Assembly (NCBI GenBank): GCA_049322615.1 | Contig: JBMORX010000010.1 | Coordinates: 89,416-153,415, forward strand | Length of the DNA: 64,000 nt | From: Patescibacteria group bacterium | GTDB taxonomy: Bacteria; Patescibacteriota; Microgenomatia; CAYGWK01 | Direction of reading: 5' to 3' | Part shown: positions 1-64,000 of the stretch, piece after piece | Position numbering within the stretch: the stretch's first letter is position 1 | How the letters are laid out: each line of letters starts with the position of its first letter | Position numbers and translations under genes: made by a program | Notes under the pieces: model-generated | Told to the model about the DNA's origin: nothing | What the model saw: the letters and a program-made list of their open reading frames with translations, nothing else | Database searches by the model: none

Positions 1-3000
1 AGTACCTCCTGTACCAAAGGCTAAACTTCCAGAAGATAGGATTTCGTGCCTGCCAACAGCGACAGTCTCAATTTCGAAGTCCAAGGTTTCAGCACCCAGA
101 CTATTCTGTAGCCGCAAGGGATATTTGGAAGGACTTCCAGCCCCAGGGTCATCAACATTCAGCTTAAAACTTCCCGGCCCCGTCGTCCCGATGCCGACGT
201 TGCCTACCGTATTTACCGTCAAGGCCGGTGTCCAGGCATTAACTCCTGATTTGTAGTCTAGAGTTAAAAGTCCAGCATTTCTTGGTCTGACTGCTCCTCC
301 CGAAGCAAGATATAAATTCCCAGAAACCGAGGCATCTCCGGAGACATCAAGTTTAGCTAAAGGAGAAGTTGTCCCAATTCCAATCTGACTGCCGGTTTCG
401 TAGATTATCGAGTCGGTGAGGGTCGTTGAACCTGACCATTTCGGAATGTAATTTTGCGTTCCGGTTCCCGAAAGAGAGGAGGAAGTGCCCATGACAATCC
501 AGGAAGTTCCATTACAGTAGTACATCTTATCATCTGTGCCGTCATAGTATTGTTTGCCTTTATTTGAGGCGTTACAGGTCCCGGCATAGGCGGGAGCATT
601 GGGTCCAAAACCTAAAGTCCCTGAAATGGTGGCGTTACCGGCAATATCTAGTTTTTGGCTTGGAGAGGTCGTCCCGATGCCGACGTTGCCACTTTTGTCT
701 ACGACGCTTAACACGCCCCCATCGCTATTCTGCCATTGGGTAAGGTCTCCTGTCTGACCTGAAGTTCCTTTAATAATTAATGGTATAGATGCGGCACCAA
801 CTGCACTATCGGCGGTAATTATTGCTGCGTTAGGAAGAAAAGCCTTTCTGCTGCTGTAGGTTAAAACAGGATTTCCATCACTCACTGAGAGAAATCCACT
901 AGATGCATAAATTCCACCACCATTAAAGTAGCCAGTGCCCGCAACTTCCAATTTGTAGGTAGGCCCCGTCGTCCCGATGCCGATATTACCCGCCGAAGTG
1001 ACCACGAAGGCGGGCGTTGCCGTGCCTCCGCCAACGGAATTGCCAATCTGGAGAGAACCATTGTCATACAAATTAATCAAATGAGCCGTGCCACTGCCTC
1101 TGAATGTTAGATTTCCCGAGGCGGAGGCACTCCCGGCAATATCCAAGGTGGCCAATGGTGAAGTTGTTCCAATCCCAATCTGGGAACCGGTTTCGTAAAG
1201 AATCGAATCGGTTAAAGTGCTAGAGGTTGACCATTTGGGAATGTAGTTTTGTGTTCCCGAACCCGAGACCCCACTTGCTCCTGAAGCGACTGCCTTCCAA
1301 GAAGAACCATTACAATAGTAGTATTCGTCGGCAGCATTATCATAGTACATCTTTCCTTCAGCCGCAGCATTACAGGTGCCGGCATAAGCCTGAACTTGGG
1401 GACCTAAAGATAAAGTTCCGGAAATAGTGGCGTCTTCTGCCAAAGTCAGGTCATTGAGAATATAGGTATTATGAGCGACAATCCCATTAGCAACAAAATT
1501 ATGGGTTCCCTCAACCTCAATATCATAGACCTGCTCCTCGCCAACATACTCAATCGAGGCAATTTTCGCCCATTTGACTCGGCTGCCAATTCCTCCACCT
1601 CGGAGGAGCCCCTTCGGGTCACCATCCGAGGTGTCTGCTGTGGCAATTTCCATTCCCGGACGAAGATAGATGACCTTTGTCCACTCGGCGTTGACAAAAG
1701 AATTTTCTTCTGATAGATTATTCTTAATGAGAGGGGTTGATCCAATTTGGCTGTCAATAGTATCAGACCTATTTGTTAACTTGTCTGCCGGTTGGTTTGG
1801 AGTGGTACTTATCGTTCCTAATTTTGCTAAAGAGAAGGGAAGAAGAAAATTGTTGGTCTTGACAACCGATGTATTACTTGGTATATTTTCCTTAGGTGTG
1901 GCATTTGTTTTAAGAAAATTATTATGAGCTCCAAAGACAAAATTGATATTCTCGATGTTAACGCCAGAGCCGCTATTGCTTTTGGTTTGGCCGTAATCGC
2001 TTTGCTCTTGCTTTATATTGCTTTCCTTAAGTAAATCTTGCCAATTTCTCACTAAATATGGGTGATTTCCGGTTGTCCTTATTTGTCTTCCGTCTTCAGT
2101 CGTCAGTCTATAGACTGGTTTGACCCCCATATCCAACAATCCCTTGATTTTGGCCGGCTCAATTTTGCCAGTTTTTTCGTTTAAAGAAAGAACAAGTTCT
2201 CCACCTTTAATATCCTTGATCTGGACGAAGGAGATATTAGGTGATTTTTCTTTTTTGTTTTCGCTCTTAGTATCATAGTCTCTTAGTATCTTAGTATCTT
2301 CTGTTGCCACGATTGGTAAAAGACTGTCGCCAGTAACACACTGTCCCTCAACATGGAGTTTTTGGGCAGGACTCGTCGTCCCGATGCCGACGTTGCCGGT
2401 ATTGATCCAGGAATTGTTACCAGATGTACCAGTGAGTTTTACTAAAGCCGAGGAGGTAGCCGTTGCTCCAAGCAAAACATCATCAGTGATATTGGTGGGG
2501 GAGAGTGCTTGGGCATTTCTTTGCCAATAGCCCGAGGTTCCGGAAGAAGGAGAGTAGATGTTATTGGCATACAAAGCATTCCAATACAAAGATGAAGAAC
2601 CAAGGTTTCTTGTTCCTGTTGCTTCGGGAGTAATATCTCCAGCTACCTGGAGAGCTGATCCTGGATTAGTTAAGCCTATTCCCACATTACCAGAGCTGTT
2701 AACAAACAATCCTGTCGTCCCTGTGGCACCCCGTAGCCAGGCAGTTCCAGCAATCTCTAACTTAGCGCCTGGCGAAGTGGTGCCGATGCCGACGTTGCCG
2801 CTGCTTAATACTAAACTGTCAGACGTGGCGCTGGAATTGATTCTGAATGGATAAGCTCCAGACTGTTGGTTTTTGAAAGCCAGTCCATAGACAGGATTAT
2901 CTGTAGAAATAATCCTGAAATCTACATTAGGGTCTCTCATCAATTCTAAATAGTTATCAGTGCCGTTGCCATTGACTCTTAGGTTGCCTGTTATATCTAG

Positions 3001-6000
3001 TTTTTCACTTGGTGCCGTCGTCCCAATTCCCACATTCCCTAAATTATTAACCGTCAGAGCCGGTGTCCAGGCATTGACTCCGGATTTGTAGTCAAGAGTT
3101 AAAAGTCCAGCATTTCTTGGTCTGACTGCTCCTCCCGAAGCAAGATACAGATTTCCAGAAACTGAAGCATCTCCAGAAACATCAAGTTTAGCTAAAGGCG
3201 AGGTGGTCCCAATTCCAATCTGTCCGCCTGTTTCATAAATTATGGAATCGGTTAAAGATGAAGAAGTACTCCATTTGGGAAGGTAGTTTTGTGTTCCCGA
3301 ACCAGAAACCCCACTTGCTCCTGAAGCCACTGCCTTCCAAGAAGAACCATCACAATAGTAGTATTCATCTTGGGCATTGTCATAGTACATTTTCCCTTCA
3401 GAGGAAGCATCACAGGTTCCCGCATAGGCCTGAACTTGGGGTCCTAGAGCTAAAGTCCCAGAAATAGTGGCGTCTTCTGCCAAAGTCAGGTCATTGGCAA
3501 TATAGGTATTGTGAGCCACAATCCCGTTGGCAACAAAGTTGGCGGTATTGGCAATCTGAAGATCATAGACATGTTTTTTACCAGCAGGCTTGATAGAGAC
3601 AATTTTCTCCCACTTGACCCCGCTATATTCCTTAGCATTCGCCTTTTTAATACTATTCGTATACGGCTCATGCTGCGGATTTACGGGGTCTGCGCCCTGT
3701 ACCGAGAAGGGAACTTGGTGGTGGGGCTTGACATCACCTAATTTACTTGTGGTAGAATGATTATCGATGGGAGAGTTAAAAGGAGAACCCAAAGTATATT
3801 CGGAATTTTTCACTAACGGAGCAGTCGCTTGGCTTTCAGCTGGGGTAATTGCGCCCTTATTTGCCAGAACATTAGGAATGAAGGAGGTAATTGCTTCTTT
3901 GATTTCTATTTCTTCTTGTATATTGTTTTTAAAATTAGCCTCTGATTTTAGCAAGGAGGGTCGATGATTGCTGATAATATTTTGATTGCCTACAGTATTG
4001 GAGTGATTATGAGTAGTATTATAATTATTTATGCCTACTTTCGCTTGAAAAAGTGAGGAATTATGAGTATTGAGACTATTGTTTATATCTTGGCGATTAT
4101 TTTCGGGGTGATTGCTTTCTATATTGCCTTCTTCAAGGTGCGTTAAGTTGGCAACCGCTATTTCTTCCCTTTCTTTTAAGAAAATAACTTTCTTCCACCC
4201 ATCAGGCGTTAGGTACGGGTGATTTCCGGTGGTTTCGATCCTTTTGCCTGATTCGGTTTTTAACTCATAAACTTCCTGAATGCCTTTGTCCAGAGTTTTT
4301 TCCACTTTCTGCCAGGCAAATTCTCCAGTATTTTCGTTTAAGGACAAAACTCTGTCTCCAGGTTTAACATCCTTTATTTGTTTATTTGACATTTGACATT
4401 TGACATTTGACATTTGACATTGTGCTACAGGCACTAAGCTATCCTCGGCCACACATTCTCCTGCTACATGGAGTTTTTTGGAAGGCCCCGTCGTCCCGAT
4501 GCCGACGTTGCCGGTATTGATCCAGGAATTGTTACCAGATGTACCAGTGAGTTTTACTAAAGCCGAGGAGGTAGCCGTTGCTCCAAGCAAAACATCATCA
4601 GTGATATTGGTGGGGGAGAGTGCTTGGGCATTTCTTTGCCAATAGCCCGAGGTTCCGGAAGAAGGAGAGTAGATGTTATTGGCATACAAAGCATTCCAAT
4701 ACAAAGATGAAGAACCCAGGTTTCTTGTCCCCGTTGCCTCGGGAGTAATATCTCCAGCTACCTGTAATTTTGAACCAGGACTTGTCGTCCCGATGCCGAC
4801 GTTGCCGCTAATATACGTGTCCCCGTTACCTAAGATTGAAAGTCCTTTCCCAGTTGTATAATCTGAAAGTGTTACTGCATTATGAGTTGCATCACCTTCA
4901 CCCTTAATAATCCATTCTCCATAAGCAGCAGGCCCGATGAAATAATTATCCGAATCAGAGTGGCGAAAATAATCTACATATAGACTGCTCCAGTGACTTG
5001 TAGACAGACCCAAATGTCGGTTGGCGCCAGAAGGAAGGATATGACCTGCTGCTTGGATACTACCCAAAACATCCAGCTTTTGACCCGGATTCGTCGTCCC
5101 GATGCCGACATAACCTTGTTCGGTCATTACCATTCCCGTTGTCCAGGCATCGGCTCCAGATTTATAGGCAAGTTGGAGTGGTCCGTAGGCAGGTCTAATG
5201 GTTTGTCCTTGACCAATGGTTAGGGTTCCAGACATTGAAGCATTGCCGGTAGTTCCTTCAAAATAGAGTTTGGCAGAAGAAGTGGCGGTTCCCCCAATGG
5301 CGACTGATTCGTAAGTGTTGTTGGGATAAATAACTCCACTGGTCTTTGTCCAATATCCTGAAGTTCCACTCGAGCCGCCATAGATATTATTGACATAAAG
5401 ATTATTCCAGTAAAGTGAAGTAGAACCTAAATCGTAAGTGTTTCCAGAGGAGGGAATGAGATTTGAGGCGACGTTGGCGTTTAAAGTTAAGTTTCCGGCT
5501 AAGGTTAAGGCGTTAAGGTTACCAGTGCCAGAGGAATTGATATAATAGGTGGTTCCGCCGCCAACGCTGATTCCCGCTGATGAGACAATATAAGACGCTG
5601 ATTGTTCGCCGATATCCAAAGAAACACCGCCAGCGCCGGTAATATCGCCGCCGGAAACGGTAATATCACCAGTAAAATAAGAACCAGTGGTATTGGCCCG
5701 AAGAATACCGGCGGCTGAGGCATTGCCGCTATAGTCAACTGTAAACTTAGGAGAAGGCGTCGAGCCGGATTCAAGTTTTAAAAGATTTAAATTGGTATTA
5801 TTGTTGGCTACCGAGCCATATAAAAGAGTATTTGCTTCTCGACCGCCTGATGAGCCGAGATTAGCATCGGTGGCGCTTATCACATTTCCCGTCCCGCCTG
5901 ACAAAGTTAGGTTTAGCACTCCGGAGCCATCGGGTGCTATGGCAATATTGCCGTTGGTGCCGGTATCGGTCACAATCGAGAGCGCCTGACCTCTAATTTG

Positions 6001-6843
6001 AAAAGTGCCTGAAGTTGACCAAATCTTGGGCGAGGCAGAAGCGATAATTAAATTACCTGCCGGATTAATGGCCGGGACAGTTCGGACCGTCGCCCCCATG
6101 GTCGCCGTCGGCTCGGCATTGGTAGCTGAAGCCAGAGGAAATCCTTGCAACGTTTCCGCGTTTAAGGCATAACCGACAGTGGCGATTTGAATTCTTGGAG
6201 TGGCTTCGGAGTCTGAACCAACGGTTATCCCAAGCCAGACCGAGGCGTTTTCCGAAAAAACCGAAGAGGCAATCGCCCCTCCGCAATCAGAGCCCAAAAT
6301 GGTGTTAAAAATTCCATCCTCATCGGGGTCAATTGAGCAGGTGCCCGAATCCCAAAGAGTATTCCCGCCAGAGGAGGCATCATAAAGTCTAAATCTCATG
6401 TTGGTGGCGGTCGTAATCGGAGTATTTGCCGAGTCAGTCAGCCTGCCCTGAAAAGAAAGATAGCGGTTGGGGACAACCGGGGCGGCCGGATAGGCAAGTT
6501 TTTCCGGAGCCTTTTGGATAAACTGCTGGTAAATGCCAAAGCCTAAAGCCGCCAGAAAGATGATTAAGATTAGAAAGTTTAAATAAGTGAAGTAGGGAAG
6601 AGCACGGTAGGCGCGAAGCGGAAGCTTCGCTTTAGAAATTAGTAATTTGTAATTAGTAATTAGAGAAGCCTTTTGGATAAAAGGATTCTCTTTAAGGTAT
6701 CCTTCTCTCACTGCCCAGGAAAAGAACTTTCGCAGCGAGGATTCTTTTCTTTTAAGGCTTTTGGCAGAGGCCCCCCGCATTGCCAGGTATTGGCGGAAAG
6801 TTTTTAGGGTATTTTTATCTATTTTTTGCCAAAAATTAGTCAT
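1..6843 (-). CDS. Giant surface protein (>2,280 aa), partial: the C-terminus lies beyond the window start. Reading from its N-terminus, the domains are a phage-integrase N-terminal SAM-like (core-binding) domain, a transmembrane helix, and a long extracellular region of tail-fibre-like GNVGIGTTSP repeats. It carries two Hint/intein insertions.
   Basis: Start ATG at 6843..6841 overlaps the TGA of the upstream gene (ATGA). I translated the minus strand from 6843 to about 6430 (MTNFWQKIDKNTLKTFRQYLAMRGASAKSLKRKESSLRKFFSWAVREGYLKENPF..., then the TM helix YFTYLNFLILIIFLAALGFGIY), and 4500..660 and 420..1 continuously without stops. The recurring GGCAACGTCGGCATCGGGACGAC (GNVGIGTT) codons at 204, 690, 2397, 4512 and 5115 are all in the same frame relative to 6843. 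The ORF track misses it, probably because no stop lies inside the window. Confidence 0.78.
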   Translation of the reverse strand, partial: MTNFWQKIDKNTLKTFRQYLAMRGASAKSLKRKESSLRKFFSWAVREGYLKENPFIQKASLITNYKLLISKAKLPLRAYRALPYFTYLNFLILIIFLAALGFGIYQQFIQKAPEKLAYPAAPVVPNRYLSFQGRLTDSANTPITTATNMRFRLYDASSGGNTLWDSGTCSIDPDEDGIFNTILGSDCGGAIASSVFSENASVWLGITVGSDSEATPRIQIATVGYALNAETLQGFPLASATNAEPTATMGATVRTVPAINPAGNLIIASASPKIWSTSGTFQIRGQALSIVTDTGTNGNIAIAPDGSGVLNLTLSGGTGNVISATDANLGSSGGREANTLLYGSVANNNTNLNLLKLESGSTPSPKFTVDYSGNASAAGILRANTTGSYFTGDITVSGGDITGAGGVSLDIGEQSASYIVSSAGISVGGGTTYYINSSGTGNLNALTLAGNLTLNANVASNLIPSSGNTYDLGSTSLYWNNLYVNNIYGGSSGTSGYWTKTSGVIYPNNTYESVAIGGTATSSAKLYFEGTTGNASMSGTLTIGQGQTIRPAYGPLQLAYKSGADAWTTGMVMTEQGYVGIGTTNPGQKLDVLGSIQAAGHILPSGANRHLGLSTSHWSSLYVDYFRHSDSDNYFIGPAAYGEWIIKGEGDATHNAVTLSDYTTGKGLSILGNGDTYISGNVGIGTTSPGSKLQVAGDITPEATGTRNLGSSSLYWNALYANNIYSPSSGTSGYWQRNAQALSPTNITDDVLLGATATSSALVKLTGTSGNNSWINTGNVGIGTTGPSKKLHVAGECVAEDSLVPVAQCQMSNVKCQMSNKQIKDVKPGDRVLSLNENTGEFAWQKVEKTLDKGIQEVYELKTESGKRIETTGNHPYLTPDGWKKVIFLKEREEIAVANLTHLEEGNIESNHPENNRQDINNSLNTHNSSLFQAKVGINNYNTTHNHSNTVGNQNIISNHRPSLLKSEANFKNNIQEEIEIKEAITSFIPNVLANKGAITPAESQATAPLVKNSEYTLGSPFNSPIDNHSTTSKLGDVKPHHQVPFSVQGADPVNPQHEPYTNSIKKANAKEYSGVKWEKIVSIKPAGKKHVYDLQIANTANFVANGIVAHNTYIANDLTLAEDATISGTLALGPQVQAYAGTCDASSEGKMYYDNAQDEYYYCDGSSWKAVASGASGVSGSGTQNYLPKWSTSSSLTDSIIYETGGQIGIGTTSPLAKLDVSGDASVSGNLYLASGGAVRPRNAGLLTLDYKSGVNAWTPALTVNNLGNVGIGTTAPSEKLDITGNLRVNGNGTDNYLELMRDPNVDFRIISTDNPVYGLAFKNQQSGAYPFRINSSATSDSLVLSSGNVGIGTTSPGAKLEIAGTAWLRGATGTTGLFVNSSGNVGIGLTNPGSALQVAGDITPEATGTRNLGSSSLYWNALYANNIYSPSSGTSGYWQRNAQALSPTNITDDVLLGATATSSALVKLTGTSGNNSWINTGNVGIGTTSPAQKLHVEGQCVTGDSLLPIVATEDTKILRDYDTKSENKKEKSPNISFVQIKDIKGGELVLSLNEKTGKIEPAKIKGLLDMGVKPVYRLTTEDGRQIRTTGNHPYLVRNWQDLLKESNIKQEQSDYGQTKSNSGSGVNIENINFVFGAHNNFLKTNATPKENIPSNTSVVKTNNFLLPFSLAKLGTISTTPNQPADKLTNRSDTIDSQIGSTPLIKNNLSEENSFVNAEWTKVIYLRPGMEIATADTSDGDPKGLLRGGGIGSRVKWAKIASIEYVGEEQVYDIEVEGTHNFVANGIVAHNTYILNDLTLAEDATISGTLSLGPQVQAYAGTCNAAAEGKMYYDNAADEYYYCNGSSWKAVASGASGVSGSGTQNYIPKWSTSSTLTDSILYETGSQIGIGTTSPLATLDIAGSASASGNLTFRGSGTAHLINLYDNGSLQIGNSVGGGTATPAFVVTSAGNIGIGTTGPTYKLEVAGTGYFNGGGIYASSGFLSVSDGNPVLTYSSRKAFLPNAAIITADSAVGAASIPLIIKGTSGQTGDLTQWQNSDGGVLSVVDKSGNVGIGTTSPSQKLDIAGNATISGTLGFGPNAPAYAGTCNASNKGKQYYDGTDDKMYYCNGTSWIVMGTSSSLSGTGTQNYIPKWSGSTTLTDSIIYETGSQIGIGTTSPLAKLDVSGDASVSGNLYLASGGAVRPRNAGLLTLDYKSGVNAWTPALTVNTVGNVGIGTTGPGSFKLNVDDPGAGSPSKYPLRLQNSLGAETLDFEIETVAVGRHEILSSGSLAFGTGGT
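1468..2340 (-). other. Intein / Hint-domain insertion 1 (291 aa) within the giant protein. It runs from Cys1 (codon 2340..2338) to the terminal Asn of VAHN (codon 1470..1468), with Thr at +1.
   Basis: Translation reads ...NTGNVGIGTTSPAQKLHVEGQ|CVTGDSLLPIVATEDTKILRD...TTGNHPYLV...VYDIEVEGTHNFVANGIVAHN|TYILNDLTLAEDATISGTL. Textbook intein blocks are present: A (C-x-x-x-D-S-L), B (TTGNHPY) and F/G (NFVANGIVAHN), followed by T. The central linker has no LAGLIDADG or HNH motif. Confidence 0.75.
3508..4455 (-). other. Intein / Hint-domain insertion 2 (316 aa), at the homologous site of the duplicated module. It runs from Cys1 (codon 4455..4453) to Asn (codon 3510..3508), with Thr at +1.
   Basis: Translation reads ...GIGTTGPSKKLHVAGE|CVAEDSLVPVAQCQMSNVKCQMSNVKCQMSNKQ...TTGNHPYLT...HVYDLQIANTANFVANGIVAHN|TYIANDLTLAEDATISGTL. 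The central region is N/S/H-rich and low-complexity, with no endonuclease motifs. Confidence 0.75.
4387..4421. repeat. Perfect 5x TGACATT heptanucleotide tandem repeat inside intein 2 of the giant gene. It encodes the QMSNVKC repeats.
   Basis: Sequence at 4387-4421 is tgacatt x5. Seven is not a multiple of three, so a +/-1 unit change shifts the reading frame. Confidence 0.9.
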
Positions 6844-7490
6844 TTCTTCCTTTCTCGAAATTCGAGCCTTTTTTTAAAAAGATTTTCCGAATAGCCGCCT
6901 TCTTCGATAAATTTTCGTTCAAGAGAGCGGATCATTTGGTCTAAAAGATAATTTTCTTTAGAAATAAGAGTAATCATAAGGTTGGCGAAACTCTCGGGAG
7001 AGCCAGTCCAATAAGACCAATTAGTCAAATTAGACTCATTGGCAGAGACGCGGAGAGAGCGGATCTTTAAAACCCGGGGGTCGTTTTTCTCCCAAAGCGT
7101 AAGCCTCCTAAATCTTAAGAAATCCCGATAGTCTTCTAAAAGTTCTCCATAACTTGCCCGAGCCACCCCAGTAAGTTTTATGTTCATCTTTAGGCTTTTT
7201 TCTAGCGAGGCTTCGACGATATTTTGTTTTCCCGAGCGGTCGGCTTGGGCCATTTGCTCAACCGTCCGGCGGTATTTTGGTTCTGAAAGATATTTTTGGC
7301 AGAACTGGTGGTTAAGACTGGAGATAACCACTGCCTGTTGATAAACAATCAGGCTTTCATAACCCCCAGGCTTTGAGTTAGACTTATTTGACTTATTGGT
7401 CCAATTGGTCATATAATTAAAGTGCGGGCCACCAAAAAGCGGCAAATTTTTGGTCCCCCCAAATTTTTGTGCAGCCCTTGGGGCCCGCAC
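6840..7490 (-). CDS. Four-helix-bundle family protein with a C-terminal suffix (216 aa). It is one of three paralogs of this type.
   Basis: The ORF contains TVEQMAQADRSGKQNIVEA...YGELLEDYRDFLRFRRLTLWEKNDPRV... and ends EGGYSENLFKKRLEFRERKK. This matches the ORFs at 23619..24104 and 30651..31241 (both ending ENLFKKRL). Recognition as the CPR-expanded four-helix-bundle (S23 IVS-like) family is from memory. Confidence 0.55.
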   Translation of the reverse strand: MRAPRAAQKFGGTKNLPLFGGPHFNYMTNWTNKSNKSNSKPGGYESLIVYQQAVVISSLNHQFCQKYLSEPKYRRTVEQMAQADRSGKQNIVEASLEKSLKMNIKLTGVARASYGELLEDYRDFLRFRRLTLWEKNDPRVLKIRSLRVSANESNLTNWSYWTGSPESFANLMITLISKENYLLDQMIRSLERKFIEEGGYSENLFKKRLEFRERKK

Positions 7491-7494
7491 CCTT

Positions 7495-7986
7495 TTAAGT
7501 TGCTATCTCGGCCCAAGTTAAGAACGCTCTTATATCAGAAAGATAGTTTTTGATAGTGTTAGAACTAGTCTTTTCAGCCTCCAGATGCTTTCTAAACTCT
7601 TCAAGAATTTTTTCTTCTCCCGTTATTTTATTGCTAGATTGCTTAATTGCTACATTGCTTAATTGCTTGGTGGGATTTTCCGAGATCCATGCTTGGGAAA
7701 GACAAAATTTGCCAAAGGTTCGCAGAGTCGAAAGCCGACGATTGACGGTTGAGAGGGGAAGGGAATTGGCTAAAAGAAAACTTTTGTAACCCAAGATGAA
7801 TTCCTCCTTAAGGTAAAGCCTCATCAACTGGGGTTCATCGTCGTTGACCGGAAGATTCCGACTTCTCAAAGTTAATTCTAACCAGCCAAGAAAGTGGTTT
7901 AAATCAGAAAGATAATTTCTGACGGTTATCGAAGAGAAACCTTGAAGTTTAAGATAAGTTTTAAAAGAATTGGGCAGGCTCGACAT
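7495..7986 (-). CDS. Protein made of two tandem phage-integrase N-terminal SAM-like (core-binding) domains with no catalytic domain (163 aa).
   Basis: Two repeats of the XerC/D N-terminal pattern: NSFKTYLKLQGFSSITVRNYLSDLNHFLGWLEL and EEFRKHLEAEKTSSNTIKNYLSDIRAFLTWAEIAT. No R..HxxR..Y catalytic region follows. Confidence 0.5.
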   Translation of the reverse strand: MSSLPNSFKTYLKLQGFSSITVRNYLSDLNHFLGWLELTLRSRNLPVNDDEPQLMRLYLKEEFILGYKSFLLANSLPLSTVNRRLSTLRTFGKFCLSQAWISENPTKQLSNVAIKQSSNKITGEEKILEEFRKHLEAEKTSSNTIKNYLSDIRAFLTWAEIAT

Positions 7987-8689
7987 AAATTTAAAATTTA
8001 AAATGTAAAAAGTAAAATTGCACTTAAGGCAAAAATCAAAATAGCAGTTAACATTTCGGCAATTTGATAGCCAATTCCATTCGTGTCAATTCGTGTTGGC
8101 GACGCAACATTGTACGCCATCCAAGGTCTTAGGCGGTCTGCGCGTCGCTCATTCGTGTTAATTCGTGTTAATTTCCGCAAAAACCTCCAAAGACCCTTAC
8201 TAGGCTTAAGATTATACAGATTATACATACATTTACTACTATAAAAGAATTCTTGACTGGTTGTCAAGAGGCATTTTGATGTATTTAGAATAGGTCAATT
8301 TTTGCCCAAAATTAACATTTTCATAAAGTTTTCACTGGATAAAAATGGTACATCTGTCCCTAACTTAATATATCATAATATAACTTTGGGGAGGGAGAAG
8401 TTGATGATATTATTTGATTGATTTAATCTAAAATTCTAAATTCGAAATCCTAAATTCTAAACCCTCCTTCGCTTACGCTTCGGAAGGGCAAGCAAATTAT
8501 TTCCTTAAAAAAAATTGCCGTGCCACTCCGAAGCCCAAAGGGCGTAGGGTGGTTTAGAATTTAGATATTAGTGCTTAAAATTTTTCTACTATTTTTATCA
8601 CTTCGCTGCGCTCAGTGCTAGAGAAAAAACAGTAAAGATTTGCTCGGATTTATAGGCTCATTTAGCAAATCCGAATGCATCCCGCCTTC

Positions 8690-8750
8690 GCAAAAGCTTC
8701 GGCGGGCAAGCCGAATTTAAATAATCCGAATTAATCCGAATAGATTGACA
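8690..8750. repeat. CCGAAT-rich repeat element, copy 1. It contains ATCCGAATGCATCC ... CCGAATTTAAATAATCCGAATTAATCCGAATA and overlaps a putative promoter.
   Basis: A near-identical copy lies in inverted orientation at 60795-60870. A ttgaca at 8737-8742, a tatcat and a GAGGA RBS sit upstream of the ATG at 8788. Confidence 0.5.
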
Positions 8751-8787
8751 AGCGAATACCCTAAAGCATATCATAAAATAGAGGAAA

Positions 8788-9207
8788 ATGATCAAGAGGA
8801 TTTTAACCATTATTATTTTAGTTCTTCTAATCTTTGGGCTGATAATTGTCGTTTATCTGGTCCGTCAGCAAACAAAACTGCCTGGTCGAGCGACTACCCC
8901 CGGAGTTTTATCTTTAGAAAACTCTTATCTTTTTGCCTCGCCTCTGGTTGCTCGGGTTGGGGGTGGGGAAAAAATAACCATTTCCGCTTTTGTTTTGTCC
9001 GATCAGGGTTTGGGAATTCCTGGCGAGAAAGTGGTTTTATATTCTGCTCCCGCCCTTCAGGCTCTGACGATTCGGGATGAGACCGACTCTCGTGGTTTGG
9101 CGGTTTTTGAAATCACCTCGCAAACTTCCGGCTCATTTACTCTTTGGGCTACTGTGGCTGGAAAGGGGCAGATAAAACAACAAGTGACGGTTACATTTAC
9201 ACCGTAA
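8788..9207 (+). CDS. Small membrane-anchored protein with a beta-rich (Ig-like?) ectodomain, hypothetical.
   Basis: 139-aa ORF with an N-terminal TM helix (ILTIIILVLLIFGLIIVVYLV) and a GAGGA RBS. The overlapping ORF at 8745..9080 is in another frame and lacks an RBS. Confidence 0.45.
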   Translation: MIKRILTIIILVLLIFGLIIVVYLVRQQTKLPGRATTPGVLSLENSYLFASPLVARVGGGEKITISAFVLSDQGLGIPGEKVVLYSAPALQALTIRDETDSRGLAVFEITSQTSGSFTLWATVAGKGQIKQQVTVTFTP

Positions 9208-9218
9208 ACTAATCTTAA

Positions 9219-9611
9219 ATGTCAAATCTCAAAACTCAAAACCAAAACTTAAATCTTAAATCTAATTTAAAATATAGAGCATACAAATTTTCTTTAATGG
9301 TCATAAAATTTGTTAGTGGTTTTCCCGAAAAGAAGATTTACTGGATAATAGGTGATCAGCTTCTAAGAGCAGCCACTAGCATCGGAGCGAACATAATTGA
9401 GGCTCAAGCCTCGAGCTCAAAAAGAGAATTTATAAAGTATTACGAAATTGCTCTTAAGTCTGCCAATGAAACAAAATACTGGCTTTGCCTGTTAAGAGAT
9501 GGCAATTTAGTTAACAAAGAGGAGGTAGGCAGGATTTTAAAGGAGGCAGAAGAGATAAGTAATATGCTCGGCTCTAGCCTTTTAACCCTTAAGGGAAAGA
9601 AAAAGTTTTGA
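9219..9611 (+). CDS. Four-helix-bundle protein (classic short form, 130 aa).
   Basis: Contains QLLRAATSIGANIIEAQASSSKREFIKYYEIALKSANETKYWLCLLRD, which matches the S23 IVS / four-helix-bundle family pattern from memory. Confidence 0.65.
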   Translation: MSNLKTQNQNLNLKSNLKYRAYKFSLMVIKFVSGFPEKKIYWIIGDQLLRAATSIGANIIEAQASSSKREFIKYYEIALKSANETKYWLCLLRDGNLVNKEEVGRILKEAEEISNMLGSSLLTLKGKKKF

Positions 9612-9621
9612 CATTTTACAT

Positions 9622-10569
9622 TTAGTTTTGCCATTTGCGATTTGCCTTTTGAGTTTCTCTTCTAAGCATCACATAAGCAATAATGGCGATTATCAAAATC
9701 TCGGTTATTATAATTCCCTCGGGCGTAGTTAAAAACCTGACAAGCCACCAAAACAAGTTTGTCAGAAAAGCGATTATTTTCTCAATGAGCATTCTCCACC
9801 AAGACAAAACATCAAAAACCAAAGTCGTGCTTTTGGGAGAAGGATTGTTTAAGAAAATTGAGCCGACAAAAACCCGATTTTTGCCTAATTCTTCTGTTGG
9901 GAGATTAAATTGATAAAAACCATTTTGGTCGCTTAAAACCTTTGGTTTGGGAACTTCGGCGGCCAGGGCAGGAGTAATTAGTAATTGGTAATTAGTAATT
10001 AGGGGAAGACGGAAGCGGGCTTGCCCGCCCAAAGTCGCTCCGTGAGTCGTGTTCGAATAGAACCCAAAGACGAACGGTAAGACTGGGCGGGGTTTTTCTT
10101 CGAAAAGATAGGGGACAACCTCGGAATTTGGGGTGGTGTAGCCTTGGGCGGGAACTGTTTCTCCTTTGGCGATTTTTCCCTTCGACAAGCTCAGGGTCGG
10201 CGGCATGACGACCTCTTTGATTAAGATATCAAATTCCGGCGGTGGAGGAGCAAGACAAAGAGGGTGGGAGGAAATGTTTGAGACATCGGTGGCGATTAGA
10301 CAAAACGGTGTCAGGGTTCGGGGGAGGGCGATTCTGAAGGTAAACTTGCCTTGGTCATCGGCAGTGGTAATTCTTTTTATTACTTGTTCCATCGTCAATT
10401 CAACTTGGGCAAAGGGAGAAGTCCAGCCAGTCAGCTCAAGCCACCACCAGTAAGGAACAGTGGCCGTCACCTGGACGGATTCAGTCGCCAACGCCGGTCT
10501 ATTAAAGAAAGAAGAAAGGAGAAAGAAGAGAAAAGAAAGAAGTAATAAACAAAGTTTGTTGCTTCGCAC
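9622..10569 (-). CDS. Hypothetical surface or membrane protein with an N-terminal signal/TM segment and a C-terminal TM anchor (315 aa).
   Basis: N-terminus is MRSNKLCLLLLSFLFFLLSSFF (the same MRSNKLCL start as the rplA ORF extension). C-terminus is ...IITEILIIAIIAYVMLRRETQKANRK. Confidence 0.5.
   Translation of the reverse strand: MRSNKLCLLLLSFLFFLLSSFFNRPALATESVQVTATVPYWWWLELTGWTSPFAQVELTMEQVIKRITTADDQGKFTFRIALPRTLTPFCLIATDVSNISSHPLCLAPPPPEFDILIKEVVMPPTLSLSKGKIAKGETVPAQGYTTPNSEVVPYLFEEKPRPVLPFVFGFYSNTTHGATLGGQARFRLPLITNYQLLITPALAAEVPKPKVLSDQNGFYQFNLPTEELGKNRVFVGSIFLNNPSPKSTTLVFDVLSWWRMLIEKIIAFLTNLFWWLVRFLTTPEGIIITEILIIAIIAYVMLRRETQKANRKWQN
10023..10097 (+). ncRNA. Conserved structured RNA motif, copy A. 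A GC clamp stem (GCCCGCCC/GGGCGGGG plus a U-tract) encloses the core CGCTCCGTGAGTCGTGTTCGAATAGAACCCAAAGACGAACGGTAAGAC. It lies antisense inside ORF 9622..10569.
   Basis: The core shares a 15-nt identical block (GTGTTCGAATAGAAC) and flanking similarity with the 5' leader motif at 57128-57199. The inner helix co-varies (CCGT/ACGG here versus CCTT/AAGG there). Confidence 0.4.
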
Positions 10570-10577
10570 TTTCTTTT

Positions 10578-10596
10578 GACAGGGTCCGTCCCTGTC
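10578..10596. repeat. REP-like palindromic hairpin GACAGGGTCCGTCCCTGTC, copy 1, flanking the IS200-like tnpA.
   Basis: Perfect 7-bp stem with a TCCG loop. Identical copies lie at 10790-10808 and 11301-11319. Confidence 0.8.
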
Positions 10597-11281
10597 ACCC
10601 TTCGATTATAAGATTTCCCAGCATCTCTCTGGGATCTTCTTGATAATCTTCAATAAAACTTTGATAGGAGAGAATGTCTTTTAGCGAGGTGCGGCGAGCA
10701 GTCTTAAAGAAAGAGAGAATTGGTTCTGGATTAATCCAGATGGCTTTTTTCTTTCCTAAATAGTAGGGGTAACTTGAGTATGGCCAATTGACAGGGTCCG
10801 TCCCTGTCAACTCGGCGGGGTTAAGGTGAAGATAGCGAGAAAGATGAAGAAGATACGGTTCTTCAAGGACGAGTACCGCTTTGTAATTTCCCTGAAAAAG
10901 ATAACCATTTCGTTTGTATTTGCGGTTAAAATACATAGCATAATTTGTTAGGAGTCGCCTTAAAAGTTTAGTCATGCCGTTGGAGGTCTTTTGCGTCAGA
11001 AGAAGATGGAAATGGTTTGGCATAAGACAATAGGCGAGAAGTTGTAACTCTTGGCTTAAAGAGGAGGAGAAATCCCTTATTCTTGTTGGTTTAAAACCAG
11101 TAATTTCTCCAAGGGGATGGGTAAAGTTTGTTTTTGGGGGCGAAAGATAGAATTTTAAGAAATGGAGGAAAACTCGGTAGTCTTGGTCGTCAAGAAAAAT
11201 ATCTCGTTTTTCAATTCCGCGATTATAAACATGATAGTGGCCGTTTTCAATGTAGACCTTAATGCGGTTTTTGGCAGGCAT
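10595..11281 (-). mobile_element. tnpA: IS200/IS605-family (Y1 HUH, RAYT-like) transposase gene bracketed by cognate hairpins.
   Basis: 228-aa ORF with HYHVYNRG, the HUH motif MPNHFHLL, and GYLFQGNYKAV (catalytic Tyr). GACAGGGTCCGTCCCTGTC hairpins lie just outside both ends (10578-10596, 11301-11319), and a third lies in frame inside the ORF (10790-10808, encoding TGTDPV). Confidence 0.8.
10790..10808. repeat. REP-like hairpin copy 2 (inside the tnpA coding sequence).
   Basis: GACAGGGTCCGTCCCTGTC. Confidence 0.8.
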
Positions 11282-11300
11282 TCTTTTCTTAAGAATATCT

Positions 11301-11319
11301 GACAGGGTCCGTCCCTGTC
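11301..11319. repeat. REP-like hairpin copy 3.
   Basis: GACAGGGTCCGTCCCTGTC. Confidence 0.8.
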
Positions 11320-11328
11320 AAGGGGGAT

Positions 11329-12321
11329 TTAGGTGGTTTTCTCTTTGGGGGTCTCTTCTTCAAGTTCTTCTTTTTCTTTTTGGCGCCGGCGGAGAAAAAG
11401 GACAATAAGAATAGCGATGACAATCGCCAAGACTATCGCCAGGGCGATCCTGACTGGAAAAACAACAAAGTAGAGGGTGGCAAGCAAAACCTGACCGGTC
11501 GTTCCATAAGAAGCCGATAAATCTGCCCGATAGCGACCCAAAAGATATTTAGCGTTCCAGGTATTTTGATAGATAAAAGAGGCACTGGGAAAAATATTTC
11601 TTTCCTCAAGGGGCATAACCGTGGTTACTTTACCCAACATATTTCTGACCGTAATCGTCCCCTTTGGGGCAAGATGCAAATCAGAGAGATTTAAAATCTC
11701 CGTGGTGAACTTAACCGGTCCAAATTCTAAAAACTTTGGGGCGTCGAATAATTTGACTAAAGCCCGTTCTGTTACCGGTCCTTCAACCGTAAAATAAACC
11801 AAAGTTCCAACCACTTGCTGAATAGCGGTACCGGCCCCCGTACCCGCCCCAATTCGGGGGGGAGTCCCTTTTGACTGATATAAAACTCCGGCATAATGTC
11901 CTCCAGGTAGGGCATCCAAAGGAACGTTAGCGGAGACAACGATATTAACTGTTTGTTTTGGAGCAACTGCCACTGAAGTTGGGGAAAGTCTAATCCAGGA
12001 AGAAGCCGCCCAGCGACCAGAAACTTGGGCGCCGACAAACTCCGGAGTTCCGGCGGTATCCTTGACAATAAAATCCTTGGCAACGACGGCTAGGTAGGCA
12101 GTCTCGTCTCCTTCATTTCGAAATTGAATAGTTTTTTGAACAAACTCTCCGGGCTTGACTTTGACTTCTAAACGAGGAGGAATGGCGGTAAAAATCTGGG
12201 TCTGCGCCCGCGCGAAGCGCGGAATAAGCAAATAAGCAAATAAGCAAATGACAAATAAGCCAATAATAAGAAATTTGAAATTTGAAATTTGAAATTTGAA
12301 ATTGATTTGTTTATTTGACAT
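11329..12321 (-). CDS. C-terminally membrane-anchored surface protein B1 (330 aa). It has a signal peptide, a beta-rich ectodomain, a C-terminal TM helix and a charged tail.
   Basis: MSNKQINFKFQISNFKFLIIGLFVICLFAYLLIPRFARAQ... then IPPRLEVKVKPGEFVQKTIQFRNEGDETAYL... and a C-terminal ALAIVLAIVIAILIVLFLRRRQKEKEE. It is a paralog of 14433..15452. The architecture is reminiscent of DUF916-type anchor proteins of WxL loci (from memory, unverified). Confidence 0.6.
   Translation of the reverse strand: MSNKQINFKFQISNFKFLIIGLFVICLFAYLLIPRFARAQTQIFTAIPPRLEVKVKPGEFVQKTIQFRNEGDETAYLAVVAKDFIVKDTAGTPEFVGAQVSGRWAASSWIRLSPTSVAVAPKQTVNIVVSANVPLDALPGGHYAGVLYQSKGTPPRIGAGTGAGTAIQQVVGTLVYFTVEGPVTERALVKLFDAPKFLEFGPVKFTTEILNLSDLHLAPKGTITVRNMLGKVTTVMPLEERNIFPSASFIYQNTWNAKYLLGRYRADLSASYGTTGQVLLATLYFVVFPVRIALAIVLAIVIAILIVLFLRRRQKEKEELEEETPKEKTT
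12271..12298. repeat. 4x AAATTTG heptanucleotide tandem repeat within codons 6-16 of B1, followed by three 8-nt TTGCTTAT units that form the signal-peptide core.
   Basis: aaatttg x4 at 12271-12298 encodes the NFKFQISNFKF segment on the minus strand. Confidence 0.85.
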
Positions 12322-12339
12322 TTGTATTATTTGTTTATT

Positions 12340-13785
12340 CTAAAAGGTGGCTGTGGCAATATAAATTACATAATTCTCATAATCTCCCGCCGCCTGGGTT
12401 CCCGAGACAATAGCGCGGTAACAAACATAAGCCTGATCTAAATCAACTGGGGCACTCGCCGTCATGATTTGTTGAGCCGTTACTCCAAAAGGTCGGGCCA
12501 TAAAAGTGCCGCCGGTGTTATACCTTATGGCGCTTGGCACTGGTGTTCCGGTTTTATTCGCCAGGGCATAGCCAAAACCTTTATTGGTGGTAGAGGTCCA
12601 GTCGCCGGTCGTCGTTACCGTGCAGGTTCCACCGCAGGTGGTGTCGGCAATTGTCGGTGAACCTGACAAGCTCCAGGCAGTTAGGGCGGCACTTTCGGAA
12701 GCAGTCACCGAATAGCCTCCAACCGCATTAGTGGAAACCGACAAGACTTGGGCGGCATCGCTAAAGTCGGTGCTGAGAACGGTTCCTAGGGGAACAGTAT
12801 TAGGAGTGGTGGCAACGTCCGTGGTTTGACCGCAGACACTTTGACTGGCGGTTACCCCTGTCAGCATAAAAACCAAAGTGGGAGCAACGGTGGCGGTCAC
12901 CCGGACTGCCTCAATAACACTGACTTTTCCGAGAGTTTCGTCAACAGTAGCATATGATTGGTCAACTCCGTAGAGATGTCTAGTCCTGAAGGTATAGGTG
13001 TCGCCTGCGCCGGGACCATGTGAGGCTGAATAGCCAGAAGGGGAGGGATTGATAATTTTGTTACCTGCAGCCGTACCAATGATCATGGTCACCTGGGTCG
13101 CGCTCTGTCCGCTACCGGTATAGCGGCACTCAAAGGAGTGATAGTTAGTGCCGCCGACAGTGACGCCTGAACGAGTGGCGGTACCAGTACCGCTGTCGGC
13201 GAAAGTAATGTTTGATCCACCACCTGAGCAGGCAACGGTTGGGAGAGAGCCGGTGACAACATCAAAACCATTTTTATCAGGCAGACCATCTCCAGTTTCA
13301 GAGTCGGAAGCGGCGGGAATTAAGACCCTGAAGGCGCCATTAGCGATTTGTGAGTAAGGAGTAAATCTGAAGGTGTGAATCGCGGAAACGGTAGAAATCA
13401 CCGGATCGCCGTCTGAAGCGGCATTTGATAAACCAGCAGCCAAAACGACCCTGGTGTCGCTTTCAAGGGTTTTAACGGTCGTAATCGTGGCACCAGTACC
13501 TGAGCCGACCCTGATGCCATCATTAGTCATTAAAGTTCCCGAGCCAGTCGAGGTGTTATTAGTACCAAGACCAGAGGTTTTTAAAGTGATAACCGCCGAA
13601 CCAGCCGCTACCGCCCCACTAAGCTCGCCCCTAAAGGAAAGCCGACTATTAGAGATGGTGTCGGAAACTGAAGTTAATTGAGCGGAGTCAAGTTTCTTGG
13701 GAAACAAAAAAGCCAACCCGTAAAATTGGGCAGCCAGAAAAATCGCTAGACTAATTTTCGCGGCTAGTTTTGGTTTTTTAAACAT
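12340..13785 (-). CDS. Secreted Thr/Gly/Ser-rich surface protein A1 (481 aa) with a conserved C-terminal motif SGTQAAGDYENYVIYIATATF.
   Basis: Signal peptide MFKKPKLAAKISLAIFLAAQFYGLAFLFP and a long G/T/S-rich beta-type sequence. The C-terminal ~25 aa are nearly identical to the C-terminus of 15474..16268. Confidence 0.6.
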   Translation of the reverse strand: MFKKPKLAAKISLAIFLAAQFYGLAFLFPKKLDSAQLTSVSDTISNSRLSFRGELSGAVAAGSAVITLKTSGLGTNNTSTGSGTLMTNDGIRVGSGTGATITTVKTLESDTRVVLAAGLSNAASDGDPVISTVSAIHTFRFTPYSQIANGAFRVLIPAASDSETGDGLPDKNGFDVVTGSLPTVACSGGGSNITFADSGTGTATRSGVTVGGTNYHSFECRYTGSGQSATQVTMIIGTAAGNKIINPSPSGYSASHGPGAGDTYTFRTRHLYGVDQSYATVDETLGKVSVIEAVRVTATVAPTLVFMLTGVTASQSVCGQTTDVATTPNTVPLGTVLSTDFSDAAQVLSVSTNAVGGYSVTASESAALTAWSLSGSPTIADTTCGGTCTVTTTGDWTSTTNKGFGYALANKTGTPVPSAIRYNTGGTFMARPFGVTAQQIMTASAPVDLDQAYVCYRAIVSGTQAAGDYENYVIYIATATF

Positions 13786-13849
13786 TTTGCTGCTGTCAAT
13801 ATATACTTTATGTTAAGTATCACTCTATGTCAATATCTACTTTATGTCA

Positions 13850-13930
13850 AGACAAGATAGGTTATCAGGTAATCAGGGTATCAGAGATAGGATATCAGGG
13901 CATCTGGGTATCAGGAAATTTTTCTCCTAA
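13850..13930. repeat. Array of about six direct TATCAGG-type units with ~10-nt period (iteron-like).
   Basis: ggttatcaggtaatcagggtatcagagataggatatcagggcatctgggtatcagg. The inverse units (cctgat) are arrayed on the other side of the gene, at 14335-14425. Confidence 0.6.
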
Positions 13931-13945
13931 TCTCTGGATATCCTT

Positions 13946-14326
13946 TTATTGTTTTTCATTCTGTTGTTTCTCCCTGATATACCTGATATAAGCATTGATT
14001 CCTTTAATTAGTCCTTCATAGCGGTCAACTAATTCCTGACTTTTGGTGGTGGCAAGATATCTTTTGCCCTCCATTTTTCTTAAATGATTCTGGGTTTCTC
14101 CTGCTTCGCGTCTGGCTAAATAGAAAGATTTAATTTTATCGTTGTAGTAATAAGTGGAATACCCTTCAGCAATCGCATCGGGCACTGAGCCAGAAGAACG
14201 CTCTGCCTGGTCTGCTAATTTAAACTTTTCCTCTCTGGGCAGAGTTTTTGTAATGGTATGGACCTCCAACATCAGCTGATAAGCTTCCTGCCAAATTCTT
14301 AATTTTTCGAAAGTCGGCTTATTCAT
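13946..14326 (-). CDS. Four-helix-bundle protein (126 aa) flanked by the TATCAGG arrays.
   Basis: Contains ADQAERSSGSVPDAIAEGYS...FYLARREAGETQNHL, which matches the four-helix-bundle pattern. Confidence 0.6.
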   Translation of the reverse strand: MNKPTFEKLRIWQEAYQLMLEVHTITKTLPREEKFKLADQAERSSGSVPDAIAEGYSTYYYNDKIKSFYLARREAGETQNHLRKMEGKRYLATTKSQELVDRYEGLIKGINAYIRYIREKQQNEKQ

Positions 14327-14334
14327 GACTTAGA

Positions 14335-14425
14335 TTATTGGGTAATCAGGTTATCGGGGCATTAGGGCTTTCTCCTGATATCCCGCTATCCTGATTTTCT
14401 ATCCCTGATCTTCAGATTCCCTAAT
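14335..14425. repeat. Array of TAATCAGG/TTATCGGG units followed by inverted CCTGAT units.
   Basis: gggtaatcaggttatcggggcatt...cctgatatcccgctatcctgattttctatccctgatcttcagattccc. Confidence 0.55.
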
Positions 14426-14432
14426 ATCCTTC

Positions 14433-15452
14433 TTAGTATCTCCACATTCTCTTTTTAATCAATAAAACTATCGAGACAGCAATAAGAATGGCTAAAGATA
14501 ACTTTCCTGGTAGCGCCAAAAAAGAAGTGACGGCTGAGAGAGTCTGACTCCCTCCATCTTCTTCTAAACTAAATTCGACCTTGGCGCGGTAAGGACCTAA
14601 TAAGAAAGAAGTGGGAAGGGCGAAGTGCCGTGCGTCGCCAGAGGCTATGCCGGCGGCGCGAGAAGTGGGAGAAGCACTAGGAGTGGCAACTTGGATTTGT
14701 CTAATTGAACCCACCAAAACATTATCAGGAATAAGTTCTTGTTCATATTTTTGACCTAAAAGCCCTTCGATTTTAATTTTTCCAAAGGGTTTCCAAAATG
14801 CTCTTCCCGTATTTTTAACTCTCAAGAGAAACTCCGGTTTATCAAAAGAATCGATGATGGGAAGTGCGAAGTGTGAAGTGCGAAGTGTGAATTCGACGAT
14901 TTCGCCCCTTTTAACTGGCTTGCCCGAGCGGGAAACGGTCAGTAAGATGTTTGAGCCAATGACGCCTGCTCCCGAAGTAGTTGTGCCACCACCTCTTTCT
15001 TTTGGCTTTGTGGAGAAAAGAAAAGTAAAATAATAATCATCCTCACGAGTATTCTCGGGAATTTTTATTCGCAGGATTATTTGTTTTGACTCGCCTGATC
15101 TTAAAACAAAAGGTTGACCTAAAGCCAGATCGGCATTCTCAAAAGAAAACCAGCCTTTCGGAGGTCCGACCTCCTCGGAGGTCGGACCTCTTAAGGAAAC
15201 GTTTCCCAGTTCATCTCCCGGCTCAAAAGGCAAAATTTGGGTGTTAATAATGGTCTCGTCCCCAGAATTCTCAAGTTGATAGGCTTGAATGATTGATTTT
15301 CCAGGCATCATCATGACCTCTAATAAAGGGGGGTAGATGGAAAGGGAAAAGGTTTGGGCCCGCGCCTCTGGCGAATGAAAAAATAAAAATGAAAATATAA
15401 AAATTACAACTAAAAATCTTAAAATTTTTAATTTTACATTGTAATTTTTCAT
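14433..15452 (-). CDS. C-terminally anchored surface protein B2 (339 aa), paralog of B1.
   Basis: Signal peptide MKNYNVKLKILRFLVVIFIFSFLFFHSPEARAQ, then LSIYPPLLEVMMMPGKSIIQAYQLENSGDETI (the same motif as B1), and a C-terminal TM LSLAILIAVSIVLLIKKRMWRY. Confidence 0.6.
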   Translation of the reverse strand: MKNYNVKLKILRFLVVIFIFSFLFFHSPEARAQTFSLSIYPPLLEVMMMPGKSIIQAYQLENSGDETIINTQILPFEPGDELGNVSLRGPTSEEVGPPKGWFSFENADLALGQPFVLRSGESKQIILRIKIPENTREDDYYFTFLFSTKPKERGGGTTTSGAGVIGSNILLTVSRSGKPVKRGEIVEFTLRTSHFALPIIDSFDKPEFLLRVKNTGRAFWKPFGKIKIEGLLGQKYEQELIPDNVLVGSIRQIQVATPSASPTSRAAGIASGDARHFALPTSFLLGPYRAKVEFSLEEDGGSQTLSAVTSFLALPGKLSLAILIAVSIVLLIKKRMWRY

Positions 15453-15473
15453 TTTTAACTTTTAACTTTTAAT

Positions 15474-16268
15474 TTAGTAGGTTGGTGTTGCCACAAAAAT
15501 AATATAGTTCTCATAATCTCCCGCCGCCTGGCTTCCCGAGATATTGACTTTATAAGTAACCGTTCCCACCCTATTTTTGCCCACCTGGGAACTTGACATG
15601 ACTATGCTTGGGTCCTCTGAGGCTGCCAAAGAGGGAAAAGGACGAAAATAAGTAGAGTTGACAAAAGTCGCCGGAATATCTTGTCCTTGCATATTATAGC
15701 CAAAACCATACTTAGTATTATCTGTCCAAGGCTGGGCCGTGGTTTCATCGCAGGTTTGGGCTCCACCATTACAGGTAGTATCGGAAATAGTGGCTGTTCC
15801 TGCCAGGGTTTTTAAGGTATCACTTTCTCGGGCGGTCACCTGATAGCCGCCGGCGCCACCGGCGGAAACAGTTAAAGTATTGGTTTGGGTTGAGGGTGTC
15901 CCTGGAGTTAAAGTGCCAAAATCAATAGATAAATCAGAGATTGTAAACCGGAAAGGGATGATGGACTTAAGATACCAAAAACCGCTTCTTACCTTGTATC
16001 CAGTTGAAGTGTAGAGTCCGGGAGCAGTCTGCCCGCCGGTGACCCCAAGTTTATAACTTGAGGAAGTGGGTAGCCCGGCGCCCATATTGACATTGCCCAT
16101 CTGGATTTTATAAGAATCGGAAGATAAGTTCTCGGCGCGAGCGCCTCGAGTAATAAGCAAATAAGCAGAGCTTGTTGCTACGCAATAAGCAAATAAGCAA
16201 ATAAGCAAATAAGCAAATAATTTGAAATTTGAAATTTGAAATTGATTTGACATTTGCTTATTTGACAT
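15474..16268 (-). CDS. Secreted surface protein A2 (264 aa), paralog of A1, with the C-terminus SGSQAAGDYENYIIFVATPTY.
   Basis: The N-terminus MSNKQMSNQFQISNFKLFAYLLICLFAYCVATSSAYLLITRGARA is encoded largely by tandem 7/8-nt repeats. The body is Thr/Gly-rich. Confidence 0.6.
   Translation of the reverse strand: MSNKQMSNQFQISNFKLFAYLLICLFAYCVATSSAYLLITRGARAENLSSDSYKIQMGNVNMGAGLPTSSSYKLGVTGGQTAPGLYTSTGYKVRSGFWYLKSIIPFRFTISDLSIDFGTLTPGTPSTQTNTLTVSAGGAGGYQVTARESDTLKTLAGTATISDTTCNGGAQTCDETTAQPWTDNTKYGFGYNMQGQDIPATFVNSTYFRPFPSLAASEDPSIVMSSSQVGKNRVGTVTYKVNISGSQAAGDYENYIIFVATPTY
16221..16241. repeat. 3x TTTGAAA heptamer tract in the A2 5' coding region. It is flanked by 4x AATAAGCA octamers (16170-16210) and GACATTT heptamers (16244-16280) around the start codon.
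   Basis: Read directly at 16170-16280. Confidence 0.85.
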
Positions 16269-16291
16269 TTGACATTTGTAATATTTGTATA

Positions 16292-17008
16292 TTATCCTTC
16301 TATCTTTTCCTTCAGCCTCTCTCCTAGTTTCAAAAGTCTTTTAGCGCTCTCATGGATTTTCTGCAAATTTTCTTTTTGAAACTGGGAAAGCCGACCAACA
16401 TCAGCCAGTAAATTTGAAGAGGTATCTAAAATTTTTAAGACATGCTCTTTAAAAGTAAGACTAATCCATAAAAGAGTATCTTCTTCTTGCTGACCGACTT
16501 CCTTCTCAAGAGACTGTTTTTTAAGACTTAAAATTTTAATTAATTCCTTTTCCTCTAGCACTTTCAAATACTGTCTGCCAAAAAATAAAGCCAAAGGAGT
16601 AATCAGTAAAAGTCCAATAACCTGGAGGAAGGCGTTTAAATTTACAACTTGTTGATAAAAGAAAAAACATAAAGCCAGGGCAAAAATTAAAGTGACCAAG
16701 GGATCAAAAAGTAAAGAAAGACCAAAAAGCAAAATATAAATTAAGAAAAAGAGGGGAGAGGAAAGCCCGCCGGTCTGGCTGACCAAAAGTAAAGTGACCA
16801 AAGAAAGAATTAGTCCGTCTATTGCCATGGTTAAGCGTAATTTTTTCGCGGCAAAGAGATGATTTAAGAAATAGAAAATAACCAAGATGGCAATCAACTG
16901 AAGAGTGAAGGCTTGAAGGATTGGGCTTTGGGTCCAGGCAAAAGTTAAAAAAACTGCCGAGAGCAAAAAGAGAAGATGAGTCAAAAATTGGGCAGACATT
17001 AATACCAT
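16292..17008 (-). CDS. Polytopic membrane protein with a C-terminal coiled-coil-like tail, hypothetical.
   Basis: 238-aa ORF with about five hydrophobic helices and then a K/E-rich heptad-like tail. The overlapping ORF at 16704..17120 is in another frame. Confidence 0.45.
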   Translation of the reverse strand: MVLMSAQFLTHLLFLLSAVFLTFAWTQSPILQAFTLQLIAILVIFYFLNHLFAAKKLRLTMAIDGLILSLVTLLLVSQTGGLSSPLFFLIYILLFGLSLLFDPLVTLIFALALCFFFYQQVVNLNAFLQVIGLLLITPLALFFGRQYLKVLEEKELIKILSLKKQSLEKEVGQQEEDTLLWISLTFKEHVLKILDTSSNLLADVGRLSQFQKENLQKIHESAKRLLKLGERLKEKIEG

Positions 17009-17134
17009 TGTAAATAGAAAATAGTAAATTGTAAATAGTAACGTAGTAACGAGGTTGAACCTTGAATAGATGGAAATATCTATACAAATGGCATGAAATT
17101 TGTCGCTTGAATAATTGCAAGAACTTAGATAAAA

Positions 17135-19678
17135 TTGCGATTAATGGACAAACGGATTAAATATGAGCCAGCAAAGATAGAACCTAAATGGCAAAAAAAA
17201 TGGGAGAGAGCCAAAATCTTCAAAGCCACGGATTTTGCCAAAAAGAAAAAATACTACGCCTTGGTTGAATTTCCTTATCCATCTGGTGAAGGTCTTCATC
17301 TTGGTCATGCTTTTACCTGCACCATTTTAGATATTTTTGCCCGAAAAAAAAGAATGAGCGGGGAAAATGTTTTGTATCCCATGGGCTGGGATGCCTTTGG
17401 TTTGCCGACGGAAAATTATGCCATTCGGACAGGGATTCATCCGGCGGTGGCGACTAAAAAAAATACTGATCAGTTTCGAGCCCAGATGAAACGCTTGGCT
17501 TTTGCCTACAACTGGGAGCGGGAGATAAACACCACCGACCCAAACTATTACAAATGGACCCAGTGGATTTTTATTCAGATGTTTAAGCATGGCTTGGCTT
17601 ATAAAGCGGAAACACCGGTTGGTTGGTGTCCTTCCTGCAAGATTATTTTAGCCAATGAGGAAATCGTTGGGGGAAAATGCGAGAGATGTGGAGCGGTGGC
17701 TGAATACCGAAGACAGAAACAATGGCTTTTGCAGATTACCGCTTATGCCGATCGCTTAATTGACGAGCTTGACTTGGTTGATTATCCGGATTATGTCAAG
17801 ACGGCCCAAATAAACTGGATTGGCAAAACTTCTGGAGTGGTCATTGAGTATCCGGTGGTCGGTTCCAATTTAACCATTTCCTGTTACAGCACCCGGCCAG
17901 ATACGAATTTTGGAGCCACTTTTGTCGCCATTGCTCCGGAGCATCCCATCCTTCGCCAATTAAAAATTTCCGCCTTTGGCGGGAAAAACGAAAAATTAAA
18001 AATTGATTTAGAGAAATATATCGAAATGGCAAAAAAGAAATCAGAACTGGAGCGGACTGAACTGGCGAAAGAGAAGACAGGCGTTTTTACTGGTAATTAT
18101 GCCCTAAACCAACTTTCGGGAAAGAAAATGCCAATTTATGTTTCTGATTTTGTGGTTTTGACAGCGGGGACGGGAATTGTGGTTGGCGTGCCTGCTCATG
18201 ATCAGAGAGACTTTGAGTTTGCCAAAAAATATAACTTGGAAATTATCCCGGTTGTTAAACCCAAGAAAGGGGAGTGGGATTTTGCCAAAGGTCCATTTTT
18301 GGATATTGATGAAGCCACGGTTTTTAATTCCGATTTCCTAAATGGTCTACCGGCTTTGGAGGCAAAAGAAAAAATAATTGATTATCTGATGAAGAAAGGC
18401 TGGGGCAAAAAGGCAACTAATTATCATCTTCGCGACTGGATTTTCTCTCGGCAGCACTATTGGGGCGAGCCGATCCCCATGATTTATTGTCCCACTTGTG
18501 CCAGAAAGGGAATAAAACCGGAGGTGTCAATAGGCGTCCACCTTAGAGGTGGACTAGATAGGACACCTCGGGAGATGGCGGGCTGGTTTCCTGTTCCCGA
18601 AGAAGATTTACCAGTTAAGTTGCCAAAAGTTGAAAGATATAAGCCTTCAGAGAGCGGCGAATCGCCCTTGGCGAAAATTAAAGAATGGGTAGAGGTGGCT
18701 TGCCCAAAGTGTGGCAAAGCCGCCCGAAGGGAGACCGATACCATGCCCAATTGGGCGGGTTCCTCGTGGTATTTTTTAAGATATTGCGACCCAAAAAATC
18801 AAAAATGTCTGGCTGACCCCAAAAAACTTAGGTACTGGATGCCAGTTGATATCTATCTGGGCGGCGCCGAGCATACCACCTTGCATCTTTTATATTCTCG
18901 CTTTTGGCATAAGTTTTTAAATGACATTGGGGTGGCGCCCGGTAAAGAGCCTTATGCCGCCCGTCGTCAGCATGGAGTAATCTTAGGTGAAGATGGTTTT
19001 CGGATGAGCAAGTCACGGGGGAATGTTATCAATCCCGATGAGGTGATTTCTCAATTCGGGGTCGATACCTTAAGAGTTTATTTAATGTTTATGGGACCAT
19101 ACGAGTCAACGATGCCCTGGAGCAGCGAGGGAGTTGAGGGTTGCTTTCGCTTTTTAAAACGAGTTTGGCAATTAGTTCAAGAGAAAGTTCGATCTTTTAA
19201 AACGCCCAAACACCTTGAGGTTTCCCTTCATCAAACGATTAAAAAGGTTTCTGAAAATATTGAGGATTTGAAGTTTAACACCGCCTTAGCCAGGATGATG
19301 GAGTTTGTGAATCAATGGTCTAAGCCGGGAATGTTTTTGAACAAGAAAGAGGCAAAAGTTTTCCTGCAGCTTTTAGCCCCTTTTGCTCCTTATTTAAGTG
19401 AGGAATTATGGAGTCGTTTAGGCGGAAAATTTTCTATCCATACTTCTGCTTGGCCAAAATATGATAAAAAATTGATTGAGGAGGAGATAGTGACGGTTAT
19501 AGTTCAGATAAACGGCAAACTCCGGGATAAAATAGAAATGGGAAGTGAGAAATGCGGAGTGAGAAGTGAGATTGAGAGATTGGCGAGGGAGAGCGAGAAA
19601 ATTAAAAAATATCTTGCGGGCAAAAAGATCAAAAAAGTCATCTTCGTCCCCGGAAAACTAATAAATTTTGTACTCTAG
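17135..19678 (+). CDS. leuS: Leucyl-tRNA synthetase.
   Basis: 847 aa with HIGH motif (HLGHAF), PMGWDAFGLP, and KMSKS (RMSKSRGN). The length fits bacterial LeuRS. Confidence 0.95.
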   Translation: MRLMDKRIKYEPAKIEPKWQKKWERAKIFKATDFAKKKKYYALVEFPYPSGEGLHLGHAFTCTILDIFARKKRMSGENVLYPMGWDAFGLPTENYAIRTGIHPAVATKKNTDQFRAQMKRLAFAYNWEREINTTDPNYYKWTQWIFIQMFKHGLAYKAETPVGWCPSCKIILANEEIVGGKCERCGAVAEYRRQKQWLLQITAYADRLIDELDLVDYPDYVKTAQINWIGKTSGVVIEYPVVGSNLTISCYSTRPDTNFGATFVAIAPEHPILRQLKISAFGGKNEKLKIDLEKYIEMAKKKSELERTELAKEKTGVFTGNYALNQLSGKKMPIYVSDFVVLTAGTGIVVGVPAHDQRDFEFAKKYNLEIIPVVKPKKGEWDFAKGPFLDIDEATVFNSDFLNGLPALEAKEKIIDYLMKKGWGKKATNYHLRDWIFSRQHYWGEPIPMIYCPTCARKGIKPEVSIGVHLRGGLDRTPREMAGWFPVPEEDLPVKLPKVERYKPSESGESPLAKIKEWVEVACPKCGKAARRETDTMPNWAGSSWYFLRYCDPKNQKCLADPKKLRYWMPVDIYLGGAEHTTLHLLYSRFWHKFLNDIGVAPGKEPYAARRQHGVILGEDGFRMSKSRGNVINPDEVISQFGVDTLRVYLMFMGPYESTMPWSSEGVEGCFRFLKRVWQLVQEKVRSFKTPKHLEVSLHQTIKKVSENIEDLKFNTALARMMEFVNQWSKPGMFLNKKEAKVFLQLLAPFAPYLSEELWSRLGGKFSIHTSAWPKYDKKLIEEEIVTVIVQINGKLRDKIEMGSEKCGVRSEIERLARESEKIKKYLAGKKIKKVIFVPGKLINFVL

Positions 19679-19689
19679 TTTGCCCCCTT

Positions 19690-19720
19690 TTCTTAATTAC
19701 TGTGCCGTAATTAAGAAATC
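19690..19720. promoter_or_regulatory. Perfect inverted repeat CTTAATTAC-TGTGCC-GTAATTAAG (operator-like), copy 1. It is downstream of leuS and upstream of the TrpR-like gene.
   Basis: 9-bp arms with a 6-bp spacer. A second full copy lies at 20232-20262, and a half-site overlaps a TTGACT promoter-like box at 19742-19765. Confidence 0.5.
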
Positions 19721-19771
19721 AAGGAAAATTGCCCCTTGACTTAATTACTGTGCCGTATTTAAAGTAGAGCT

Positions 19772-20230
19772 ATGACAAAGCTTTCAAGATGGAAGGTGGA
19801 GCCGGAGAAAATGAACCTTTTCCTTGACGACTTTTGGTCGGCAGTGGCTTCGCTGGAATCAAAAGAGGAGGCGAGAATGTTTTTCAATCAGTTTTTAACC
19901 CATACAGAACGGAAGATGTTTGCCAAGAGATTTCAGATCGTGATGATGCTTCTTTTGGGTTACGATTATGCAACGATTAAAAATCGAGTTCGCGTTACCG
20001 ACCCCACCATTGCCAAAATGAACAACTGGATTGAAGAGAATAGAGAAGCCCTAATAAAAGTGGCTCAAAGAATTCTTTCCCTTAAAAAGAAAAAGGGTGA
20101 AGAAACTGAAGGGAGGGGGAATGGTGGACATATGCGTGGGGATTTGCTTTCCTCGGTAGTCAGCGAAGTCTCTAACATGGTGATTAGATCAGCGGCAAGA
20201 AGGAAAAAGAGATCCTCGCTTGCTAAATAA
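19772..20230 (+). CDS. TrpR-like (YerC/YecD family) DNA-binding protein.
   Basis: FLDDFWSAVASLESKEEARMFFNQFLTHTERKMFAKRFQIVMMLLLGYDYATIKNRVRVTDPTIAK matches the YerC/YecD Trp-repressor-like family, from memory. Confidence 0.55.
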   Translation: MTKLSRWKVEPEKMNLFLDDFWSAVASLESKEEARMFFNQFLTHTERKMFAKRFQIVMMLLLGYDYATIKNRVRVTDPTIAKMNNWIEENREALIKVAQRILSLKKKKGEETEGRGNGGHMRGDLLSSVVSEVSNMVIRSAARRKKRSSLAK

Positions 20231-20231
20231 T

Positions 20232-20262
20232 TTTTCTTAATTACTGTGCCGTAATTAAGAAA
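20232..20262. promoter_or_regulatory. Operator-like inverted repeat, copy 2 (TTCTTAATTACTGTGCCGTAATTAAGAA).
   Basis: Identical to copy 1. It sits between the TrpR-like gene and comEA. Confidence 0.5.
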
Positions 20263-20269
20263 ACAACGG

Positions 20270-20905
20270 ATGGAAGAGATTGATGTTAAATTAACTAACA
20301 AGGATATTGAGGGAAGATTTAATTGGGAGGCTTTCATTGAGAAACATAAGATTTCCTTAATTTTTGGACTTTTGGGATTGATTTTGGTGGGAGGTGGGTT
20401 CCTGCTTATTTTAAAACTGGGTCAGCCGGAAGATAAGATCGAGATTATTTCTTCGGAAACCTCCTCGGACACAATCCTGGCTGATATCGAAGGAGCGGTG
20501 CAAAAACCCGGAGTTTACAAACTTCAAACTGGCAGTCGACTTCAGGATTTGCTCGTGGCTGCTGGTGGACTCTCTTTAGAGGCGGATAGAAACTGGGCTG
20601 AGAAAATGCTTAATCGAGCGGAGAAGTTGACTGACGGAAAAAAAGTCTATATTCCGAAAAAAGGAGAAGCCCCACTTCGCCCTTCGGGCTCCGTTGGGGG
20701 CACGGGAAGCATTGGCGAGGGTAAGCAGGTAAACATTAATACCGCCAGCCAGTCCGAGCTGGAATCTCTTCGGGGAATCGGACCGGTAACGGCTCAAAAA
20801 ATTATTGATAGCCGTCCATACCGAGAAGTATCTGACCTCTTGACAAAAAAGATTTTAAAAAGTAATGTTTATCAGAGAATAGAGAATCAGTTAACAGTAT
20901 ACTAG
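20270..20905 (+). CDS. comEA: ComEA-like competence protein (membrane anchor plus C-terminal helix-hairpin-helix DNA-binding domain).
   Basis: N-terminal TM, then VNINTASQSELESLRGIGPVTAQKIIDSRPY (HhH). Confidence 0.75.
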   Translation: MEEIDVKLTNKDIEGRFNWEAFIEKHKISLIFGLLGLILVGGGFLLILKLGQPEDKIEIISSETSSDTILADIEGAVQKPGVYKLQTGSRLQDLLVAAGGLSLEADRNWAEKMLNRAEKLTDGKKVYIPKKGEAPLRPSGSVGGTGSIGEGKQVNINTASQSELESLRGIGPVTAQKIIDSRPYREVSDLLTKKILKSNVYQRIENQLTVY

Positions 20906-20918
20906 AATTGGAGATTAG

Positions 20919-21068
20919 TGGCTCGGGTAGGAATTTGTTGTTCGGTTTCGTCATGGCATCCCCCTTCGGGGGTCGCCCTCGGATTCAAGGTTTCAAAACT
21001 CAAGTTGTGTTCCGGAGTCCTCGGGCTTGCCAGGTGAAACCTTCACAAAAATTCTACCCTCGCCCTTA
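20919..21068 (+). repeat. R-element copy 1. This is a ~150-nt structured intergenic repeat with a closing helix P1 (GGGTAGGAATT/AATTCTACCC), the conserved TTGTTG.TCGGTTTC and AAACTCAAGTTGTGTTCC boxes, two variable hairpins, and the tail CCTCGCCCTTA.
   Basis: It aligns with the copies at 22306, 22529, 32621, 35128 (divergent) and 39995 (partial). The helix pairs differ in sequence but stay complementary. Confidence 0.7.
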
Positions 21069-21137
21069 TATGTTATGAATTTTTGCGTTTCTGCTTATTT
21101 TGCGTTTTTGCGTTTGCAAAGGAGGTGAGAAATATGT

Positions 21138-22301
21138 GTGATGACTGCAGAGAACACCATCCAGAACTTTATAATCCGGATGGGACCAGGAAAGAACAAC
21201 CCAAAGAAGAGGGTGAGCAACCAGCAGAAGAGTAAACTAAACTGGTTTTTGTTTTTGGTCTTTCTTTCTCTTTTGTTTCTATTGCGGCTTGGGACTTTTC
21301 TTAAGCCGCAATTTGTTTCCGGGACAAAAATTAAAATTACTGGAACCTTGCATCAGGAACCGAAAAGAACTGGTGGGCTGCAGAGGTTTTCTCTCGCTGG
21401 AATAAAAATCACCACCTGGAGATATCTGGAATATCATTATGGCGATAGGCTGGAGGCGGTGGGAATAGTCAAAGAGAACAATCTTGAGTTGCCTGAGATT
21501 AAGAAAGAAGAAAGAAGGGCGGAGAGAGGAGTTTTATTTTGGATTTACAGACTCCGGCAAAAAATTGAGGAAATTTACCGGCGGACCCTTCCTGAACCCC
21601 AGGCCAGCTTACTTTCGGGCGTTGTTTTGGGTTCGAAATCGGGGATGCCAGCCGATTTTTATGAAGCCTTGCGAAAAACTGGCACTCTCCATGTTGTCGT
21701 GGCTTCGGGCATGAATGTTTCTATTTTAGCCGGCACCTTGGTTTCTTTTTTAATTTTATTTATTTCCCGAAAGAAAGCTGTTATTTTAAGTTCTATTTTG
21801 ATATGGTTTTATGTGCTTTTGGCAGGAGGGGAGGCACCAGTGGTAAGGGCAGGGATTATGGGAACCCTGGCTTTTTTAGCTCAAGGGTTAGGTCGGGAAG
21901 AAGATGCTTGGCGGGGATTGGGGTTGGCCGCCGGGATTTTACTGTTTTTAAATCCTTTAAATATTACAGATTTAGGCTTTCAACTTTCTTTTTCGGCGAC
22001 TTTTGGAATTTTATTCTTCGGACCCCTGTTTAGCAGATTATTTGCTAGACTGCCAAAACAGATTCGTTCTGATTTAAGCCAAACTTTGGCAGCCCAAATT
22101 GTAACTTTACCAATTATAATTTTGAATTTTGGTTATTATTCTGCCCTTTCACCCTTGGTTAATGTTTTGGTGGTTTTCGTTTTGCCTTGGATTATGAGAT
22201 TGGGAATTTTGGTGGCGGTTGGCGGTCAAATTTTTGCCTGGCTGACTTTGCCTTTTTTGACTTATTTTGTCTGGGTTGTAAAATTGTTTTCAAGGATTTA
22301 A
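21138..22301 (+). CDS. comEC: ComEC/Rec2 competence channel domain (membrane part). The start is probably downstream of 21138.
   Basis: TGTLHVVVASGMNVSILAG...GGEAPVVRAGIMGTLAFLAQGLGRE... matches the ComEC competence domain. The ORF ends at the first R2/R3 element. Confidence 0.75.
   Translation: MMTAENTIQNFIIRMGPGKNNPKKRVSNQQKSKLNWFLFLVFLSLLFLLRLGTFLKPQFVSGTKIKITGTLHQEPKRTGGLQRFSLAGIKITTWRYLEYHYGDRLEAVGIVKENNLELPEIKKEERRAERGVLFWIYRLRQKIEEIYRRTLPEPQASLLSGVVLGSKSGMPADFYEALRKTGTLHVVVASGMNVSILAGTLVSFLILFISRKKAVILSSILIWFYVLLAGGEAPVVRAGIMGTLAFLAQGLGREEDAWRGLGLAAGILLFLNPLNITDLGFQLSFSATFGILFFGPLFSRLFARLPKQIRSDLSQTLAAQIVTLPIIILNFGYYSALSPLVNVLVVFVLPWIMRLGILVAVGGQIFAWLTLPFLTYFVWVVKLFSRI
22261..22291. 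repeat. 31-nt direct repeat CTTATTTTGTCTGGGTTGTAAAATTGTTTTC, copy 1 (the 3' end of the comEC-N ORF).
   Basis: An identical copy lies at 22489-22519. The pair brackets R-element copy 2. Confidence 0.85.
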
Positions 22302-22305
22302 CTTT

Positions 22306-22456
22306 GGCTCGGAGACGAACGTTTTGCTTGAGTTTAGAGATGACGTCCGATTAAATCGGACACGGCCTGCTTAGATGAAGATTTTAAGACTCAAGTTGTG
22401 TCCCGGGAGGCGCAGGCCTGTCACATTAAACTCTGCGCAAAAGTTGTCTCCTCGCC
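22306..22456 (+). repeat. R-element copy 2 (P1 is GGAGACGAAC/GTTGTCTCC).
   Basis: ggctcggagacgaacgttttgcttgagtttagagatgacgtccgattaaatcggacacggcc...aaactcaagttgtgtcccgggaggcgcaggcctgtcacattaaactctgcgcaaaagttgtctcctcgcc. Nearly identical to copy 4 at 32621. Confidence 0.75.
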
Positions 22457-22488
22457 ATCTTTAGAAGAAAAATTTATTTAATTTTTAT

Positions 22489-22519
22489 CTTATTTTGTCT
22501 GGGTTGTAAAATTGTTTTC
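22489..22519. repeat. 31-nt direct repeat, copy 2.
   Basis: Identical to 22261-22291. Confidence 0.85.
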
Positions 22520-22528
22520 GTAGGGATG

Positions 22529-22740
22529 TGGCTCGGGAATGAATTTGTTGCTTGGATTTAGTGATGGCTCCCGCCAATTAGGCGGGACCAGCTCGCGACT
22601 GGGTAATTCGAAACTCAAGTTGTGTTCCAGGGGGTCGCGGCTTGGAACGTCAGACGTTCCTTGCCACTTAAATCCGGCGCAAAAATTATTCCCTCGCCCT
22701 TAATTTCTTAATATCTTAGTCTCTTAATATCTTTTATTTT
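22529..22740 (+). repeat. R-element copy 3 (P1 is GGGAATGAATT/AATTATTCCC) plus the 3' tail CCTCGCCCTTAATTTCTTAATATCTTAGTCTCTTAATATCTT, which runs up to the ATG at 22741.
   Basis: Shares the same boxes. The tail is shared with copy 4 (32770-32811), which ends at the mreB ATG. Confidence 0.7.
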
Positions 22741-23622
22741 ATGAATCAAAAATTCAAATATTTCCTGGCTGTTTTAGGGTTAATCGCTGCTTTGTTGGCT
22801 GGAGCGATAACTTCCTTTCCCGACCAAAATCTTCATCTTGTCTTCTGTGATGTTGGTCAGGGAGATGCCACTCTTTTGGTTCGGGGGACAACCCAAGTTC
22901 TGGTTGATGGTGGTCCTTCGGATAAAGTCTTGGGCTGTCTTTCAAAACACTTGCCTTTTTGGGATAGAGATTTGGAGATGGTCATTTTAACTCACCCAGA
23001 ATCTGATCACCTAACTGGCTTGGTCTCTGTTATAGAAAGATATGGTGTGAAGCAGTTAATCAGTAATTCGCTGCTTGCCGATAGTGGGGTTTTTAGCAAA
23101 TTTAGGGAAAAAGTGATAGAAGAGAAAATTCCGGTTTTCTCCCCGAAATCTGGAGACAAAATTAAAATTGGCAACCTGGAAATTAAGATTTTATATCCTT
23201 TGGAGAAATTGGGAGAGGAAATTGTCTGGAAATCTTCGGAAACCCCCCAAGTTTTAGGGATTTCAACCTATCCTGGCAATTTTAATGAGACCGCCATCGT
23301 CTCCGAGATAAATTTTGGGAATTTCAAAGTTCTTTTAACCGGAGATATTGGGGTGGAGGAAGAAAATCAGCTTCAGACTGAGCCTGTCGAAGTCTTGAAA
23401 GTCGCTCATCATGGCAGCAAATACTCAACTTCTCAAGAATTCTTAGAGAAAATCTCGCCAGAACTGGCAATAATTTCCGTTGGCGCTACCAACCGCTACG
23501 GTCACCCGGCAAACGAAGTGCTGAAGAGATTAAGAAATTTAGATATTAAGATATTAAGAACAGACTTAGATGGGGAGATTGAGATTATAAGCGACGGAAA
23601 GGGTTGGAAGGTTAGAGATTAA
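22741..23622 (+). CDS. comEC: ComEC C-terminal metallo-beta-lactamase-fold domain, as a separate ORF.
   Basis: HLVFCDVGQGDATLLVRGTTQVLVDGGP...ILTHPESDHLTGL (MBL HxHxDH motif). The 440-bp gap back to the channel ORF is filled by R2 and R3. Confidence 0.75.
   Translation: MNQKFKYFLAVLGLIAALLAGAITSFPDQNLHLVFCDVGQGDATLLVRGTTQVLVDGGPSDKVLGCLSKHLPFWDRDLEMVILTHPESDHLTGLVSVIERYGVKQLISNSLLADSGVFSKFREKVIEEKIPVFSPKSGDKIKIGNLEIKILYPLEKLGEEIVWKSSETPQVLGISTYPGNFNETAIVSEINFGNFKVLLTGDIGVEEENQLQTEPVEVLKVAHHGSKYSTSQEFLEKISPELAIISVGATNRYGHPANEVLKRLRNLDIKILRTDLDGEIEIISDGKGWKVRD
23530..23558. repeat. Partial copy (inverted) of the CTTAATATCTTAATATC element, in frame within the comEC-C ORF (encodes LRNLDIKILRT).
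   Basis: gaaatttagatattaagatattaagaac. The reverse complement shares 18 nt with the 33-nt element in rnhB and fmt. Confidence 0.6.
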
Positions 23623-24104
23623 TTTTCCTGACGGAATTGCCGGCGTTTTTTGAAAAGATTCTCGCGGAAGCCGCCCTCTCGGATAAATTTTTTTCTTAGG
23701 GATTCGATTTGTTTTTCTAAAAGATAGGTGGTTCTCTGACAAAGCATTATCATAAGATTGGCCGCTAGCTCTGGATTGTGGGGGATATGGGGGAATTGGG
23801 GGAGATGGGGGAAGGGTTCCCTCACCACCCTCAAATCCCTCAACTTCCTCATTCTCGGGTCGTCTTTTGACCAAATTTCCAATCCTCTTTGTCTTAAGAA
23901 ATCCTCATAGTCTTCTTCTAATTCTTTAATTGACCCTTTAGAAATACCTAAGAATTTAATATAGCCCTCTAATTCATATCCTTCGACGATGTCTTGTTTT
24001 CCAGATCTTCCTGCTTGTGTCATCTGGTCTCTTTGGCGAAGGAGCTCGCGTCCAGGTAAAAATTTAGGACAGAATTCAGTGGTTAAGTCGTATATTTTAG
24101 ACAA
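23619..24104 (-). CDS. Four-helix-bundle protein with C-terminal suffix (161 aa).
   Basis: RDQMTQAGRSGKQDIVEG...EEDYEDFLRQRGLEIWSKDDPR...EGGFRENLFKKRRQFRQEN. Paralog of 6840..7490 and 30651..31241. Confidence 0.55.
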   Translation of the reverse strand: MSKIYDLTTEFCPKFLPGRELLRQRDQMTQAGRSGKQDIVEGYELEGYIKFLGISKGSIKELEEDYEDFLRQRGLEIWSKDDPRMRKLRDLRVVREPFPHLPQFPHIPHNPELAANLMIMLCQRTTYLLEKQIESLRKKFIREGGFRENLFKKRRQFRQEN

Positions 24105-24124
24105 AAATAATTTGGAGGTTTTTA

Positions 24125-24379
24125 TCAGAGATGTCCGTTGGGGTGGAAGTCAAGGGCGGTGTAGATAATTTCCGCATCTTCCCAATCCCGGCAGCATAAT
24201 TGGTGCTCTTCTTCTGGGTTTTGAGAATGGTGTCGGCGTTCAGCAAGTTTATTGGCAATTATATTGATTTCTGCTTCATCTTCCGGGGTCCAGGGACCAT
24301 GAGCCCGCATTTTCTCTTCTATAATCTCTCCCACCGAGCGGAGGGCAGAATCCTTTCCTTTGGGAGCTTCAATTGACAT
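24125..24379 (-). CDS. Hypothetical small protein (84 aa).
   Basis: ORF only, no recognisable motif. Confidence 0.3.
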   Translation of the reverse strand: MSIEAPKGKDSALRSVGEIIEEKMRAHGPWTPEDEAEINIIANKLAERRHHSQNPEEEHQLCCRDWEDAEIIYTALDFHPNGHL

Positions 24380-24452
24380 CTTTTGATGTAGTATTAATAC
24401 TAGAGAAAGAAACCATTGTTTGTCAAGAGGGAGGGTGATATAATCAAGAAAA

Positions 24453-26204
24453 ATGATTCGCGACCAGATTAAAAAAGATTTTGGAAAGGTTTTGGAAAAA
24501 CTGCGGATTTCCCCGGAGAAATTGGTTTTTGAGCACCCAGAAAATCCCGAATTTGGCGATTATTCGACGAATATTGCCCTAAAATTAAAAGTCAAAAGTC
24601 AAAAGTTAAAAGTTGCCAATCCTTTTGATTTGGCAAACAAAATTGTCAACACCTGGCGCTCTCAGGGATTGCCTGACTGGTTAGCCAAAATCCAGGTTGC
24701 TCCGCCGGGATTTATTAATTTGTGGCTAAAAGAAGACCTTCTTATCGGTCAACTTTCCCAAGTGCTAAGAGAAAAAGATGGATTCGGCAGGCTCGCCATT
24801 GGTAAGGGCAAAACCGTCATCGTTGACTATTCTTCGCCCAATATTGCCAAGCCTTTTGGTATCGGTCATCTTCGCTCAACCATTATTGGTCAGGCGCTTT
24901 ATAATCTTTATAAATTCTTGGGTTTTAAGGTTATCGGTGATAACCATTTGGGCGATTGGGGGACACAATTTGGGAAATTAATTTACCAAATTAAAAGTCA
25001 AAAATTAAAAGTTAAAAATTTGACGATTGAGGATTTGGAGAGACTCTACGTTGACTTTCATAAGAAGGCAGAAGAAAATCCCAAACTTGAGGATGAGGCA
25101 AGAGCCTGGTTTAAAAAACTTGAAGAAGGGGATAAAGAGGCGAGAAAAATCTGGCAAGCCTGTGTCGATATATCCCTCCGGGAATTTGCCCGAGTTTATA
25201 AACTTTTAGGCATAAAATTTGACGTTTCTTACGGCGAAAGTTTTTATGAAGGTAAAATGGCAGAGGTTGTCTTTGAAGCCAAGAAAAAGGGAATCGCCAA
25301 AGAAAGCCAAGGCGCCCTGATTATTCCCATCCCAGGAATGGAAACTCCTTTGATGCTTTTAAAATCTGATGGGGCGACCACCTACGAAACCCGGGAGTTG
25401 GCAACGATTAAATATAGAAAAAAGCGCTGGCACCCGGTTCTTGCGATTTGGGAAGTTGGAGCAGATCAAAAATTTCATTTTCTAAAGTCTTTTGCCGCCG
25501 CCGAACTACTTGGTTACGGAAAAATGCAGCAGTTTGTTCATGTTCCTCATGGTTTGATACGGTGGGTTTATGGCAAATTTTCCACCAGAAAAGGAGAGAC
25601 AATTCATTTGGAAGAGGTTTTAAGTGAGGCAATAAAGCGGGCGGAAAAGATAATTTCCGAATCGGAAACCAGTCGCGGACTTTCCAAAAAAGAGAAAAAA
25701 GAGGTCGCCGAAGCGGTTGGGGTTGGAGCAGTTGTCTATTTTGATCTATCTCATCAGCCGGAAACAGACATTATTTTTGACTGGGAGAAGATTTTTGTTT
25801 TGGAGGGCAATTCCGGACCGTATTTACAGTATACTTATGCTCGTTGCCAGTCGGTCTTGGCTAAAGCCAAACTTAAGCAATTTAGCAATCTAGCAATCGA
25901 GCAATCTAGCAATTTGAACCCGGAAGAATTATCAATTTTGCGCACCATTTACAAGTTTCCTGAAGTGGTTCAATCTTCAGCCGAGGCTTTCTCGCCAAAT
26001 CTGCTTTGCAATTTTCTTTTTGATTTGTGCCAAAAATATAATCTTTTTTACCAAAAACACCCGATCCTGAAACCGCAAAAACGCGGAAATTTAGCAGAAA
26101 CGCAGAAAATAAGAGAACTCCGACTTGGTTTAACCGCCGCCACTGGTCAGGTTTTGCAGAATGGATTGACGTTATTGGGAATAAAAACATTGGAGAGAAT
26201 GTAA
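24453..26204 (+). CDS. argS: Arginyl-tRNA synthetase.
   Basis: 583 aa with SSPNIAKPFGIGHLRSTIIGQALYNLYKF (class-I HIGH region of ArgRS). It contains two in-frame copies of an AAAAGTCAAAAGT-type repeat (24588-24612 and 24988-25018, peptide KSQKLKV) and a 4x ~8-nt AGCAATCT repeat (25880-25912). Confidence 0.93.
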   Translation: MIRDQIKKDFGKVLEKLRISPEKLVFEHPENPEFGDYSTNIALKLKVKSQKLKVANPFDLANKIVNTWRSQGLPDWLAKIQVAPPGFINLWLKEDLLIGQLSQVLREKDGFGRLAIGKGKTVIVDYSSPNIAKPFGIGHLRSTIIGQALYNLYKFLGFKVIGDNHLGDWGTQFGKLIYQIKSQKLKVKNLTIEDLERLYVDFHKKAEENPKLEDEARAWFKKLEEGDKEARKIWQACVDISLREFARVYKLLGIKFDVSYGESFYEGKMAEVVFEAKKKGIAKESQGALIIPIPGMETPLMLLKSDGATTYETRELATIKYRKKRWHPVLAIWEVGADQKFHFLKSFAAAELLGYGKMQQFVHVPHGLIRWVYGKFSTRKGETIHLEEVLSEAIKRAEKIISESETSRGLSKKEKKEVAEAVGVGAVVYFDLSHQPETDIIFDWEKIFVLEGNSGPYLQYTYARCQSVLAKAKLKQFSNLAIEQSSNLNPEELSILRTIYKFPEVVQSSAEAFSPNLLCNFLFDLCQKYNLFYQKHPILKPQKRGNLAETQKIRELRLGLTAATGQVLQNGLTLLGIKTLERM

Positions 26205-26220
26205 GGTTAGGAGAATCGGA

Positions 26221-26365
26221 AAAATTCGGAGGATCAGAACACTCAGAGAAATCAGTGTGTCAGAGAATCAGATAAATCAGAGGGTCAGAATGTCAGATTT
26301 TCTGAGTTTCTGGAACTCTGAAATTCTGGTTCTCTGAGTATTCCGAGTATTCTGAAATCTCTGAA
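26221..26365. repeat. Palindromic ATCAGA-array element, copy 1. About eight forward TCAGA units are followed by about seven inverted TCTGA units, with long hairpin potential.
   Basis: ggatcagaacactcagagaaatcagtgtgtcagagaatcagataaatcagagggtcagaatgtcagattttctgagtttctggaactctgaaattctggttctctgagtattccgagtattctgaaatctctgaa. The reverse complement of 51770-51890 aligns with it at high identity (estimated by eye). Confidence 0.8.
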
Positions 26366-26368
26366 AAT

Positions 26369-27637
26369 ATGGATTATAAAAAAACTATTCTTAAAAACGA
26401 CCTGCAACTTTTAACCGTCTCCATGCCTCATGTTGAATCGGTGACCGTCATGGTTGGGGTTGGGGCTGGCTCAAGATATGAGACCAAAAACCTAGTTGGT
26501 CTTTTCCATTTCCTCGAGCACATGGCTTTCAAGGGAACAAAAAAACGACCGTCGGCTTTGGCGATTTCTTCGGCAATTGATGGAGTTGGGGGAGAGTTTA
26601 ACGCTTCAACTGACAAAGAAATAACTTTATATTACGTTAAACTGGCGGCTAAACACCAAGAACTTGCTTTTGATATTTTGAGCGATATGCTGACCAATTC
26701 GCTTTTCAAAAGAGAAGAGATTGAGCGAGACCGGGGAGTGATTATTGAGGAACTAAATATGTTTGAGGATACGCCAATGAGGCGAATTTTAGATGTTTTT
26801 GTCAGGCTTCTTTATGGTGATAACCCAATGGGGTGGGATATTGGCGGCGAGAAGAAGACGATTAGGCAAATTAAAAGAGAAGACTTCTTAAATTTTCAAG
26901 AAAAACTTTATTACGCTAGTAATATGGCTTTGATTGTCGCTGGTAAGATTAACGAAAAAGAAATAAGAAGCCTGGCTAGTCAATATTTTTCTGGCTTAAG
27001 AAAAACCGGGCAAAAGCCATCAAAAGAGATAAAACTACAACAGGCGAGACCGCAGGTGAAACTGGTGAGCAAAAAAACCGAACAGGCTCATTTTTGTTTA
27101 GGGGTGCCTGGATTTTGGTATTCTCATCCGGACAGGTTTGTCATCGCCGTTTTGGCGGCAATTTTAGGCGGCGGGATGAGTTCAAGGCTATTTATCCAAG
27201 TTAGGGAGCGGCGAGGTTTGGCTTATTATGTTGCCTGCACGCCTGAATTTTTCCTCGATTCTGGCTTTTTGCTTGCCCGGGCCGGGGTAAAACTTGAAAA
27301 AATTGATGAGGCAATAAAAGTTTGTTTAGACCAATTTTTTGATTTAGGAAAAAAGAAAGTATCTCAAAAAGAACTTTCCAAAGCCAAAGAATACTTAAAA
27401 GGAGGTTTGATTTTGGCTTTAGAGGATTCAAAACAAGTGGCGGAACGCTATGTTGTTCAGGCACTTTTAGAGGAGAGAATCAGAACGCCGGAGGAGGTGA
27501 TGAAGTTAATTGATAAAGTAACGGTTGACGATGTTCAAAAAGTGGCTAAAGAAATTTTTCAACAAAAAAATTTAAATCTAGCGATTATTAGTCCCTACCG
27601 GGAGGAAAGCCGTTTTCGGAAGCTTTTAGGGCTTTAA
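26369..27637 (+). CDS. M16-family (insulinase/pitrilysin-like) zinc peptidase.
   Basis: HFLEHMAFKGT inverted zinc-binding motif HxxEH. 422 aa. Confidence 0.85.
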   Translation: MDYKKTILKNDLQLLTVSMPHVESVTVMVGVGAGSRYETKNLVGLFHFLEHMAFKGTKKRPSALAISSAIDGVGGEFNASTDKEITLYYVKLAAKHQELAFDILSDMLTNSLFKREEIERDRGVIIEELNMFEDTPMRRILDVFVRLLYGDNPMGWDIGGEKKTIRQIKREDFLNFQEKLYYASNMALIVAGKINEKEIRSLASQYFSGLRKTGQKPSKEIKLQQARPQVKLVSKKTEQAHFCLGVPGFWYSHPDRFVIAVLAAILGGGMSSRLFIQVRERRGLAYYVACTPEFFLDSGFLLARAGVKLEKIDEAIKVCLDQFFDLGKKKVSQKELSKAKEYLKGGLILALEDSKQVAERYVVQALLEERIRTPEEVMKLIDKVTVDDVQKVAKEIFQQKNLNLAIISPYREESRFRKLLGL

Positions 27638-27641
27638 ACTC

Positions 27642-27700
27642 ATAAAAAAACCGCCCGCAAGGTTTCGAGAATTTTTATACCCTGACGGGCGGTCATTTTG
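27642..27700 (+). terminator. Rho-independent terminator (possibly bidirectional).
   Basis: aaaaaaaccgcccgcaagg...ccctgacgggcggtcattttgtg. A GC stem (CCGCCCG/CGGGCGG) is followed by a T-run, and an A-run precedes it. Confidence 0.7.
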
Positions 27701-27723
27701 TGCCCCAATTTCCCTCTTTCTTA

Positions 27724-27900
27724 CTCTCCCAACTCGTACCAATGCGTAATTAGTTGGCGGAGGCGCCAGGGGAGCGATCCCTTTAGTTTAGCCCACTTTG
27801 GTGCCCCAAGCCACCAGAGAATCATTAGCGCACCGAGGATAAAGAGAGTAAAATAGACGAGCGGGCAAATCACGAAAAGTTGGAGTATTACCTCTGACAT
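27724..27900 (-). CDS. Small hydrophobic protein (58 aa, below the ORF-track cutoff).
   Basis: RC translation MSEVILQLFVICPLVYFTLFILGALMILWWLGAPKWAKLKGSLPWRLRQLITHWYELGE. Single TM helix. Confidence 0.3.
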
Positions 27901-28361
27901 TTTCTTCCTTCCTTACTTTAGTCGCTTTAGTCGAGAGAGCCATAACGCCAGAATGGCAACTATCGCTCCCACCAAAAGAAGCGTCCCGCAAAAGAAAGTA
28001 AAGACTTCATACTCCACCTCTCTTCCTCCTTCATTTTTTAAAGTTCCTCGCGGAAACCCGAGAAGCGCCCCTGCTTCTTCCACGAGTCAAATTTGCTGAA
28101 ATTATACCAAGGTTTAAGTAAAAGTCAAATTCGCCTAAATTCTGCACCTTCCACCTTTCAATTTTGTCGAGATTTACGAAAAAGTTAGAACCGAATTTCA
28201 AAGTTGTTAGCTCGCCTCGCTCCGCTCGGCTCGCAACTCCGGCGCGGCGCCCGCACCCGCCGCGCCTCCTAACGTGTCGACTCGAATGAGTCCGCCTTTG
28301 GCGGACTCAAAAGAAAACACAAAAATTTTAAAGAACTTTTATTAATCTCAAATGACCCATC

Positions 28362-28430
28362 CGGTGGACTCGGTAAGGATTGCTTCAACCGTCCGAATGG
28401 GTCATTAAAAAAGCAATCCTTCTTTAATAC
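28362..28430 (+). promoter_or_regulatory. Interleaved inverted repeats with pseudoknot-type topology (A B A' B'), upstream of the sugar-transferase gene.
   Basis: A=aatgacccat (28362-71), B=aaggattgctt (28378-88), A'=atgggtcatt (28404-13), B'=aagcaatcctt (28420-30). A GC-rich tract atypical for this window precedes it (28200-28290). Confidence 0.35.
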
Positions 28431-28493
28431 CGAGTCCAATAATAATATACAAATTTTCTTTGATAAAAACAATATCTATTTTTCGATTAGTTT

Positions 28494-29303
28494 TTGGTTG
28501 ATTACAGCAGGCTAAAACACTATAATATCACCATGCGCGAGAATGAACAGTGTATTACGCCAAATTTTACAACAAGAATTGACCAATGGTTGCGCCGAGA
28601 AGATACATGGTTGGCTAAAGGATTAAAAAGAATTAATTCCTTAGAAGGAGCAGAATATCGAATAAGTAAAACAAAACGAGTAACAGATGTAGCGATTGCA
28701 TTACCTATGGCCACCTTAGCTTCTCTACCAACAGGAATATTCCTAGTTGCGACTACAATTCAGAAACCAATCGGATATCCATTTTACTGGCAAGAAAGAC
28801 GCAAGACAAGAGATCAAACTATTAAAATTACAAAATTCCGTACCATGAGAATGAAATCAGATTCCGATCCTAATCTAACTTTGACACATGGTGCAGAATA
28901 TTCTCCAGAAGATGATCCTAGAAATACCCGTTTAGGAAAAATACTAAGAGCATTTGAGTTTGACGAATTACCACAACTATTTGAGGTTCTTTCTGGTAAG
29001 TTATCACTCATCGATATTAGAAGTATGGCAACACCAGATTTTAATATTGTCAGGGAACATAGACCAGAAACTTATGAGGAGTGGGAAAATGCCTATTTTG
29101 AAGGTATTCCTGGAGTTTTTTCTTTAAATTCGGCGATGAATAAGGATAGAAAACACATATTGAAACGTCAACACTTCGATATTTTTTATGCCGAGCATGC
29201 AAGTTTAGGATTAGATCTTTTCATTTTGTATCGAACGGGCCTAAAAATGATACGAAAAGCAAGTCAAAAATTAGGACTGACTGGTGGGAAATCTGTTGTT
29301 TAA
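28494..29303 (+). CDS. Sugar transferase of the Bac_transf family (polyprenyl-phosphate glycosyl-1-phosphate transferase, WbaP C-terminal-like).
   Basis: KFRTMR...DPRNTRLGKILRAFEFDELPQLFEVLSGKLSLI matches the bacterial sugar transferase signature. The start may be downstream of 28494. Confidence 0.78.
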   Translation: MVDYSRLKHYNITMRENEQCITPNFTTRIDQWLRREDTWLAKGLKRINSLEGAEYRISKTKRVTDVAIALPMATLASLPTGIFLVATTIQKPIGYPFYWQERRKTRDQTIKITKFRTMRMKSDSDPNLTLTHGAEYSPEDDPRNTRLGKILRAFEFDELPQLFEVLSGKLSLIDIRSMATPDFNIVREHRPETYEEWENAYFEGIPGVFSLNSAMNKDRKHILKRQHFDIFYAEHASLGLDLFILYRTGLKMIRKASQKLGLTGGKSVV

Positions 29304-29314
29304 ATCAAAAGATT

Positions 29315-30076
29315 TTAAACTTTCTTTCCTACCACTCCAATAAAATTTAGGCAGTGTCTAGCGAGCCAAGATCTTTGAAACCCAGAACTGGGTCTGAGAA
29401 AATTTGTTTTTCTTTCTTCGTCTCTTCTTTTTATATTATTTGACATTCTTCTTAAATCACTTCTTAAGCCTAACCCTAAAGATGGTCCAAACCCCCACCC
29501 GTACGAGGTTACAAACTCTAATCCAAGATTATCAAGTATTTCTTTGAGTTGACTTTCCGTATAATCTCTCTCCCAGCCAAAGGGCCATTTACCCAAACTC
29601 ATCAGCATTCTCTTGCTTATTGCCTGAAGGCTAAATAACTGTGGTACATCAATTAAAATGAAACCTCCTGGTTTTACTACCCTTTTTTGTTCTGAAATGA
29701 GAAGGTTTGGAGGTTGATAGTGTTCAATTAATCCCTGAGAAAAAACTAAGTCAAAACTATTATCGTTGAAAGGTAAGCTTTTTGCGTCGGCCATCACAAG
29801 AATAAGTTTTACCTTCCGTCTTTCAGCTAAGTTTCCAGAAACTGCCAAAGCCGTATTGCTAAAGTCTAATGCATAGCAATCAGCTCCCATCTTAGATAGG
29901 GCTACCGAATCACCAGCTTTTCCACATCCTACTTCCAACACTTTCTTTCCAGTGATATCACCATCCATAAGTTCATTAATACACTGTAATAAAGTGCTAT
30001 TGGTAACAGGAGCCCAATCCTTTCTTTGCCAAAATTGATCCCAAATTTCTGGTTTTGATTCATGATTAAAACTCAT
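29315..30076 (-). CDS. Class I SAM-dependent methyltransferase.
   Basis: VLEVGCGKAGDSVALSKMGADCYALDFS (motif I GxGxG plus acidic motif II). Confidence 0.75.
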   Translation of the reverse strand: MSFNHESKPEIWDQFWQRKDWAPVTNSTLLQCINELMDGDITGKKVLEVGCGKAGDSVALSKMGADCYALDFSNTALAVSGNLAERRKVKLILVMADAKSLPFNDNSFDLVFSQGLIEHYQPPNLLISEQKRVVKPGGFILIDVPQLFSLQAISKRMLMSLGKWPFGWERDYTESQLKEILDNLGLEFVTSYGWGFGPSLGLGLRSDLRRMSNNIKRRDEERKTNFLRPSSGFQRSWLARHCLNFIGVVGKKV

Positions 30077-30434
30077 AGCAACGTATTATATCAATCTAAT
30101 ACGAAAAAATCTAAAAATTATTATTTTCTATATAATGGAAATGCGTTATTATTATTTAGGGATTAGTGATAGAATAGGTATAATTATCAATAAAAAAATA
30201 GCGATTGCGAAGCAATCGCAAAATCGCGCGCGCAAAAAATAATTGCGAAGAATTAGCATTCTTCGCAAAACGTGTCGGCTCGAACTTCTTTTTATCTAAT
30301 CGGCAGCTCTCGGCAGAATATAAGCAGAGCTTGATTTTTCGCTTTGCTCAAAATTAAAAAGGGCTTTGCGGCGCTCCGTGCGGGCGGCGGCGCACGGAGC
30401 GCCTCCACCTCGACGGACTCTTTTTCTCTTTTTG

Positions 30435-30602
30435 TCGGAGAGCCGGGACTCGAACCCGGGACCTCCCCGTACAAATTTCGGACTTCTGGTCGGAGCGGTG
30501 AGAATTGGACTCACTACCTCTCGGTCCCGAACCGAGCGTTCTGCCGATGAACTACGCTCCGAAATTGTTACGGGGCAGCGCTACCAACTGCGCTACCCTC
30601 CG
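30435..30602 (-). tRNA. Composite tRNA locus. The outer tRNA has a canonical D arm (GCGCAGTTGGTAGCGC), T arm (CCGGGTTCGAGTCCCGG) and acceptor pairing (CGGAGGG/CTCTCCG). Its anticodon arm is replaced by a 17-bp extended stem capped by a ~75-nt tRNA-shaped insert.
   Basis: RC of 30435-30602 reads cggagggtagcgcagttggtagcgctgccccgtaacaatttcgg[agcgtag...ctccgacca]gaagtccgaaatttgtacggggaggtcccgggttcgagtcccggctctccga. The long stem CCCCGTAACAATTTCGG/CCGAAATTTGTACGGGG is nearly perfect. A possible mature anticodon loop TTTGTAC would give UGU (Thr) if the insert is removed. Confidence 0.55.
30487..30561 (-). tRNA. Inner tRNA-like element with a CGG anticodon (Pro-like), an encoded CCA, and an atypical T-loop (TCCAATT).
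   Basis: cggagcg-ta-gttc-atcggca-gaac-g-ctcgg-ttcggga-ccgag-aggta-gtgag-tccaatt-ctcac-cgctccg-a-cca. All four stems are perfect, but T54-Psi55 would read U-C, so it may be an intron or pseudo-tRNA rather than a functional tRNA. Confidence 0.4.
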
Positions 30603-30650
30603 AAATTATTATTATTTTAGCCCTTTTCGTGGTAAAATACAAATAAGAAC

Positions 30651-31241
30651 ATGCTGCCTAAATACAAATACCTTTTGACTTACCGTTATGCCGAAATTAT
30701 TCAGGACGGAACAAACGATTTTTGTCTAAGACACTTAAGTGACTTAAGAAACTTAAGAATTCCTACGAGGCGGACTGTCGAGCAGATGACGCAAAGCGGC
30801 CGGAGTCTGAAACAAAATATTATTGAGGCAGTAAGCGATAGTCTGACTTCGAAAAAAACCGAGATTAAACTTTTGGGAGTAGCCTACGGTTCGGTTGAAG
30901 AATTGATTGCCGATTTTGAAGATTTTTTAAGACAAAGAAACCTGCAAATTTGGCCGAAAACAGATAAGCGAGTCTTAATCTTTCGTCGACTTGGGTATCG
31001 CTTAAGTAACCTAAGTAACCTAAGTAACCTAAGTAACCTAAGTAACTTAGGAAACTTAAAAGAAAAACTAGTTTTACCGGAAAATCCCGAAGAAGCGGCC
31101 AATTTACTTTTGACTTTGTGTCACATGGAGAGTTATCTTTTAAGTTGTCAAATTAAAGCGGCGGAAGAAAAATTTATCAAAGAAGGCGGCTACACGGAAA
31201 ACTTGTTTAAAAAGCGCCTTGAAAGTAGAATACTTAAGTAA
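30651..31241 (+). CDS. Four-helix-bundle protein with suffix (196 aa). It contains an in-frame tandem repeat.
   Basis: RRTVEQMTQSGRSLKQNIIEA...EGGYTENLFKKRLESRILK. An internal 5x 12-nt repeat AAGTAACCTAAG (31002-31056) encodes LSNLSNLSNLSNLGNL. Confidence 0.55.
   Translation: MLPKYKYLLTYRYAEIIQDGTNDFCLRHLSDLRNLRIPTRRTVEQMTQSGRSLKQNIIEAVSDSLTSKKTEIKLLGVAYGSVEELIADFEDFLRQRNLQIWPKTDKRVLIFRRLGYRLSNLSNLSNLSNLSNLGNLKEKLVLPENPEEAANLLLTLCHMESYLLSCQIKAAEEKFIKEGGYTENLFKKRLESRILK
31002..31056. repeat. 5x 12-nt tandem repeat (CTTAAGTAACCT-type) inside the four-helix-bundle gene. Further CTTAAG-containing repeats lie at 30740-30770 and 31232-31265.
   Basis: cttaagtaacctaagtaacctaagtaacctaagtaacctaagtaacttagga. 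Confidence 0.85.
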
Positions 31242-31268
31242 CTTAAGTGACTTAAGTTACTTAGGATT

Positions 31269-31340
31269 GTCCCCGTAGCTCAACGGACAGAGCAAGGGTT
31301 TCCTAAACCCTCGATGCAGGTTCGATTCCTGCCGGGGACA
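31269..31340 (+). tRNA. tRNA-Arg (anticodon CCU).
   Basis: gtccccg-ta-gctc-aacggaca-gagc-a-agggt-ttcctaa-accct-cgat-gcagg-ttcgatt-cctgc-cggggac-a. All stems are perfect and the anticodon loop is TTCCTAA. Confidence 0.85.
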
Positions 31341-31343
31341 CTA

Positions 31344-32588
31344 CTAGCGAAGTGAGATGGCGTAGAGGTTTAAGGGTAAGTCTTTACCCAAGGCAGTTAA
31401 AATTAGAATTTTGTTGCCAGCCGGGAAGGGAAAGGCGAATGGAAATTCATAAGGACCAGAATAAACCACTGTCCTGTTTGTTCCATCGTATTCCATAATA
31501 ATAATTTTTTCCTTTTCAACCTGAATTAAATGCTTGCTGGTGGGAAACCAGGCAATGTTTGCTCCTTCAGCCGCTATCCAGAAATTCCGATCCTCTTTGA
31601 TATCGTAAACATAGGTTTGACCTACTTTGATGGTTCTTTCTTGTTTTTGGGTTGAGGCAGCCGGTAACGCTGGTATTAGATTTTCTGAAATATTGGCCGA
31701 GGCAGTGGCGGTGTAGAGAATTTTTGTCTCATCGGGAGCAAAAACTATATCTTGAGATGAGCCTTGAATGATTTTCAAGAGTTCTTGGGGAAGCTTTTTT
31801 AATTTCTGATCCCCTCTTTCCTTTGCCTCTTTCTCCCAAAGGCGTTGAATTGTCGTTAAGTTTGCGAAAACATCAACTAGTTGGGTGTTGGTCGTAAAGA
31901 CGCTCACGTCAACTAAAAAATTTTCTTCGGTTTTTCCAAGCTTTTCAGTCACGGCTAGGCCGTGCCTAGACGGGAGGCTGACGAGAATCTGTTTTGAATC
32001 TGGAGACCATTTATAGGTTGATTTTGAGAAATCTCTTCCATGGAGAACACTTCGGACAATCTGTCTTGGTTCTTTGGGCAACCATTGTTGTCCAAATGGA
32101 AGTTCGGATAGATCCAGGACCCAAAGACCATTCTTGTCAACTTCAGCCCCGGAGACACTATAGACAATTTTTGTTCCGTCTGGAGAAAAAACCGGGTTTT
32201 GCGCTCCGGTAAAGGTTAAAGCCTTAAGATCAGATACCTGGGGAAAAAGATAGGCATCGGTTTTAACCACCAGTTCTTTTTCAATTTTTAGGGTCTTCTT
32301 CCAGGGAATAAAGCCATCTTTTTTGATTTCCACCTCATAAGTTCCAGGAGAAAGTGAGATGGTGGTATTGGTGGCACTTTTTAATTGATTGTTGAGCCAG
32401 ACTTGGGCTCCGTCGGGGATTGAAGTGGCGACTAAAAGCCCGGTTGGAAGAAAGGTTTTTTTACCAAGATCTGGTTTGTACCCTTTGGCTAGTTGTATCA
32501 CCAAGTATGTTGAGCCTAAAATGGCAAAAACTATGGTGATAAAGATTAAAAATCGTTTTCCTATCATATTATGGACAAAGTATATCAT
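31344..32588 (-). CDS. Membrane-anchored protein with a PEGA-like domain and a TolB-like beta-propeller (PD40-type repeats).
   Basis: N-terminal TM, then TYEVEIKKDGFIPWKKTLKI (PEGA-like), then repeated SPDG..I.. motifs (FSPDGTKIVYSV, WSPDSKQILVSL, FAPDETKILYTA). Confidence 0.55.
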   Translation of the reverse strand: MIYFVHNMIGKRFLIFITIVFAILGSTYLVIQLAKGYKPDLGKKTFLPTGLLVATSIPDGAQVWLNNQLKSATNTTISLSPGTYEVEIKKDGFIPWKKTLKIEKELVVKTDAYLFPQVSDLKALTFTGAQNPVFSPDGTKIVYSVSGAEVDKNGLWVLDLSELPFGQQWLPKEPRQIVRSVLHGRDFSKSTYKWSPDSKQILVSLPSRHGLAVTEKLGKTEENFLVDVSVFTTNTQLVDVFANLTTIQRLWEKEAKERGDQKLKKLPQELLKIIQGSSQDIVFAPDETKILYTATASANISENLIPALPAASTQKQERTIKVGQTYVYDIKEDRNFWIAAEGANIAWFPTSKHLIQVEKEKIIIMEYDGTNRTVVYSGPYEFPFAFPFPAGNKILILTALGKDLPLNLYAISLR

Positions 32589-32620
32589 AAGTTGGTATAA
32601 TTGGGAAGTTTTTGGTTTGT

Positions 32621-32811
32621 TGGCTCGGAGACGAACGTTTTGCTTGAGTTTAGAGATGACGTCCCGCTTTGCGGGACACGGCCTGCTTAGATGAAGATTT
32701 CAAAACTCAAGTTGTGTTCCGGGAGGCGCAGGCCTGTCACATTAAACTCTGCGCAAAAGTTGTCTCCTCGCCCTTAATTTCTTAATATCTTAGTCTCTTA
32801 ATATCTTAAAA
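32621..32811 (+). repeat. R-element copy 4 plus its tail, directly abutting the mreB start codon.
   Basis: Near-identical to copy 2 (22306-22456) except for the P2 hairpin loop. The tail cctcgcccttaatttcttaatatcttagtctcttaatatcttaaaa is followed by the ATG at 32812. Confidence 0.75.
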
Positions 32812-33816
32812 ATGTTATCCAAGCGTCTCGGTATAGACTTAGGAACGGCGAATAGTGTCGTTTGGCTCGCCGGTCAGGGAATTGTTTTAAATGAGCCAAC
32901 GGTGGTGGCGGTTTCAATTGATGATGGTCGGGTGGTGGCGGTTGGTAACGAGGCAAAGACTATGCTTGGTCGGACACCAGGAAATATCGTTGCCTCCCGT
33001 CCCCTGAGGGACGGGGTCATTGCTGATTATGAGGTAACCCAAGCCCTTTTAGCCTACTTCATCCAAAAGGTTTGCGGTCGGGTTTTTATTTTTAAACCAG
33101 AAGTGATGATTTGTGTGCCCGCCGGGGTTACCCAGGTTGAACGAAGGGCAGTTTTGGATGCGACCATCGCTGCCGGAGCCCGGATAGCTTATCTTATTGA
33201 TGAGCCTTTGGCGGCCGCCATTGGGGCAAAAATCCCGATTGCTCATCCTTCAGGAAGTATGATTTTTGATTCTGGTGGAGGGGCGACTGAAGCAGCGGTA
33301 ATTTCTCTTGGGGGAGTGGTGGTTCATAAATCAATAAGAGTGGCGGGAAATAAAATTGATGAAGCAATTTCAGGCTTCTTGAGGAAAAAACACAATTTGA
33401 TTATTGGAGAACAGACAGCCGAGGAAGTCAAAATTAAAATAGGTTCAGCGACAGCTCTTCCGCGGGAAGAGACAATGGAAGTCAAAGGCAGAGATTCGAT
33501 TTTGGGGTTGCCTAAGACGGTTCAGATTAGTTCAACCGAGGTTACCGAAGCAGTCAGACCGGTGCTTCTTTCGATTGTCGGGATAGTCAAAGCAGTTTTG
33601 GAGGAGACTCCGCCGGAGCTTGCTTCTGATATTATTGATAAGGGAATTGTTATGAGTGGGGGAACAAGCCTTCTTCGAAATCTTGATAAACTAATGACTC
33701 AAGAAACTGGAGTTCCTTGTCATGTTGCCGAAGAACCAATGTTGTGTGTTGCTAGAGGTACGGGAATTGCTTTAGAAAATATCGATCTTTATAAGAGAAG
33801 TATCACTAAAAAATAA
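32812..33816 (+). CDS. mreB: Rod-shape-determining protein MreB (actin-like ATPase).
   Basis: GIDLGTANSVVW...DSGGGATE...MSGGTSLLRNLDKL. 334 aa. Confidence 0.93.
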   Translation: MLSKRLGIDLGTANSVVWLAGQGIVLNEPTVVAVSIDDGRVVAVGNEAKTMLGRTPGNIVASRPLRDGVIADYEVTQALLAYFIQKVCGRVFIFKPEVMICVPAGVTQVERRAVLDATIAAGARIAYLIDEPLAAAIGAKIPIAHPSGSMIFDSGGGATEAAVISLGGVVVHKSIRVAGNKIDEAISGFLRKKHNLIIGEQTAEEVKIKIGSATALPREETMEVKGRDSILGLPKTVQISSTEVTEAVRPVLLSIVGIVKAVLEETPPELASDIIDKGIVMSGGTSLLRNLDKLMTQETGVPCHVAEEPMLCVARGTGIALENIDLYKRSITKK

Positions 33817-34341
33817 CAAACCTTTGTTTTATTTTCGGGTTTATAGTGATTGGGAAGTAAGAAGTGGGAAGTGAGAAGTGGGAAGCGGAGAAATATGATT
33901 AAACAGATTTAGAAATTGAAGAATTGCCATGGTTAAAAAAATTGTTCGAAATCGCCGTTTTGCTCGTCATTGTAAAGAATAGATAATGACTTATAGGGTT
34001 TTAAGGAATTTTGGGAAATTTTTCTAAGAAATTTTTTTAGCCAAAATAACTATCGGATATTTAAAAACTTAAAAAAATTAGGTTTGATTTTATAAAAACC
34101 GACCAATGTTGCCCAAAAACCAAAATAAAATGTCTGGACAGACCTTGCAAATTCTTGGAGTGAGGATAACTAGCACTGAGCCTGCCGAAGTGCTAGAGTT
34201 CGTGGCACGGAACGTAGAAGCTTTGGCTTTTTACGTTCCACGTAAAGTCCCGCTAAGCGGGACAACGCCGCGTAAAGTCACGTGACCGCGACTACGCGGT
34301 TTTACGTGATGCCTACCGCGTTTTAAAAGGGAGAATTTCAG

Positions 34342-35109
34342 ATGAAAGCTGATATCTTGGGAGTAAAAATTGACAATTTGAAAGAGAAAGAGGTAATTTA
34401 CGCGGTGCGTAAAAAGATAGCCAAAAAAGAGAAATTTTGGATTGCTACCCCTAATCCGGAGATGATAGTTCTGGCGCAAAAAGATTTGCAATTTAAAAGA
34501 ATTTTAAATTCTGCTGATTTGGCTATTCCAGATGGAATAGGTTTAGTTTGGGCGGGAAGAATTTTGGGGAGAGAGATAAGAGAGCGGGTAAGTGGGGTGG
34601 ATTTAATGGAAAAACTTTGTCAGGTGGGAAGCCAAAATGGCTGGAGTGTTTATTTAATTGGGGGGAAGCCAGAGGTGGCGAAAACGGCGCTTGAGGTTTT
34701 AAAAAAGCGCTATCCGGGCTTGAAAGGCTGGGCGGAAACAGGACCTGAATTAGAAGTGGGAAGTGGGAAATGGGAAGTGGGAAGAAAGAAGGGCGGAGTG
34801 GGAAGTGGGAAGTGGATAGAGAAAATAAATCAAAAAGAACCCACAATCCTTTTTGTTGGTTTTGGCATGGGCAAGCAGGAAAGATGGGTGGCAAAATATT
34901 TTGATATATTAAATATTGGGGGAGCAATGGTGGTTGGGGGCGCTTTTGATTTTATTTCTGGAAGAGCGCTCCGAGCGCCGATCCTGATCCAGGACTTGGG
35001 TCTTGAGTGGCTTTGGAGGTTAATCCAGGAGCCTTGGCGGATTAAAAGACAGTTGGCACTTGGCAGATTTGTTTTTTTGGTTTTGAAAGAGAGACTTTCT
35101 TTACTATAA
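34342..35109 (+). CDS. WecB/TagA/CpsF-family glycosyltransferase (N-acetylmannosaminyltransferase-like).
   Basis: ADLAIPDGIGLVWAGRILG...YLIGGKPEV...FVGFGMGKQERW. An in-frame insert of GGGAAGT 7-nt repeats at 34746-34812 encodes LEVGSGKWEVGRKKGGVGSGKW. The same GGGAAGT/GAGAAGT repeats occur intergenically at 33845-33885. Confidence 0.78.
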   Translation: MKADILGVKIDNLKEKEVIYAVRKKIAKKEKFWIATPNPEMIVLAQKDLQFKRILNSADLAIPDGIGLVWAGRILGREIRERVSGVDLMEKLCQVGSQNGWSVYLIGGKPEVAKTALEVLKKRYPGLKGWAETGPELEVGSGKWEVGRKKGGVGSGKWIEKINQKEPTILFVGFGMGKQERWVAKYFDILNIGGAMVVGGAFDFISGRALRAPILIQDLGLEWLWRLIQEPWRIKRQLALGRFVFLVLKERLSLL

Positions 35110-35127
35110 TAATTTTCGCTAGGTATC

Positions 35128-35300
35128 GACTCGGAGACGAACGTTTTGCTTGAGTTTAGATTGGATTGTTAGATTATTTGCTAGGGTATAGGGGATGAGT
35201 TAAGGTGAAGTAGCGCGTTACGGCTACGTCAATGGGTGACGTTACCCATAAACCAATCCTTAACGCGCCGCGTCACCATCACCGTAACCGTAACCTTTAT
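35128..35300 (+). repeat. R-element copy 5 (the 5' half CTCGGAGACGAACGTTTTGCTTGAGTTTAG is conserved, the 3' part divergent).
   Basis: The first 34 nt match copies 2 and 4. The rest carries GTTAC/GTAAC-rich hairpins. Confidence 0.5.
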
Positions 35301-35407
35301 TTTCTTGCCAGCTTAGGTCTAGTTTTAGACAAGCTCTGCTTATTGCGAAGCATCAAGCTCTGCTTATACTTATAATATAATATAATAAGATATAAGTTGA
35401 GAAGGAA

Positions 35408-36022
35408 ATGAAAAAATTAATCAAGCAGGTATTAGGCGGAGACGAAGAGGCAACTTGCCTACTTTGTAATTTTCTTACCGCCAGGCTTAAGAAACTAATC
35501 TTTAGGAAAATTGATAATCCTTGCGATGCCGAGGAGGTTTTGCAAGACACTTTAATTTCCATTTTAGACTCTCTGCCACTTTTTAGGGGGAAATCCTCAT
35601 TTTTGACTTGGAGTTTGAGTATTGCCAGGCACGAGATTGTTGATTATTATCGGAAAAAGAAAATTAAGGCTATTTTGTTTTCCCATTTGCCATTTTTGGA
35701 AGATTTAGCAAGTATCGCTTTGGGTCCCCAGGAGTTGTTATTGAAAAAAGAGCTGACCCAAGAAATCAAAAAGGTTTTAGAGAAAGTCTCCGAAGGATAT
35801 CGGAAGATTTTGCGACTTAAATATATAGAAGGGTGCTCTGTTGCCGAGATAGCCAGAGAGATGGATTTAAGTCCTAAGGCAATCGAGTCCAGGCTCACGA
35901 GGGCAAGAGAGGCTTTCAAGTTGGCTTGGAGGGCGGCAAATGCCCCTTTGGCAACAGAGACAGTGACCAATGACAAATTACGAAGAAAAAGTAAAAAAAT
36001 TCTTGGTTTTGGCAGCCATTAA
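35408..36022 (+). CDS. ECF-type sigma-70 family RNA polymerase sigma factor.
   Basis: Region 2 (EEVLQDTLISILDSLPLFRGKSSFLTWSLSIARHEIVDYYRKK) and region 4 (YRKILRLKYIEGCSVAEIAREMDLSPKAIESRLTRAREAFK). Confidence 0.8.
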   Translation: MKKLIKQVLGGDEEATCLLCNFLTARLKKLIFRKIDNPCDAEEVLQDTLISILDSLPLFRGKSSFLTWSLSIARHEIVDYYRKKKIKAILFSHLPFLEDLASIALGPQELLLKKELTQEIKKVLEKVSEGYRKILRLKYIEGCSVAEIAREMDLSPKAIESRLTRAREAFKLAWRAANAPLATETVTNDKLRRKSKKILGFGSH

Positions 36023-36332
36023 AGAATCTTATTTGTTCTTGCGGAATCTCTATGGACTGCGGTATCATCCATTCAAAACCATTCGCCAGATTCGCCGAGA
36101 GAATGATTGGTCACAGACAATCCTCGTTTTAGGTTTACCAATTTATCTTTGGTTTGGAGGTTTGCTGTTTTCCCTAGGAGCAACTTTTTTCTTTTGGAAA
36201 ATTTGGCAGTGGGAAGAAGGACAGCTTCTCGTCTTTGGTTTATTTATTCTTTTCTCTTTAGGGGCAAGTTTGCTTTCGTTTTATATCTTATTTTGGTTTG
36301 GACAGTATTTTTTGAGATGTCAAAAGTTATAA
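35970..36332 (+). CDS. Small membrane protein overlapping the 3' end of the sigma gene. Putative anti-sigma factor.
   Basis: 120 aa with three TM helices. The call rests on position only, immediately downstream of and overlapping the ECF sigma. Confidence 0.4.
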   Translation: MTNYEEKVKKFLVLAAIKESYLFLRNLYGLRYHPFKTIRQIRRENDWSQTILVLGLPIYLWFGGLLFSLGATFFFWKIWQWEEGQLLVFGLFILFSLGASLLSFYILFWFGQYFLRCQKL

Positions 36333-36763
36333 GCAGGAATTTTTTAATTAAAACAAAAAAAGGACCGGAGTTTATTGATATCACCGAAAAGGTGGCAAAA
36401 ATTGTCGAAAAGTCGAAGGTTAAGCATGGGATGGTCCATATTTTTGCCAAACACACCACGGCGGCGATTAAGATTAATGAAAATGAGCCACTTTTAATCA
36501 CTGACATGGAGGAGTTTTTACTGAGGGTGGCTGCCCCAAACGGAGAGTACAATCATAATGATTTTAGGAGGAGAAAGACTAATATGTGCGAGGGAGAATG
36601 CGCCAACGGTCATTCTCATTGTCAGCATTTACTTTTATCAGCTTCAGAAACAGTGCCAATATTTGCAGGAAAACTTGGGCTTGGAACTTGGCAAAGTATT
36701 TTTTTGGTTGAGCTTGATCGGGCAAGAACAAGAGAAGTAGTCGTTCAGGTTTGGGGAGAGTAG
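36317..36763 (+). CDS. YjbQ-family (UPF0047, secondary thiamine-phosphate synthase-like) protein. Start refined to the internal Met of track ORF 36107..36763.
   Basis: MSKVISRNFLIKTKKGPEFIDITEKVAKIV...GMVHIFAKHTTAAIKINENEP...GKLGLGTWQSIFLVELDRARTREVVVQVWG matches the YjbQ pattern. The upstream part of the track ORF is a different gene, in another frame of the same strand. Confidence 0.78.
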   Translation: MSKVISRNFLIKTKKGPEFIDITEKVAKIVEKSKVKHGMVHIFAKHTTAAIKINENEPLLITDMEEFLLRVAAPNGEYNHNDFRRRKTNMCEGECANGHSHCQHLLLSASETVPIFAGKLGLGTWQSIFLVELDRARTREVVVQVWGE

Positions 36764-36821
36764 ACGAGGTTGAACCTCAAGTAGAGCGATAATTCCAGGC
36801 GTTTTAAGGGTTTTTAAGAAT

Positions 36822-37040
36822 TTATTCGGTTCCCTTGGTTTGGATGCCCAAAAGCCAGAGGACCGCCTCTTTGCGGTAGCGGCGGTCGCCGCGAGAGTTA
36901 ATCCGAATTGCGGGCAGTTTTCCTCTTTTGCCCCAGCGTTTAATCGTTAGGGGAGAGACCCGGAGAATCTCGGCTACCTCCCGGACGGTTAATAAATCAG
37001 GCAGGTCTTCAAGCGATAAAGGTTTCTTGGGGTCCGCCAT
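36822..37040 (-). CDS. Excisionase-family (MerR-like) helix-turn-helix DNA-binding protein.
   Basis: LLTVREVAEILRVSPLTIKRWGKRGKLPAIRI fits the Xis/excisionase HTH pattern. Confidence 0.6.
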   Translation of the reverse strand: MADPKKPLSLEDLPDLLTVREVAEILRVSPLTIKRWGKRGKLPAIRINSRGDRRYRKEAVLWLLGIQTKGTE

Positions 37041-37126
37041 AACTACCTCTTTCTCTAAACTAGAGTATCACAGTATAACGAAGTTTGTCAATACCCAAAA
37101 CTTATTTGCGGTTTTAAAATAGAGTC

Positions 37127-37645
37127 TTGTTTTATTGGGGGTGGAATTTTTATAATTGTGGTATGATGAACGCAGAACCAAGCGGAACAAAACGCGGAAC
37201 AACGCTGCTTTATCCCCATGAGTCTTATTTAATCCGGGGTGCCTATTTTGCTATCTATCAAAAGTTCCGCAATACCCAAAAAGAGTCTGTTTATCAAAAT
37301 GCCCTGCTCGAAGAGCTAAAACATAAAGGTTTGAAAATTGAAAGGGAAAAACAGTTGCCAATATATCATTTAGGGGTAAAAGTTGGTGTTTATACCCCTG
37401 ATTTATTGATCAATGGAGCAATTATTATCGAATTAAAGGCGAAGCCATTTCTTCATCAAGAAGACGTTAGACAGTTTTGGTATTACTTAAAAAACTCTCA
37501 ATTCAAGTTGGGATTCTTAGTGAATTTTGGTGAGCCAAACGGTGTCAAAATAGTCCGTCGTGTTTATGACACCGCCCGCCAGCGTAGTTCCGCGTCTAGT
37601 TCAGCGGCACGTCAAACGTGCCAGCCGCGTTTGACGGCGGCGTAG
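37127..37645 (+). CDS. GxxExxY-family protein (PD-(D/E)xK-like). The start is probably at the internal Met.
   Basis: ESYLIRGAYFAIYQKF...ESVYQNALLEELKHKGLKIEREKQLPIYHLGVKVGVYTPDLLINGAIIIELKAKP. Confidence 0.65.
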   Translation: MFYWGWNFYNCGMMNAEPSGTKRGTTLLYPHESYLIRGAYFAIYQKFRNTQKESVYQNALLEELKHKGLKIEREKQLPIYHLGVKVGVYTPDLLINGAIIIELKAKPFLHQEDVRQFWYYLKNSQFKLGFLVNFGEPNGVKIVRRVYDTARQRSSASSSAARQTCQPRLTAA

Positions 37646-37654
37646 TTCTGCGCC

Positions 37655-37700
37655 TTATTTAAGTTCAACTGTCGCCCCCGCTGCTTCTAATTTTTTCTTT
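37655..37700 (-). pseudogene. Duplicated fragment of the rplL 3' end, lying ~65 nt downstream of the intact rplL stop.
   Basis: RC gives gcaaagaaaaaattagaagcagcgggggcgacagttgaacttaaataa, encoding AKKKLEAAGATVELK*. The real C-terminus is [17 protein letters not shown]. Confidence 0.6.
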
Positions 37701-37764
37701 GCCACGTCAAACGTGGCTTCAGAAAATTCTGTTTTAGGAAGATAACCCTGCTTGAAGGGTGATA

Positions 37765-38220
37765 TTACTTCAATTCTACGATGGCCCCAGCGGTCTCTAA
37801 TTTTTTCTTCGCCTCTTCGGCCGTGGTTTTATTAACCCCAATTAAAACTTCTTTAGGAGTGCTTTCCACCAAATCTTTGGCTTCTTTAAGACCTAAAGTT
37901 TGATTTATTTCCCGAACTGCTTTGATAACCGAGATTTTATTCGCCCCTGGATTGGTTAAAACCACATTAAAAGTAGTTTGCCCTGGAGCTTCTTCTGTAG
38001 GTATAGCACCAGCCTGGGTAGGAGCAGCTTGCCCCGAAGGAGCGGGGACGACCTGAGGGGCAACTACGCCAAATTTTTCCTCCAAAGCCTTGACTAAATC
38101 TGCCAGTTCCAAAACTGACAGTTTTTCGATTTCCACAATCAAATCCTGAAGTTTTTTACTGGATTCTTTTGCGCCCTTTGCTTCTTTTTGCGTCTTTGCG
38201 TTTGCAGGTTCTTCTGCCAT
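37765..38220 (-). CDS. rplL: Ribosomal protein L7/L12, with an N-terminal K/E-rich extension.
   Basis: ...[16 protein letters not shown]...[57 protein letters not shown]. Confidence 0.9.
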
Positions 38221-38321
38221 ATTAATTCACCCCCTTTCATTAAATAAATTCAAAAATTAAATATCAAAAATCAAAATTACAGATTAAAATTTAAAAATTT
38301 TTGCATTTTGAATTGTCATTT

Positions 38322-38831
38322 TTAATTTTTCATTTTACATTTTGCATTTAAGACAAGAATTAATTTTTTGGTATTTGCTCCGAGGACATTTACAAATCTT
38401 TCTGAAGGAAACCTAAGCAGGGAAAGAAGATTAACTATTAATTCTTGTCTGCTGGGCAGGCTTCCTAATTTTTCCACTTCTTCCTTGGTTAGTGCTCTAT
38501 CTTCCCAAATACCAGATTTGAATGTTGGCAGACCTTGAGTTTTGGCAAAATCAAAAACACTTTTAATTGGCGCAAGCTCATCTTGATAAGCCAAAACAAG
38601 CGCGGTTGGACCAGAAAGTTCCAGTTCTGGTAATTTTTGTTCTTTTAAAGCAAGCTTAAGGAGGGTATTTTTGACCACCAAAAATTGCCCCCCAGCCTTT
38701 TTAACCAGCGTCCGAAGCTGGCTTATTTGGGGAACGGTAAGACCACGATAGTCTGTCAAAACAATACTTTTGGCTTGTTTTAAGCCTTCGGCTAAATTGG
38801 CGACAGCAAAAATTTTTTCCTGTTTCTTCAT
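38322..38831 (-). CDS. rplJ: Ribosomal protein L10.
   Basis: MKKQEKIFAVANLAEGLKQAKSIVLTDYRGLTVPQISQLRTLVKKAGGQFLVVKNTL. Confidence 0.9.
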   Translation of the reverse strand: MKKQEKIFAVANLAEGLKQAKSIVLTDYRGLTVPQISQLRTLVKKAGGQFLVVKNTLLKLALKEQKLPELELSGPTALVLAYQDELAPIKSVFDFAKTQGLPTFKSGIWEDRALTKEEVEKLGSLPSRQELIVNLLSLLRFPSERFVNVLGANTKKLILVLNAKCKMKN

Positions 38832-39063
38832 AATCGCTGATTAGCGCTGATAAAAAATCGCCTCTACCGAGGCGAATTCTGCGTTTCTGCTTTTTCCGCG
38901 TTTCTGCGGTTGCAGTCCTCGGTAGTCCTCGCTTTGCTCGGACTGAAGTCCTTTTTGCGAGATTATCTTCGGTTTTCAGGGCTTTACCCTGAGCTTGCCG
39001 AAGGGCTACTGTCTTAGGTCTTCTTGCATTCTACATTCTTAATTACGAATTGTCAAGTTAGTG

Positions 39064-39110
39064 TTTTTGTTTTGTTTTGTTTTGTTTTGTTTTGTTTTGT
39101 TTTGTTTTGT
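39064..39110. repeat. (TTTTG)x9 pentanucleotide microsatellite in the rplJ upstream region.
   Basis: gtttttgttttgttttgttttgttttgttttgttttgttttgt. Confidence 0.9.
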
Positions 39111-39138
39111 ATCCCAGAGTAGTCTGTTATTGTCTCCT

Positions 39139-39187
39139 ATCCCTAAACACAAACTCTTGCTATAGCTTGACTTTGTGTTTATGAAAA
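39139..39187. repeat. CACA..TTCTTGCTATAGC..TGTG hairpin element, copy 1. It is the left flank of the cassette inserted between rplA and rplJ.
   Basis: acacaaactcttgctatagcttgactttgtgtt. A direct repeat lies at 39893-39935 and an inverted copy at 49868-49905. Confidence 0.7.
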
Positions 39188-39208
39188 GTTATGGTTAATT
39201 TATAATTT

Positions 39209-39895
39209 ATGAAGGTTAGAAAGATAAAGCAGAGAAAAGAAAGAAAGCCGTCTGAGTATAAATTAGCCCTTAGGGATGTTGATTGGGAGAAAGTGGCAAA
39301 AATTTTTGAGCCAGAAAAAGAATCAATTATTAATTCTTTAAAAAAAGAAATTGATAGGTATCCCTACAGTAGGGAAATACTTTATCTTTTAGCGGCTGGG
39401 GTTTTTCTTGGAGGGACAATCATTTTTCCCTGTTTTCCCGCCGCCGTAGCCCCACTTTTAGGTGAATGGGACAAATATCACCGAGGAAGACTAAGCCAGA
39501 CAATTAAAAGATTTAAAAAACAAAAATTGGTAGAGATTGAGGAAGAAAATGGACAGCAAATAGTTAAAATTACCGAAAAGGGGAGAACGCGGGCTTTGAA
39601 ATACAAACTTGATGAGATGAAAATAAAAAAGCCAAATGTTTGGGATAAGAAATGGAGAATTGTCATTTTTGATATTTTCGAAAAGAAAAAGTGGTTTAGA
39701 GAAATTTTTAGGGCAAGACTTAAACAACTTGGTCTCTTTCGCCTCCAGGATTCAGTTTTTGTTTTTCCTTACCCTTGTTTTGAGGAAATTGAATTCCTTC
39801 GTCAGATCTATGGAGTTCCACTTGAGGTAAGGTATGTTATAGCAGAAAAAATTGAAGACGAGGGAGATTTGAAAAGCCAGTTTAACCTTTCATAG
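39209..39895 (+). CDS. Hypothetical protein with a PaaX-like C-terminal region, encoded on the opposite strand inside the ribosomal cluster.
   Basis: 228 aa. ...KKWRIVIFDIFEKKKWFREIFRARLKQLGLFRLQDSVFVFPYP resembles the PaaX-type repressor C-terminal segment (from memory, weak). Confidence 0.4.
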   Translation: MKVRKIKQRKERKPSEYKLALRDVDWEKVAKIFEPEKESIINSLKKEIDRYPYSREILYLLAAGVFLGGTIIFPCFPAAVAPLLGEWDKYHRGRLSQTIKRFKKQKLVEIEEENGQQIVKITEKGRTRALKYKLDEMKIKKPNVWDKKWRIVIFDIFEKKKWFREIFRARLKQLGLFRLQDSVFVFPYPCFEEIEFLRQIYGVPLEVRYVIAEKIEDEGDLKSQFNLS

Positions 39896-39935
39896 ACACA
39901 AATTCTTGCTATAGCATAATTTTGTGTTTATGAAG
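39893..39935. repeat. CACA..TGTG hairpin element, copy 2 (the right flank, a direct repeat of copy 1).
   Basis: gacacaaattcttgctatagcataattttgtgtttatgaag. Confidence 0.7.
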
Positions 39936-39994
39936 TGAGTGAGGATGGGCAGGGAAAATCAATTACCTGTTCATTGAATTGAATATAAGCTTGG

Positions 39995-40100
39995 GGTGGA
40001 GATGAATTTTTGTTTTTTGGGTTCGGGAACGAATTTTTGCTTGGATTTAAAAATGGTTCCCGCCGATTCGGGGACCTACTGGCTTAAGTTAGTTTTCAAT
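39995..40100 (+). repeat. R-element copy 6 (partial or degenerate).
   Basis: ggggtggagatgaatttttgtt...gggaacgaatttttgcttggatttaaaaatggttcccgccgattcggggacc. Shares the 5' boxes and the P2-type hairpin. Confidence 0.45.
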
Positions 40101-40106
40101 TATAAA

Positions 40107-40994
40107 TTATAGATTATCAATGGCTACCTTAACTGCCGGTCCCATTGTTCCCTTAATAACCGCTTTTTTGATATTTTTTGTTCCCACTGCCGAAAGATAA
40201 GTTTTTAGATTCTCTTCCAGTTCTTTTTCAGGCTGGGAAATTTTACCAAAGACAGCGTGGACTAAAGGAGCATTTTGTTCTGTTTTAAAAGAGACTGATG
40301 TCTTTTGAAATCTTTTGATGGCTTCCTCTGGCTTATCGGTGATGGTGCCATTTTTTGGATTGGGCATCAAGCCTTTGGGACCAAGTAATTTGGCAAATTG
40401 GACTAATTTGGGCATAAAAGCTGGAGTCGCCAACAATATATCAAAATCTATCTTCCCCACCTCAATCTTCTTTAATGTCTCCTCGTTGGCAATTTCAATC
40501 CTTCTTGCCTTGCCGGCAAAATAGGGGAGAGAAACATCGCCTGAGATTCCGGTTTTTCCGGTGACCAGGTGGAGTTCCGCTGCTCCATCAAAACGAGCGA
40601 AGGAGGTTTCCTTAAGAAGCCTTATTGCTTCGGAAAGGGGGTAGGATTTGCTTGGGTCAATCTTAACTTTAGCGGCGAGATACTTTTTACCTCGGATTTT
40701 GGGTGGCTTGACTTCTTTTAATTTTGCTTCTTTCTGCGTCTCTGCTTGCTTTTGCGTCTCCGCGGTTACGGGTTCGGCCGTGATCGCCACCACTCTTTCG
40801 CCACCCTTTAAGCCAGGAACACGCACTCTCTGAGTGCCCTTTTCCTCTTTCAGGGATTTCTTGTGCTCTTTTTTTGGTTTTCCTTCTTCGCCTAGGATGG
40901 CGACTCTTTTTTTACCCACGTTCCCTCCGGTCAAATTAAAAATTAAAAATGAAAAATTAAAAACGACAAATAAGCAAAGCTTGTTGCTTCGCAA
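40107..40994 (-). CDS. rplA: Ribosomal protein L1. The ORF carries a long N-terminal extension, and the true start is probably downstream, near KIRGKKYLAAKV.
   Basis: ...IRGKKYLAAKVKIDPSKSYPLSEAIRLLKETSFARFDGAAELHLV... matches the L1 N-terminus. The first 22 codons (MRSNKLCLFVVFNF...) are encoded by the recurring AATAAGCAAAGCTTGTTGCTTCGCAT element. Confidence 0.8.
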   Translation of the reverse strand: MRSNKLCLFVVFNFSFLIFNLTGGNVGKKRVAILGEEGKPKKEHKKSLKEEKGTQRVRVPGLKGGERVVAITAEPVTAETQKQAETQKEAKLKEVKPPKIRGKKYLAAKVKIDPSKSYPLSEAIRLLKETSFARFDGAAELHLVTGKTGISGDVSLPYFAGKARRIEIANEETLKKIEVGKIDFDILLATPAFMPKLVQFAKLLGPKGLMPNPKNGTITDKPEEAIKRFQKTSVSFKTEQNAPLVHAVFGKISQPEKELEENLKTYLSAVGTKNIKKAVIKGTMGPAVKVAIDNL

Positions 40995-41078
40995 TAAAAA
41001 TCTTAAAAATTTTTAATTTTACATTGTAATTTTTATTTTTTATTTCGCTAGAAACAAGCTTGCTTATATTTTCATTTT

Positions 41079-41501
41079 TCATTTTATTGTTACTCCCATC
41101 GACCTGGCCGTGCCCTCAACAATCCTTTCGGCTGCCTCCAAATCTTCAGTATTTAAATCTTTCATTTTCTCTTGGGCAATTTTTTGGACTTGTTCTCGCG
41201 TTAGCACTCCAACTTCCTCTCTGCCAGTTGCTCCTGAACCCTTTTCTAAAGCCAAGGTTTTTTTAATCATATCCGCCACTGGCGGAAGCTTGGTAACAAA
41301 AGAAAAAGTTCGATCCTCATAAACCGTAATCACCACGGGAATGATGTTTCCCTTCATTTGGGCAGTTTTTTCGTTGTAGGCTTTGACAAAATCCATAATT
41401 GGCAGTCCATGTGAGCCGAGTGCTGGACCAACCGGCGGCGCCGGAGTGGCTTCACCAGCCGGAAGATTAAGCTTGATGATGGTTTTTACTTTCTTAGGCA
41501 T
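41079..41501 (-). CDS. rplK: Ribosomal protein L11.
   Basis: [46 protein letters not shown]. Confidence 0.95.
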
Positions 41502-41535
41502 ATAACTTTTATAAAAATTATAATGATTATAAATT

Positions 41536-42150
41536 TTATATTTTCGCTACTTGGAGAAAATCCAACTCGACTGGTGTTTCTCTGCCAAAGATTGAAACCA
41601 AAACTCTCAGTTTCCCTTTTTCCTCATCAATGGCTTCAATCGAGCCTAAAAATTCGGCAAAAGGTCCATCAATGATTTTAACTGCCTCGCCTACGGAAAA
41701 CTTGGTTTTGAATTTCGGTGCCTCCAAAGCCATGAATTTTTGGATTGCTTTAACTTCTTCATCAGAAATCGGGGTAGGATTGTTGCCAACGCCAACAAAT
41801 CCCGTCACTCCCTGGGTTGTCCGGACCGTCAGCCAGCTCTCATCACCCAAAATCATTTTGACGAGTAAATAGCCAGGGAAAATTTTTTCGGTCACATTTT
41901 GCTTTTTACCGCTTCTTATTTGGACTGTTTCCTGGGTTGGGATTAAGATTTCTAAAACTTTATTAGCCAGTCCCATGGTTTCGACCCGCTGCCTTAGTGC
42001 CTGGGAAACTTTAGCCTCATGTCCTGAATAGGTATGAACCACGTACCAACGAGCTTGGGGGTCAGCCGATTTGGTAATGACAATATGATTTTTCAGTTTT
42101 TCTTCCTTTTTTGGTTCTTCGGTTTTTTCGTTTTTCAGTTTTTTAGTCAT
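41536..42150 (-). CDS. nusG: Transcription termination/antitermination factor NusG.
   Basis: [20 protein letters not shown] (NGN) ... [37 protein letters not shown] (KOW). Confidence 0.9.
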
Positions 42151-42154
42151 AGTT

Positions 42155-51890: not shown

Positions 51891-52055
51891 TAGTCTGCTC
51901 GATTCCTTATGTTCTGTATGCTTCCGACACCTTCGACAATATTTCCGTAAGACCAGTTTTTCTGGTGTATTAATTTTTGATTTTGTCGTTATATAATTTT
52001 GCGATTTGCACTCTTGGCAGACTAAAGCCAAAAGTGGTCTTTGAATCTCTGCCAT
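51885..52055 (-). CDS. rpmG: Ribosomal protein L33 (start refined to the internal Met of track ORF 51885..52151).
   Basis: MAEIQRPLLALVCQECKSQNYITTKSKINTPEKLVLRKYCRRCRKHTEHKE fits the L33 C4 zinc-ribbon pattern. The upstream 96 nt of the track ORF is a tandem copy of the AATAAGCAAAGCTTGTTGC element. Confidence 0.8.
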   Translation of the reverse strand: MAEIQRPLLALVCQECKSQNYITTKSKINTPEKLVLRKYCRRCRKHTEHKESSRLK

Positions 52056-52155
52056 GTTGTTTATTATAGCAAAAAATTGTGATAAAATAAACAAAGTTTG
52101 TTGCTTTGCAATAAGCGGAGCTTGTTGTTGCGCAATAAACAAATTTGGCATTGAG

Positions 52156-52761
52156 ATGGACTTGCCTATAGAAAAAGTAAAAGATTTGTATTACAAAGAG
52201 GGATTAAGCGCAAGAGAGGTTGGAGAAAAGATTGGCGCTTCGGTTTGGCAAGTAATAAAATTTATGAAGAAAAATAACTTGCCTCGCCGAGATCAATCAG
52301 AAACTCACCGCCTAGCCTTTTTGAGCGCTCCGCCCTCTTTTAAGCCAAAAAGAACTTTAACAACTCAAGAAGAACAGCTGAAAATAGCTGGACTTATGCT
52401 TTATTGGGGCGAAGGAGCAAAAACAACCGACAGTACCGTAGATCTTGCCAACAGTGACCCCTTAATGATTAAATTATTTTTAAGGATGCTTCGCGAGATT
52501 TATGGGGTTAAAGAAGAACGGTTAAGAATTTTACTTTATTGCTATGCTAATCAAGATGTCAAAGAATTAATAAATTATTGGGTTGGAATTGCAAGAATAC
52601 CCCAAAAGCAATTCTCTAAGCCCTATATCCGGCAAGATTTTTTGGAAGGAAAGAAAAACAAGATGCCTTATGGGCTTATTCATGTTCGGTATAGCGACAA
52701 AAAGCTGGTAGCAACAATTAAAAACGATATTGAGAAATTACTTAAAATATTTATAGGCTAG
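52156..52761 (+). CDS. Hypothetical HTH-containing protein (201 aa), possibly LAGLIDADG-like (start refined to internal Met).
   Basis: LSAREVGEKIGASVWQVIKFMKKNNL (HTH-like). IAGLMLYWGEGAKT weakly resembles a LAGLIDADG motif. Confidence 0.35.
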   Translation: MDLPIEKVKDLYYKEGLSAREVGEKIGASVWQVIKFMKKNNLPRRDQSETHRLAFLSAPPSFKPKRTLTTQEEQLKIAGLMLYWGEGAKTTDSTVDLANSDPLMIKLFLRMLREIYGVKEERLRILLYCYANQDVKELINYWVGIARIPQKQFSKPYIRQDFLEGKKNKMPYGLIHVRYSDKKLVATIKNDIEKLLKIFIG

Positions 52762-52839
52762 GGTAGCGAAGTGGCTAAACGCACCTCTCTGTAAAAGAGG
52801 CGCCGCAAGGCTTCGGGGGTTCGAATCCCTCCCCTAGCA
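52757..52839 (+). tRNA. tRNA-Tyr (anticodon GUA), class II with a long variable arm.
   Basis: gctaggg-ta-gcg-aagtggctaaa-cgc-a-cctct-ctgtaaa-agagg-cgccgcaaggcttc-ggggg-ttcgaat-ccctc-ccctagc-a. Confidence 0.85.
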
Positions 52840-52845
52840 CCTTCG

Positions 52846-52916
52846 GCCGCCTTAGCTTAGTGGTAAAGCGGTGGTTTTGTAAACCATTGACGTCAGTTCG
52901 ATTCTGACAGGCGGCT
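52846..52916 (+). tRNA. tRNA-Thr (anticodon UGU).
   Basis: gccgcct-ta-gctt-agtggta-aagc-g-gtggt-tttgtaa-accat-tgac-gtcag-ttcgatt-ctgac-aggcggc-t. Confidence 0.85.
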
Positions 52917-52935
52917 CAAAAAACACCACTGAACT

Positions 52936-53364
52936 CTACTTTTTCTTGGCTTTAACGCTAATCTTTTTTGATTTGGCGCCTGGGGAAATGGGTGCCTTGA
53001 CGGTTAAAACCCCATCCTCAAGTTCGGCTGAAAGTTTTGTGGCATCGATGGCTCGAGGTAGGGTGGTGGTGTAATCAAAAGCGGCCATCCTTTGTGCCCG
53101 GTAAACAACCTTCTTTCGTTTCTTCTCTTCCTCTGTCTCTTCGACTTTACCACGGATTCTTAAAACTCCGTCCTCGAAGGTGACCTCAATTTTATCCTCG
53201 GGCACACCGGGAACAGCGGCTTTAACAACCACCTCATTTTCCGTTTCATAAACATCCAAACCTCTGGTCTCGGTTAGCTCTGGCCACTCCTCCTCTTCTT
53301 CGAGCCATCGCCAACGAGGAAAAACTCCCCAAGGTGTCCAACGAATAATCGCCATTTTTATCAC
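52936..53364 (-). CDS. Hsp20/alpha-crystallin-family small heat-shock protein.
   Basis: LDVYETENEVVVKAAVPGVPEDKIEVTFEDGVLRIRGKVEE...TLPRAIDATKLSAELEDGVLTVKAP. Confidence 0.85.
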   Translation of the reverse strand: MIKMAIIRWTPWGVFPRWRWLEEEEEWPELTETRGLDVYETENEVVVKAAVPGVPEDKIEVTFEDGVLRIRGKVEETEEEKKRKKVVYRAQRMAAFDYTTTLPRAIDATKLSAELEDGVLTVKAPISPGAKSKKISVKAKKK

Positions 53365-53517
53365 CTCCTTCCGTGTTTCAGTCCTTTCAGCGCTTCAGTG
53401 TTATCCAGCCTCCTATTCGGTTTCAGAATCTGGCACCCTATTATTTTGACTGCTAATTTATTTTAGGAAATCTGGCAAATCCTTGTCAAGTCCTAGTTTA
53501 TGATAAAATTTTAAGGG

Positions 53518-54495
53518 ATGAAAACAGTTCTCTTGGTTTTATTGTTTTTTCTGGTTTTAGGGGCACTTGTGGCATTACTTTTAAACCAGCCCCAAAAGCT
53601 TTTGTCTCCTTTTGTTGGTGTTTCCGAAAAACCAAAGATACTGGAAAAATATAGTTTTGAAAATTTGCGTAGGCGGGAATATCAGGGGAGTGAGATAAAG
53701 CTTGAGAAAGTGATCAAAGAAGAATCTGCCTACACCTCCTGGCTTTTTTCCTATCTTTCTGATGGCAAAAAAATAACGGGAATGGCTAACCTTCCTAAAA
53801 GAAAAGGTAAACTGCCGGTGGTGGTTATGCTTCGGGGATATGTAGAGGATGAGGTTTATTTTACTGGCTTAGGAACAAGAAAAGCGGCCGGATTTTTTGC
53901 GGAAAATGGTTTTATCACTTTGGCTCCTGATTTTTTAGGTTTTGCTGGCTCTTCTCCCTCAAGTTTAGATATTTTAGAGGCAAGATTTTACCGACCAGTG
54001 GAAGTTTTGAATTTGCTGGCTTCAGTCAAAACTCTGGCGAAGGCTGACCCAGAAAAAATTTTTCTTTGGGGACATTCTAATGGTGGTCAGATTGCTCTTT
54101 CGGTTTTGGAAATTAGCCAAAAGCCTTACCCTACAACTCTATGGGCGCCAGTGACTCGCGGTTTTCCTCAATCAGTTTTAGATTATATGGGTGAGCTTGA
54201 CGACCAAGGCAAAAAGGTGAAGGCGGCGATTGAAGAATTTTTAAAGATTTATAATCCTGAAAAGTTTTCAATTACCAATTATTTTGCCGATATCCAAGCC
54301 CCACTTCAGGTTCATCAGGGAATGGCTGATGAGTATATCAAAACCGGCTGGATCGATGAGTTTGTGTCGAGGATGGAATCCTTAGATAAAAAAGTGACCT
54401 ACTTTAAATATCCCCGCAATGATCATAACTTAAAACAAAGTTGGGATTTGGTTGTCGCCCGAGATTTAGAGTTTTTTCGAAAGAATCTAAAATAG
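53518..54495 (+). CDS. Alpha/beta-hydrolase (S9 / dienelactone-hydrolase-like) with an N-terminal membrane anchor.
   Basis: Nucleophile elbow GHSNGG (GxSxG), later MADEY and a histidine in RNDHNL. Confidence 0.65.
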   Translation: MKTVLLVLLFFLVLGALVALLLNQPQKLLSPFVGVSEKPKILEKYSFENLRRREYQGSEIKLEKVIKEESAYTSWLFSYLSDGKKITGMANLPKRKGKLPVVVMLRGYVEDEVYFTGLGTRKAAGFFAENGFITLAPDFLGFAGSSPSSLDILEARFYRPVEVLNLLASVKTLAKADPEKIFLWGHSNGGQIALSVLEISQKPYPTTLWAPVTRGFPQSVLDYMGELDDQGKKVKAAIEEFLKIYNPEKFSITNYFADIQAPLQVHQGMADEYIKTGWIDEFVSRMESLDKKVTYFKYPRNDHNLKQSWDLVVARDLEFFRKNLK

Positions 54496-54855
54496 AATCT
54501 TTTTGCATTGAAATCGTGAGGTGCTATAATTAAAAAGATGGGAAGTCCCGAAAGCAAGAAGCAGGAAACCCCGGCAGAGATCTTTGGTCGAGCACTCGCC
54601 GGTTCAATTCCACCCACAATTCTTGATTGCTTTGGATCTATGGTTGAACAGTTAGGCTGGCGGACCTTTCTTGCTCAGGAGGATAAGGTGAGCCCCCCTG
54701 CATCTTCCGGAGGAGCAGGAAAAATAGTTTACCCTGAGTTTGCCGAAGGGCCTCAAAAGCCAAAATTTCCTCCTAGTTTACCCTGCCTGCCCGTCTCTGG
54801 AGGGAGCCTGTCGAAGGGCCAAAATTTCCCCCGAAAAATCTGTTAGAATGAAATT

Positions 54856-55185
54856 ATGGCTTGGAAAGTAAAATTTTTTCAGACAAAAAGAGGGGATTAT
54901 CCAGTAAAAGAATTTATTGAAAAACTTGAAAAGAAGACATATACACGAGCATTGAAATCAATAACTTTGCTTTCTAATTTCGGACCCTTTGTGAGGATGC
55001 CATATTCAAAGAAAATTGCCCCACACCTCTATGAATTAAGAATTAAAGGAGCAGAATCAATCAGAATTCTTTATGTTCAGGTTAATCAGGTTTACTATCT
55101 GGTCCACATTTTTAAGAAAAAGACAGACAAAATTCCCATGCGAGAGATAAAAACTGCTCTTGACAGAGCAAAAGAATTAAGATAA
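54856..55185 (+). CDS. HigB/Gp49-like type II toxin (RelE/ParE superfamily).
   Basis: MAWKVKFFQTKRGDYPVKEFIEKLEKKT...LYELRIKGAESIRILYVQVNQVYYLVHIFKKKTDKIP. It is paired with the downstream XRE HTH gene. Confidence 0.55.
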   Translation: MAWKVKFFQTKRGDYPVKEFIEKLEKKTYTRALKSITLLSNFGPFVRMPYSKKIAPHLYELRIKGAESIRILYVQVNQVYYLVHIFKKKTDKIPMREIKTALDRAKELR

Positions 55186-55197
55186 CATATATGTTAT

Positions 55198-55491
55198 ATG
55201 AGAAGAAAACATCTTGACTTTGAACAATATAAAAAAGAAGTTTTTCTAAAAGACCCAGAGGTAAAAGCTGAGTATGATAGGCTTCAGCCTGAATTTGCCG
55301 TGATTGAGGCGATTTTAAGGGCCAGATTGAAAAGAGGAGTTACCCAGAAAAAATTAGCCCAGAGGCTGAAAACCAAACAGTCGGCTATTTCCCGGCTGGA
55401 ATCAGGAACGGCCAATCCTTCTTTAAATTTCTTAAAGCGCCTGGCCGAGGCTTTGGATTCCCGTCTGGAAATTCGTTTAATACCGAAATAG
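55198..55491 (+). CDS. XRE-family HTH antitoxin (HigA-like).
   Basis: GVTQKKLAQRLKTKQSAISRLESGTANPSLNFLKRLAEAL. Confidence 0.65.
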   Translation: MRRKHLDFEQYKKEVFLKDPEVKAEYDRLQPEFAVIEAILRARLKRGVTQKKLAQRLKTKQSAISRLESGTANPSLNFLKRLAEALDSRLEIRLIPK

Positions 55492-55721
55492 CCTCTTTTG
55501 AACTATAAGTCAAAACTCAAACCTAAAAATTGAAAATTGAATCGATTTTTTGCCTAGGCAGAAAAAATAAATTAATCAACCAATTTTAAGGCTAGATAAA
55601 GTCTTATAATATTAACTGAAGATTAGAGAATCGAAGGGCCTCAAAAACCAAAATTTTCCCGCTTTTAAATTTGCCCCGAGAAATTTGACTTTTGGTACTC
55701 CGCGTGCTATTTTAATGCGCA

Positions 55722-56174
55722 ATGGCAGGAATAGAAACACTTTGCTCAAAACAGGAAATTCAAAATGGAGGACTTCCTGTGCCGCATTTACCTATTTTGG
55801 AGACTGCAGGACTGATTGACGCAATGGGAGAAAACTGGGGAATTCCTCAAGGAGCGAGAGAACCAAGGGAGCTGATCAAACCCTGGCTTGAATTTTGTAA
55901 TAATGTAATCGAGGGCAGGAAGATAATCAGATGCTTTAGGAGAAGAGGCGAGCTTAAATTAGACTTTGTTGCTCTTGGCGCCTGGAACTACGCAAAAAGA
56001 GTTTTAGGAGGAAATTTTAAAGAGAGAACAGAACAAATCAAAGCAGCCAAGAGAGCATTTAGCGTCCTTTTAGGGAAAAAAGAGAGAAAAGGGATGAGAC
56101 CAGAAGATCCTAATGAAGCAAGAAAATTGGTTAGCGTATTTGAAGAACGTCTTCTTACCCGCATGACTATTTAA
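55722..56174 (+). CDS. Hypothetical protein (150 aa).
   Basis: ORF only. It is flanked by the CGCTTTTAAATTTGCCCC repeats (55662-55680, 56191-56209, and a third at 56882-56900). Confidence 0.35.
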   Translation: MAGIETLCSKQEIQNGGLPVPHLPILETAGLIDAMGENWGIPQGAREPRELIKPWLEFCNNVIEGRKIIRCFRRRGELKLDFVALGAWNYAKRVLGGNFKERTEQIKAAKRAFSVLLGKKERKGMRPEDPNEARKLVSVFEERLLTRMTI

Positions 56175-56233
56175 TTCTCTTAATTTCTTCCGCTTTTAAA
56201 TTTGCCCACAGATTTTGTGGTAAAATCAATCCA

Positions 56234-56878
56234 GTGGCAGCTTCTAATAAAATCTTTAAGCTTTATCTTGATTTTCTTCAAAAACATGGCTCTCCGGAAA
56301 AATTCTGGCCGCAATGGTGTGCTTTGAGAAAATCGCCAAAACAAAGAGAGTTGATCGCCATTGGGGCGATTTTAACCCAGAGAACAAGTTGGCACAATGC
56401 TGATTTGTCTTTACGCAATCTAAAGAAGGCCGGTTTACTTTCTCTAAAGAAGGTTAGTGATTTAGACAATTATAACCAGCTTAGAGAATTAATCAGACCG
56501 GCAGGCTTCTACCAGAGTAAGCCTCGACGCCTTTATGATTTTTGTTCTTTTATTATCAAAGAATATAGCAGTTTGGAAAAGTTTATGAAAGAGGATTTAA
56601 AGATTGCTCGAGAAAAATTACTTTCACTTTATGGCATTGGCCCAGAGACAGCCGACACCATTCTTTTATACGCCTTGGACAGGCTAAGTTTTGTGATTGA
56701 CGAGTACACTAAGAGGCTAGTTAAAAAAAGAGGGTTAGCCACAAGTTTTACTTATGATTATCTTAAAGATTTTTTTGAGAGAAACTTACCTCAGGAAGTT
56801 AAGGCCTACCAGGAGTTCCACGCCTTAATAATTGTTGAAGAAAAAGGTAAAGCAAGTTCGATAATGAAGAGGGTCTAG
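56234..56878 (+). CDS. HhH-GPD superfamily DNA glycosylase (endonuclease III-like, with no C-terminal FeS cluster).
   Basis: LLSLYGIGPETADTILLYAL (helix-hairpin-helix plus Gly/Pro loop) followed by VIDEY (catalytic Asp). Confidence 0.65.
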   Translation: MAASNKIFKLYLDFLQKHGSPEKFWPQWCALRKSPKQRELIAIGAILTQRTSWHNADLSLRNLKKAGLLSLKKVSDLDNYNQLRELIRPAGFYQSKPRRLYDFCSFIIKEYSSLEKFMKEDLKIAREKLLSLYGIGPETADTILLYALDRLSFVIDEYTKRLVKKRGLATSFTYDYLKDFFERNLPQEVKAYQEFHALIIVEEKGKASSIMKRV

Positions 56879-57090
56879 ACTCCCGCTTTTAAATTTGCCC
56901 CGTCCTTTGCTCTTCTTGACAAAATTCCGCACGTGCCAGATTTTGTCAAGAGGATACGATTACCCCTAGCCTTGCATATTTTATGCCGATCGGCTCAAAA
57001 TAAGTAGTAGGAGCACCGAGGAAGAAGTTTAAGAAATCTTAAAATTTTCCGGGAAGATTTGATTATTTTAATCTATTAGTATATAATACG

Positions 57091-57128
57091 ACCTAGATTT
57101 AGCCTCTGCGTAAGCAGAGGCTTTTCTT
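57091..57128 (+). terminator. Rho-independent terminator.
   Basis: agcctctgcgtaagcagaggcttttctttg. Perfect 9-bp stem with a GTAA loop, followed by a T-run. Confidence 0.8.
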
Positions 57129-57199
57129 TGCCCTCCTAAGATCGCCCCTTGAGCCGTGTTCGAATAGAACTGAGAAGGCGAAAGGGAAGATCAGGAGGG
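57128..57199 (+). promoter_or_regulatory. Structured 5' leader (conserved RNA motif, copy B). The anti-SD CCCTCCT (57131-57137) pairs with the SD AGGAGGG (57193-57199) and encloses the core CGCCCCTTGAGCCGTGTTCGAATAGAACTGAGAAGGCGAAAGGGAAGATC.
   Basis: The SD is 10 nt upstream of the ATG at 57210. The core is homologous to 10031-10080, with compensatory changes. Confidence 0.5.
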
Positions 57200-57209
57200 T
57201 TGATGGCTT

Positions 57210-57929
57210 ATGAGAGAACAAATTCTTGCTTTAGTAACTCTTGCTTCGACCACGCTAAGCGTGGTTTCTTCGGCCGTGGGACCACTGGTTTCTCCTGTGC
57301 CTGAAGTTCAGGTTTTGGCAGAGCACACTTTAGATTTAGGGACAAGAAACAAAAATCCCTTTGTTAATGAAGTTTTCGCGGATAATATTCTTCTGGCGCT
57401 TCATTATTTTAAAGGAGATGCAGATGGTTTTAAACTGGATCCGGAGAAATCCGGACCAGGTAATATTAACTGGGAAAAAGTCAGGGAGCCATTTGAGTCT
57501 GTCTTGGTTTTACAGGCAGGAGAAATTTTTGCCTTTCATGGTTTTCTTCTTAGGGAGTATCAAGGTTTGAATGTCAAAACTGGCAAGACAAAATACACCC
57601 ATAGCGAAGGATATAAAACCGTTGGGGGACTTCCGGGAAACGGCGTTTGTCATCTTGCCTCTCTTATAAACTGGACTGCCTCTGGGGCCAGCCTCGCTCT
57701 AGACGGCGAGTCTAGGCGGACTGGACTTGAAGTGGTTTCCAAAGTGAACCACAACTTTCTTCCTGTTCCTGGTGTACCTCGCGAGTTTGGTACTTCAATC
57801 CGATACAGTCCAAATGGGGCAAGAAACAGTCAAAATCAAAATCTTTATATTAGAAATAATTTAGGCATCCCGATTACTTTTGTTTTTAGAGCTAATTCTT
57901 CCTCGGTTACTCTGATGATTGTTCAGTAG
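57210..57929 (+). CDS. Secreted hypothetical protein (239 aa).
   Basis: Signal peptide MREQILALVTLASTTLSVVSSAVGPLVSP. No recognised motif. Confidence 0.45.
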   Translation: MREQILALVTLASTTLSVVSSAVGPLVSPVPEVQVLAEHTLDLGTRNKNPFVNEVFADNILLALHYFKGDADGFKLDPEKSGPGNINWEKVREPFESVLVLQAGEIFAFHGFLLREYQGLNVKTGKTKYTHSEGYKTVGGLPGNGVCHLASLINWTASGASLALDGESRRTGLEVVSKVNHNFLPVPGVPREFGTSIRYSPNGARNSQNQNLYIRNNLGIPITFVFRANSSSVTLMIVQ

Positions 57930-58261
57930 AAAAAAGTATTTTAACTTGACAAAGTGTGTTTTATGTGTTATACTATGAGCCATAATTAAGAGACCTGCTC
58001 TTTAAATTATAAATTATAGAGAACTTCTAAATTTTCCGAGAATCCTTATTCTTTTTCCGAGATTTTAATTACCTTTTCTTTCTGTTCTTTAAATGATGAC
58101 AGAAAGAAGCGGTAATTCGCTTCAGCACATTAAATAAAAAAAGGAGGTGGAACGGAGCCGGGTAAGGGACACTTGCCCGAAGCGGAGCGGAGTCGACTGC
58201 CGAGACACCCCGAACCGCAAGGCGGGGAAATGGATAAGGCAGAGGGTTAAGGGAGGCAAAA

Positions 58262-58597
58262 ATGGCACTCCTACTAAATGCAACGCCCCACCAGATAAAT
58301 CTGGTGGATGCGGATGGGAAGACCATCCGCACGATCGAACCGTCTGGAGTGGTGGCTCGTTGCACCGCCACCCAAACGGAGGTCGGTCAGATCGAAGGAA
58401 TACCGATCGTGAAGTCGGTGTTCTCCGAGGTCACCGGCCTGCCCGAGCCGGATGGCGAGACGGTCTACATCGTCTCGTCTCTGGTAGCCCAGGCCCTGGC
58501 GGGTAAGCGCGAGGTGGTATCCCCTGACACCGGTCCCACTGCGCTGCGCACTCCGGATGGCAAGATCGCCGGAGTTCGCCGCTTCCAGAAGTTTTAG
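58262..58597 (+). CDS. Hypothetical protein (111 aa) in the GC-rich island.
   Basis: Strong RBS. ORF MALLLNATPHQINLVDADGKTIRTIEPSGVVARCTATQTEVGQ... Confidence 0.5.
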   Translation: MALLLNATPHQINLVDADGKTIRTIEPSGVVARCTATQTEVGQIEGIPIVKSVFSEVTGLPEPDGETVYIVSSLVAQALAGKREVVSPDTGPTALRTPDGKIAGVRRFQKF

Positions 58598-58632
58598 GGA
58601 GCGGAAAATTCTGAGCTTTTAAGGAGGACGAA

Positions 58633-58836
58633 ATGGCTACGCACGAGCTGTCCCTGGTTGCTTCGGGCGATTTTATCGATCGCCTGAAGATGTTGGGGAT
58701 CACCCCTCAGGTTGAAGGGTTTTCCGTCCCCTGTGAACTTTGTGGGGGCCACGGTTGCTCCTTCTGCGATGAGGGCCAGTTTGACACCGGCACTATCCGT
58801 TGGGAAGGGCCGGAGTACGAGGGAGGAGGAGTCTGA
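58633..58836 (+). CDS. Small Cys-rich (zinc-binding?) protein (67 aa) in the island.
   Basis: CELCGGHGCSFCDEGQ. Strong RBS. Its stop abuts the next ATG (TGATG). Confidence 0.5.
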   Translation: MATHELSLVASGDFIDRLKMLGITPQVEGFSVPCELCGGHGCSFCDEGQFDTGTIRWEGPEYEGGGV

Positions 58837-59099
58837 TGGAGATCTTAATAAGAAGGAGAAGAAGTCACCCAGTAGTGACCTGCCCGGCCTGCGGAAACTT
58901 AAACCCGCAGATCGAAGGGTGGTGCGTTTTCTGTGGCGCACCACTCGCCGGGTTAACCCCTGAACCTCGGCGCCGTCTCGCACGACTTGCGTGCGGGCAC
59001 GAGGTGGAAGGGCCGGAGGTGCCCATCGGCGCCAGCGTCTGGTGTCCTCTGTGTCCGGCAGAGGAGAACGCCATGACGCAGGTGGTGTATCTCCTTTAG
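58836..59099 (+). CDS. Small zinc-ribbon protein (87 aa) in the island. The start is taken at the Met of MEILIRRRR.
   Basis: CPACGNLNPQIEGWCVFCG ... CGHEVEGPEVPIGASVWCPLCPAEE (two CxxC pairs twice). Confidence 0.5.
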   Translation: MEILIRRRRSHPVVTCPACGNLNPQIEGWCVFCGAPLAGLTPEPRRRLARLACGHEVEGPEVPIGASVWCPLCPAEENAMTQVVYLL

Positions 59100-59406
59100 G
59101 CCGCCCCGGCGATCCCACGTCCCAAGGAAAAGCTCAAGACTACCGACTCGCAAGAGTAGGTGCTGTTGATGGTGCGTAAGGTCGAAAGACACTTACCTAG
59201 GAACAGCTTAATGTGTACATACTAGCTCAGGGACACCTAAAGCGGATTAAGTGGAGAATGGAAGAGATAGTTTAAATGCAATTATCCTCATTCTTCTATT
59301 CTTTGCTTGACAATTCTGCCCAGGGGGGAGAAAGAAGAGTCTCTTTAAAAGAGCTCTCAATTTCCTCCCTGGGCTGTCGAAATTATTTCGGGAGGCTTAA
59401 TAGAAT

Positions 59407-60297
59407 TTATCTTTCAAGGTAAGAGAAAATGTATTCTTTTAATGATTCTAGTATTTGTTTATCTTTAAGTTTTTGAGTTGCCCTCTTTAAAGCATTCAAC
59501 GATTTTATTTTTTTAGCATTAATTAGCTTTTTAATCTTTTGGGGAGCGATCCCTTTGGCTTGAGCAAGTGCCTGGGTCATTTCAATAAGCTGGATAAGAG
59601 AGGCTTTGGGTACTTGGGAAATTGGCATTTTTTGGTGTTTTGCTAAATGAACTAAACCTTTAGGATAAGTAAGCTTGACCCTCTTCTTTTTGAAAATCTC
59701 ATTAAGGCAGATTTCCGCGCCAAGTCTGGCTTCTTTGATTTTATTAAGATGAGGAAGGAGGTCTTTTTTAAAGTAAGCCCGAAAGCCAGTAAACCTCCAA
59801 AAGGGATCGGGAAGCCGGCTAGTGGTAGTTCCCAAAACGGCATCGGCTTGACCCTTGATTAATGGCTTTGTTAAAGTTTTTATATGGCTATTTTTGACAT
59901 TTAGGTGATGAGCGTCCATAAAAATAACGAGTTCACCCCTGGCTTTTTCTACTCCTGTGGCCATGGCGTAGCCTTTACCTTGATTTTTCTTGTAAGAAAT
60001 AATTTTAATCTTATCCTGCCAGCTTGAGGATTTAAGAATTTCTAAAGTTTTATCGGTTGAGCCATCATTGACGACAATAATTTCTGAAACAGCCCTACAG
60101 GGGAGAAGCGATTCAATCACCTTAGCTATCCATCTTTCCTCATTAAAGCAAGGAATGATGATAGAGGTTTGGGGAGTTGTCATAATTTTCATAAGTTGTA
60201 TAATAGCACAAGATGGACAAATATTTTTGGGTCTTTGCTCTTTTGATGCTATCTTGCGTGTTCTGGGCTTTCTGGGAGTCGGCAGCCGAGGGACCAT
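59407..60297 (-). CDS. Family-2 glycosyltransferase (dolichyl-phosphate mannosyltransferase-like).
   Basis: SIIIPCFNEERWIAKVIESL...EIIVVNDGSTDKTLEIL (GT2 DxD region). Confidence 0.8.
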   Translation of the reverse strand: MVPRLPTPRKPRTRKIASKEQRPKNICPSCAIIQLMKIMTTPQTSIIIPCFNEERWIAKVIESLLPCRAVSEIIVVNDGSTDKTLEILKSSSWQDKIKIISYKKNQGKGYAMATGVEKARGELVIFMDAHHLNVKNSHIKTLTKPLIKGQADAVLGTTTSRLPDPFWRFTGFRAYFKKDLLPHLNKIKEARLGAEICLNEIFKKKRVKLTYPKGLVHLAKHQKMPISQVPKASLIQLIEMTQALAQAKGIAPQKIKKLINAKKIKSLNALKRATQKLKDKQILESLKEYIFSYLER

Positions 60298-60385
60298 ATG
60301 GTGGAGCGAGAAAATTCTACGGGTTCAGATTAAAAATTAAGGGCATTACGATCACTTTCGATACCATTTCTTTGTTCTTTTAGCC

Positions 60386-60649
60386 ATGATTCCGACCTTT
60401 TTGATGGCGATTTGGGTGGCTTCGGGTTTTGATCCCAGGATGAGTAAAATCCTGCTCGGCTCTTTTCCAATAATGATCGTTTTTGAAGATTTTTTATGGT
60501 TTTTAGTTAACCCTTTTTATGGCTATAAAAACTTTCTACCCCAAAAAGCAAAGTGGGCTCTGGGTCCCTGGTTTATTTTCGGCCCAATACACTTTCCAAT
60601 TCTTTACCTCCCTGCTTTACTGTTGGGGATAGCTATTCTTCTTATTTGA
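60386..60649 (+). CDS. Small membrane protein (87 aa), hypothetical.
   Basis: Hydrophobic ORF that abuts the tRNA. Confidence 0.3.
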   Translation: MIPTFLMAIWVASGFDPRMSKILLGSFPIMIVFEDFLWFLVNPFYGYKNFLPQKAKWALGPWFIFGPIHFPILYLPALLLGIAILLI

Positions 60650-60721
60650 GCCGAGGAGCGGGCTCGAACCGCCGACCTAGTCATTACCAATGACTTGCTC
60701 TACCAGCTGAGCTACCTCGGC
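60650..60721 (-). tRNA. tRNA-Thr (anticodon GGU).
   Basis: gccgagg-ta-gctc-agctggta-gagc-a-agtca-ttggtaa-tgact-aggtc-ggcgg-ttcgagc-ccgct-cctcggc. A TATAAT box lies ~25 nt upstream. Confidence 0.85.
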
Positions 60722-60794
60722 ACTTCGTCACTGCGTTCCTCAGTGTAAACACTTCTTTATTATACCTGATTTTTTAAAAAAAAGAAAAGGGGTT

Positions 60795-60870
60795 GCTATT
60801 GCGCAGCAACAAGCTTTGCTTATTCGGATTAATTCGGATAATTTAAATTCGGATGCATTCGGATATTAAA
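60795..60870. repeat. CCGAAT-rich repeat element, copy 2 (inverted relative to 8690-8750). It lies upstream of the tRNA-Thr promoter.
   Basis: cttattcggattaattcggataatttaaattcggatgcattcggatatt. Confidence 0.5.
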
Positions 60871-60871
60871 A

Positions 60872-61050
60872 ACCCTGCCGGGTAGGATACCTTGAGGATT
60901 TTTCCCCGAATAATCAAGTGGGAACCCTGTCCCTCATAGCTTCATGCGACGGGGGAACTCCGGGTCAACCCTTCGGGATACTCGGTGAGGAAAAAGCTCC
61001 TCAAAGCAAGACCCCTCCTCGGCAGGATGTCTTCAAAATAGCAAAATTTT
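60872..61050 (-). ncRNA. Candidate structured ncRNA (~180 nt) downstream of the M50 protease gene. It has a long imperfect closing helix, internal hairpins including a UUCG tetraloop, and a 3' U-tract on the minus strand. Identity unknown (6S-like architecture?).
   Basis: On the minus strand, 5' cctgccgaggagg...ttgagga...ttttcc pairs with ggaaaaa...tcctcaa...cctacccggcagg, followed by gttttt. The interior holds gggaaccctgtccc and cccttcggg hairpins. No ORF. Confidence 0.35.
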
Positions 61051-61082
61051 AGCCTAAAGTCAATAGTGCTTAATGTAAAAAA

Positions 61083-61748
61083 CTATAACAATGGGGTGCC
61101 TGGAAGGAGAAGCCAGAGGATGAAATTAATAATCGGAGAAACAATGAGGGAAACAAGAGAAAAACCAAAAAATGGAAAAAGAAGGAAAAGGATAATTAGG
61201 AGACTGTATTGGGAAAGAATTTGGTCCCACTCTTCGGCTTGCTTTTGGGGTAAAAAGCCAATTAAAATTTTGCCGCCATCCAAAGGATGAACAGGAAGGA
61301 GATTAAAGACTCCAAGCATGACATTTAAGGCAATAATTGGTTCGATAAACAAATTAAAAATTAAAAATGACCCGCCTGCCGGCGAGGCAGGAAAATTAAA
61401 AATTGAAAGAAATCGAAGGAGAAGAGATAGAAGAGTGGCTAAAATAAGGTTTGAAGCCGGACCGGCCAGAGAAATTAAAGCCGCGTCCCGGCGAGGATTG
61501 CGGAGATTAAAAGGATCAAAAGGAACTGGTTTTCCCCAGCCAAAGCGAAATAAAAGAAGAGCCAAGGTTCCAAAGGGATCAAGGTGGGCGAGGGGATTTA
61601 AAGTTAGTCTGCCCATGAGTCTGGCGGTTGGGTCCCCCAGGCGGTCAGCGGTCCAGGCATGAGAGAATTCATGAATAGTAATGGCGACCAAAAGAGCAAC
61701 GAGCCAGATTAGAAAGGATAAGGGATTGGTAAAAAGAGTATCAAGCAT
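61083..61748 (-). CDS. Site-2 protease family (M50) zinc metalloprotease.
   Basis: HEFSHAWTADRLGD (HExxH) and LPVHPLDGGKIL (the LDG motif). Polytopic membrane protein. Confidence 0.85.
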   Translation of the reverse strand: MLDTLFTNPLSFLIWLVALLVAITIHEFSHAWTADRLGDPTARLMGRLTLNPLAHLDPFGTLALLLFRFGWGKPVPFDPFNLRNPRRDAALISLAGPASNLILATLLSLLLRFLSIFNFPASPAGGSFLIFNLFIEPIIALNVMLGVFNLLPVHPLDGGKILIGFLPQKQAEEWDQILSQYSLLIILFLLFPFFGFSLVSLIVSPIINFILWLLLPGTPLL

Positions 61749-61900
61749 TAGAAATGAAAAACTAAAATATAAAAAATAAGCAAGCTTGTTGCTAGCGCAA
61801 TAAAAATGACAATGTAAAATTTAAAAATTTTGAGATTTTTGATTGTAATTTTTCATTTTTCATTTTGCATTTTTAATTTCCGTTTGTTATAGTATACCAT

Positions 61901-62239
61901 ATGGCTAGATGTTTTTTATGCGGTAAGGGAAGAGTGATTTCAACAATCGGAAAACACCGGAGGGGTGTGGCTGGTGGGCAATGGAAGAAAAAAGCCCCAA
62001 AAAGCCGAAAAATCTTTAAACCTAATCTCCACAAATTTCAGGGGAAAATGTATTGTACGAAATGTCTGCGTCGCGTAAAATCCGCCAAAGGCGGATCACG
62101 CGACTGGCCCGTGGTCCGCCAGCCGGCGGACTTTACGGGCAGGAAAGTTAAAAAAGAAGTAGCACAAGAATCAAAAGTACCACGAGTATCACAGGAAGAG
62201 GTACAGACAACAGAATCTTCTGCTCCCAAATCTACCTGA
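61901..62239 (+). CDS. rpmB: Ribosomal protein L28 with a C-terminal K/E/Q-rich extension.
   Basis: MARCFLCGKGRVISTIGKHRRGVAGGQWKKKAPKSRKIFKPNLHKF...RVKSAKG fits L28. It contains the hairpin gtcgcgtaaaatccgccaaaggcggatcacgcgac, which shares 13+7 nt with the intergenic hairpin at 49765. Confidence 0.7.
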   Translation: MARCFLCGKGRVISTIGKHRRGVAGGQWKKKAPKSRKIFKPNLHKFQGKMYCTKCLRRVKSAKGGSRDWPVVRQPADFTGRKVKKEVAQESKVPRVSQEEVQTTESSAPKST

Positions 62240-62268
62240 TTATTAGATTGTTACCGGGGAAACTTTTT

Positions 62269-62442
62269 CAAGTTTGCTGATTCTTTCTTCGTGGTTTTCT
62301 AGAAGATTTTAGGAATTTTTCTACCTTCTTCCAACAATCCAGACAAAAATCTTTATATTTTAGTTGACTGTCTAGTCCCATGATGCAGACATGGGAGTTA
62401 GTTTTCCGACCACAAACATCACAAAATTTCACTGTTGTCATT
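62269..62442 (-). CDS. Small zinc-ribbon protein (57 aa, below the ORF-track cutoff).
   Basis: RC translation MTTVKFCDVCGRKTNSHVCIMGLDSQLKYKDFCLDCWKKVEKFLKSSRKPRRKNQQT (two CxxC pairs). Confidence 0.35.
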
Positions 62443-62649
62443 GTTTTAGTCTCCAGGCTTACTTACGGAGGCTCTTAAAAATTAGAACGCCGGCAATAAT
62501 AGCTAAAATATATGCAGTAATGATAAGATAAGGATTAGCGTTTCCTGACATCTTATCTCACTTTCTAAGAAAGAGAAACCAAACAATGATTAAAACAATG
62601 CTACTAACAATAGCAGCGAAAAGATAAGTATTAACAACGTTCCATTCAA

Positions 62650-62859
62650 TCATGATTTAACTCTTTTTACTAACGATAAAGAAACTATTGAGAATGCTCC
62701 TGCCATAGCTAACGATACAACAAAACTTGCCAGAAAGTCAAGGATATTTTGCGGATGGGCAAATAACGGCGAAATTGCTCCCGCAGAAAACCAGGCAACA
62801 GCGATATTACCGGTAATTTCCGAGGCTGCCTTAAGTTGACCAGAAGAAAATCTCCTCAT
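62650..62859 (-). CDS. Small membrane protein (69 aa). Two further ~30-aa hydrophobic mini-ORFs lie at about 62465-62560 and 62560-62652 on the same strand.
   Basis: ORF with two TM helices. The mini-ORFs are MSGNANPYLIITAYILAIIAGVLIFKSLRK and MIEWNVVNTYLFAAIVSSIVLIIVWFLFLRK. Confidence 0.3.
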   Translation of the reverse strand: MRRFSSGQLKAASEITGNIAVAWFSAGAISPLFAHPQNILDFLASFVVSLAMAGAFSIVSLSLVKRVKS

Positions 62860-62904
62860 AAAGATAATAATAACATAGGAATTTAGTATTAAGTCAAGGA
62901 TTAA

Positions 62905-63840
<936 letters not shown>

Positions 63841-63850
63841 TCGGGTAAAT

Positions 63851-64000
63851 TAGGATGGAATAATTTCGATTTCCGTAAAAACATCCTTACCGTCTTTAGA
63901 CCTTTCAAGTTTATATAGCCTTCCTTTCTGTTTGAGAATCCGGTCAATAAATAGGATCCCATCGAGGTGATCAAGTTCGTGTTGGAAAAATGAAGCCTCT
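63851..64000 (-). CDS. def: Peptide deformylase, C-terminal part (the gene continues beyond the window end).
   Basis: RC translation ...EASFFQHELDHLDGILFIDRILKQKGRLYKLERSKDGKDVFTEIEIIPS* contains the HExxH-containing motif 3 (QHELDHLDGILF). Confidence 0.8.

What the first reader, a model, noticed from the sequence alone, without database searches (positions are those of the whole stretch)
30435..30602. tRNA-within-tRNA: a tRNA-shaped ~75-nt insert in the anticodon arm of another tRNA
On the minus strand an outer element has a textbook acceptor stem, D arm (AGTTGGTAG loop) and T arm (GGTTCGAGTCC). In place of a 5-bp anticodon stem it has a 17-bp near-perfect extended stem (CCCCGTAACAATTTCGG/CCGAAATTTGTACGGGG). 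That stem is capped by a 75-nt sequence that itself folds as a complete cloverleaf, with a CGG anticodon, an encoded CCA and an aberrant U-C-C T-loop. Bacterial tRNA introns are normally 200-300-nt group I introns, so a ~100-nt intervening sequence with a tRNA fold is unusual. It could be a novel tRNA intron type, a tRNA gene that landed inside another tRNA, or a processing intermediate that yields two RNAs.
Basis: seen in the sequence. Interest (0 to 1): 0.75.

Follow-up and report, generated by a model that had tools for sequence, protein, structure and literature searches.

The report
tRNA gene nested inside another tRNA
A working proline tRNA gene sits, held by a short double-stranded stalk, exactly where the anticodon loop of a second, tRNA-shaped but anticodon-less proline-tRNA gene should be, and the same 'tRNA-in-tRNA' layout recurs in other ultra-small (Patescibacteria) bacteria, which no described kind of interrupted tRNA gene covers.

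Summary
On the minus strand, 30435-30602, a 75-nt tRNA-Pro(CGG) is flanked by two halves of a second tRNA-shaped sequence. A leader-trailer helix joins the halves. The window is from a Patescibacteria MAG.

The inner tRNA is the lineage's native tRNA-Pro(CGG). It is 88% identical to stand-alone or nested genes at the same syntenic site in relatives. The outer "shell" has perfect acceptor, D and T arms, and 0 of 3000 shuffles are called a tRNA. It has no anticodon loop, so it cannot decode.

The layout recurs in about six sequence families, and every hit with a named source is Patescibacteria. Shells range from perfect to truncated.

Most likely the unit is one transcript. RNase P and 3' trimming release the inner tRNA, and the shell halves are a non-decoding remnant, or possibly a processing scaffold.

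A spliced second tRNA is not supported here: there is no group I core, no bulge-helix-bulge motif and no recoverable Pro anticodon.

How the nesting arises is unknown, and whether the shell is under selection is unresolved. I found no description of such genes in the literature searched. I rate it a new variant of interrupted tRNA genes, of fairly high interest.

The parts
30487..30561 (-). Inner gene: tRNA-Pro(CGG), 75 nt with encoded CCA; T-loop UCCAAUU (C at position 55)
   Evidence: ARAGORN. Rfam tRNA 58.7 bits. 88% identical to the L135 inner tRNA and to the stand-alone L136 tRNA-Pro(CGG) at the syntenic site.
30562..30602 (-). Shell 5' half: acceptor strand CGGAGGG (30596-30602), U8 A9, D arm GCGC/AGUUGGUA/GCGC (30578-30593), UG, then the helix 5' arm
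   Evidence: Sequence. Shell is called a tRNA once the inner is deleted, 0/3000 shuffles. All stem cells paired.
30562..30575 (-). Helix 5' arm CCCCGUA-AC-AAUUU. It abuts the inner tRNA's first base, so it doubles as the inner tRNA's 5' leader
   Evidence: Inverted repeat I25. Only two copies of the arm in 64 kb. Homologous arm in L130.
30465..30478 (-). Helix 3' arm AAAUU-UG-UACGGGG. CCG at 30479-30481 can extend it by competing with the inner acceptor stem
   Evidence: L130 has AAUUUUUACGGGG at the same place.
30479..30486 (-). Unpaired 8-nt trailer GAAGUCCG between the inner CCA and the helix; the likely entry site for 3' processing (inferred)
   Evidence: Sequence; structure model.
30435..30464 (-). 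Shell 3' part: variable loop AGGUC, T arm CCGGG/UUCGAGU/CCCGG, acceptor strand CUCUCCG, discriminator A; no CCA
   Evidence: Sequence. Weak T-arm hit of the tmRNA/tRNA clan..
30608..30636 (-). Promoter-like site: -35 UUUACC, 17-nt spacer, -10 AAUAAU. Predicted start is within a few bases of the shell's C1 (30602)
   Evidence: Consensus scan: 2 overlapping sites against 0.5 expected. A 19-nt block including the -35 is identical in L130.
30370..30403 (-). 13-bp G+C-only hairpin 32 nt after the shell, followed 9 nt later by a U run; possible 3' end of the unit
   Evidence: Sequence. Not called by the terminator scan, so its status is uncertain.

Best explanation
This is a composite, nested tRNA gene in a Patescibacteria genome.

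A resident tRNA-Pro-type gene (the shell) is interrupted at its anticodon position. The interrupting cassette is a leader-trailer helix plus a complete tRNA-Pro(CGG). The shell has lost its anticodon loop entirely. In its place the 5-bp anticodon-stem position runs on as a 7 + 5 bp helix that carries the inner tRNA.

Proposed processing:
1. The unit is transcribed as one ~170-nt RNA from its own promoter.
2. It folds as two nested cloverleaves.
3. RNase P cuts at the inner C1, so the leader is the shell's 5' half.
4. The 3' side is cut or trimmed through the 8 unpaired bases back to the encoded CCA.
5. The products are the only decoder, tRNA-Pro(CGG), and two shell halves. The halves can stay annealed through the 7-bp acceptor stem and the 12-bp helix as a nicked, anticodon-less tRNA-like RNA.

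The shell does not decode. It is the remains of the interrupted gene. At most it serves as a folding or processing frame.

What is shown: the anatomy, orthology of the inner tRNA, recurrence of the layout, and loss of shells in relatives. What is inferred: co-transcription, the processing steps, and the fate of the shell halves.
For: - **Anatomy and significance.**
- **Source organism.** The neighbouring PEGA protein is 100% identical to a 'Patescibacteria group bacterium' protein and 72% identical to a Ca. Shapirobacteria protein.
- **Synteny.** WecG-MreB-PEGA-tRNA-Arg(CCT)-tRNA-Pro(CGG) is conserved in 10 related loci.
- **Inner tRNA is native.** It is 88% identical to the stand-alone L136 gene and to the L135 inner gene. 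The odd T-loop differs from theirs by U55C.
- **Stand-alone genes in relatives.** L129, L132, L133, L134, L136 and L139 have a plain tRNA-Pro 0-29 nt after tRNA-Arg.
- **Nested loci at the same site.** L128 has a full shell. L135 keeps only the shell's 5' half and the helix. L130 has the same promoter and helix, with the shell's T arm deleted.
- **Nested loci found by pattern scans.** L038=L089, L019, L021=L105, L048=L112, L113, L100, L098. Independent assemblies give the same sequence.
- **Transcription.** A promoter-like site sits directly upstream of the shell.
- **No splicing signals.** No group I intron or other Rfam family matches the intervening sequence.
Against: - No expression data exist, so co-transcription and the cleavage sites are inferred.
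- The leader is paired right up to position -1. That is usually unfavourable for bacterial RNase P (own knowledge), although the last five pairs are all A-U.
- An encoded CCA normally blocks RNase Z (own knowledge), so the 3' pathway is unclear.
- The 'mere remnant' view is strained by the shell family shared by L038 and L128. It is 84-87% identical, as conserved as the inner tRNA (83-85%), while the flanks are unalignable.
- L038 and L019 share the same helix yet differ by fully compensated changes in the shell's anticodon stem, T stem and acceptor stem.
- The window's own shell has no disrupted pair in its three tRNA stems.
Confidence: 0.6

Rival explanations
1. The shell is a selected part of the gene. 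It acts as a natural 'tRNA scaffold' that closes the transcript's ends, recruits RNase P, 3'-end enzymes or the CCA-adding enzyme, enforces correct folding, or survives as a two-piece tRNA-like RNA with its own role.
For: - Shell family Y is conserved 84-87% between L038 and L128, while the flanks (8-19%) and the helices (6-16%) are unrelated.
- There are compensated double changes in the shell's anticodon stem (CACGA/TCGTG, CATCG/CGATG, CTACG/CGTAG), its T stem and its acceptor stem.
- All 119 stem cells are paired in 7 shells.
- In L100 the shell and inner tRNA are identical except for position 26, the variable loop and a re-paired anticodon stem.
- L128's shell begins 1 nt after tRNA-Arg. 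An RNase P cut there would also free that tRNA's 3' end.
Against: - Shells are truncated or lost while the inner tRNA stays intact: L135 (T arm and 3' acceptor gone), L130 (T arm deleted), L112 (3' side decayed), L019 (no D arm), L105 and L135 (large D-loop insertions).
- Close relatives of L128 carry a plain gene: L129, L132 and L139, about 85% DNA identity.
- The covariation could predate independent insertions into once-functional genes.
- The seven-shell alignment was assembled by hand.
Confidence: 0.22
2. It is a true tRNA intron of a new type. The inner tRNA is excised by RNase P and RNase Z, and the shell halves are trimmed and ligated into a second functional tRNA.
For: - In other families the shell keeps anticodon-loop halves that rebuild the correct loop when the insert is removed: L038 UUCG|GGU, L019 UUCG|GGA, L100 CUUA|UAC. 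The last is identical to its inner tRNA's loop.
- The break falls at 35/36, a site where self-splicing group I introns sit in Patescibacteria tRNA-Asn and tRNA-Asp (PMC13011429).
- Several shells encode CCA.
Against: - In the window no loop half is left and no Pro anticodon can be rebuilt.
- There is no group I core and no bulge-helix-bulge motif.
- Cuts at the inner tRNA's ends would leave the helix strands on the exons.
- RNase P and Z products (3'-OH, 5'-P) are not RtcB substrates (own knowledge).
- Insert positions differ between families: 35/36, after 38 in L098, and no loop at all in the window and L021.
- Shells decay in sister lineages.
Confidence: 0.04
3. This is a DNA-level explanation with no RNA role for the helix. 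The helix arms are terminal inverted repeats of a small mobile cassette, or att-type leftovers of integrating elements, that carries a replacement tRNA. The shell is only the disrupted target.
For: - In L098 the shell halves are 100% identical to inner positions 1-38 and 54-76, flanking a 21-bp inverted repeat. That marks a recent duplicative event.
- The 10-mer CCTGCCCGCC lies on the 5' arm of the L038 helix, and its complement (GGCGGGCAGG) lies on the 3' arm of the L100 helix, although the two carry different tRNAs.
- Many tRNA-Pro genes in other phyla are followed by direct repeats of their own 3' end, as integrases leave.
- tRNA-Pro(CGG) types differ sharply between close relatives at this locus, implying frequent replacement.
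Against: - There is no transposase or integrase next to the window copy.
- No further copy of the arms occurs in 64 kb.
- No target-site duplication is seen.
- The window's shell halves are not repeats of its inner tRNA.
- The cargo always matches the target's isoacceptor, which a generic mobile element does not explain.
- The helix is kept where the shell has decayed (L130, L098), which fits an RNA-level role equally well.
Confidence: 0.12
4. It is an assembly artefact: a chimeric join of two tRNA-Pro genes in a metagenome-assembled genome.
For: The window is from a MAG. tRNA genes are repeats that can mis-join. The related locus L130 contains a run of N inside the tRNA.
Against: - A chimera would not create complementary arms placed symmetrically around an intact tRNA, with both shell halves in register.
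- The same layout is found in independent assemblies with identical sequence: L038/L089, L021/L105 at 99.97%, L048/L112 at 99.98%.
- It also occurs at the syntenic site in L128.
Confidence: 0.02

Closest known systems
Interrupted tRNA genes of archaea and eukaryotes: bulge-helix-bulge introns, including the archaeal tRNA-Trp intron that encodes a C/D box RNA; also split and permuted tRNA genes (review PMC4033280; the C/D box example is from my own knowledge)
   Same: An intervening sequence sits in the anticodon region of a tRNA-shaped gene. The intervening sequence itself encodes a functional RNA. The exon halves pair through the acceptor stem.
   Different: This is a bacterium. There is no bulge-helix-bulge motif. 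The insert is a complete tRNA of the same isoacceptor. In the window the anticodon loop is gone, so no decoder can result. No splicing endonuclease is implied.
Bacterial group I introns in tRNA anticodon loops, including those at position 35/36 in Patescibacteria tRNA-Asn and tRNA-Asp (PMC13011429)
   Same: Same phylum. The same part of the gene is interrupted. The same 35/36 position is used in the L038, L019 and L100 nested genes.
   Different: The insert is ~100 nt, not 200 nt or more. There is no ribozyme core and no Rfam Intron_gpI hit. No U precedes the break. The insert is a tRNA.
Intervening sequences (IVS) of bacterial 23S/16S rRNA, removed by RNase III without re-ligation (own knowledge)
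   Same: A native hairpin loop is replaced by an extended helix carrying extra RNA. Removal would leave a fragmented host RNA held together by base pairing. The neighbouring ORF belongs to the four-helix-bundle family first found inside 23S IVSs.
   Different: The host is a tRNA. The helix is only 12-15 bp. The excised piece is the functional product and the host fragments are probably the waste.
Engineered 'tRNA scaffold' for expressing recombinant RNA in E. coli, with the insert placed in the anticodon stem of a tRNA (PMC3753655)
   Same: The topology is identical: acceptor, D and T arms are kept, the anticodon loop is replaced by a stem that carries a passenger RNA, and the chimera is handled by tRNA-processing enzymes.
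   Different: This one is natural. The passenger is itself an RNase P substrate, so it should be cut out rather than accumulate as a chimera.
Partial tRNA duplications left at att sites by integrating elements (own knowledge)
   Same: tRNA halves lie next to a complete tRNA. This class made up many of the pattern hits, for example L018, L052, L069 and L073. L098's shell halves are exact copies of its inner tRNA.
   Different: Att remnants lie on one side only and repeat the tRNA's own sequence, usually with an island and an integrase. The window has both halves in register, joined by a helix, with a sequence different from the inner tRNA.
tRNA-like domain of tmRNA (own knowledge)
   Same: An acceptor/T-arm top half is closed by the transcript's two ends, with a long helix in place of the anticodon arm and a large insert beyond it.
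   Different: The acceptor end is Pro-type (C1-G72), not the Ala-type G3-U70. There is no tag reading frame. ARAGORN calls no tmRNA here. The only Rfam tmRNA match is a 9.7-bit T-arm fragment.

Membership tests
Canonical elongator tRNA (inner element) | Cloverleaf with 7/4/5/5-bp stems and a 7-nt anticodon loop with U33 and purine 37 | tested here: met
   ARAGORN tRNA-Pro(CGG). Rfam RF00005 58.7 bits against 29. Loop UUCGGGA.
Canonical elongator tRNA (inner element) | Conserved T-loop U54-U55-C56 and D-loop G18-G19 | tested here: not met
   The T-loop is UCCAAUU (C55), one change from UUCAAUU/UUCAACU in L135/L136. GG is present in the D-loop AUCGGCA. The deviation is real but small.
Canonical elongator tRNA (inner element) | Orthology to a stand-alone gene of the same anticodon in relatives | tested here: met
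   88% identity to L136 (stand-alone) and L135 at the PEGA-tRNA-Arg-tRNA-Pro site.
Canonical tRNA (outer shell) | Acceptor, D and T arms with canonical loops | tested here: met
   All stems are paired. D loop AGUUGGUA, T loop UUCGAGU. ARAGORN calls it once the insert is removed; 0/3000 shuffles.
Canonical tRNA (outer shell) | Anticodon stem-loop presenting a defined anticodon | tested here: not met
   The helix is continuous from the anticodon-stem position and no loop residues remain. Any anticodon can be produced by the choice of deletion.
Group I intron in a tRNA gene | Conserved ribozyme core (P3-P8), usually 200 nt or more | tested here: not met
   No Intron_gpI or other ribozyme match at gathering score or at E<=10. 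The insert is ~100 nt, of which 75 nt is a tRNA.
Bulge-helix-bulge (archaeal/eukaryal) tRNA intron | Two 3-nt bulges on opposite strands separated by a 4-bp helix at the exon-intron junctions | tested here: not met
   The window has a 7-bp helix, a symmetric 2x2 mismatch and a 5-bp helix. L113 and L038 have opposed internal loops, not staggered bulges.
Bulge-helix-bulge (archaeal/eukaryal) tRNA intron | Presence of an EndA-type splicing endonuclease and a ligase in the genome | not testable with these tools
   Only 64 kb of the genome is available. None of the ORFs examined near the locus is such an enzyme.
rRNA-type intervening sequence excised by RNase III | A native hairpin loop replaced by an extended helix bearing extra sequence | tested here: met
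   Topology as described.
rRNA-type intervening sequence excised by RNase III | A helix long enough for RNase III (about two turns) and cleavage without re-ligation | tested here: inconclusive
   The helix is 12-15 bp in the window and 16-21 bp in L098 and L113. Cleavage is not testable here.
Integrase att-site tRNA remnant | A direct repeat of the tRNA's own 3' (or 5') segment, with an island or integrase nearby | tested here: not met
   The window's shell halves differ from the inner tRNA (D arm GCGC against GUUC, T arm CCGGG against GUGAG). The neighbours are a methyltransferase and a four-helix-bundle protein. The feature is met in L098 and in non-nested hits such as L069.
MITE-like inverted-repeat element | Terminal inverted repeats, a target-site duplication, and several copies per genome | tested here: inconclusive
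   Inverted arms are present. No duplication is seen and there is no other copy in 64 kb. The rest of the genome was not available.
tmRNA | Ala-type acceptor (G3-U70), tag reading frame, pseudoknots | tested here: not met
   ARAGORN finds no tmRNA. The only Rfam tmRNA match is a 9.7-bit T-arm fragment. The acceptor is C1-G72.

The most novel reading that the evidence does not exclude
Patescibacteria carry a previously undescribed class of composite tRNA genes in which the 'intron' of one tRNA is another complete tRNA of the same isoacceptor. The universal end-processing enzymes (RNase P and the 3' nucleases) would then act as the excision machinery, and the tRNA-shaped shell would be kept by selection. 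It could be a two-piece tRNA-like RNA or processing frame. In loop-bearing versions such as L038 and L100 it could even be rejoined into a second tRNA.
Probability: 0.25. Interest if true: 0.9.

Novelty: new variant of a known kind. Interest (0 to 1): 0.7.

Why it matters
Interrupted tRNA genes are known as intron-containing, split or permuted genes in archaea and eukaryotes, and as group I intron hosts in bacteria. A tRNA nested in the anticodon position of another tRNA is not among the described types (searches; review PMC4033280).

**Annotation.** Standard tRNA finders report only the inner gene and miss the shell. Gene counts, and 'pseudogene' or 'intron' calls in these genomes, can therefore be wrong.

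**Evolution.** The loci form a series of states: exact duplicate shells, diverged but perfect shells, truncated shells, and plain genes at the same site. This looks like a route by which a tRNA gene is interrupted, replaced from within, and then tidied away. It bears on how introns and split tRNA genes arise.

**RNA biology.** If the shell is selected, it would be a natural counterpart of the engineered tRNA scaffold. It would also be an example of an intervening sequence removed by RNase P and 3'-end enzymes rather than by a ribozyme or a splicing endonuclease.

Tried and rejected
- **ARAGORN with intron search (0-300 nt).** It still reports only the inner tRNA. The shell had to be shown by deletion constructs.
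- **Assigning an anticodon to the shell.** Rejected. The deletion scan gives Thr, Lys, Gln, Ile, Cys and others, depending only on the end points chosen.
- **Exact-protein look-ups.** The neighbour ORF was not on record. MreB was found only on a 1.1-kb contig.
- **Viral contigs.**
  - The inner tRNA's 3' end gave no hit.
  - The nesting pattern hit only phage tRNA-Pro genes with a long variable arm, which are not nested.
- **The nesting pattern in genomes and metagenomes.**
  - Most of the 81 + 45 hits are chance matches in G+C-rich genomes, or direct 3'-end repeats.
  - Only those with a 5' half upstream were kept.
- **Special sequence constraint on the helix.**
  - The L038 and L019 arms are 17/17 and 14/16 identical.
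  - This was rejected as evidence. Given 88% identity of the inner tRNA, two or fewer changes in 33 nt is not unusual (binomial, about 0.2).
- **L128's 'GGAA' as a kept anticodon-loop half.** Rejected. Those G's lie in the stem of an extra hairpin.
- **Bulge-helix-bulge re-pairing in L113 and L038.** It does not fit.
- **A shell around the odd tRNA at 47912-47987.** None. The nearby G+C-rich hairpin lies upstream of that tRNA's own promoter.
- **A close relative of L128 that keeps the nested allele.** L139 turned out to be the plain allele.
- **The window versus L130 history.** The shell-type and inner-type tRNAs appear exchanged. This could not be resolved, and L130 has N's in the tRNA.
Full report
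**1.

On the minus strand the 168 nt from 30602 to 30435 read as follows.

| Segment | Sequence |
|---|---|
| Shell 5' half | CGGAGGG-UA-GCGC-AGUUGGUA-GCGC-UG |
| Helix 5' arm | CCCCGUA-AC-AAUUU |
| Inner tRNA (75 nt) | ends ...CGCUCCG-A-CCA |
| Unpaired trailer | GAAGUCCG |
| Helix 3' arm | AAAUU-UG-UACGGGG |
| Shell 3' part | AGGUC-CCGGG-UUCGAGU-CCCGG-CUCUCCG-A |

ARAGORN calls only the inner tRNA-Pro(CGG), at 30487-30561. Rfam's tRNA model gives it 58.7 bits against a gathering score of 29.

Its last three pairs borrow the first three bases of the inner acceptor stem. With the inner tRNA folded, the helix is therefore 7 + 5 bp.

The outer halves are not a chance resemblance.
- With the insert deleted and the stem capped, ARAGORN calls a tRNA. 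None of 3000 shuffled versions is called.
- 174 of 224 deletion variants are called.
- Across 180 tRNAs in all DNA fetched, flanks that join into a tRNA with high counts are found only at the window and the other nested loci. Lower counts come from dense tRNA arrays.
- The nested double cloverleaf is 8 kcal/mol above the computed MFE. The centroid already contains its helices. For tRNAs, whose tertiary contacts are not modelled, this gap is unremarkable.

**2. Where the window comes from**

The neighbouring genes are ordinary chromosomal genes: ArgRS, M16 peptidase, a sugar transferase, a methyltransferase, a PEGA-domain protein, MreB and WecG.

The PEGA protein is 100% identical to a protein of a 'Patescibacteria group bacterium' MAG. 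It is 72% identical to one from Candidatus Shapirobacteria.

**3. The inner tRNA is the lineage's normal tRNA-Pro(CGG)**

Ten related loci were fetched through PEGA homologues. All keep the order WecG-MreB-PEGA-tRNA-Arg(CCT)-tRNA-Pro(CGG).

- In L129, L132, L133, L134, L136 and L139 the tRNA-Pro is a plain gene 0-29 nt after tRNA-Arg.
- In L131 the tRNA-Pro(CGG) is a plain gene about 2.5 kb further on.
- The window's inner tRNA is 88% identical to the plain gene of L136 and to the inner gene of L135.
- Its 'aberrant' T-loop UCCAAUU is one U-to-C change, at position 55, from their UUCAAUU and UUCAACU.

**4. The shell is a tRNA-Pro-type framework that can no longer decode**

It has C1-G72 and A73, as Pro tRNAs do, and canonical D and T loops. 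It has no anticodon loop. The helix runs on directly from the anticodon-stem position.

Any anticodon can be generated by choosing where to cut. The UGU reading therefore has no support.

There is no group I core or other Rfam family in the insert, and no bulge-helix-bulge motif.

**5. It looks like one transcription unit**

A promoter-like site lies just upstream: -35 UUUACC, a 17-nt spacer, and -10 AAUAAU at 30613-30608. It predicts a start within a few bases of the shell's first base. A 19-nt block containing the -35 is identical in the orthologous locus L130.

A 13-bp G+C-only hairpin follows the shell at 30370-30403. The consensus scan does not call it a terminator, so the 3' end of the unit is uncertain.

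**6. The same architecture occurs elsewhere**

I designed a pattern diagnostic of nesting: a tRNA 3' end ...CCGACCA followed within 15-45 nt by a T arm and ...CCGA.

Scanned against 185,579 species genomes, it gave 81 hits. Most were chance matches or direct repeats of a tRNA's own 3' end, as integrases leave.

Four loci also carry a matching 5' half upstream and a leader-trailer helix: L019, L021, L038 and L048. All are from Patescibacteria. Three are named so. L019 shares a 68-71% identical protein with L038.

The metagenome scan added the following.
- L113: a complete shell with CCA and a 21-bp helix that starts CCCCGU, as in the window.
- L100: a tRNA(UAU) inside a tRNA(UAU). The loop CUUA|UAC is broken at 35/36.
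- L098: shell halves 100% identical to positions 1-38 and 54-76 of its inner tRNA.
- Independent re-assemblies of three of the genome hits: L089 is identical to L038 across the nested element, and L105 = L021 and L112 = L048 are 99.97-99.98% identical.

At the window's own syntenic site:
- L128 has a complete shell.
- L135 has the shell's 5' half and the helix, but no T arm.
- L130 has the same promoter and helix, but a deleted T arm.

In seven intact shells all 119 stem cells are paired, and 12 of 17 pairs show changes on both sides. That alignment was put together by hand.

**7. Is the shell selected? The evidence points both ways**

*For selection*
- The shell type shared by L038 and L128 is 84-87% identical, the same as their inner tRNAs (83-85%). 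The flanks are unalignable and the helices unrelated.
- L038 and L019 share one helix, and so probably one insertion event. They nonetheless differ by fully compensated changes in the shell's anticodon stem, T stem and acceptor stem.
- In L100 the shell and inner tRNA differ only at position 26, in the variable loop, and in a re-paired anticodon stem.

*Against selection*
- Shells are truncated, or broken by insertions, in L135, L130, L112, L019 and L105, while the inner tRNA is always intact.
- L129, L132 and L139 are about 85% identical to L128 over the 5.4 kb upstream, with an identical tRNA-Arg. They carry a plain gene instead. Their 24-nt spacer possibly retains a trace of the shell: CUAUCGUUCAGUG against CUACGUUCGCACUG.
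- The tRNA-Pro(CGG) types at this locus differ strongly between relatives. This suggests repeated replacement.
- Between the window and L130 the shell-type and inner-type sequences even appear exchanged. L130 contains N's, so I do not rely on that.

**8. Most likely mechanism**

1. One precursor folds as two nested cloverleaves.
2. RNase P cuts at the inner C1, so the shell's 5' half is the leader. The five pairs next to the cut are all A-U. That is also true of the inner-proximal part of the helix in L135, L128, L130 and L113.
3. The 3' side is opened in the 8 unpaired bases and trimmed back to the encoded CCA.
4. The inner tRNA-Pro(CGG) is the decoder.
5. The shell halves remain as a nicked, anticodon-less tRNA-like duplex.

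All these steps are inferred. None is shown.

How the nesting arises is unknown. L098 and L100 show that it can start as a duplication of the gene into itself. The insertion position is 35/36 in three families, the site also used by group I introns in this phylum (PMC13011429). It lies after position 38 in L098.

No integrase or transposase lies beside the window copy. The arms occur nowhere else in the 64 kb.

**9. Comparison with known systems**

It works most like an rRNA-type intervening sequence, or like the engineered tRNA scaffold (PMC3753655).

It is not a member of the group I, bulge-helix-bulge, tmRNA or att-remnant classes. At least one defining feature was tested and not met for each (see the membership table).

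Full-text searches found no natural tRNA-in-tRNA gene. A review of tRNA gene diversity lists intron-containing, split, tri-split and permuted genes only (PMC4033280).

**10. Verdict**

- This is a real, non-random, recurrent and apparently undescribed arrangement.
- The inner gene is ordinary.
- The shell's status, remnant or scaffold, is open.
- The 'spliced second tRNA' idea is unlikely for this copy.
- I rate it a new variant of interrupted tRNA genes, interest 0.7.

**Limits**
- There are no expression data.
- My scans could only find tRNAs ending CCGACCA, so the isoacceptor range is unknown.
- Only 64 kb of the genome was available.

Noticed in passing
window 47912-47987 (-): A tRNA with an 8-nt anticodon loop CUCUUAAA. 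ARAGORN reports a 4-base anticodon 'ctta', and Rfam tRNA gives 54.7 bits. It has an encoded CCA and a strong TTGACA/TATAAT promoter upstream. It could be a tRNA-Lys(CUU) with an expanded loop or a quadruplet or frameshift reader.
   Followed up: partly
window 30651-31241 (+): A 196-aa ORF lies 48 nt from the nested tRNA and is transcribed divergently. It matches the four-helix-bundle suffix domain (TIGR04258, 56.7 bits) and the four-helix-bundle protein family (TIGR02436, 26 bits). Members of that family are known from inside 23S rRNA intervening sequences. It contains an LSNLSNLSNLSNLGNL repeat and is absent from the orthologous spacer in L130.
   Followed up: partly
window 30370-30403: A 13-bp hairpin made only of G and C (GGCGCUCCGUGCG / CGCACGGAGCGCC, loop CCGCCGCC) in a ~41% G+C region, just after the nested unit. 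The scan does not call it a terminator. Small G+C-rich palindromes also interrupt the D-loops of the shells in L105 and L135.
   Followed up: no
L084, L092, L109, L116, L119, L137, L138: Phage-like tRNA arrays carry a tRNA-Pro(UGG) of 83-85 nt with a long variable arm (GCCGCAAGGCGC). L137 and L138 are IMG/VR viral contigs, and L138 has the same length as the source contig of L116 (153,613 nt). This is a class II-like shape that is unusual for proline tRNAs.
   Followed up: partly
L088 1435-1600 (-); L125 1467-1610 (+); L028 2274-2410 (+): A tRNA-Pro(CGG) is followed directly by a copy of the 3' two-thirds of a tRNA. In that copy the anticodon arm is replaced by a capped hairpin. No convincing 5' half lies upstream. 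This may be a one-sided relative of the nested layout or an att-type remnant.
   Followed up: partly
L103 3862-3923 (+): After a run of seven tRNA genes there is a tRNA-like sequence with acceptor, D and T arms but no anticodon arm (GGCGCGUAGCUCAGUCGGUAGAGC-CGCAGUGUC-GCGGGUUCGAGUCCCGC-CGCGCCGA).
   Followed up: no
L069 7160-7400 (+) and others (L018, L023, L032, L052, L073): In several phyla a tRNA-Pro gene is followed by one to three direct repeats of its own 3' end. This is the signature of integrase att sites and the main source of false positives for the nesting pattern.
   Followed up: partly
L087 (238-kb contig), 748-9505: A 9-kb array of 36 tRNA and tmRNA genes includes a tRNA-SeC call, a tmRNA, and a partial tRNA-Pro copy followed by what looks like the start of another tRNA. 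It is probably a very large phage or mobile element.
   Followed up: no
window 15374-15474, 38245-38350, 40933-41085, 61747-61865: Several long A+T-rich imperfect palindromes built from a shared word family (AAAAATGAAAAAT / ATTTTTCATTTTT). This may be a dispersed intergenic repeat family in this genome.
   Followed up: no

What the first reader, a model, noticed from the sequence alone, without database searches (positions are those of the whole stretch)
39139..40100. Cassette inserted into the conserved rplK-rplA-rplJ-rplL cluster
About 1.3 kb separates rplA (which ends at 40107) from the rplJ region (38831). The gap holds an opposite-strand gene (39209..39895, PaaX-C-like) that is flanked by ~40-nt direct repeats. 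Each repeat is itself a hairpin: ACACAAA.TCTTGCTATAGC....TTTGTGTT (39139-39187 and 39893-39935). A partial R element lies at 39995-40100. A third copy of the CACA..TGTG element lies inverted at 49868-49905. Insertions inside this ribosomal operon are rare, and direct-repeat-flanked single-gene cassettes suggest a small mobile or recombinase-targeted element. The rplJ leader region also carries a (TTTTG)9 microsatellite (39064-39110).
Basis: partly seen in the sequence, partly recalled or inferred. Interest (0 to 1): 0.6.

Follow-up and report, generated by a model that had tools for sequence, protein, structure and literature searches.

The report
PaaX-like repressor gene bracketed by operators
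A small DNA-binding-protein gene, flanked on both sides by a ~40-bp palindrome that is most likely its own binding site, sits between two ribosomal-protein operons of an uncultured Patescibacteria genome, and the same gene-plus-two-sites module recurs in hundreds of related metagenomic loci, each with its own private palindrome sequence.

Summary
The 1.28-kb rplA–rplJ gap holds a + strand gene (39209-39895, 228 aa). Two 42-nt copies (88% identical) of an imperfect palindrome flank it, at 39144-39185 and 39893-39934. The (TTTTG)9 array, the partial R element and a diverged third copy (49878-49911) are also there.

The closest relatives have rplA directly followed by the L10 leader and rplJ, so about 1050 nt is inserted here.

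I found no support for a transposon or recombinase cassette. The protein is a short PaaX-type regulator: a winged helix plus a Cas2-like domain, with E. coli PaaX as the top structural match.

In about 63 non-redundant homologous loci, the gene is bracketed by two copies of a ~38-40-bp palindrome (CAAA-N5-GC-N4-GC-N5-TTTG). The sequence is private to each locus. Arm changes track the recognition helix, and core changes track a Cas2-domain loop. The upstream copy usually overlaps a sigma70-like promoter. Copy orientation is not fixed, and mismatches show no wobble bias.

Best reading: an autoregulated repressor bracketed by two cognate operators, relocated into this operon boundary. The role of the downstream operator is unknown. 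The module seems undescribed in the searched literature.

The parts
39209..39895 (+). Gene for a short PaaX-type protein (228 aa). It has an N-terminal basic/helical segment, a winged helix (~54-136; recognition helix 92-104, wing 108-121) and a Cas2-like ferredoxin-fold domain (149-224; invariant D155, S182).
   Evidence: ORF. Pfam PaaX_M E=3.6e-15. AF2 model pLDDT 84.8. Foldseek top hit is E. coli PaaX 8a39, E=1.2e-5 over 204 columns, followed by 3l09, 3kfw, Cas2 and VapD. 100% identical to NCBI MAG protein ACOZBZ_04770.
39144..39185 (.). Upstream palindrome (proposed operator O1). The dyad lies between 39162 and 39163. Sequence: TAAACACAAACTCTTGCTATAGCTTGACTTTGTGTTTATGAA. Its right inner arm is replaced by a -35-like TTGACT.
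   Evidence: Matches the family consensus CAAA-N5-GC-N4-GC-N5-TTTG.
39167..39195 (+). Sigma70-like promoter of the PaaX-like gene (TTGACT-17-TATGGT). It overlaps O1 and ends 13 nt before the ATG. No Shine-Dalgarno sequence is visible.
   Evidence: The same -35 placement (+4 from the dyad) or a -35 in the left arm is seen in 34/63 upstream copies of homologous loci, against about 6% background. Inferred; no TSS data.
39893..39934 (.). Downstream palindrome (proposed operator O2). It starts at the stop codon TAG, and its dyad lies between 39911 and 39912. Sequence: TAGACACAAATTCTTGCTATAGCATAATTTTGTGTTTATGAA.
   Evidence: In 63 loci the downstream dyad lies a median ~31 nt after the stop codon.
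40017..40085 (+). Partial copy (5' ~70 nt) of the ~190-nt 'R' repeat. It lies between O2 and the 3' end of rplA and is part of the inserted block.
   Evidence: the repeat finder family D15. Alignment A1. The full R copy folds stably as RNA, z=-4.2. No Rfam match.
39065..39110 (.). (TTTTG)9.2 perfect microsatellite. It lies immediately upstream of the rplJ promoter -35 and is part of the inserted block.
   Evidence: It is one of ~20 short tandem arrays in the window.
39028..39056 (-). rplJ promoter (TTGACA-17-TAGAAT, 11/12). It is homologous to the promoter that abuts the rplA stop codon in relatives.
38842..39036 (-). L10 (rplJ) leader RNA with a terminator-like hairpin (38875-38858).
   Evidence: Rfam RF00557 at 28 bits, E=0.036, full-length model but below the gathering score. 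The homologous leader in relative L114 scores 50.7 bits. Alignment A3.
38322..38831 (-). rplJ (L10).
40107..40994 (-). rplA (L1). The start codon is uncertain; the listed ORF may be N-terminally over-extended.
   Evidence: It clusters with L1 genes of other loci. Gene tables of relatives.
49878..49911 (.). Diverged third copy of the same palindrome type (GACACAATCTTAAGCTATAGCAAGAAACTGTGTC). It lies in the divergent intergenic region between a CARDB-domain gene (49739-49122, -) and a 393-aa gene (50085-51266, +). It is a candidate extra operator or a relic.
   Evidence: Its hairpin is not significant (z=-1.65).

Best explanation
The gap holds a self-contained regulatory module: a gene for a short PaaX-type DNA-binding protein, bracketed by two copies of that protein's own ~38-40-bp palindromic operator.

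Proposed mechanism:
- The protein dimerises through its Cas2-like domain, as PaaX does, and sits on the dyad.
- The beta1-alpha1 loops of the Cas2-like domain read the central GC-N4-GC core.
- The two winged helices read the CAAA-containing arms about 12-19 bp out on either side. This is the same wide-spaced geometry as the E. coli PaaX operator, TGATTC-N27-GAATCA.
- The upstream site overlaps the gene's own promoter, so binding represses transcription (negative autoregulation).
- The downstream site, placed right at the stop codon, is a second cognate site. It most plausibly acts as a loop partner or as a protein roadblock/insulator that separates the gene from neighbouring transcription. Here the neighbour is the convergent rplKA operon.

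The module is ancient and widespread in Patescibacteria. It is usually inherited vertically, while the protein and both of its sites drift together to new 'private' specificities. In this lineage it has been relocated, by an unknown rearrangement, into the boundary between the rplKA and rplJL transcription units, and rplJ keeps its own promoter and leader.

Shown: the anatomy, the homology, the synteny, and the pairing and co-variation of sites and protein across loci.
Inferred: binding itself, repression, and the role of the downstream site.
For: (a) Protein identity.
- Pfam PaaX_M E=3.6e-15.
- AF2 model with pLDDT 84.8 showing a winged helix plus a beta-alpha-beta-beta-alpha-beta domain.
- Best structural match is E. 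coli W PaaX 8a39 (E=1.2e-5, 204 columns), then the PaaX-like structures 3l09 and 3kfw.
- PaaX autorepresses its own promoter and binds a widely spaced inverted repeat, TGATTC-N27-GAATCA (PMC9493321).

(b) The module is general.
- Homologues at 32-73% identity in other contexts are flanked by the same arrangement: L001, L003, L006, L008, L010, L020.
- Among 77 loci with usable flanks, 66 (63 non-redundant) have a matched pair. The two copies match at 24-30 of 30 positions, against a null of mean 19 and maximum 23.
- Identity between the two copies is high only from -20 to +19 around the dyad.

(c) The sites behave like dsDNA operators, not hairpins.
- Symmetry is high in the core (0.81-0.97) and arms (0.94), but only 0.44-0.78 in the inner spacers.
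- Mismatch types show no wobble bias: G:T 53 against A:C 47.

(d) Promoter overlap.
- A sigma70-like promoter pointing into the gene overlaps 34/63 upstream copies, 15/63 downstream copies, and about 6% of background windows.
- TTGA lies directly right of the core in 20/63 upstream copies but only 2/63 downstream copies.
- In the window this promoter is TTGACT-17-TATGGT.

(e) Protein and site co-vary.
- Each locus has its own arms and core.
- In a partial Mantel test, arm divergence tracks the recognition-helix region (r=0.26, p=0.002) and not the Cas2-like domain.
- Core divergence tracks the beta1 loop, residues 149-162 (r=0.19, p=0.004), and not H3.
- Six loci with an orthologous downstream neighbour have 44-57% identical proteins but four different palindrome types, with both copies changed together.

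(f) Few targets.
- Only 7 extra cognate sites occur in ~400 kb of homologous loci, against 1 in the control. Several of them bracket the adjacent gene.

(g) Insertion.
- Relatives have rplA followed directly by the L10 leader and rplJ.
Against: - No binding, footprint or expression data exist. All evidence is comparative.
- A repressor that mainly targets its own gene has no obvious benefit. Random orientation relative to neighbours (25 convergent, 23 co-directional), variable context, and one case of different subfamily members at the same syntenic slot (L008 vs L107) are also typical of selfish or mobile modules.
- The two copies are more often in direct than in inverted orientation (24 vs 7). 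They are sometimes identical even at non-symmetric positions, as in L088 and L047. A symmetric dimer does not require either feature.
- The Cas2-like domain keeps the Cas2 catalytic-position Asp (D155, invariant in 120 sequences), so a nuclease activity cannot be excluded.
- Partial Mantel tests are known to be liberal when sequences are phylogenetically related.
- The function assigned to the downstream site (loop or roadblock) is a guess.
Confidence: 0.6

Rival explanations
1. The module is a minimal mobile or selfish element. The two palindromes are its ends. The encoded protein recognises them and, through its Cas2-fold domain (alone or with host factors), cuts or joins DNA there. The gene would then move as a cassette, and the flanking copies would be duplicated target or end sites, analogous to IS ends that carry the transposase promoter, REP/RAYT, or CRISPR repeat duplication.
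For: - The cassette is absent from the rplA-rplJ gap of the nearest relatives.
- The closest homologues sit in unrelated contexts.
- Homology between L006, L008 and the window starts and stops within a few nt of the palindromes.
- L008 and L107 share flanking genes (60-67% identity) but carry different subfamily members (37% identity) with different palindromes.
- Module orientation is independent of the neighbours.
- The copies show a direct-orientation bias of 24 to 7.
- D155, at the Cas2 catalytic position, is invariant.
- The ends are private and co-evolve with the protein, as in IS families.
- Solo palindromes exist at 49878 and 56916.
Against: - No transposase, recombinase or Cas1 is present in the module or recurrently nearby.
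- No near-identical copies in different contexts were found among about 85 loci. The paralogue in the same MAG is only 59% identical.
- The extra DNA in the window extends about 90 nt and 171 nt beyond the palindromes, with no target-site duplication.
- No solo palindrome occurs at the empty site in the relatives.
- Seven loci have clearly inverted copies.
- Synteny is conserved over long divergence, with in-situ change of both palindromes.
- No relatives occur on viral contigs.
Confidence: 0.15
2. The palindromes act as nucleic-acid hairpins, either as bidirectional transcription terminators and mRNA-stabilising 3' stem-loops or as REP-like elements. Their association with the gene would be structural rather than due to recognition by the encoded protein.
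For: - Both copies fold better than shuffles as single strands (z -5.2 and -3.8).
- Downstream copies sit right after the stop codon.
- Some loci have perfect 36-38-nt palindromes, such as L039, L095 and L010.
- Similar palindromes occur as solo, multi-copy intergenic elements in some MAGs, and as plain terminators in Gammaproteobacteria.
- A RAYT-like gene flanked by its own short hairpins lies 2.5 kb away.
Against: - The inner stem positions are only 44-78% complementary, and mismatches show no G:U bias on either strand.
- There is no U-tract, and the terminator scan finds nothing at the palindromes.
- A pure terminator would not need a matching copy upstream of the gene. Nor would its sequence co-vary with the recognition helix and a Cas2-domain loop of the encoded protein.
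- The upstream copy carries promoter hexamers.
- Only 3 sites of the family pattern occur in 64 kb.
Confidence: 0.1
3. The palindromes are symmetric, bidirectional promoter/operator elements bound by a different, unlinked factor, and the PaaX-like gene is just one of their targets.
For: - Many palindromes of the TTGACAAAAT-N14-ATTTTGTCAA class read as complete -35/-10 promoters on both strands.
- A solo site of this class lies at 56916-56949. It is positionally conserved after the HhH-GPD gene in a Shapirobacteria MAG.
Against: - The palindrome sequence is private to each locus and changes with the adjacent protein, not with the genome.
- Two paralogues in the same MAG have different palindromes.
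Confidence: 0.05

Closest known systems
PaaX, the GntR-type repressor of phenylacetate catabolism (E. coli W, PDB 8a39; PaaX-like 3l09, 3kfw)
   Same: - Same two-domain core: an N-terminal winged helix followed by a Cas2-like central domain. It is the best structural match, and the protein hits Pfam PaaX_M.
- PaaX represses its own promoter by occluding RNA polymerase.
- PaaX binds a long, widely spaced inverted repeat, TGATTC-N27-GAATCA (PMC9493321). This is comparable to the 34-40-bp palindromes here.
   Different: - No C-terminal PaaX_C domain, which binds phenylacetyl-CoA. The protein is 228 aa, against about 305.
- It scores 19.6 bits on TIGR02277, against a cutoff of 264.
- No paa genes are nearby.
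- It has a conserved GC-N4-GC core in addition to the arms.
- A second cognate site lies at the 3' end of its own gene.
- Site specificity is hypervariable between homologues.
Cas2 / VapD (ferredoxin-fold nucleases; CRISPR adaptation subunit)
   Same: - The C-terminal domain has the Cas2 fold and keeps the beta1 Asp (FDI motif).
- It gives weak Cas2 HMM hits (24.1 bits against the 24.5 cutoff of TIGR01573).
- The layout, a unit flanked by two ~36-bp palindromic repeats, superficially recalls repeat-spacer-repeat.
   Different: - It is fused to a winged helix.
- No Cas1, no CRISPR array and no other cas genes are seen in the window.
- The 'spacer' is the gene itself (~750 bp).
- The repeats are not always in direct orientation.
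REP elements with their RAYT (IS200-like Y1 transposase) genes
   Same: - A single gene is flanked by two copies of a palindrome that is specific to, and co-evolves with, that gene, and occasional solo copies occur elsewhere.
- An actual RAYT-like gene with flanking 17-nt hairpins lies in this window (42468-43175).
   Different: - The protein is not an HUH/Y1 enzyme.
- The palindromes are about twice as long, have poorly paired inner arms, and show no single-strand (wobble) signature.
- Copy number is very low: 3 in 64 kb.
Insertion sequences whose terminal repeats contain the transposase promoter
   Same: - The encoded protein's cognate sites lie at both ends of its gene.
- The upstream site carries the -35 box, giving autoregulation.
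- The end sequences are private and co-evolve with the DNA-binding domain.
   Different: - No catalytic transposase domain.
- No multi-copy near-identical elements.
- No target-site duplications.
- Conserved synteny over long divergence.
Two-operator repression loops (GalR OE/OI, LacI O1/O2, DeoR, AraC)
   Same: Two cognate operators separated by hundreds of bp could be bridged by one regulator. One of the operators overlaps the promoter.
   Different: - Here the operators bracket the regulator's own entire coding region.
- Looping or oligomerisation has not been tested.

Membership tests
PaaX family (TIGR02277 / Pfam PaaX N + PaaX_M + PaaX_C) | Central Cas2-like domain (PF20803) | tested here: met
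   E=3.6e-15, 56.3 bits against a cutoff of 24; residues 143-216.
PaaX family (TIGR02277 / Pfam PaaX N + PaaX_M + PaaX_C) | N-terminal winged-helix DNA-binding domain preceding the Cas2-like domain | tested here: met
   The AF2 model has H54-62, H92-104, wing 108-121 and H123-136. Foldseek aligns 204 columns to PaaX 8a39, E=1.2e-5. At sequence level there are only weak HTH_34/MarR_2 hits. Residues 63-90 are low-confidence.
PaaX family (TIGR02277 / Pfam PaaX N + PaaX_M + PaaX_C) | C-terminal helical PaaX_C domain (effector binding) and full-length equivalog score | tested here: not met
   The protein ends at residue 228 right after the Cas2-like domain. There is no PaaX_C hit. TIGR02277 scores 19.6 bits against a cutoff of 264.55.
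PaaX family (TIGR02277 / Pfam PaaX N + PaaX_M + PaaX_C) | Genomic association with paa (phenylacetate) genes | tested here: not met
   The neighbours are ribosomal-protein genes. Homologues sit next to varied genes: FemAB-like, HAD, nusB, UvrD and others.
PaaX family (TIGR02277 / Pfam PaaX N + PaaX_M + PaaX_C) | Binds a long, widely spaced inverted repeat overlapping its own promoter | not testable with these tools
   Sequence evidence only: cognate 38-40-bp palindromes, promoter overlap, and protein-site co-variation. PaaX operator as described in PMC9493321.
CRISPR Cas2 | Stand-alone ~90-aa Cas2 scoring above the family threshold | tested here: not met
   TIGR01573 scores 24.1 bits against a cutoff of 24.5, covering only residues 149-185. 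The domain is fused to a winged helix.
CRISPR Cas2 | Adjacent cas1 and a CRISPR array | tested here: not met
   No CRISPR repeat family reaches the gathering score and no array is seen in the 64-kb window. No recurrent Cas1-like neighbour occurs in 77 loci.
Transposable element / IS / MITE | Encoded transposase or recombinase | tested here: not met
   No such domain in Pfam, NCBIfam or PADLOC.
Transposable element / IS / MITE | Insertion bounded exactly by the terminal repeats, with target-site duplication, relative to an empty site | tested here: not met
   Relative to L112 and L114, the extra DNA is ~39057-40106. That is about 90 nt and 171 nt beyond the repeats. No flanking duplication is found. 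The relatives are only ~70% identical in L10, so later additions cannot be excluded.
Transposable element / IS / MITE | Several near-identical copies in different genomic contexts | tested here: not met
   Pairs with >=78% DNA identity share their context or come from the same lineage. The paralogue in the same MAG is 59% identical with different palindromes. Whole genomes could not be scanned.
Integron gene cassette (attC) | attC-type imperfect palindrome at the 3' end only, in arrays next to intI/attI | tested here: not met
   The same palindrome lies on both sides. No integrase is present. The arrays seen have at most 3 sites, all of the same private sequence. The attC R/L box consensus was not scored formally.
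Intrinsic terminator | G+C-rich stem followed by a U-tract | tested here: not met
   The terminator scan reports nothing at either palindrome. The stems are A+T-rich with unpaired inner arms.
REP/RAYT | HUH/Y1 transposase gene flanked by its REPs, with REPs dispersed in many copies | tested here: not met
   The protein is not Y1_Tnp. Only 3 family-pattern sites occur in 64 kb. The genuine RAYT-like gene of the window has different flanking hairpins.

The most novel reading that the evidence does not exclude
The module is an autonomous 'gene between two repeats' element. A Cas2-fold protein fused to a winged helix would recognise a ~38-bp palindrome and also nick or duplicate it. The gene would then be carried between two copies of its own target, mechanistically akin to CRISPR repeat duplication or casposon integration. 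This would be a previously unseen kind of selfish element in Patescibacteria, or an evolutionary link between Cas2-fold nucleases and PaaX-type regulators.
Probability: 0.1. Interest if true: 0.85.

Novelty: new variant of a known kind. Interest (0 to 1): 0.55.

Why it matters
Patescibacteria (CPR) have tiny genomes and very few recognisable transcription factors, and almost nothing is known about how they regulate genes.

- **Size of the family.** This short PaaX-like family is large. It has 704 clusters (at 50% identity) at E<=1e-30 and 2815 at E<=1e-10. More than 526 relatives occur in JGI metagenomes.
- **Predicted binding sites.** Each member comes with its predicted binding site written on both sides of the gene. 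That gives hundreds of natural protein/operator pairs from which a recognition code could be read. The wHTH would read the arms and the Cas2-like loop would read the core. The proteins could also serve as orthogonal repressor/operator parts.
- **Open question.** Why is a regulator's gene bracketed by two cognate sites, and why does its specificity drift so fast? The candidate answers are looping, roadblock insulation and selfish behaviour.
- **This window.** The practical message is that the ribosomal rplKA / rplJL boundary tolerated insertion of an opposite-strand, self-insulated gene, with rplJ keeping its own promoter and leader.

Tried and rejected
- Exact-sequence look-ups of the window protein and its 100% match P0001 found nothing, so the source contig could not be fetched.
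- The genome-contig scan for the strict palindrome pattern did not return the source MAG, so sites per genome could not be counted. It returned 22 loci. Some were cognate cassettes in Saccharibacteria, Nomurabacteria and Shapirobacteria. Others were solo hairpins, including ordinary terminators in Gammaproteobacteria and multi-copy palindromes in two MAGs whose link to this family I could not test.
- Rfam found nothing for the palindromes or the R element.
- I considered a transmembrane segment at residues 57-85. I rejected it because the AF2 model places H54-62 in the winged-helix domain and 63-90 is a low-confidence loop. This is not proven.
- I considered the downstream palindrome as the promoter of a co-directional neighbour. 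I rejected this as a general role because neighbours are convergent as often as co-directional (25:23).
- I considered an RNA hairpin or terminator and rejected it.
- I considered a TSD or att-site origin. This is weakened by the 7 loci with inverted copies.
- The viral-contig scan found no relatives.
- PADLOC gave only weak Cas2 hits.
- Literature searches for PaaX together with Cas2-like, Patescibacteria or CPR gave no paper.
- The neighbours of the third copy (49878) are not homologous to the neighbours of the solo site in Shapirobacteria.
Full report
**1. What is in the sequence**

The window comes from a Patescibacteria (CPR) MAG. The L10 protein and the cassette protein are both 100% identical to NCBI 'Patescibacteria group bacterium' proteins on a 161.7-kb contig.

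On the minus strand lie these genes:
- secE, 42382-42155
- nusG, 42150-41536
- rplK, 41501-41079
- rplA, 40994-40107
- rplJ, 38831-38322
- rplL, 38220-37765

The 1275-nt rplA–rplJ gap contains these features, in + strand order:
- the rplJ leader, with a weak full-length Rfam L10_leader hit at 39036-38842 (28 bits, E=0.036);
- a strong sigma70-like rplJ promoter, TTGACA-17-TAGAAT, at 39056-39028 on the minus strand;
- a perfect (TTTTG)9.2 array at 39065-39110;
- palindrome copy 1 at 39144-39185;
- a + strand ORF at 39209-39895 (228 aa);
- palindrome copy 2 at 39893-39934, starting at the stop codon;
- 171 nt that include a partial copy (40017-40085) of a ~190-nt repeat found four more times in the window.

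The two palindrome copies are 88% identical over 42 nt. Their shared pattern is never found in shuffled sequence. Each copy is an imperfect palindrome, with 15/18 and 14/18 symmetric pairs. A diverged third copy lies at 49878-49911. The corrections are that the Pfam match is to PaaX_M, not PaaX_C, and that the microsatellite lies upstream of the rplJ promoter rather than in the leader.

**2. Is it an insertion?**

Yes, relative to the nearest relatives I could find.
- Contigs encoding L10 proteins 69-70% identical (L112-L115) have secE-nusG-rplK-rplA, then 108-190 nt, then rplJ-rplL, then an HTH_17 gene. The HTH_17 gene also follows rplL in the window.
- In these relatives the gap is just the L10 leader (RF00557 at 50.7 bits in L114). 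The leader's -35 TTGACA overlaps the end of rplA (alignment A3).
- The window keeps the homologous promoter and leader. About 1050 nt (39057-40106) is therefore extra.
- A more distant relative (L116, 58% identical) has an unrelated 118-aa gene in the gap.
- The closest homologues of the inserted gene (P0003 73%, P0004 68%, P0006 60%) are not in ribosomal clusters. They lie next to FemAB-like acetyltransferase, HAD or helicase genes.

**3. What the gene encodes**

- Pfam gives PaaX_M, the 'central Cas2-like domain' of PaaX, at E=3.6e-15, plus weak winged-helix hits.
- NCBIfam and PADLOC give only sub-threshold Cas2 and PaaX hits.
- An AlphaFold2 model built on 120 homologues has pLDDT 84.8. 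It shows helices 26-46, a winged helix (H54-62, H92-104, wing 108-121, H123-136) and a beta-alpha-beta-beta-alpha-beta domain (149-224).
- Foldseek's only strong PDB match is E. coli W PaaX (8a39, E=1.2e-5, 204 aligned columns). Next come the PaaX-like proteins 3l09 and 3kfw. Cas2 and VapD then match the C-terminal domain.
- The protein lacks the PaaX C-terminal effector domain. It is best described as a short PaaX-type protein.
- The family is large. It has 704 clusters (at 50% identity) at E<=1e-30, mostly 180-240 aa. More than 526 relatives occur in JGI metagenomes, and none on viral contigs.

**4. The palindromes belong to the gene**

This was the key result.
- The paralogue in the same MAG (P0010, 59% identical, next to nusB-rnc-rpsP) is also flanked by two palindromes, but of a different sequence: GCGCAAAAC-N-GCGGTCGC-N-TTTTGCGC.
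- Homologues from Shapirobacteria, Saccharibacteria and Nomurabacteria, down to 32% identity, show the same layout.
- I fetched 80 further loci from metagenomes. I then searched the flanks of every locus for the best shared 30-mer.
- Almost every locus with both flanks available has a matched pair. The copies share 24-30 of 30 positions. Mismatched locus pairs share a mean of 19 and a maximum of 23.
- After centring on the dyads, 66 of 77 loci (63 non-redundant) have a clear pair.
- The family consensus is CAAA-N5-GC-N4-GC-N5-TTTG. The outer arm bases (positions 14-19) and the central tetranucleotide are private to each locus. Examples of cores are GCTATAGC, GCGGCCGC, GCCATGGC, GCGATCGC, GCATATGC, GCACGTGC, GCAATTGC and GCTTAAGC.
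- Identity between the two copies of a locus is high only from -20 to +19 around the dyad and drops to background outside. These are discrete ~38-40-bp sites, not remnants of a larger duplication.
- The downstream dyad lies a median ~31 nt after the stop codon.

**5. Operator or hairpin?**

Four results favour recognition of duplex DNA by the encoded protein.

(i) Symmetry is concentrated in the core (0.81-0.97) and the arms (0.94). The inner spacers are only 0.44-0.78 symmetric. Among non-complementary positions, G:T (53) and A:C (47) are equally frequent. There is therefore no wobble signature of an RNA or single-strand stem on either strand. The terminator scan finds nothing at the palindromes.

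(ii) Upstream copies are adapted to promoter function. A sigma70-like -35/-10 pair pointing into the gene overlaps 34/63 upstream copies. The figure is 15/63 for downstream copies and about 6% for control windows. The -35 lies either in the left arm or immediately right of the core. TTGA directly right of the core occurs in 20/63 upstream copies but only 2/63 downstream copies. In the window this promoter is TTGACT(39167)-17-TATGGT(39195).

(iii) Protein and site co-vary in a domain-specific way.
- One subfamily has an almost invariant recognition helix (IPYLKRTLxRLEKQKLVEI). It always has TTGACAAA arms, while its core varies together with the loop after beta1 of the Cas2-like domain.
- I ran partial Mantel tests on 63 loci, controlling for whole-protein divergence.
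- Arm divergence correlates with the recognition-helix region (r=0.26, p=0.002) and negatively with the Cas2-like domain.
- Core divergence correlates with the beta1 loop, residues 149-162 (r=0.19, p=0.004), and not with the helix.
- These tests are liberal under shared ancestry, but the pattern is what direct read-out predicts.

(iv) The known relative PaaX binds a similarly long, widely spaced inverted repeat (TGATTC-N27-GAATCA). PaaX also represses its own promoter (PMC9493321).

**6. Mobile element?**

Several points favour mobility:
- The cassette is absent from relatives' rplA-rplJ gaps.
- Homologues sit in varied contexts.
- Homology between L006, L008 and the window begins and ends within a few nt of the palindromes.
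- L008 and L107 share flanking genes (60-67% identical) but carry different subfamily members (37% identical) with different palindromes.
- Module orientation is independent of the neighbours (25 convergent, 23 co-directional).
- The two copies are more often direct than inverted (24 vs 7 clear cases).
- The Cas2 catalytic-position Asp is invariant.

Other points argue against it:
- There is no transposase, recombinase or Cas1.
- No near-identical copies occur in different contexts.
- No target-site duplication is present.
- The inserted DNA here extends beyond the palindromes on both sides.
- The relatives carry no palindrome at the empty site.
- Seven loci have clearly inverted copies.
- Most tellingly, six loci share an orthologous downstream neighbour (29-47% identical). 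Their PaaX-like proteins are 44-57% identical, yet they carry four different palindrome types, with both copies changed together. That is in-situ co-evolution under vertical descent.

I therefore rank mobility as a minority explanation (about 0.15). Relocation events such as the one in this window clearly happen.

**7. How few targets?**

- In ~400 kb of homologous loci I found only 7 additional cognate sites, against 1 with non-cognate controls. Several of them bracket the adjacent gene: a HAD hydrolase in L103, a small gene in L083 and a thermonuclease-like gene in L074.
- In the window the family pattern occurs three times: the two flanking sites and a solo site of another type at 56916-56949.
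- That solo site lies just after an HhH-GPD glycosylase gene. A cognate-type solo site occupies the same position in a Shapirobacteria MAG.
- The proteins thus seem to have very small, largely local regulons. This would explain why specificity can drift so freely.

**8. Model and uncertainty**

Most likely (about 0.6 overall), the module is an autoregulated short PaaX-type repressor bracketed by two cognate operators.

My estimates for the individual steps are:
- Sequence-specific binding of the flanking palindromes by the encoded protein: about 0.8.
- Autorepression at the upstream site: about 0.65.
- The downstream site acting as a loop partner or roadblock/insulator against the convergent rplKA operon, and protecting rplA from antisense read-through: about 0.35. 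This last step is only a reasoned guess.

No experiment supports any step; all evidence is comparative. I found no paper describing this family or layout.

**9. Verdict**

- The finding is real.
- The 'insertion' reading is right.
- The 'mobile cassette' reading is not supported.
- The repeats are best explained as operators of the encoded regulator.

The window-specific event is modestly interesting. The family-wide pattern of paired, private, co-evolving operators around a Cas2-fold/winged-helix regulator in CPR bacteria appears new and is worth an experimental test.

Noticed in passing
window 42468-43175 (-), with 42414-42430 and 43191-43207: An IS200-like Y1 transposase (RAYT-like) gene (Pfam Y1_Tnp E=1e-9) lies just upstream of secE. 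It is flanked by two exact copies of a 17-nt near-palindrome, TAACCTTAGAGGTTAAG, which occurs nowhere else in the window. This is a REP/RAYT-like layout, separate from the PaaX-like palindromes.
   Followed up: partly
window 22304-22491, 22528-22733, 32620-32807, 35126-35170, 40017-40085: The 'R element' is a ~190-nt repeat (two copies 97-100% identical) in intergenic regions upstream of an MBL-fold gene, mreB and a sigma-factor gene, and after a ComEC-like gene. It folds stably as RNA (-65 kcal/mol, z=-4.2) and has no Rfam match. It could be a structured RNA or a MITE.
   Followed up: partly
window 56916-56949; L012 190-221: A solo palindrome, TTGACAAAATTCCGCACGTGCCAGATTTTGTCAA, has the family operator architecture but a different type. 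It lies 38 nt after an HhH-GPD glycosylase gene and 260 nt before a VanW-like gene. A solo palindrome of the local cassette's type occupies the same position after the homologous HhH-GPD gene in a Shapirobacteria MAG. It is presumably the target of another paralogue encoded outside the window.
   Followed up: partly
L011, L015, L018, L024, L028, L031 (MAG CAZSRG01); L013, L014, L022, L026 (MAG JALUMP01): Two MAGs carry 5-6 dispersed intergenic copies of near-perfect 36-38-nt palindromes with a GCTATAGC core. In CAZSRG01 these are paired with a second palindrome type that has a GCGGCCGC core. No PaaX-like gene is detected in the fetched flanks. They may be REP-like elements or regulon sites; their relation to this family is unknown.
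   Followed up: partly
window 47912-47987 (-): ARAGORN calls a tRNA with a four-base anticodon (ctta) and undetermined identity. Rfam also scores it as a tRNA at 54.7 bits.
   Followed up: no
whole window, e.g. 4384-4421, 12223-12339, 16184-16220, 31003-31046, 34753-34815, 39065-39110: About 20 short (5-9-nt unit) perfect or near-perfect tandem arrays lie in intergenic regions, several shared between loci. The (TTTTG)9 array is one instance of a genome-wide habit.
   Followed up: no
L008 2510-2634, 3574-3642 (inverted), 5089-5212; also L034, L041: In a related metagenomic contig the PaaX-like module is itself flanked by inverted copies of an unrelated ~125-nt repeat that recurs in other contigs of the same sample. 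This is MITE-like.
   Followed up: no
L065/L068/L076, L110, L036: PaaX-like modules lie within 3 kb of the rplKAJL cluster in several other lineages, but at other positions: before rplK, or after rplJL. The apparent enrichment may be an artefact of ribosomal proteins being easy to recognise.
   Followed up: partly
L116 3501-3857: A more distant relative has a different, unannotated 118-aa gene on the same strand between rplA and rplJ. The rplA-rplJ boundary has therefore accepted insertions more than once.
   Followed up: no
window 1-5200: A large internally repetitive coding region has 60-300-nt repeats containing GTCGTCCCGATGCCGAC (repeat finder D1, D3-D5, D8). It is probably a repeat-rich surface protein gene.
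   Followed up: no

What the first reader, a model, noticed from the sequence alone, without database searches (positions are those of the whole stretch)
58130..59200. Sharp GC-rich island with three small Cys-rich genes
Composition jumps from under 40% to over 60% GC (by eye) for about 1.1 kb. Inside are three consecutive plus-strand ORFs with strong RBSs (AAGGGAGG, TAAGGAGG, GAGGGAGGAGG), and two of them are CxxC-rich zinc-ribbon-like proteins. The stop of the second abuts the ATG of the third (TGATG). Both flanks are typical AT-rich host sequence. This is either very recent horizontal acquisition (phage, plasmid, or DNA from a GC-rich host or partner organism) or a chimeric assembly. Smaller GC-rich patches occur at 47381-47860 (a secreted protein) and 48000-48300 (GC hairpins).
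Basis: seen in the sequence. Interest (0 to 1): 0.6.

Follow-up and report, generated by a model that had tools for sequence, protein, structure and literature searches.

The report
Orphan Crn4 ring-nuclease cassette, GC-rich
The GC-rich patch is a real, horizontally acquired three-gene cassette in a Patescibacteria (CPR) chromosome; its first gene encodes a Crn4-type ring nuclease, an enzyme family that destroys the cyclic-oligoadenylate alarm signals of type III CRISPR/CBASS immunity, followed by two orphan zinc-ribbon proteins. It is a new member of a recently described family, not a new kind of system.

Summary
Window 58130-59200 is 58.9% GC against 42.1% for the rest of the window. It holds three plus-strand ORFs with strong Shine-Dalgarno sites and third-codon-position GC (GC3) of 0.65-0.71, against 0.40 for host ORFs.

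ORF1 (58262-58597, NCBI MFZ5366583.1 'hypothetical protein') belongs to the Crn4 ring-nuclease family:
- profile match to PDB Crn4b, E 1.4e-17;
- PADLOC Unk_01, E 6e-19;
- AlphaFold model (pLDDT 95.5) whose only significant Foldseek hits are Crn4;
- catalytic His and Arg conserved;
- dN/dS about 0.08 against relatives.

ORF2 and ORF3 are Cys-rich orphans with only self-hits in the 5.8-billion-protein homology search.

An independent Logan assembly reproduces both GC junctions at 100% identity, so a chimera is unlikely.

The cassette sits in a variable interval between a VanW-like gene and tRNA-Thr. A syntenic relative lacks it. It has no integrase, no att repeat, and no neighbouring cas, cyclase or CARF genes.

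Its sigma-70 promoter is conserved only in two related contigs, which carry crn4 in similar GC-rich islands.

Across the family, crn4 often forms a GC-rich islet in AT-rich phage genomes.

Most likely this is a moron-like, MGE-derived cassette that degrades cyclic oligoadenylate signals. That enzymatic activity and its role in the cell are inferred, not shown. Interest is moderate to low.

The parts
57946..57974 (+). Sigma-70-type promoter TTGACA-17 nt-TATACT with an extended -10 TG, about 290 nt upstream of ORF1
   Evidence: 11 of 12 consensus matches. Unique in the window. The 37 nt at 57943-57979 are 86-89% identical to L001 2682-2718 and L002 3634-3669, upstream of their crn4 operons. Absent from IMG/VR and JGI metagenome scans.
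57982..58261 (+). Predicted 5' leader. The first ~150 nt are AT-rich and carry a 19-bp-arm hairpin at 58067-58117. The last 132 nt (58130-58261) are GC- and purine-rich and mark the left edge of the island.
   Evidence: Inverted repeat I1. Fold z = -3.6. 56% GC in 58130-58261. No Rfam family. No translated similarity to genes neighbouring crn4 in relatives. The transcription start site is inferred.
58262..58597 (+). ORF1 = crn4-like gene (111 aa), a Crn4b-type ring nuclease. NCBI MFZ5366583.1, locus tag ACOZBZ_04910, annotated 'hypothetical protein'.
   Evidence: PDB profile hits: Crn4b 9r7b E 1.4e-17, Crn4a 9sma E 7e-13. PADLOC Unk_01 E 6e-19. PHROGs 21731/30542 E 1e-25. AF2 pLDDT 95.5. The only Foldseek PDB matches with E <= 0.001 are Crn4 chains, TM 0.69. 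T8, H10 and R96 are invariant and align to T13/H15/R112. dN/dS about 0.08 against L001/L002.
58633..58836 (+). ORF2 (67 aa), an orphan small protein with one CxxCxGxG-CxxC zinc knuckle (C34, C37, C42, C45)
   Evidence: SD TAAGGAGG 5 nt upstream. GC3>GC1>GC2. Only a self-hit in the 5.8-billion-protein homology search, from a Logan gene call; not in NCBI's protein set. No Pfam or NCBIfam family.
58836..59099 (+). ORF3 (87 aa), an orphan double zinc-ribbon-like protein, translationally coupled to ORF2 through the TGATG overlap
   Evidence: Pfam DZR 20.6 bits, below the 27.3-bit cut-off. Only a self-hit. Weak similarity to ORF2 (BLASTP E 0.008; shared PQ[VI]EG and EGPE motifs at equal spacing). 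The single-sequence AF2 model is poor, pLDDT 63.8.
59100..59200 (+). GC-rich non-coding trailer; right edge of the island
   Evidence: 56% GC. Stops in all three frames.
59249..59378 (.). Two stable hairpins (59249-59308 and 59309-59378, core arms 59318-59329/59363-59374) between the cassette and the convergent GT2 gene. Putative terminators.
   Evidence: Fold z = -5.2 for 59090-59400. Helix coordinates. Inverted repeat I20. Neither is followed by a U-run, and neither was listed by the terminator scan, so the terminator role is inferred.
57210..57929 (+). Left flank: host VanW-like gene (43% GC)
   Evidence: Pfam VanW sub-threshold, E 3e-4. Homologues in 16 JGI contigs. In L080 it is followed by different cargo.
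59407..60721 (-). Right flank: GT2 glycosyltransferase (59407-60297) and tRNA-Thr(GGU) (60648-60721), both on the minus strand, with a small plus-strand membrane ORF (60386-60649) between them. The interval from VanW to the tRNA varies between relatives.
   Evidence: Pfam Glycos_transf_2 E 6e-29. tRNA. L080, L084 and L086 carry other genes between VanW and the tRNA. No tRNA-derived att repeat.

Best explanation
A self-contained expression cassette of about 1.4 kb was acquired horizontally into a variable chromosomal interval (VanW-like gene to tRNA-Thr) of a Patescibacteria genome. It consists of a promoter (57946-57974), a leader of about 285 nt, three genes and two 3' hairpins.

The first gene encodes a Crn4b-like ring nuclease. 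By homology this would be a small homodimer that binds cyclic oligoadenylates (cA3/cA4, possibly cA6) at the dimer interface. It would cut them to linear 2',3'-cyclic-phosphate products without a metal requirement. His10 would act as general acid and Arg96 from the partner subunit would hold the phosphate. The effect would be to lower cOA levels and switch off CARF/SAVED effectors of type III CRISPR or cA3-CBASS signalling.

ORF2 and ORF3 are co-transcribed, translationally coupled orphan zinc-ribbon proteins. They are most likely accessory partners, regulators or further anti-defence proteins.

The foreign composition and the way crn4 occurs elsewhere point to the phage/MGE gene pool as the source. 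There crn4 circulates as a moron-like accessory (anti-defence) gene.

Shown: composition, gene signals, family membership by sequence, fold and catalytic residues, purifying selection, absence from a syntenic relative, and reproducible assembly.
Inferred: transcription unit, enzymatic activity and substrate range, MGE origin, and role in the cell.
For: Family membership:
- profile against PDB: Crn4b E 1.4e-17, Crn4a E 7e-13;
- PADLOC Unk_01 E 6e-19, the name under which Crn4 was first predicted (PMC12830947);
- AF2 pLDDT 95.5, with Crn4 chains as the only Foldseek PDB matches at E <= 0.001;
- T8/H10/R96 invariant among 14 homologues and aligned to T13/H15/R112. H15A and R112A abolish activity in Crn4a.

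Functional constraint: dN/dS 0.08 with saturated dS against L001/L002.

Foreign origin:
- GC3 0.65-0.71 against 0.40 +/- 0.06, and non-coding flanks at 56% GC;
- syntenic L080 (M50 73%, Fmt 70%, p112 85% identity) has other genes and no GC island between VanW and the tRNA.

MGE link:
- 65 IMG/VR loci found with only two peptide patterns;
- 22 GenBank phage records;
- PHROGs hits at 1e-25;
- in phage loci crn4 is typically a single-gene GC islet of 450-500 nt. It is the GC maximum of its locus in 17 of 54 loci.

Orphan status: no Cas10, CARF, SAVED, CD-NTase or mCpol hit among 54 window ORFs or among 67 neighbour proteins in 10 related loci, and no CRISPR array in the window.

Cassette structure: strong promoter, three near-consensus SDs and a TGATG coupling, 3' hairpins.

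Zn-ribbon link: 9 of 162 top family members carry fused CxxC modules at the N-terminus, the C-terminus or internally.

Crn4 neutralises cOA-dependent immunity in vivo, and phage/plasmid copies are proposed anti-CRISPRs.
Against: - No activity data exist for this protein, and it is only 25-28% identical to the characterised enzymes.
- The residue equivalent to Crn4a R92, which stacks on adenine, is Ser73 here and in most close relatives.
- The cassette has no integrase, transposase or att repeat and is not inside a recognisable prophage. The route of entry is therefore unknown.
- A chromosomal gene under purifying selection, with no MGE around it, has no obvious target for an anti-defence role.
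- Only 64 kb of the 161.7-kb contig, and none of the rest of the genome, could be inspected for a cOA-producing system.
- ORF2 and ORF3 have no homologues, so their reality rests on intrinsic signals only.
- Small CxxC ORFs are not enriched next to crn4 in 60 loci.
Confidence: 0.7

Rival explanations
1. Domesticated housekeeping ring nuclease. The biochemistry is the same, but the cassette now serves the Patescibacteria cell itself. It would reset or buffer a cOA-signalling system (type III CRISPR, CBASS or a Panoptes-like guard) encoded elsewhere in the genome.
For: Chromosomal location among housekeeping genes. Own strong promoter. Strong purifying selection. CRISPR-associated Crn4 does exactly this. 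Similar orphan crn4 islands occur in at least two other CPR-like lineages: L001/L002 and the Saccharibacteria MAG L009.
Against: No cas gene cluster, cyclase or CARF/SAVED effector and no CRISPR array in 64 kb. None among 67 neighbour proteins of related loci. The foreign codon usage is not ameliorated. The cassette is absent from syntenic L080.
Confidence: 0.25
2. DNA taken directly from a GC-rich host or partner organism of the episymbiont, rather than from a phage or MGE.
For: 59% GC with GC3 about 0.7. The characterised Crn4a/b come from Actinomyces and a Hyphomicrobiales bacterium, which are GC-rich lineages (my own knowledge). The same genome and relatives hold other GC-rich islets: 47381-47860, and a 683-aa protein in L084/L086.
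Against: All close relatives found (45-80% identity) lie in AT-rich CPR-like or phage-like contigs, not in GC-rich genomes. An AT-rich promoter is shared with L001/L002. ORF2 and ORF3 have no homologue in any genome. The genome-collection scan used only two peptide patterns, so this test is weak.
Confidence: 0.1
3. The GC richness is intrinsic to the genes, through amino-acid composition or selection for GC-rich mRNA, and is not a sign of transfer.
For: Across 54 loci crn4 exceeds its neighbours at codon positions 1+2 by a median of +0.08, and it is in the top 5% of local GC in 29 of 54 loci. GC3 stays at 0.64-0.74 in the window, L001 and L002 although synonymous sites are saturated (dS about 1.6).
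Against: The GC3 excess here is +0.31 against a family median of +0.05. The non-coding leader and trailer are also 56% GC. The unrelated ORF2 and ORF3 are equally GC-rich. Many family members in AT-rich phages have GC3 of 0.2-0.3. The cassette is absent from a syntenic relative.
Confidence: 0.1
4. Assembly chimera joining a GC-rich organism's fragment into an AT-rich contig.
For: Sharp composition boundaries. The source is a metagenome-assembled genome.
Against: Logan contig SRR32167786_131617, from a different assembler, is 100% identical over 56922-59339. It spans both boundaries and ends elsewhere. The promoter, SD and gene architecture is continuous across the left boundary. The same promoter-to-GC-rich-crn4 arrangement occurs in two other runs. 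A fragment of 1.07 kb with both ends joined in frame with regulatory signals is an unlikely chimera. The Logan run may be the same read set as the MAG, so read-level proof is lacking.
Confidence: 0.03
5. The island is a structured non-coding RNA gene, which is the usual reason for GC-rich patches in AT-rich genomes, and the ORFs are spurious.
For: The leader and trailer fold better than shuffled controls (z -3.6 and -5.2). ORF2 and ORF3 have no homologues.
Against: No Rfam family at gathering or E-value thresholds. ORF1 is a conserved protein with 11,186 family cluster representatives and dN/dS 0.08. Codon-position GC pattern and three consensus SDs.
Confidence: 0.01

Closest known systems
Crn4b ring nuclease (Hyphomicrobiales bacterium MBK8772583; PDB 9r7b; Chi et al., Nat Commun 2025, PMC12830947)
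   Same: Same family by profile (E 1.4e-17) and fold (Foldseek E 9e-9, TM 0.69). Similar size (111 aa here; the solved chain is 128 aa), with the short form of the beta-hairpin arm. The catalytic His (H17 to H10), Arg (R103 to R96), the Thr of the N-L-T-P-H motif and the Ser of the V-S-R/S motif are conserved. The paper reports Crn4b in phage and plasmid genomes as well.
   Different: Only about 28% identical. Not next to Can2 or any type III CRISPR locus. The Arg after the conserved Ser (R92 in Crn4a numbering) is Ser here. It is encoded on a GC-rich islet in a Patescibacteria chromosome, in an operon with two orphan Zn-ribbon genes. Activity is untested.
Crn4a (Actinomyces procaprae WP_136192672; PDB 9sma, 9qs9)
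   Same: Same fold and catalytic residues. Demonstrated cleavage of cA3, cA4 and cA6 and suppression of cOA-dependent immunity in vivo give the mechanistic model.
   Different: Crn4a has a hairpin about 10 residues longer, is linked or fused to Csm6-2/CorA in type III-D loci, and is 25% identical.
AcrIII-1 / Crn2 (DUF1874) viral ring nuclease
   Same: Works alike: a small dimeric, metal-independent cA4 phosphodiesterase with a His general acid. It is carried by viruses and plasmids to shut down type III CRISPR signalling and is occasionally adopted by cells.
   Different: Unrelated fold and sequence. Not a family member.
Phage 'morons' and anti-defence accessory genes (for example the anti-CBASS phosphodiesterase Acb1)
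   Same: Short insert with its own promoter and 3' hairpins, composition unlike its neighbours, and small accessory genes. Acb1 also degrades cA3. The moron concept is from my own knowledge (Hendrix and colleagues).
   Different: This cassette sits in a cellular chromosome, not between phage genes. No prophage surrounds it.

Membership tests
Crn4 ring nuclease family (Unk01) | Significant sequence similarity to characterised Crn4a/Crn4b | tested here: met
   Profile of 14 homologues against PDB: 9r7b E 1.4e-17, 9sma E 7e-13, 9qs9 E 4.5e-11. Single sequence: E 4e-4 to 5e-3. PADLOC Unk_01 E 6e-19.
Crn4 ring nuclease family (Unk01) | The Crn4 fold: beta-strand pairs, one short helix and an extended beta-hairpin arm, reported as unlike any other known fold | tested here: met
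   AF2 model pLDDT 95.5 with a long hairpin at E36-44/E47-54 and one helix at 73-78. In Foldseek against PDB, only Crn4 chains reach E <= 0.001 (prob 1.00, TM 0.61-0.69); the next hit has E 1.4.
Crn4 ring nuclease family (Unk01) | Catalytic His (H15 in Crn4a, H17 in Crn4b) in the N-x-T-P-H motif, with the Thr (T13) behind it | tested here: met
   N6, T8, P9 and H10 are invariant in alignment A1. H10 aligns to the His of Crn4b and to the A15 position of the Crn4a H15A variant 9qs9. Role of the residue.
Crn4 ring nuclease family (Unk01) | Catalytic/phosphate-binding Arg (R112 in Crn4a, R103 in Crn4b) | tested here: met
   R96 is invariant in A1 and aligns to the R of 'IRD'/'VRD' in Crn4a/b (residue numbering worked out from the 9qs9 and 9r7b chains).
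Crn4 ring nuclease family (Unk01) | Ligand-contacting S91-R92 pair (Crn4a numbering) | tested here: inconclusive
   The Ser is conserved (S72, invariant). The Arg is Ser73 here and is not conserved in A1. In Crn4a, R92 contacts cA6 through its main chain plus stacking, so the consequence is unclear.
Crn4 ring nuclease family (Unk01) | Homodimer with arm exchange; active site built from two subunits | not testable with these tools
   Only a monomer could be modelled. The extended hairpin is present.
Crn4 ring nuclease family (Unk01) | Cleavage of cA3, cA4 and/or cA6 to linear 2',3'-cyclic-phosphate products | not testable with these tools
   Biochemical assay needed.
CRISPR-associated (cellular) Crn4 as opposed to MGE-borne or orphan copies | Location in or next to a type III CRISPR-Cas locus, or fusion to a CARF/SAVED effector | tested here: not met
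   No Cas10/Csm/Cmr, CARF or SAVED hit among 54 window ORFs and no CRISPR array. One weak, unlocated Cas2-model hit (E 4e-6) is not among the 20 mostly small ORFs (102-235 aa) retested. None among 67 neighbour proteins in 10 related loci.
Zinc-ribbon proteins (Pfam DZR PF12773 / Zn_Ribbon_1) | Score above the curated Pfam threshold | tested here: not met
   ORF3: DZR 20.6 bits against a 27.3-bit cut-off, and Zn_Ribbon_1 15.1 against 25. ORF2: no hit. The CxxC pairs are present by inspection, so 'zinc-ribbon-like' is a description, not a membership.
Integrative element or prophage at a tRNA gene | Integrase or recombinase gene and a direct repeat of the tRNA 3' end bounding the insert | tested here: not met
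   No recombinase in the interval. The longest tRNA-Thr-derived match in 56800-60630 is 10 nt, on the opposite strand.
Moron-like accessory cassette | Own promoter and terminator flanking a short insert whose composition differs from its neighbours | tested here: met
   Promoter with 11 of 12 consensus matches. 3' hairpins, though without U-tracts. Composition contrast. These are consensus-level signals only; transcription was not measured.

The most novel reading that the evidence does not exclude
crn4 would travel among Patescibacteria (and their unknown phages or plasmids) as a promoter-equipped cassette. Its regulator-bound, AT-rich promoter is conserved while synonymous sites are saturated, and its coding part is kept GC-rich. 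In these ultra-small episymbionts the orphan ring nuclease, together with lineage-specific zinc-ribbon partners, would form a stand-alone module that quenches cOA signals. This would echo the Crn4-Zn-ribbon fusions seen elsewhere in the family. Such a module could blunt abortive-infection signalling or disarm guard systems, independently of any CRISPR locus.
Probability: 0.15. Interest if true: 0.55.

Novelty: new member of a known kind. Interest (0 to 1): 0.35.

Why it matters
- It names a gene that NCBI lists as 'hypothetical protein', and it flags two genes that are absent from NCBI's protein set.
- It extends the Crn4 ring-nuclease family, described in December 2025 from 22 CRISPR-linked, 11 phage and 10 plasmid copies, to Patescibacteria/CPR genomes and to orphan contexts with no CRISPR locus nearby.
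- The family is very large: 11,186 cluster representatives at 50% identity with E <= 1e-3.
- crn4 often appears as a GC-rich single-gene islet in AT-rich phage genomes, which fits rapid flux of an anti-signalling gene.
- Recurrent Crn4-zinc-ribbon fusions give a testable lead for the unexplained N-terminal extensions mentioned in the Crn4 paper, and for ORF2/ORF3.
- None of this changes the picture of how ring nucleases work.

Tried and rejected
- **Rfam** at gathering and E-value thresholds over the island and its flanks gave only chance-level miRNA-type hits, so a known RNA family is rejected.
- **ORF2 and ORF3 homologues.** The 5.8-billion-protein homology search returned only self-hits. 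tblastn against all related loci found nothing. Pfam was sub-threshold, PHROGs gave only weak hits (E >= 0.01), and NCBIfam gave nothing. The single-sequence AF2 model of ORF3 was too poor (pLDDT 63.8) to justify a fold search.
- **Leader or trailer as relics of genes next to crn4 in L001/L002/L009.** No similarity was found.
- **Integration signature.** There is no tRNA-derived att repeat. The 19-nt inverted repeat 57853/59371 is no better than many chance pairs.
- **Promoter pattern scans** of IMG/VR and JGI metagenomes found nothing.
- **DNA search** of the cassette against PLSDB plasmids found no match.
- **Enrichment of small CxxC ORFs next to crn4** in 60 loci: none (0.035 per kb near crn4, 0.042 per kb away from it). 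Sequence similarity between ORF2/ORF3 and the fused Zn-ribbon modules goes no further than the Cys motifs.
- **Neighbours of crn4** in L001, L003, L004 and L009 gave no informative Pfam or PHROGs hits.
- **Locating the PADLOC Cas2-model hit.** The other single PADLOC hits look like generic-domain matches.
- **First genome-collection scan** failed because alignment A1 had no conserved stretch long enough to search with. It was redone with the narrower A2.
Full report
**1. Observation**

The composition jump is real and sharp.
- In 200-nt windows GC goes from 28-38% (57900-58199) to 53-64% (58100-59199), then falls to 31-42% by 59300-59599.
- The stated interval is 58.9% GC against 42.1% for the rest of the window.
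- It is the most GC-rich 1071-nt stretch in the 64 kb.

The three plus-strand ORFs, their Shine-Dalgarno sequences and the TGATG overlap are exactly as described.

GC3 is 0.71, 0.65 and 0.66, with the GC3>GC1>GC2 pattern of real genes. The 44 long ORFs of the window average 0.40 +/- 0.06. The overlapping antisense and alternative-frame ORFs lack that pattern. The non-coding leader (58130-58261) and trailer (59100-59200) are also 56% GC, so the whole segment is compositionally foreign, not just the codons.

**2. Source and assembly**

ORF1 is identical to NCBI MFZ5366583.1, 'MAG: hypothetical protein ACOZBZ_04910 [Patescibacteria group bacterium]', on a 161.7-kb contig. The window is chromosomal: it carries ribosomal proteins, aminoacyl-tRNA synthetases, MreB, NusG and seven tRNAs.

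A Logan contig from run SRR32167786, built by a different assembler, is 100% identical to window 56922-59339. It spans both composition boundaries and ends elsewhere.

ORF2 and ORF3 exist only as Logan gene calls. They are missing from NCBI's protein set.

**3. What ORF1 is**

Pfam and NCBIfam give nothing. Other evidence is strong:
- PHROGs 21731 and 30542 match at 1e-25.
- PADLOC 'Unk_01, unknown small protein, sometimes fused to CARF' matches at 6e-19.
- A profile of 14 homologues hits the three solved Crn4 structures: Crn4b 9r7b at 1.4e-17, Crn4a 9sma at 7e-13, and Crn4a H15A 9qs9 at 4.5e-11.
- The AlphaFold model is confident (pLDDT 95.5). In Foldseek against the PDB, only Crn4 chains reach E <= 0.001 (prob 1.00, TM up to 0.69); the next hit has E 1.4.

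Crn4 was described in December 2025 (PMC12830947):
- It is a small homodimer with a new fold.
- It cleaves cA3, cA4 and cA6 (Crn4a) or cA3 and cA4 (Crn4b).
- His15 and Arg112 are essential.
- It relieves cOA-dependent immunity in vivo.
- Copies in phages and plasmids are proposed anti-CRISPRs.

In ORF1 the N-x-T-P-H motif (T8, H10) and R96 are invariant among homologues and align to T13/H15/R112. S72 matches S91. The following Arg (R92) is Ser73.

ORF1 has the short, Crn4b-type hairpin. Against the L001/L002 orthologues dS is about 1.6 and dN 0.12-0.14, so dN/dS is about 0.08 and the gene is under purifying selection.

**4. ORF2 and ORF3**

Both are orphans. The 5.8-billion-protein homology search returns only themselves. 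No related locus encodes a homologue.
- ORF2 carries a CxxCxGxG-CxxC knuckle.
- ORF3 carries three CxxC pairs and a sub-threshold Pfam 'double zinc ribbon' hit.
- They resemble each other weakly (E 0.008), sharing PQ[VI]EG and EGPE motifs at equal spacing. This hints at an old tandem duplication.

Their reality rests on three intrinsic signals: near-consensus SDs at 5-6 nt, translational coupling, and codon-position GC. ORF length alone is not significant at this GC content.

A link between Crn4 and zinc ribbons does recur. Of the 162 best family members, 9 carry fused CxxC modules (P0046 also gives a sub-threshold DZR hit):
- N-terminal: P0040, P0091, P0107.
- C-terminal: P0046, P0148, P0151.
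- Inside the hairpin: P0006, P0034, P0101.

However, small CxxC ORFs are not enriched next to crn4 across 60 loci. The fused modules are similar to ORF2/3 only at the Cys motifs. In the CPR-type islands, Cys-rich neighbours occur again: a 225-aa protein in L001/L002 and a 66-aa ORF in L009.

**5. Cassette anatomy**

- A strong promoter lies at 57946-57974 (TTGACA-17-TATACT with an extended -10 TG). It is unique in the window.
- The leader is about 285 nt and carries a 19-bp-arm hairpin at 58067-58117.
- The three genes follow.
- A GC-rich trailer and two stable hairpins (59249-59308 and 59309-59378) lie before the convergent GT2 gene. The hairpins lack U-tracts, so a terminator function is inferred.

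The 37-nt promoter core is 86-89% identical in L001 and L002, upstream of their crn4-containing operons. It occurs nowhere else in the 90 loci, in IMG/VR or in JGI metagenomes. The rest of the leader does not align.

**6. Genomic context and origin**

No integrase, transposase, att repeat or prophage genes flank the cassette.

The interval between the VanW-like gene and tRNA-Thr/M50 protease is variable:
- The syntenic JGI contig L080 (M50 73%, p112 85%, Fmt 70%, VanW 50% identity) carries a 304-aa protein and a GIY-YIG nuclease there. It has no crn4, no GT2 and no GC island.
- L084 and L086 carry a different GC-rich cargo gene there.

Close relatives of ORF1 lie in similar GC-elevated islands in AT-rich contigs:
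- L001/L002: 79/77% identity, islands about 1.6 kb at 54-55% GC in contigs of 37-39% GC.
- Saccharibacteria MAG L009: 55% identity.
- Phage-like contigs L003, L004/5 and L010.

The family is large and phage-rich:
- 11,186 cluster representatives at E <= 1e-3;
- 65 IMG/VR loci from only two peptide patterns;
- 22 GenBank phage records, from Bacillus, Paenibacillus, Microcystis and Thermobifida phages and archaeal viruses, all annotated as hypothetical.

Across 54 non-redundant loci:
- crn4 is the local GC maximum in 17 and in the top 5% in 29;
- the excess at codon positions 1+2 has a median of +0.08, an amino-acid effect;
- the GC3 excess has a median of +0.05 but exceeds 0.25 in 8 loci. The window, at +0.31, falls in that same high range;
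- in phage loci the islet is usually just the gene, about 450-500 nt.

No cOA cyclase or CARF/SAVED effector was found among 54 window ORFs or among 67 neighbour proteins from 10 related loci. The window has no CRISPR array.

**7. Interpretation**

The best-supported reading is a moron-like, horizontally acquired cassette whose key product is a Crn4b-type ring nuclease. The protein should degrade cA3/cA4 and so damp cOA-activated effectors. Family membership is solid. Enzymatic activity, substrate range, transcript structure, MGE origin and cellular role are inferred.

What the enzyme does for this cell stays open, because only 64 kb could be inspected. It may be a relic of an anti-defence gene, or a domesticated buffer for a system encoded elsewhere.

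One point is unexplained. The window and L001/L002 copies keep GC3 of 0.64-0.74 and a near-identical AT-rich promoter, although their synonymous sites are saturated. Two explanations are possible:
- a GC-richer MGE reservoir with a constrained, probably regulator-bound promoter and independent recent arrivals;
- maintenance of GC-rich coding sequence.

**8. Novelty and score**

No paper in the searched library connects ring nucleases with Patescibacteria. This is a new member of a known, very recently described family in an unusual orphan, CPR, GC-islet context. It comes with two unannotated orphan partners. It would modestly surprise a specialist and offers simple tests, but it does not open a new mechanism. 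Interest is 0.35.

Noticed in passing
window 47912-47987 (-): A tRNA with an 8-nt anticodon loop (CUCUUAAA between stem CTGGC/GCCAG). ARAGORN calls the anticodon 'ctta' and leaves the type undetermined. The Rfam tRNA alignment (54.7 bits) shows one extra loop base. It is either tRNA-Lys(CUU) with an inserted base or a four-base-anticodon, frameshift-suppressor-like tRNA.
   Followed up: partly
window 47381-47860 (-): A second GC-rich islet: the densest 1071-nt window, starting at about 47301, is 54.8% GC. It encodes a 159-aa protein with a signal peptide and no Pfam (E <= 1e-5), PADLOC or NCBIfam match. It lies directly beside the odd tRNA and is probably another horizontally acquired gene.
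   Followed up: partly
window 48080-48270 (+): GC-rich hairpins, including tandem 'aggcttgcgaggct' copies, downstream of the odd tRNA. No Rfam family reaches significance.
   Followed up: partly
window 20987-21040, 22304-22733, 32620-32807, 35126-35170, 40017-40061: A dispersed repeat family, with copies up to 97-100% identical over 45-99 nt, lies beside a 387-aa ORF (21138-22301, +) and a 414-aa ORF (31344-32588, -). Two window ORFs hit Pfam Y1_Tnp (IS200-like). Together these look like IS200/IS605-type elements with conserved, possibly RNA-encoding ends.
   Followed up: no
window 54538-55185 (+): An adjacent pair of small genes, 102 aa and 109 aa. The second is Gp49/HigB-like (Pfam PF05973, E 7e-20), so this is a probable toxin-antitoxin pair 3 kb upstream of the cassette.
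   Followed up: no
window, ORFs not located: Single PADLOC hits to LmuA (1e-20), mad2, RTasMBL, Avs1a, PDC-M48B, NsnC and Cas2 models (4e-6) occur among the 54 scanned ORFs. The Cas2-model hit is not in any of the 20 mostly small ORFs (102-235 aa) that were retested. The hits are probably generic-domain matches but remain unresolved.
   Followed up: partly
L001 3096-3155 / 4005-4065 and 3925-4000 / 4900-4990: In the related contig, the intergenic regions before successive genes of the crn4 operon repeat each other. One repeat is a hairpin gcccgaRgg...ccctcgggc followed by tgctcccaattttggagRcagatggaagcacat. The other is cggcaggtggaaatctgaagagaac...tttctgcc. This suggests cassette-like leaders or recombination sites.
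   Followed up: no
L006 2812-3141 and 3371-3700: Two tandem crn4-like genes lie in one phage-like ENA contig. P0015 (238 aa) and P0022 (243 aa) appear to be tandem double-Crn4 fusions.
   Followed up: no
L084 ~4000-6000, L086 2017-4068 (-): Other CPR-like contigs carry a different GC-rich cargo (53-62% GC; a 683-aa secreted protein) in the same interval between VanW and the tRNA. The site therefore seems to be a recurrent landing place for foreign DNA.
   Followed up: partly
proteins P0040, P0091, P0107, P0046, P0148, P0151, P0006, P0034, P0101: Crn4 domains fused to CxxC zinc-ribbon modules at the N-terminus, the C-terminus or inside the hairpin loop. This may explain some of the 'N-terminal extensions of unknown function' noted in the Crn4 paper.
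   Followed up: partly
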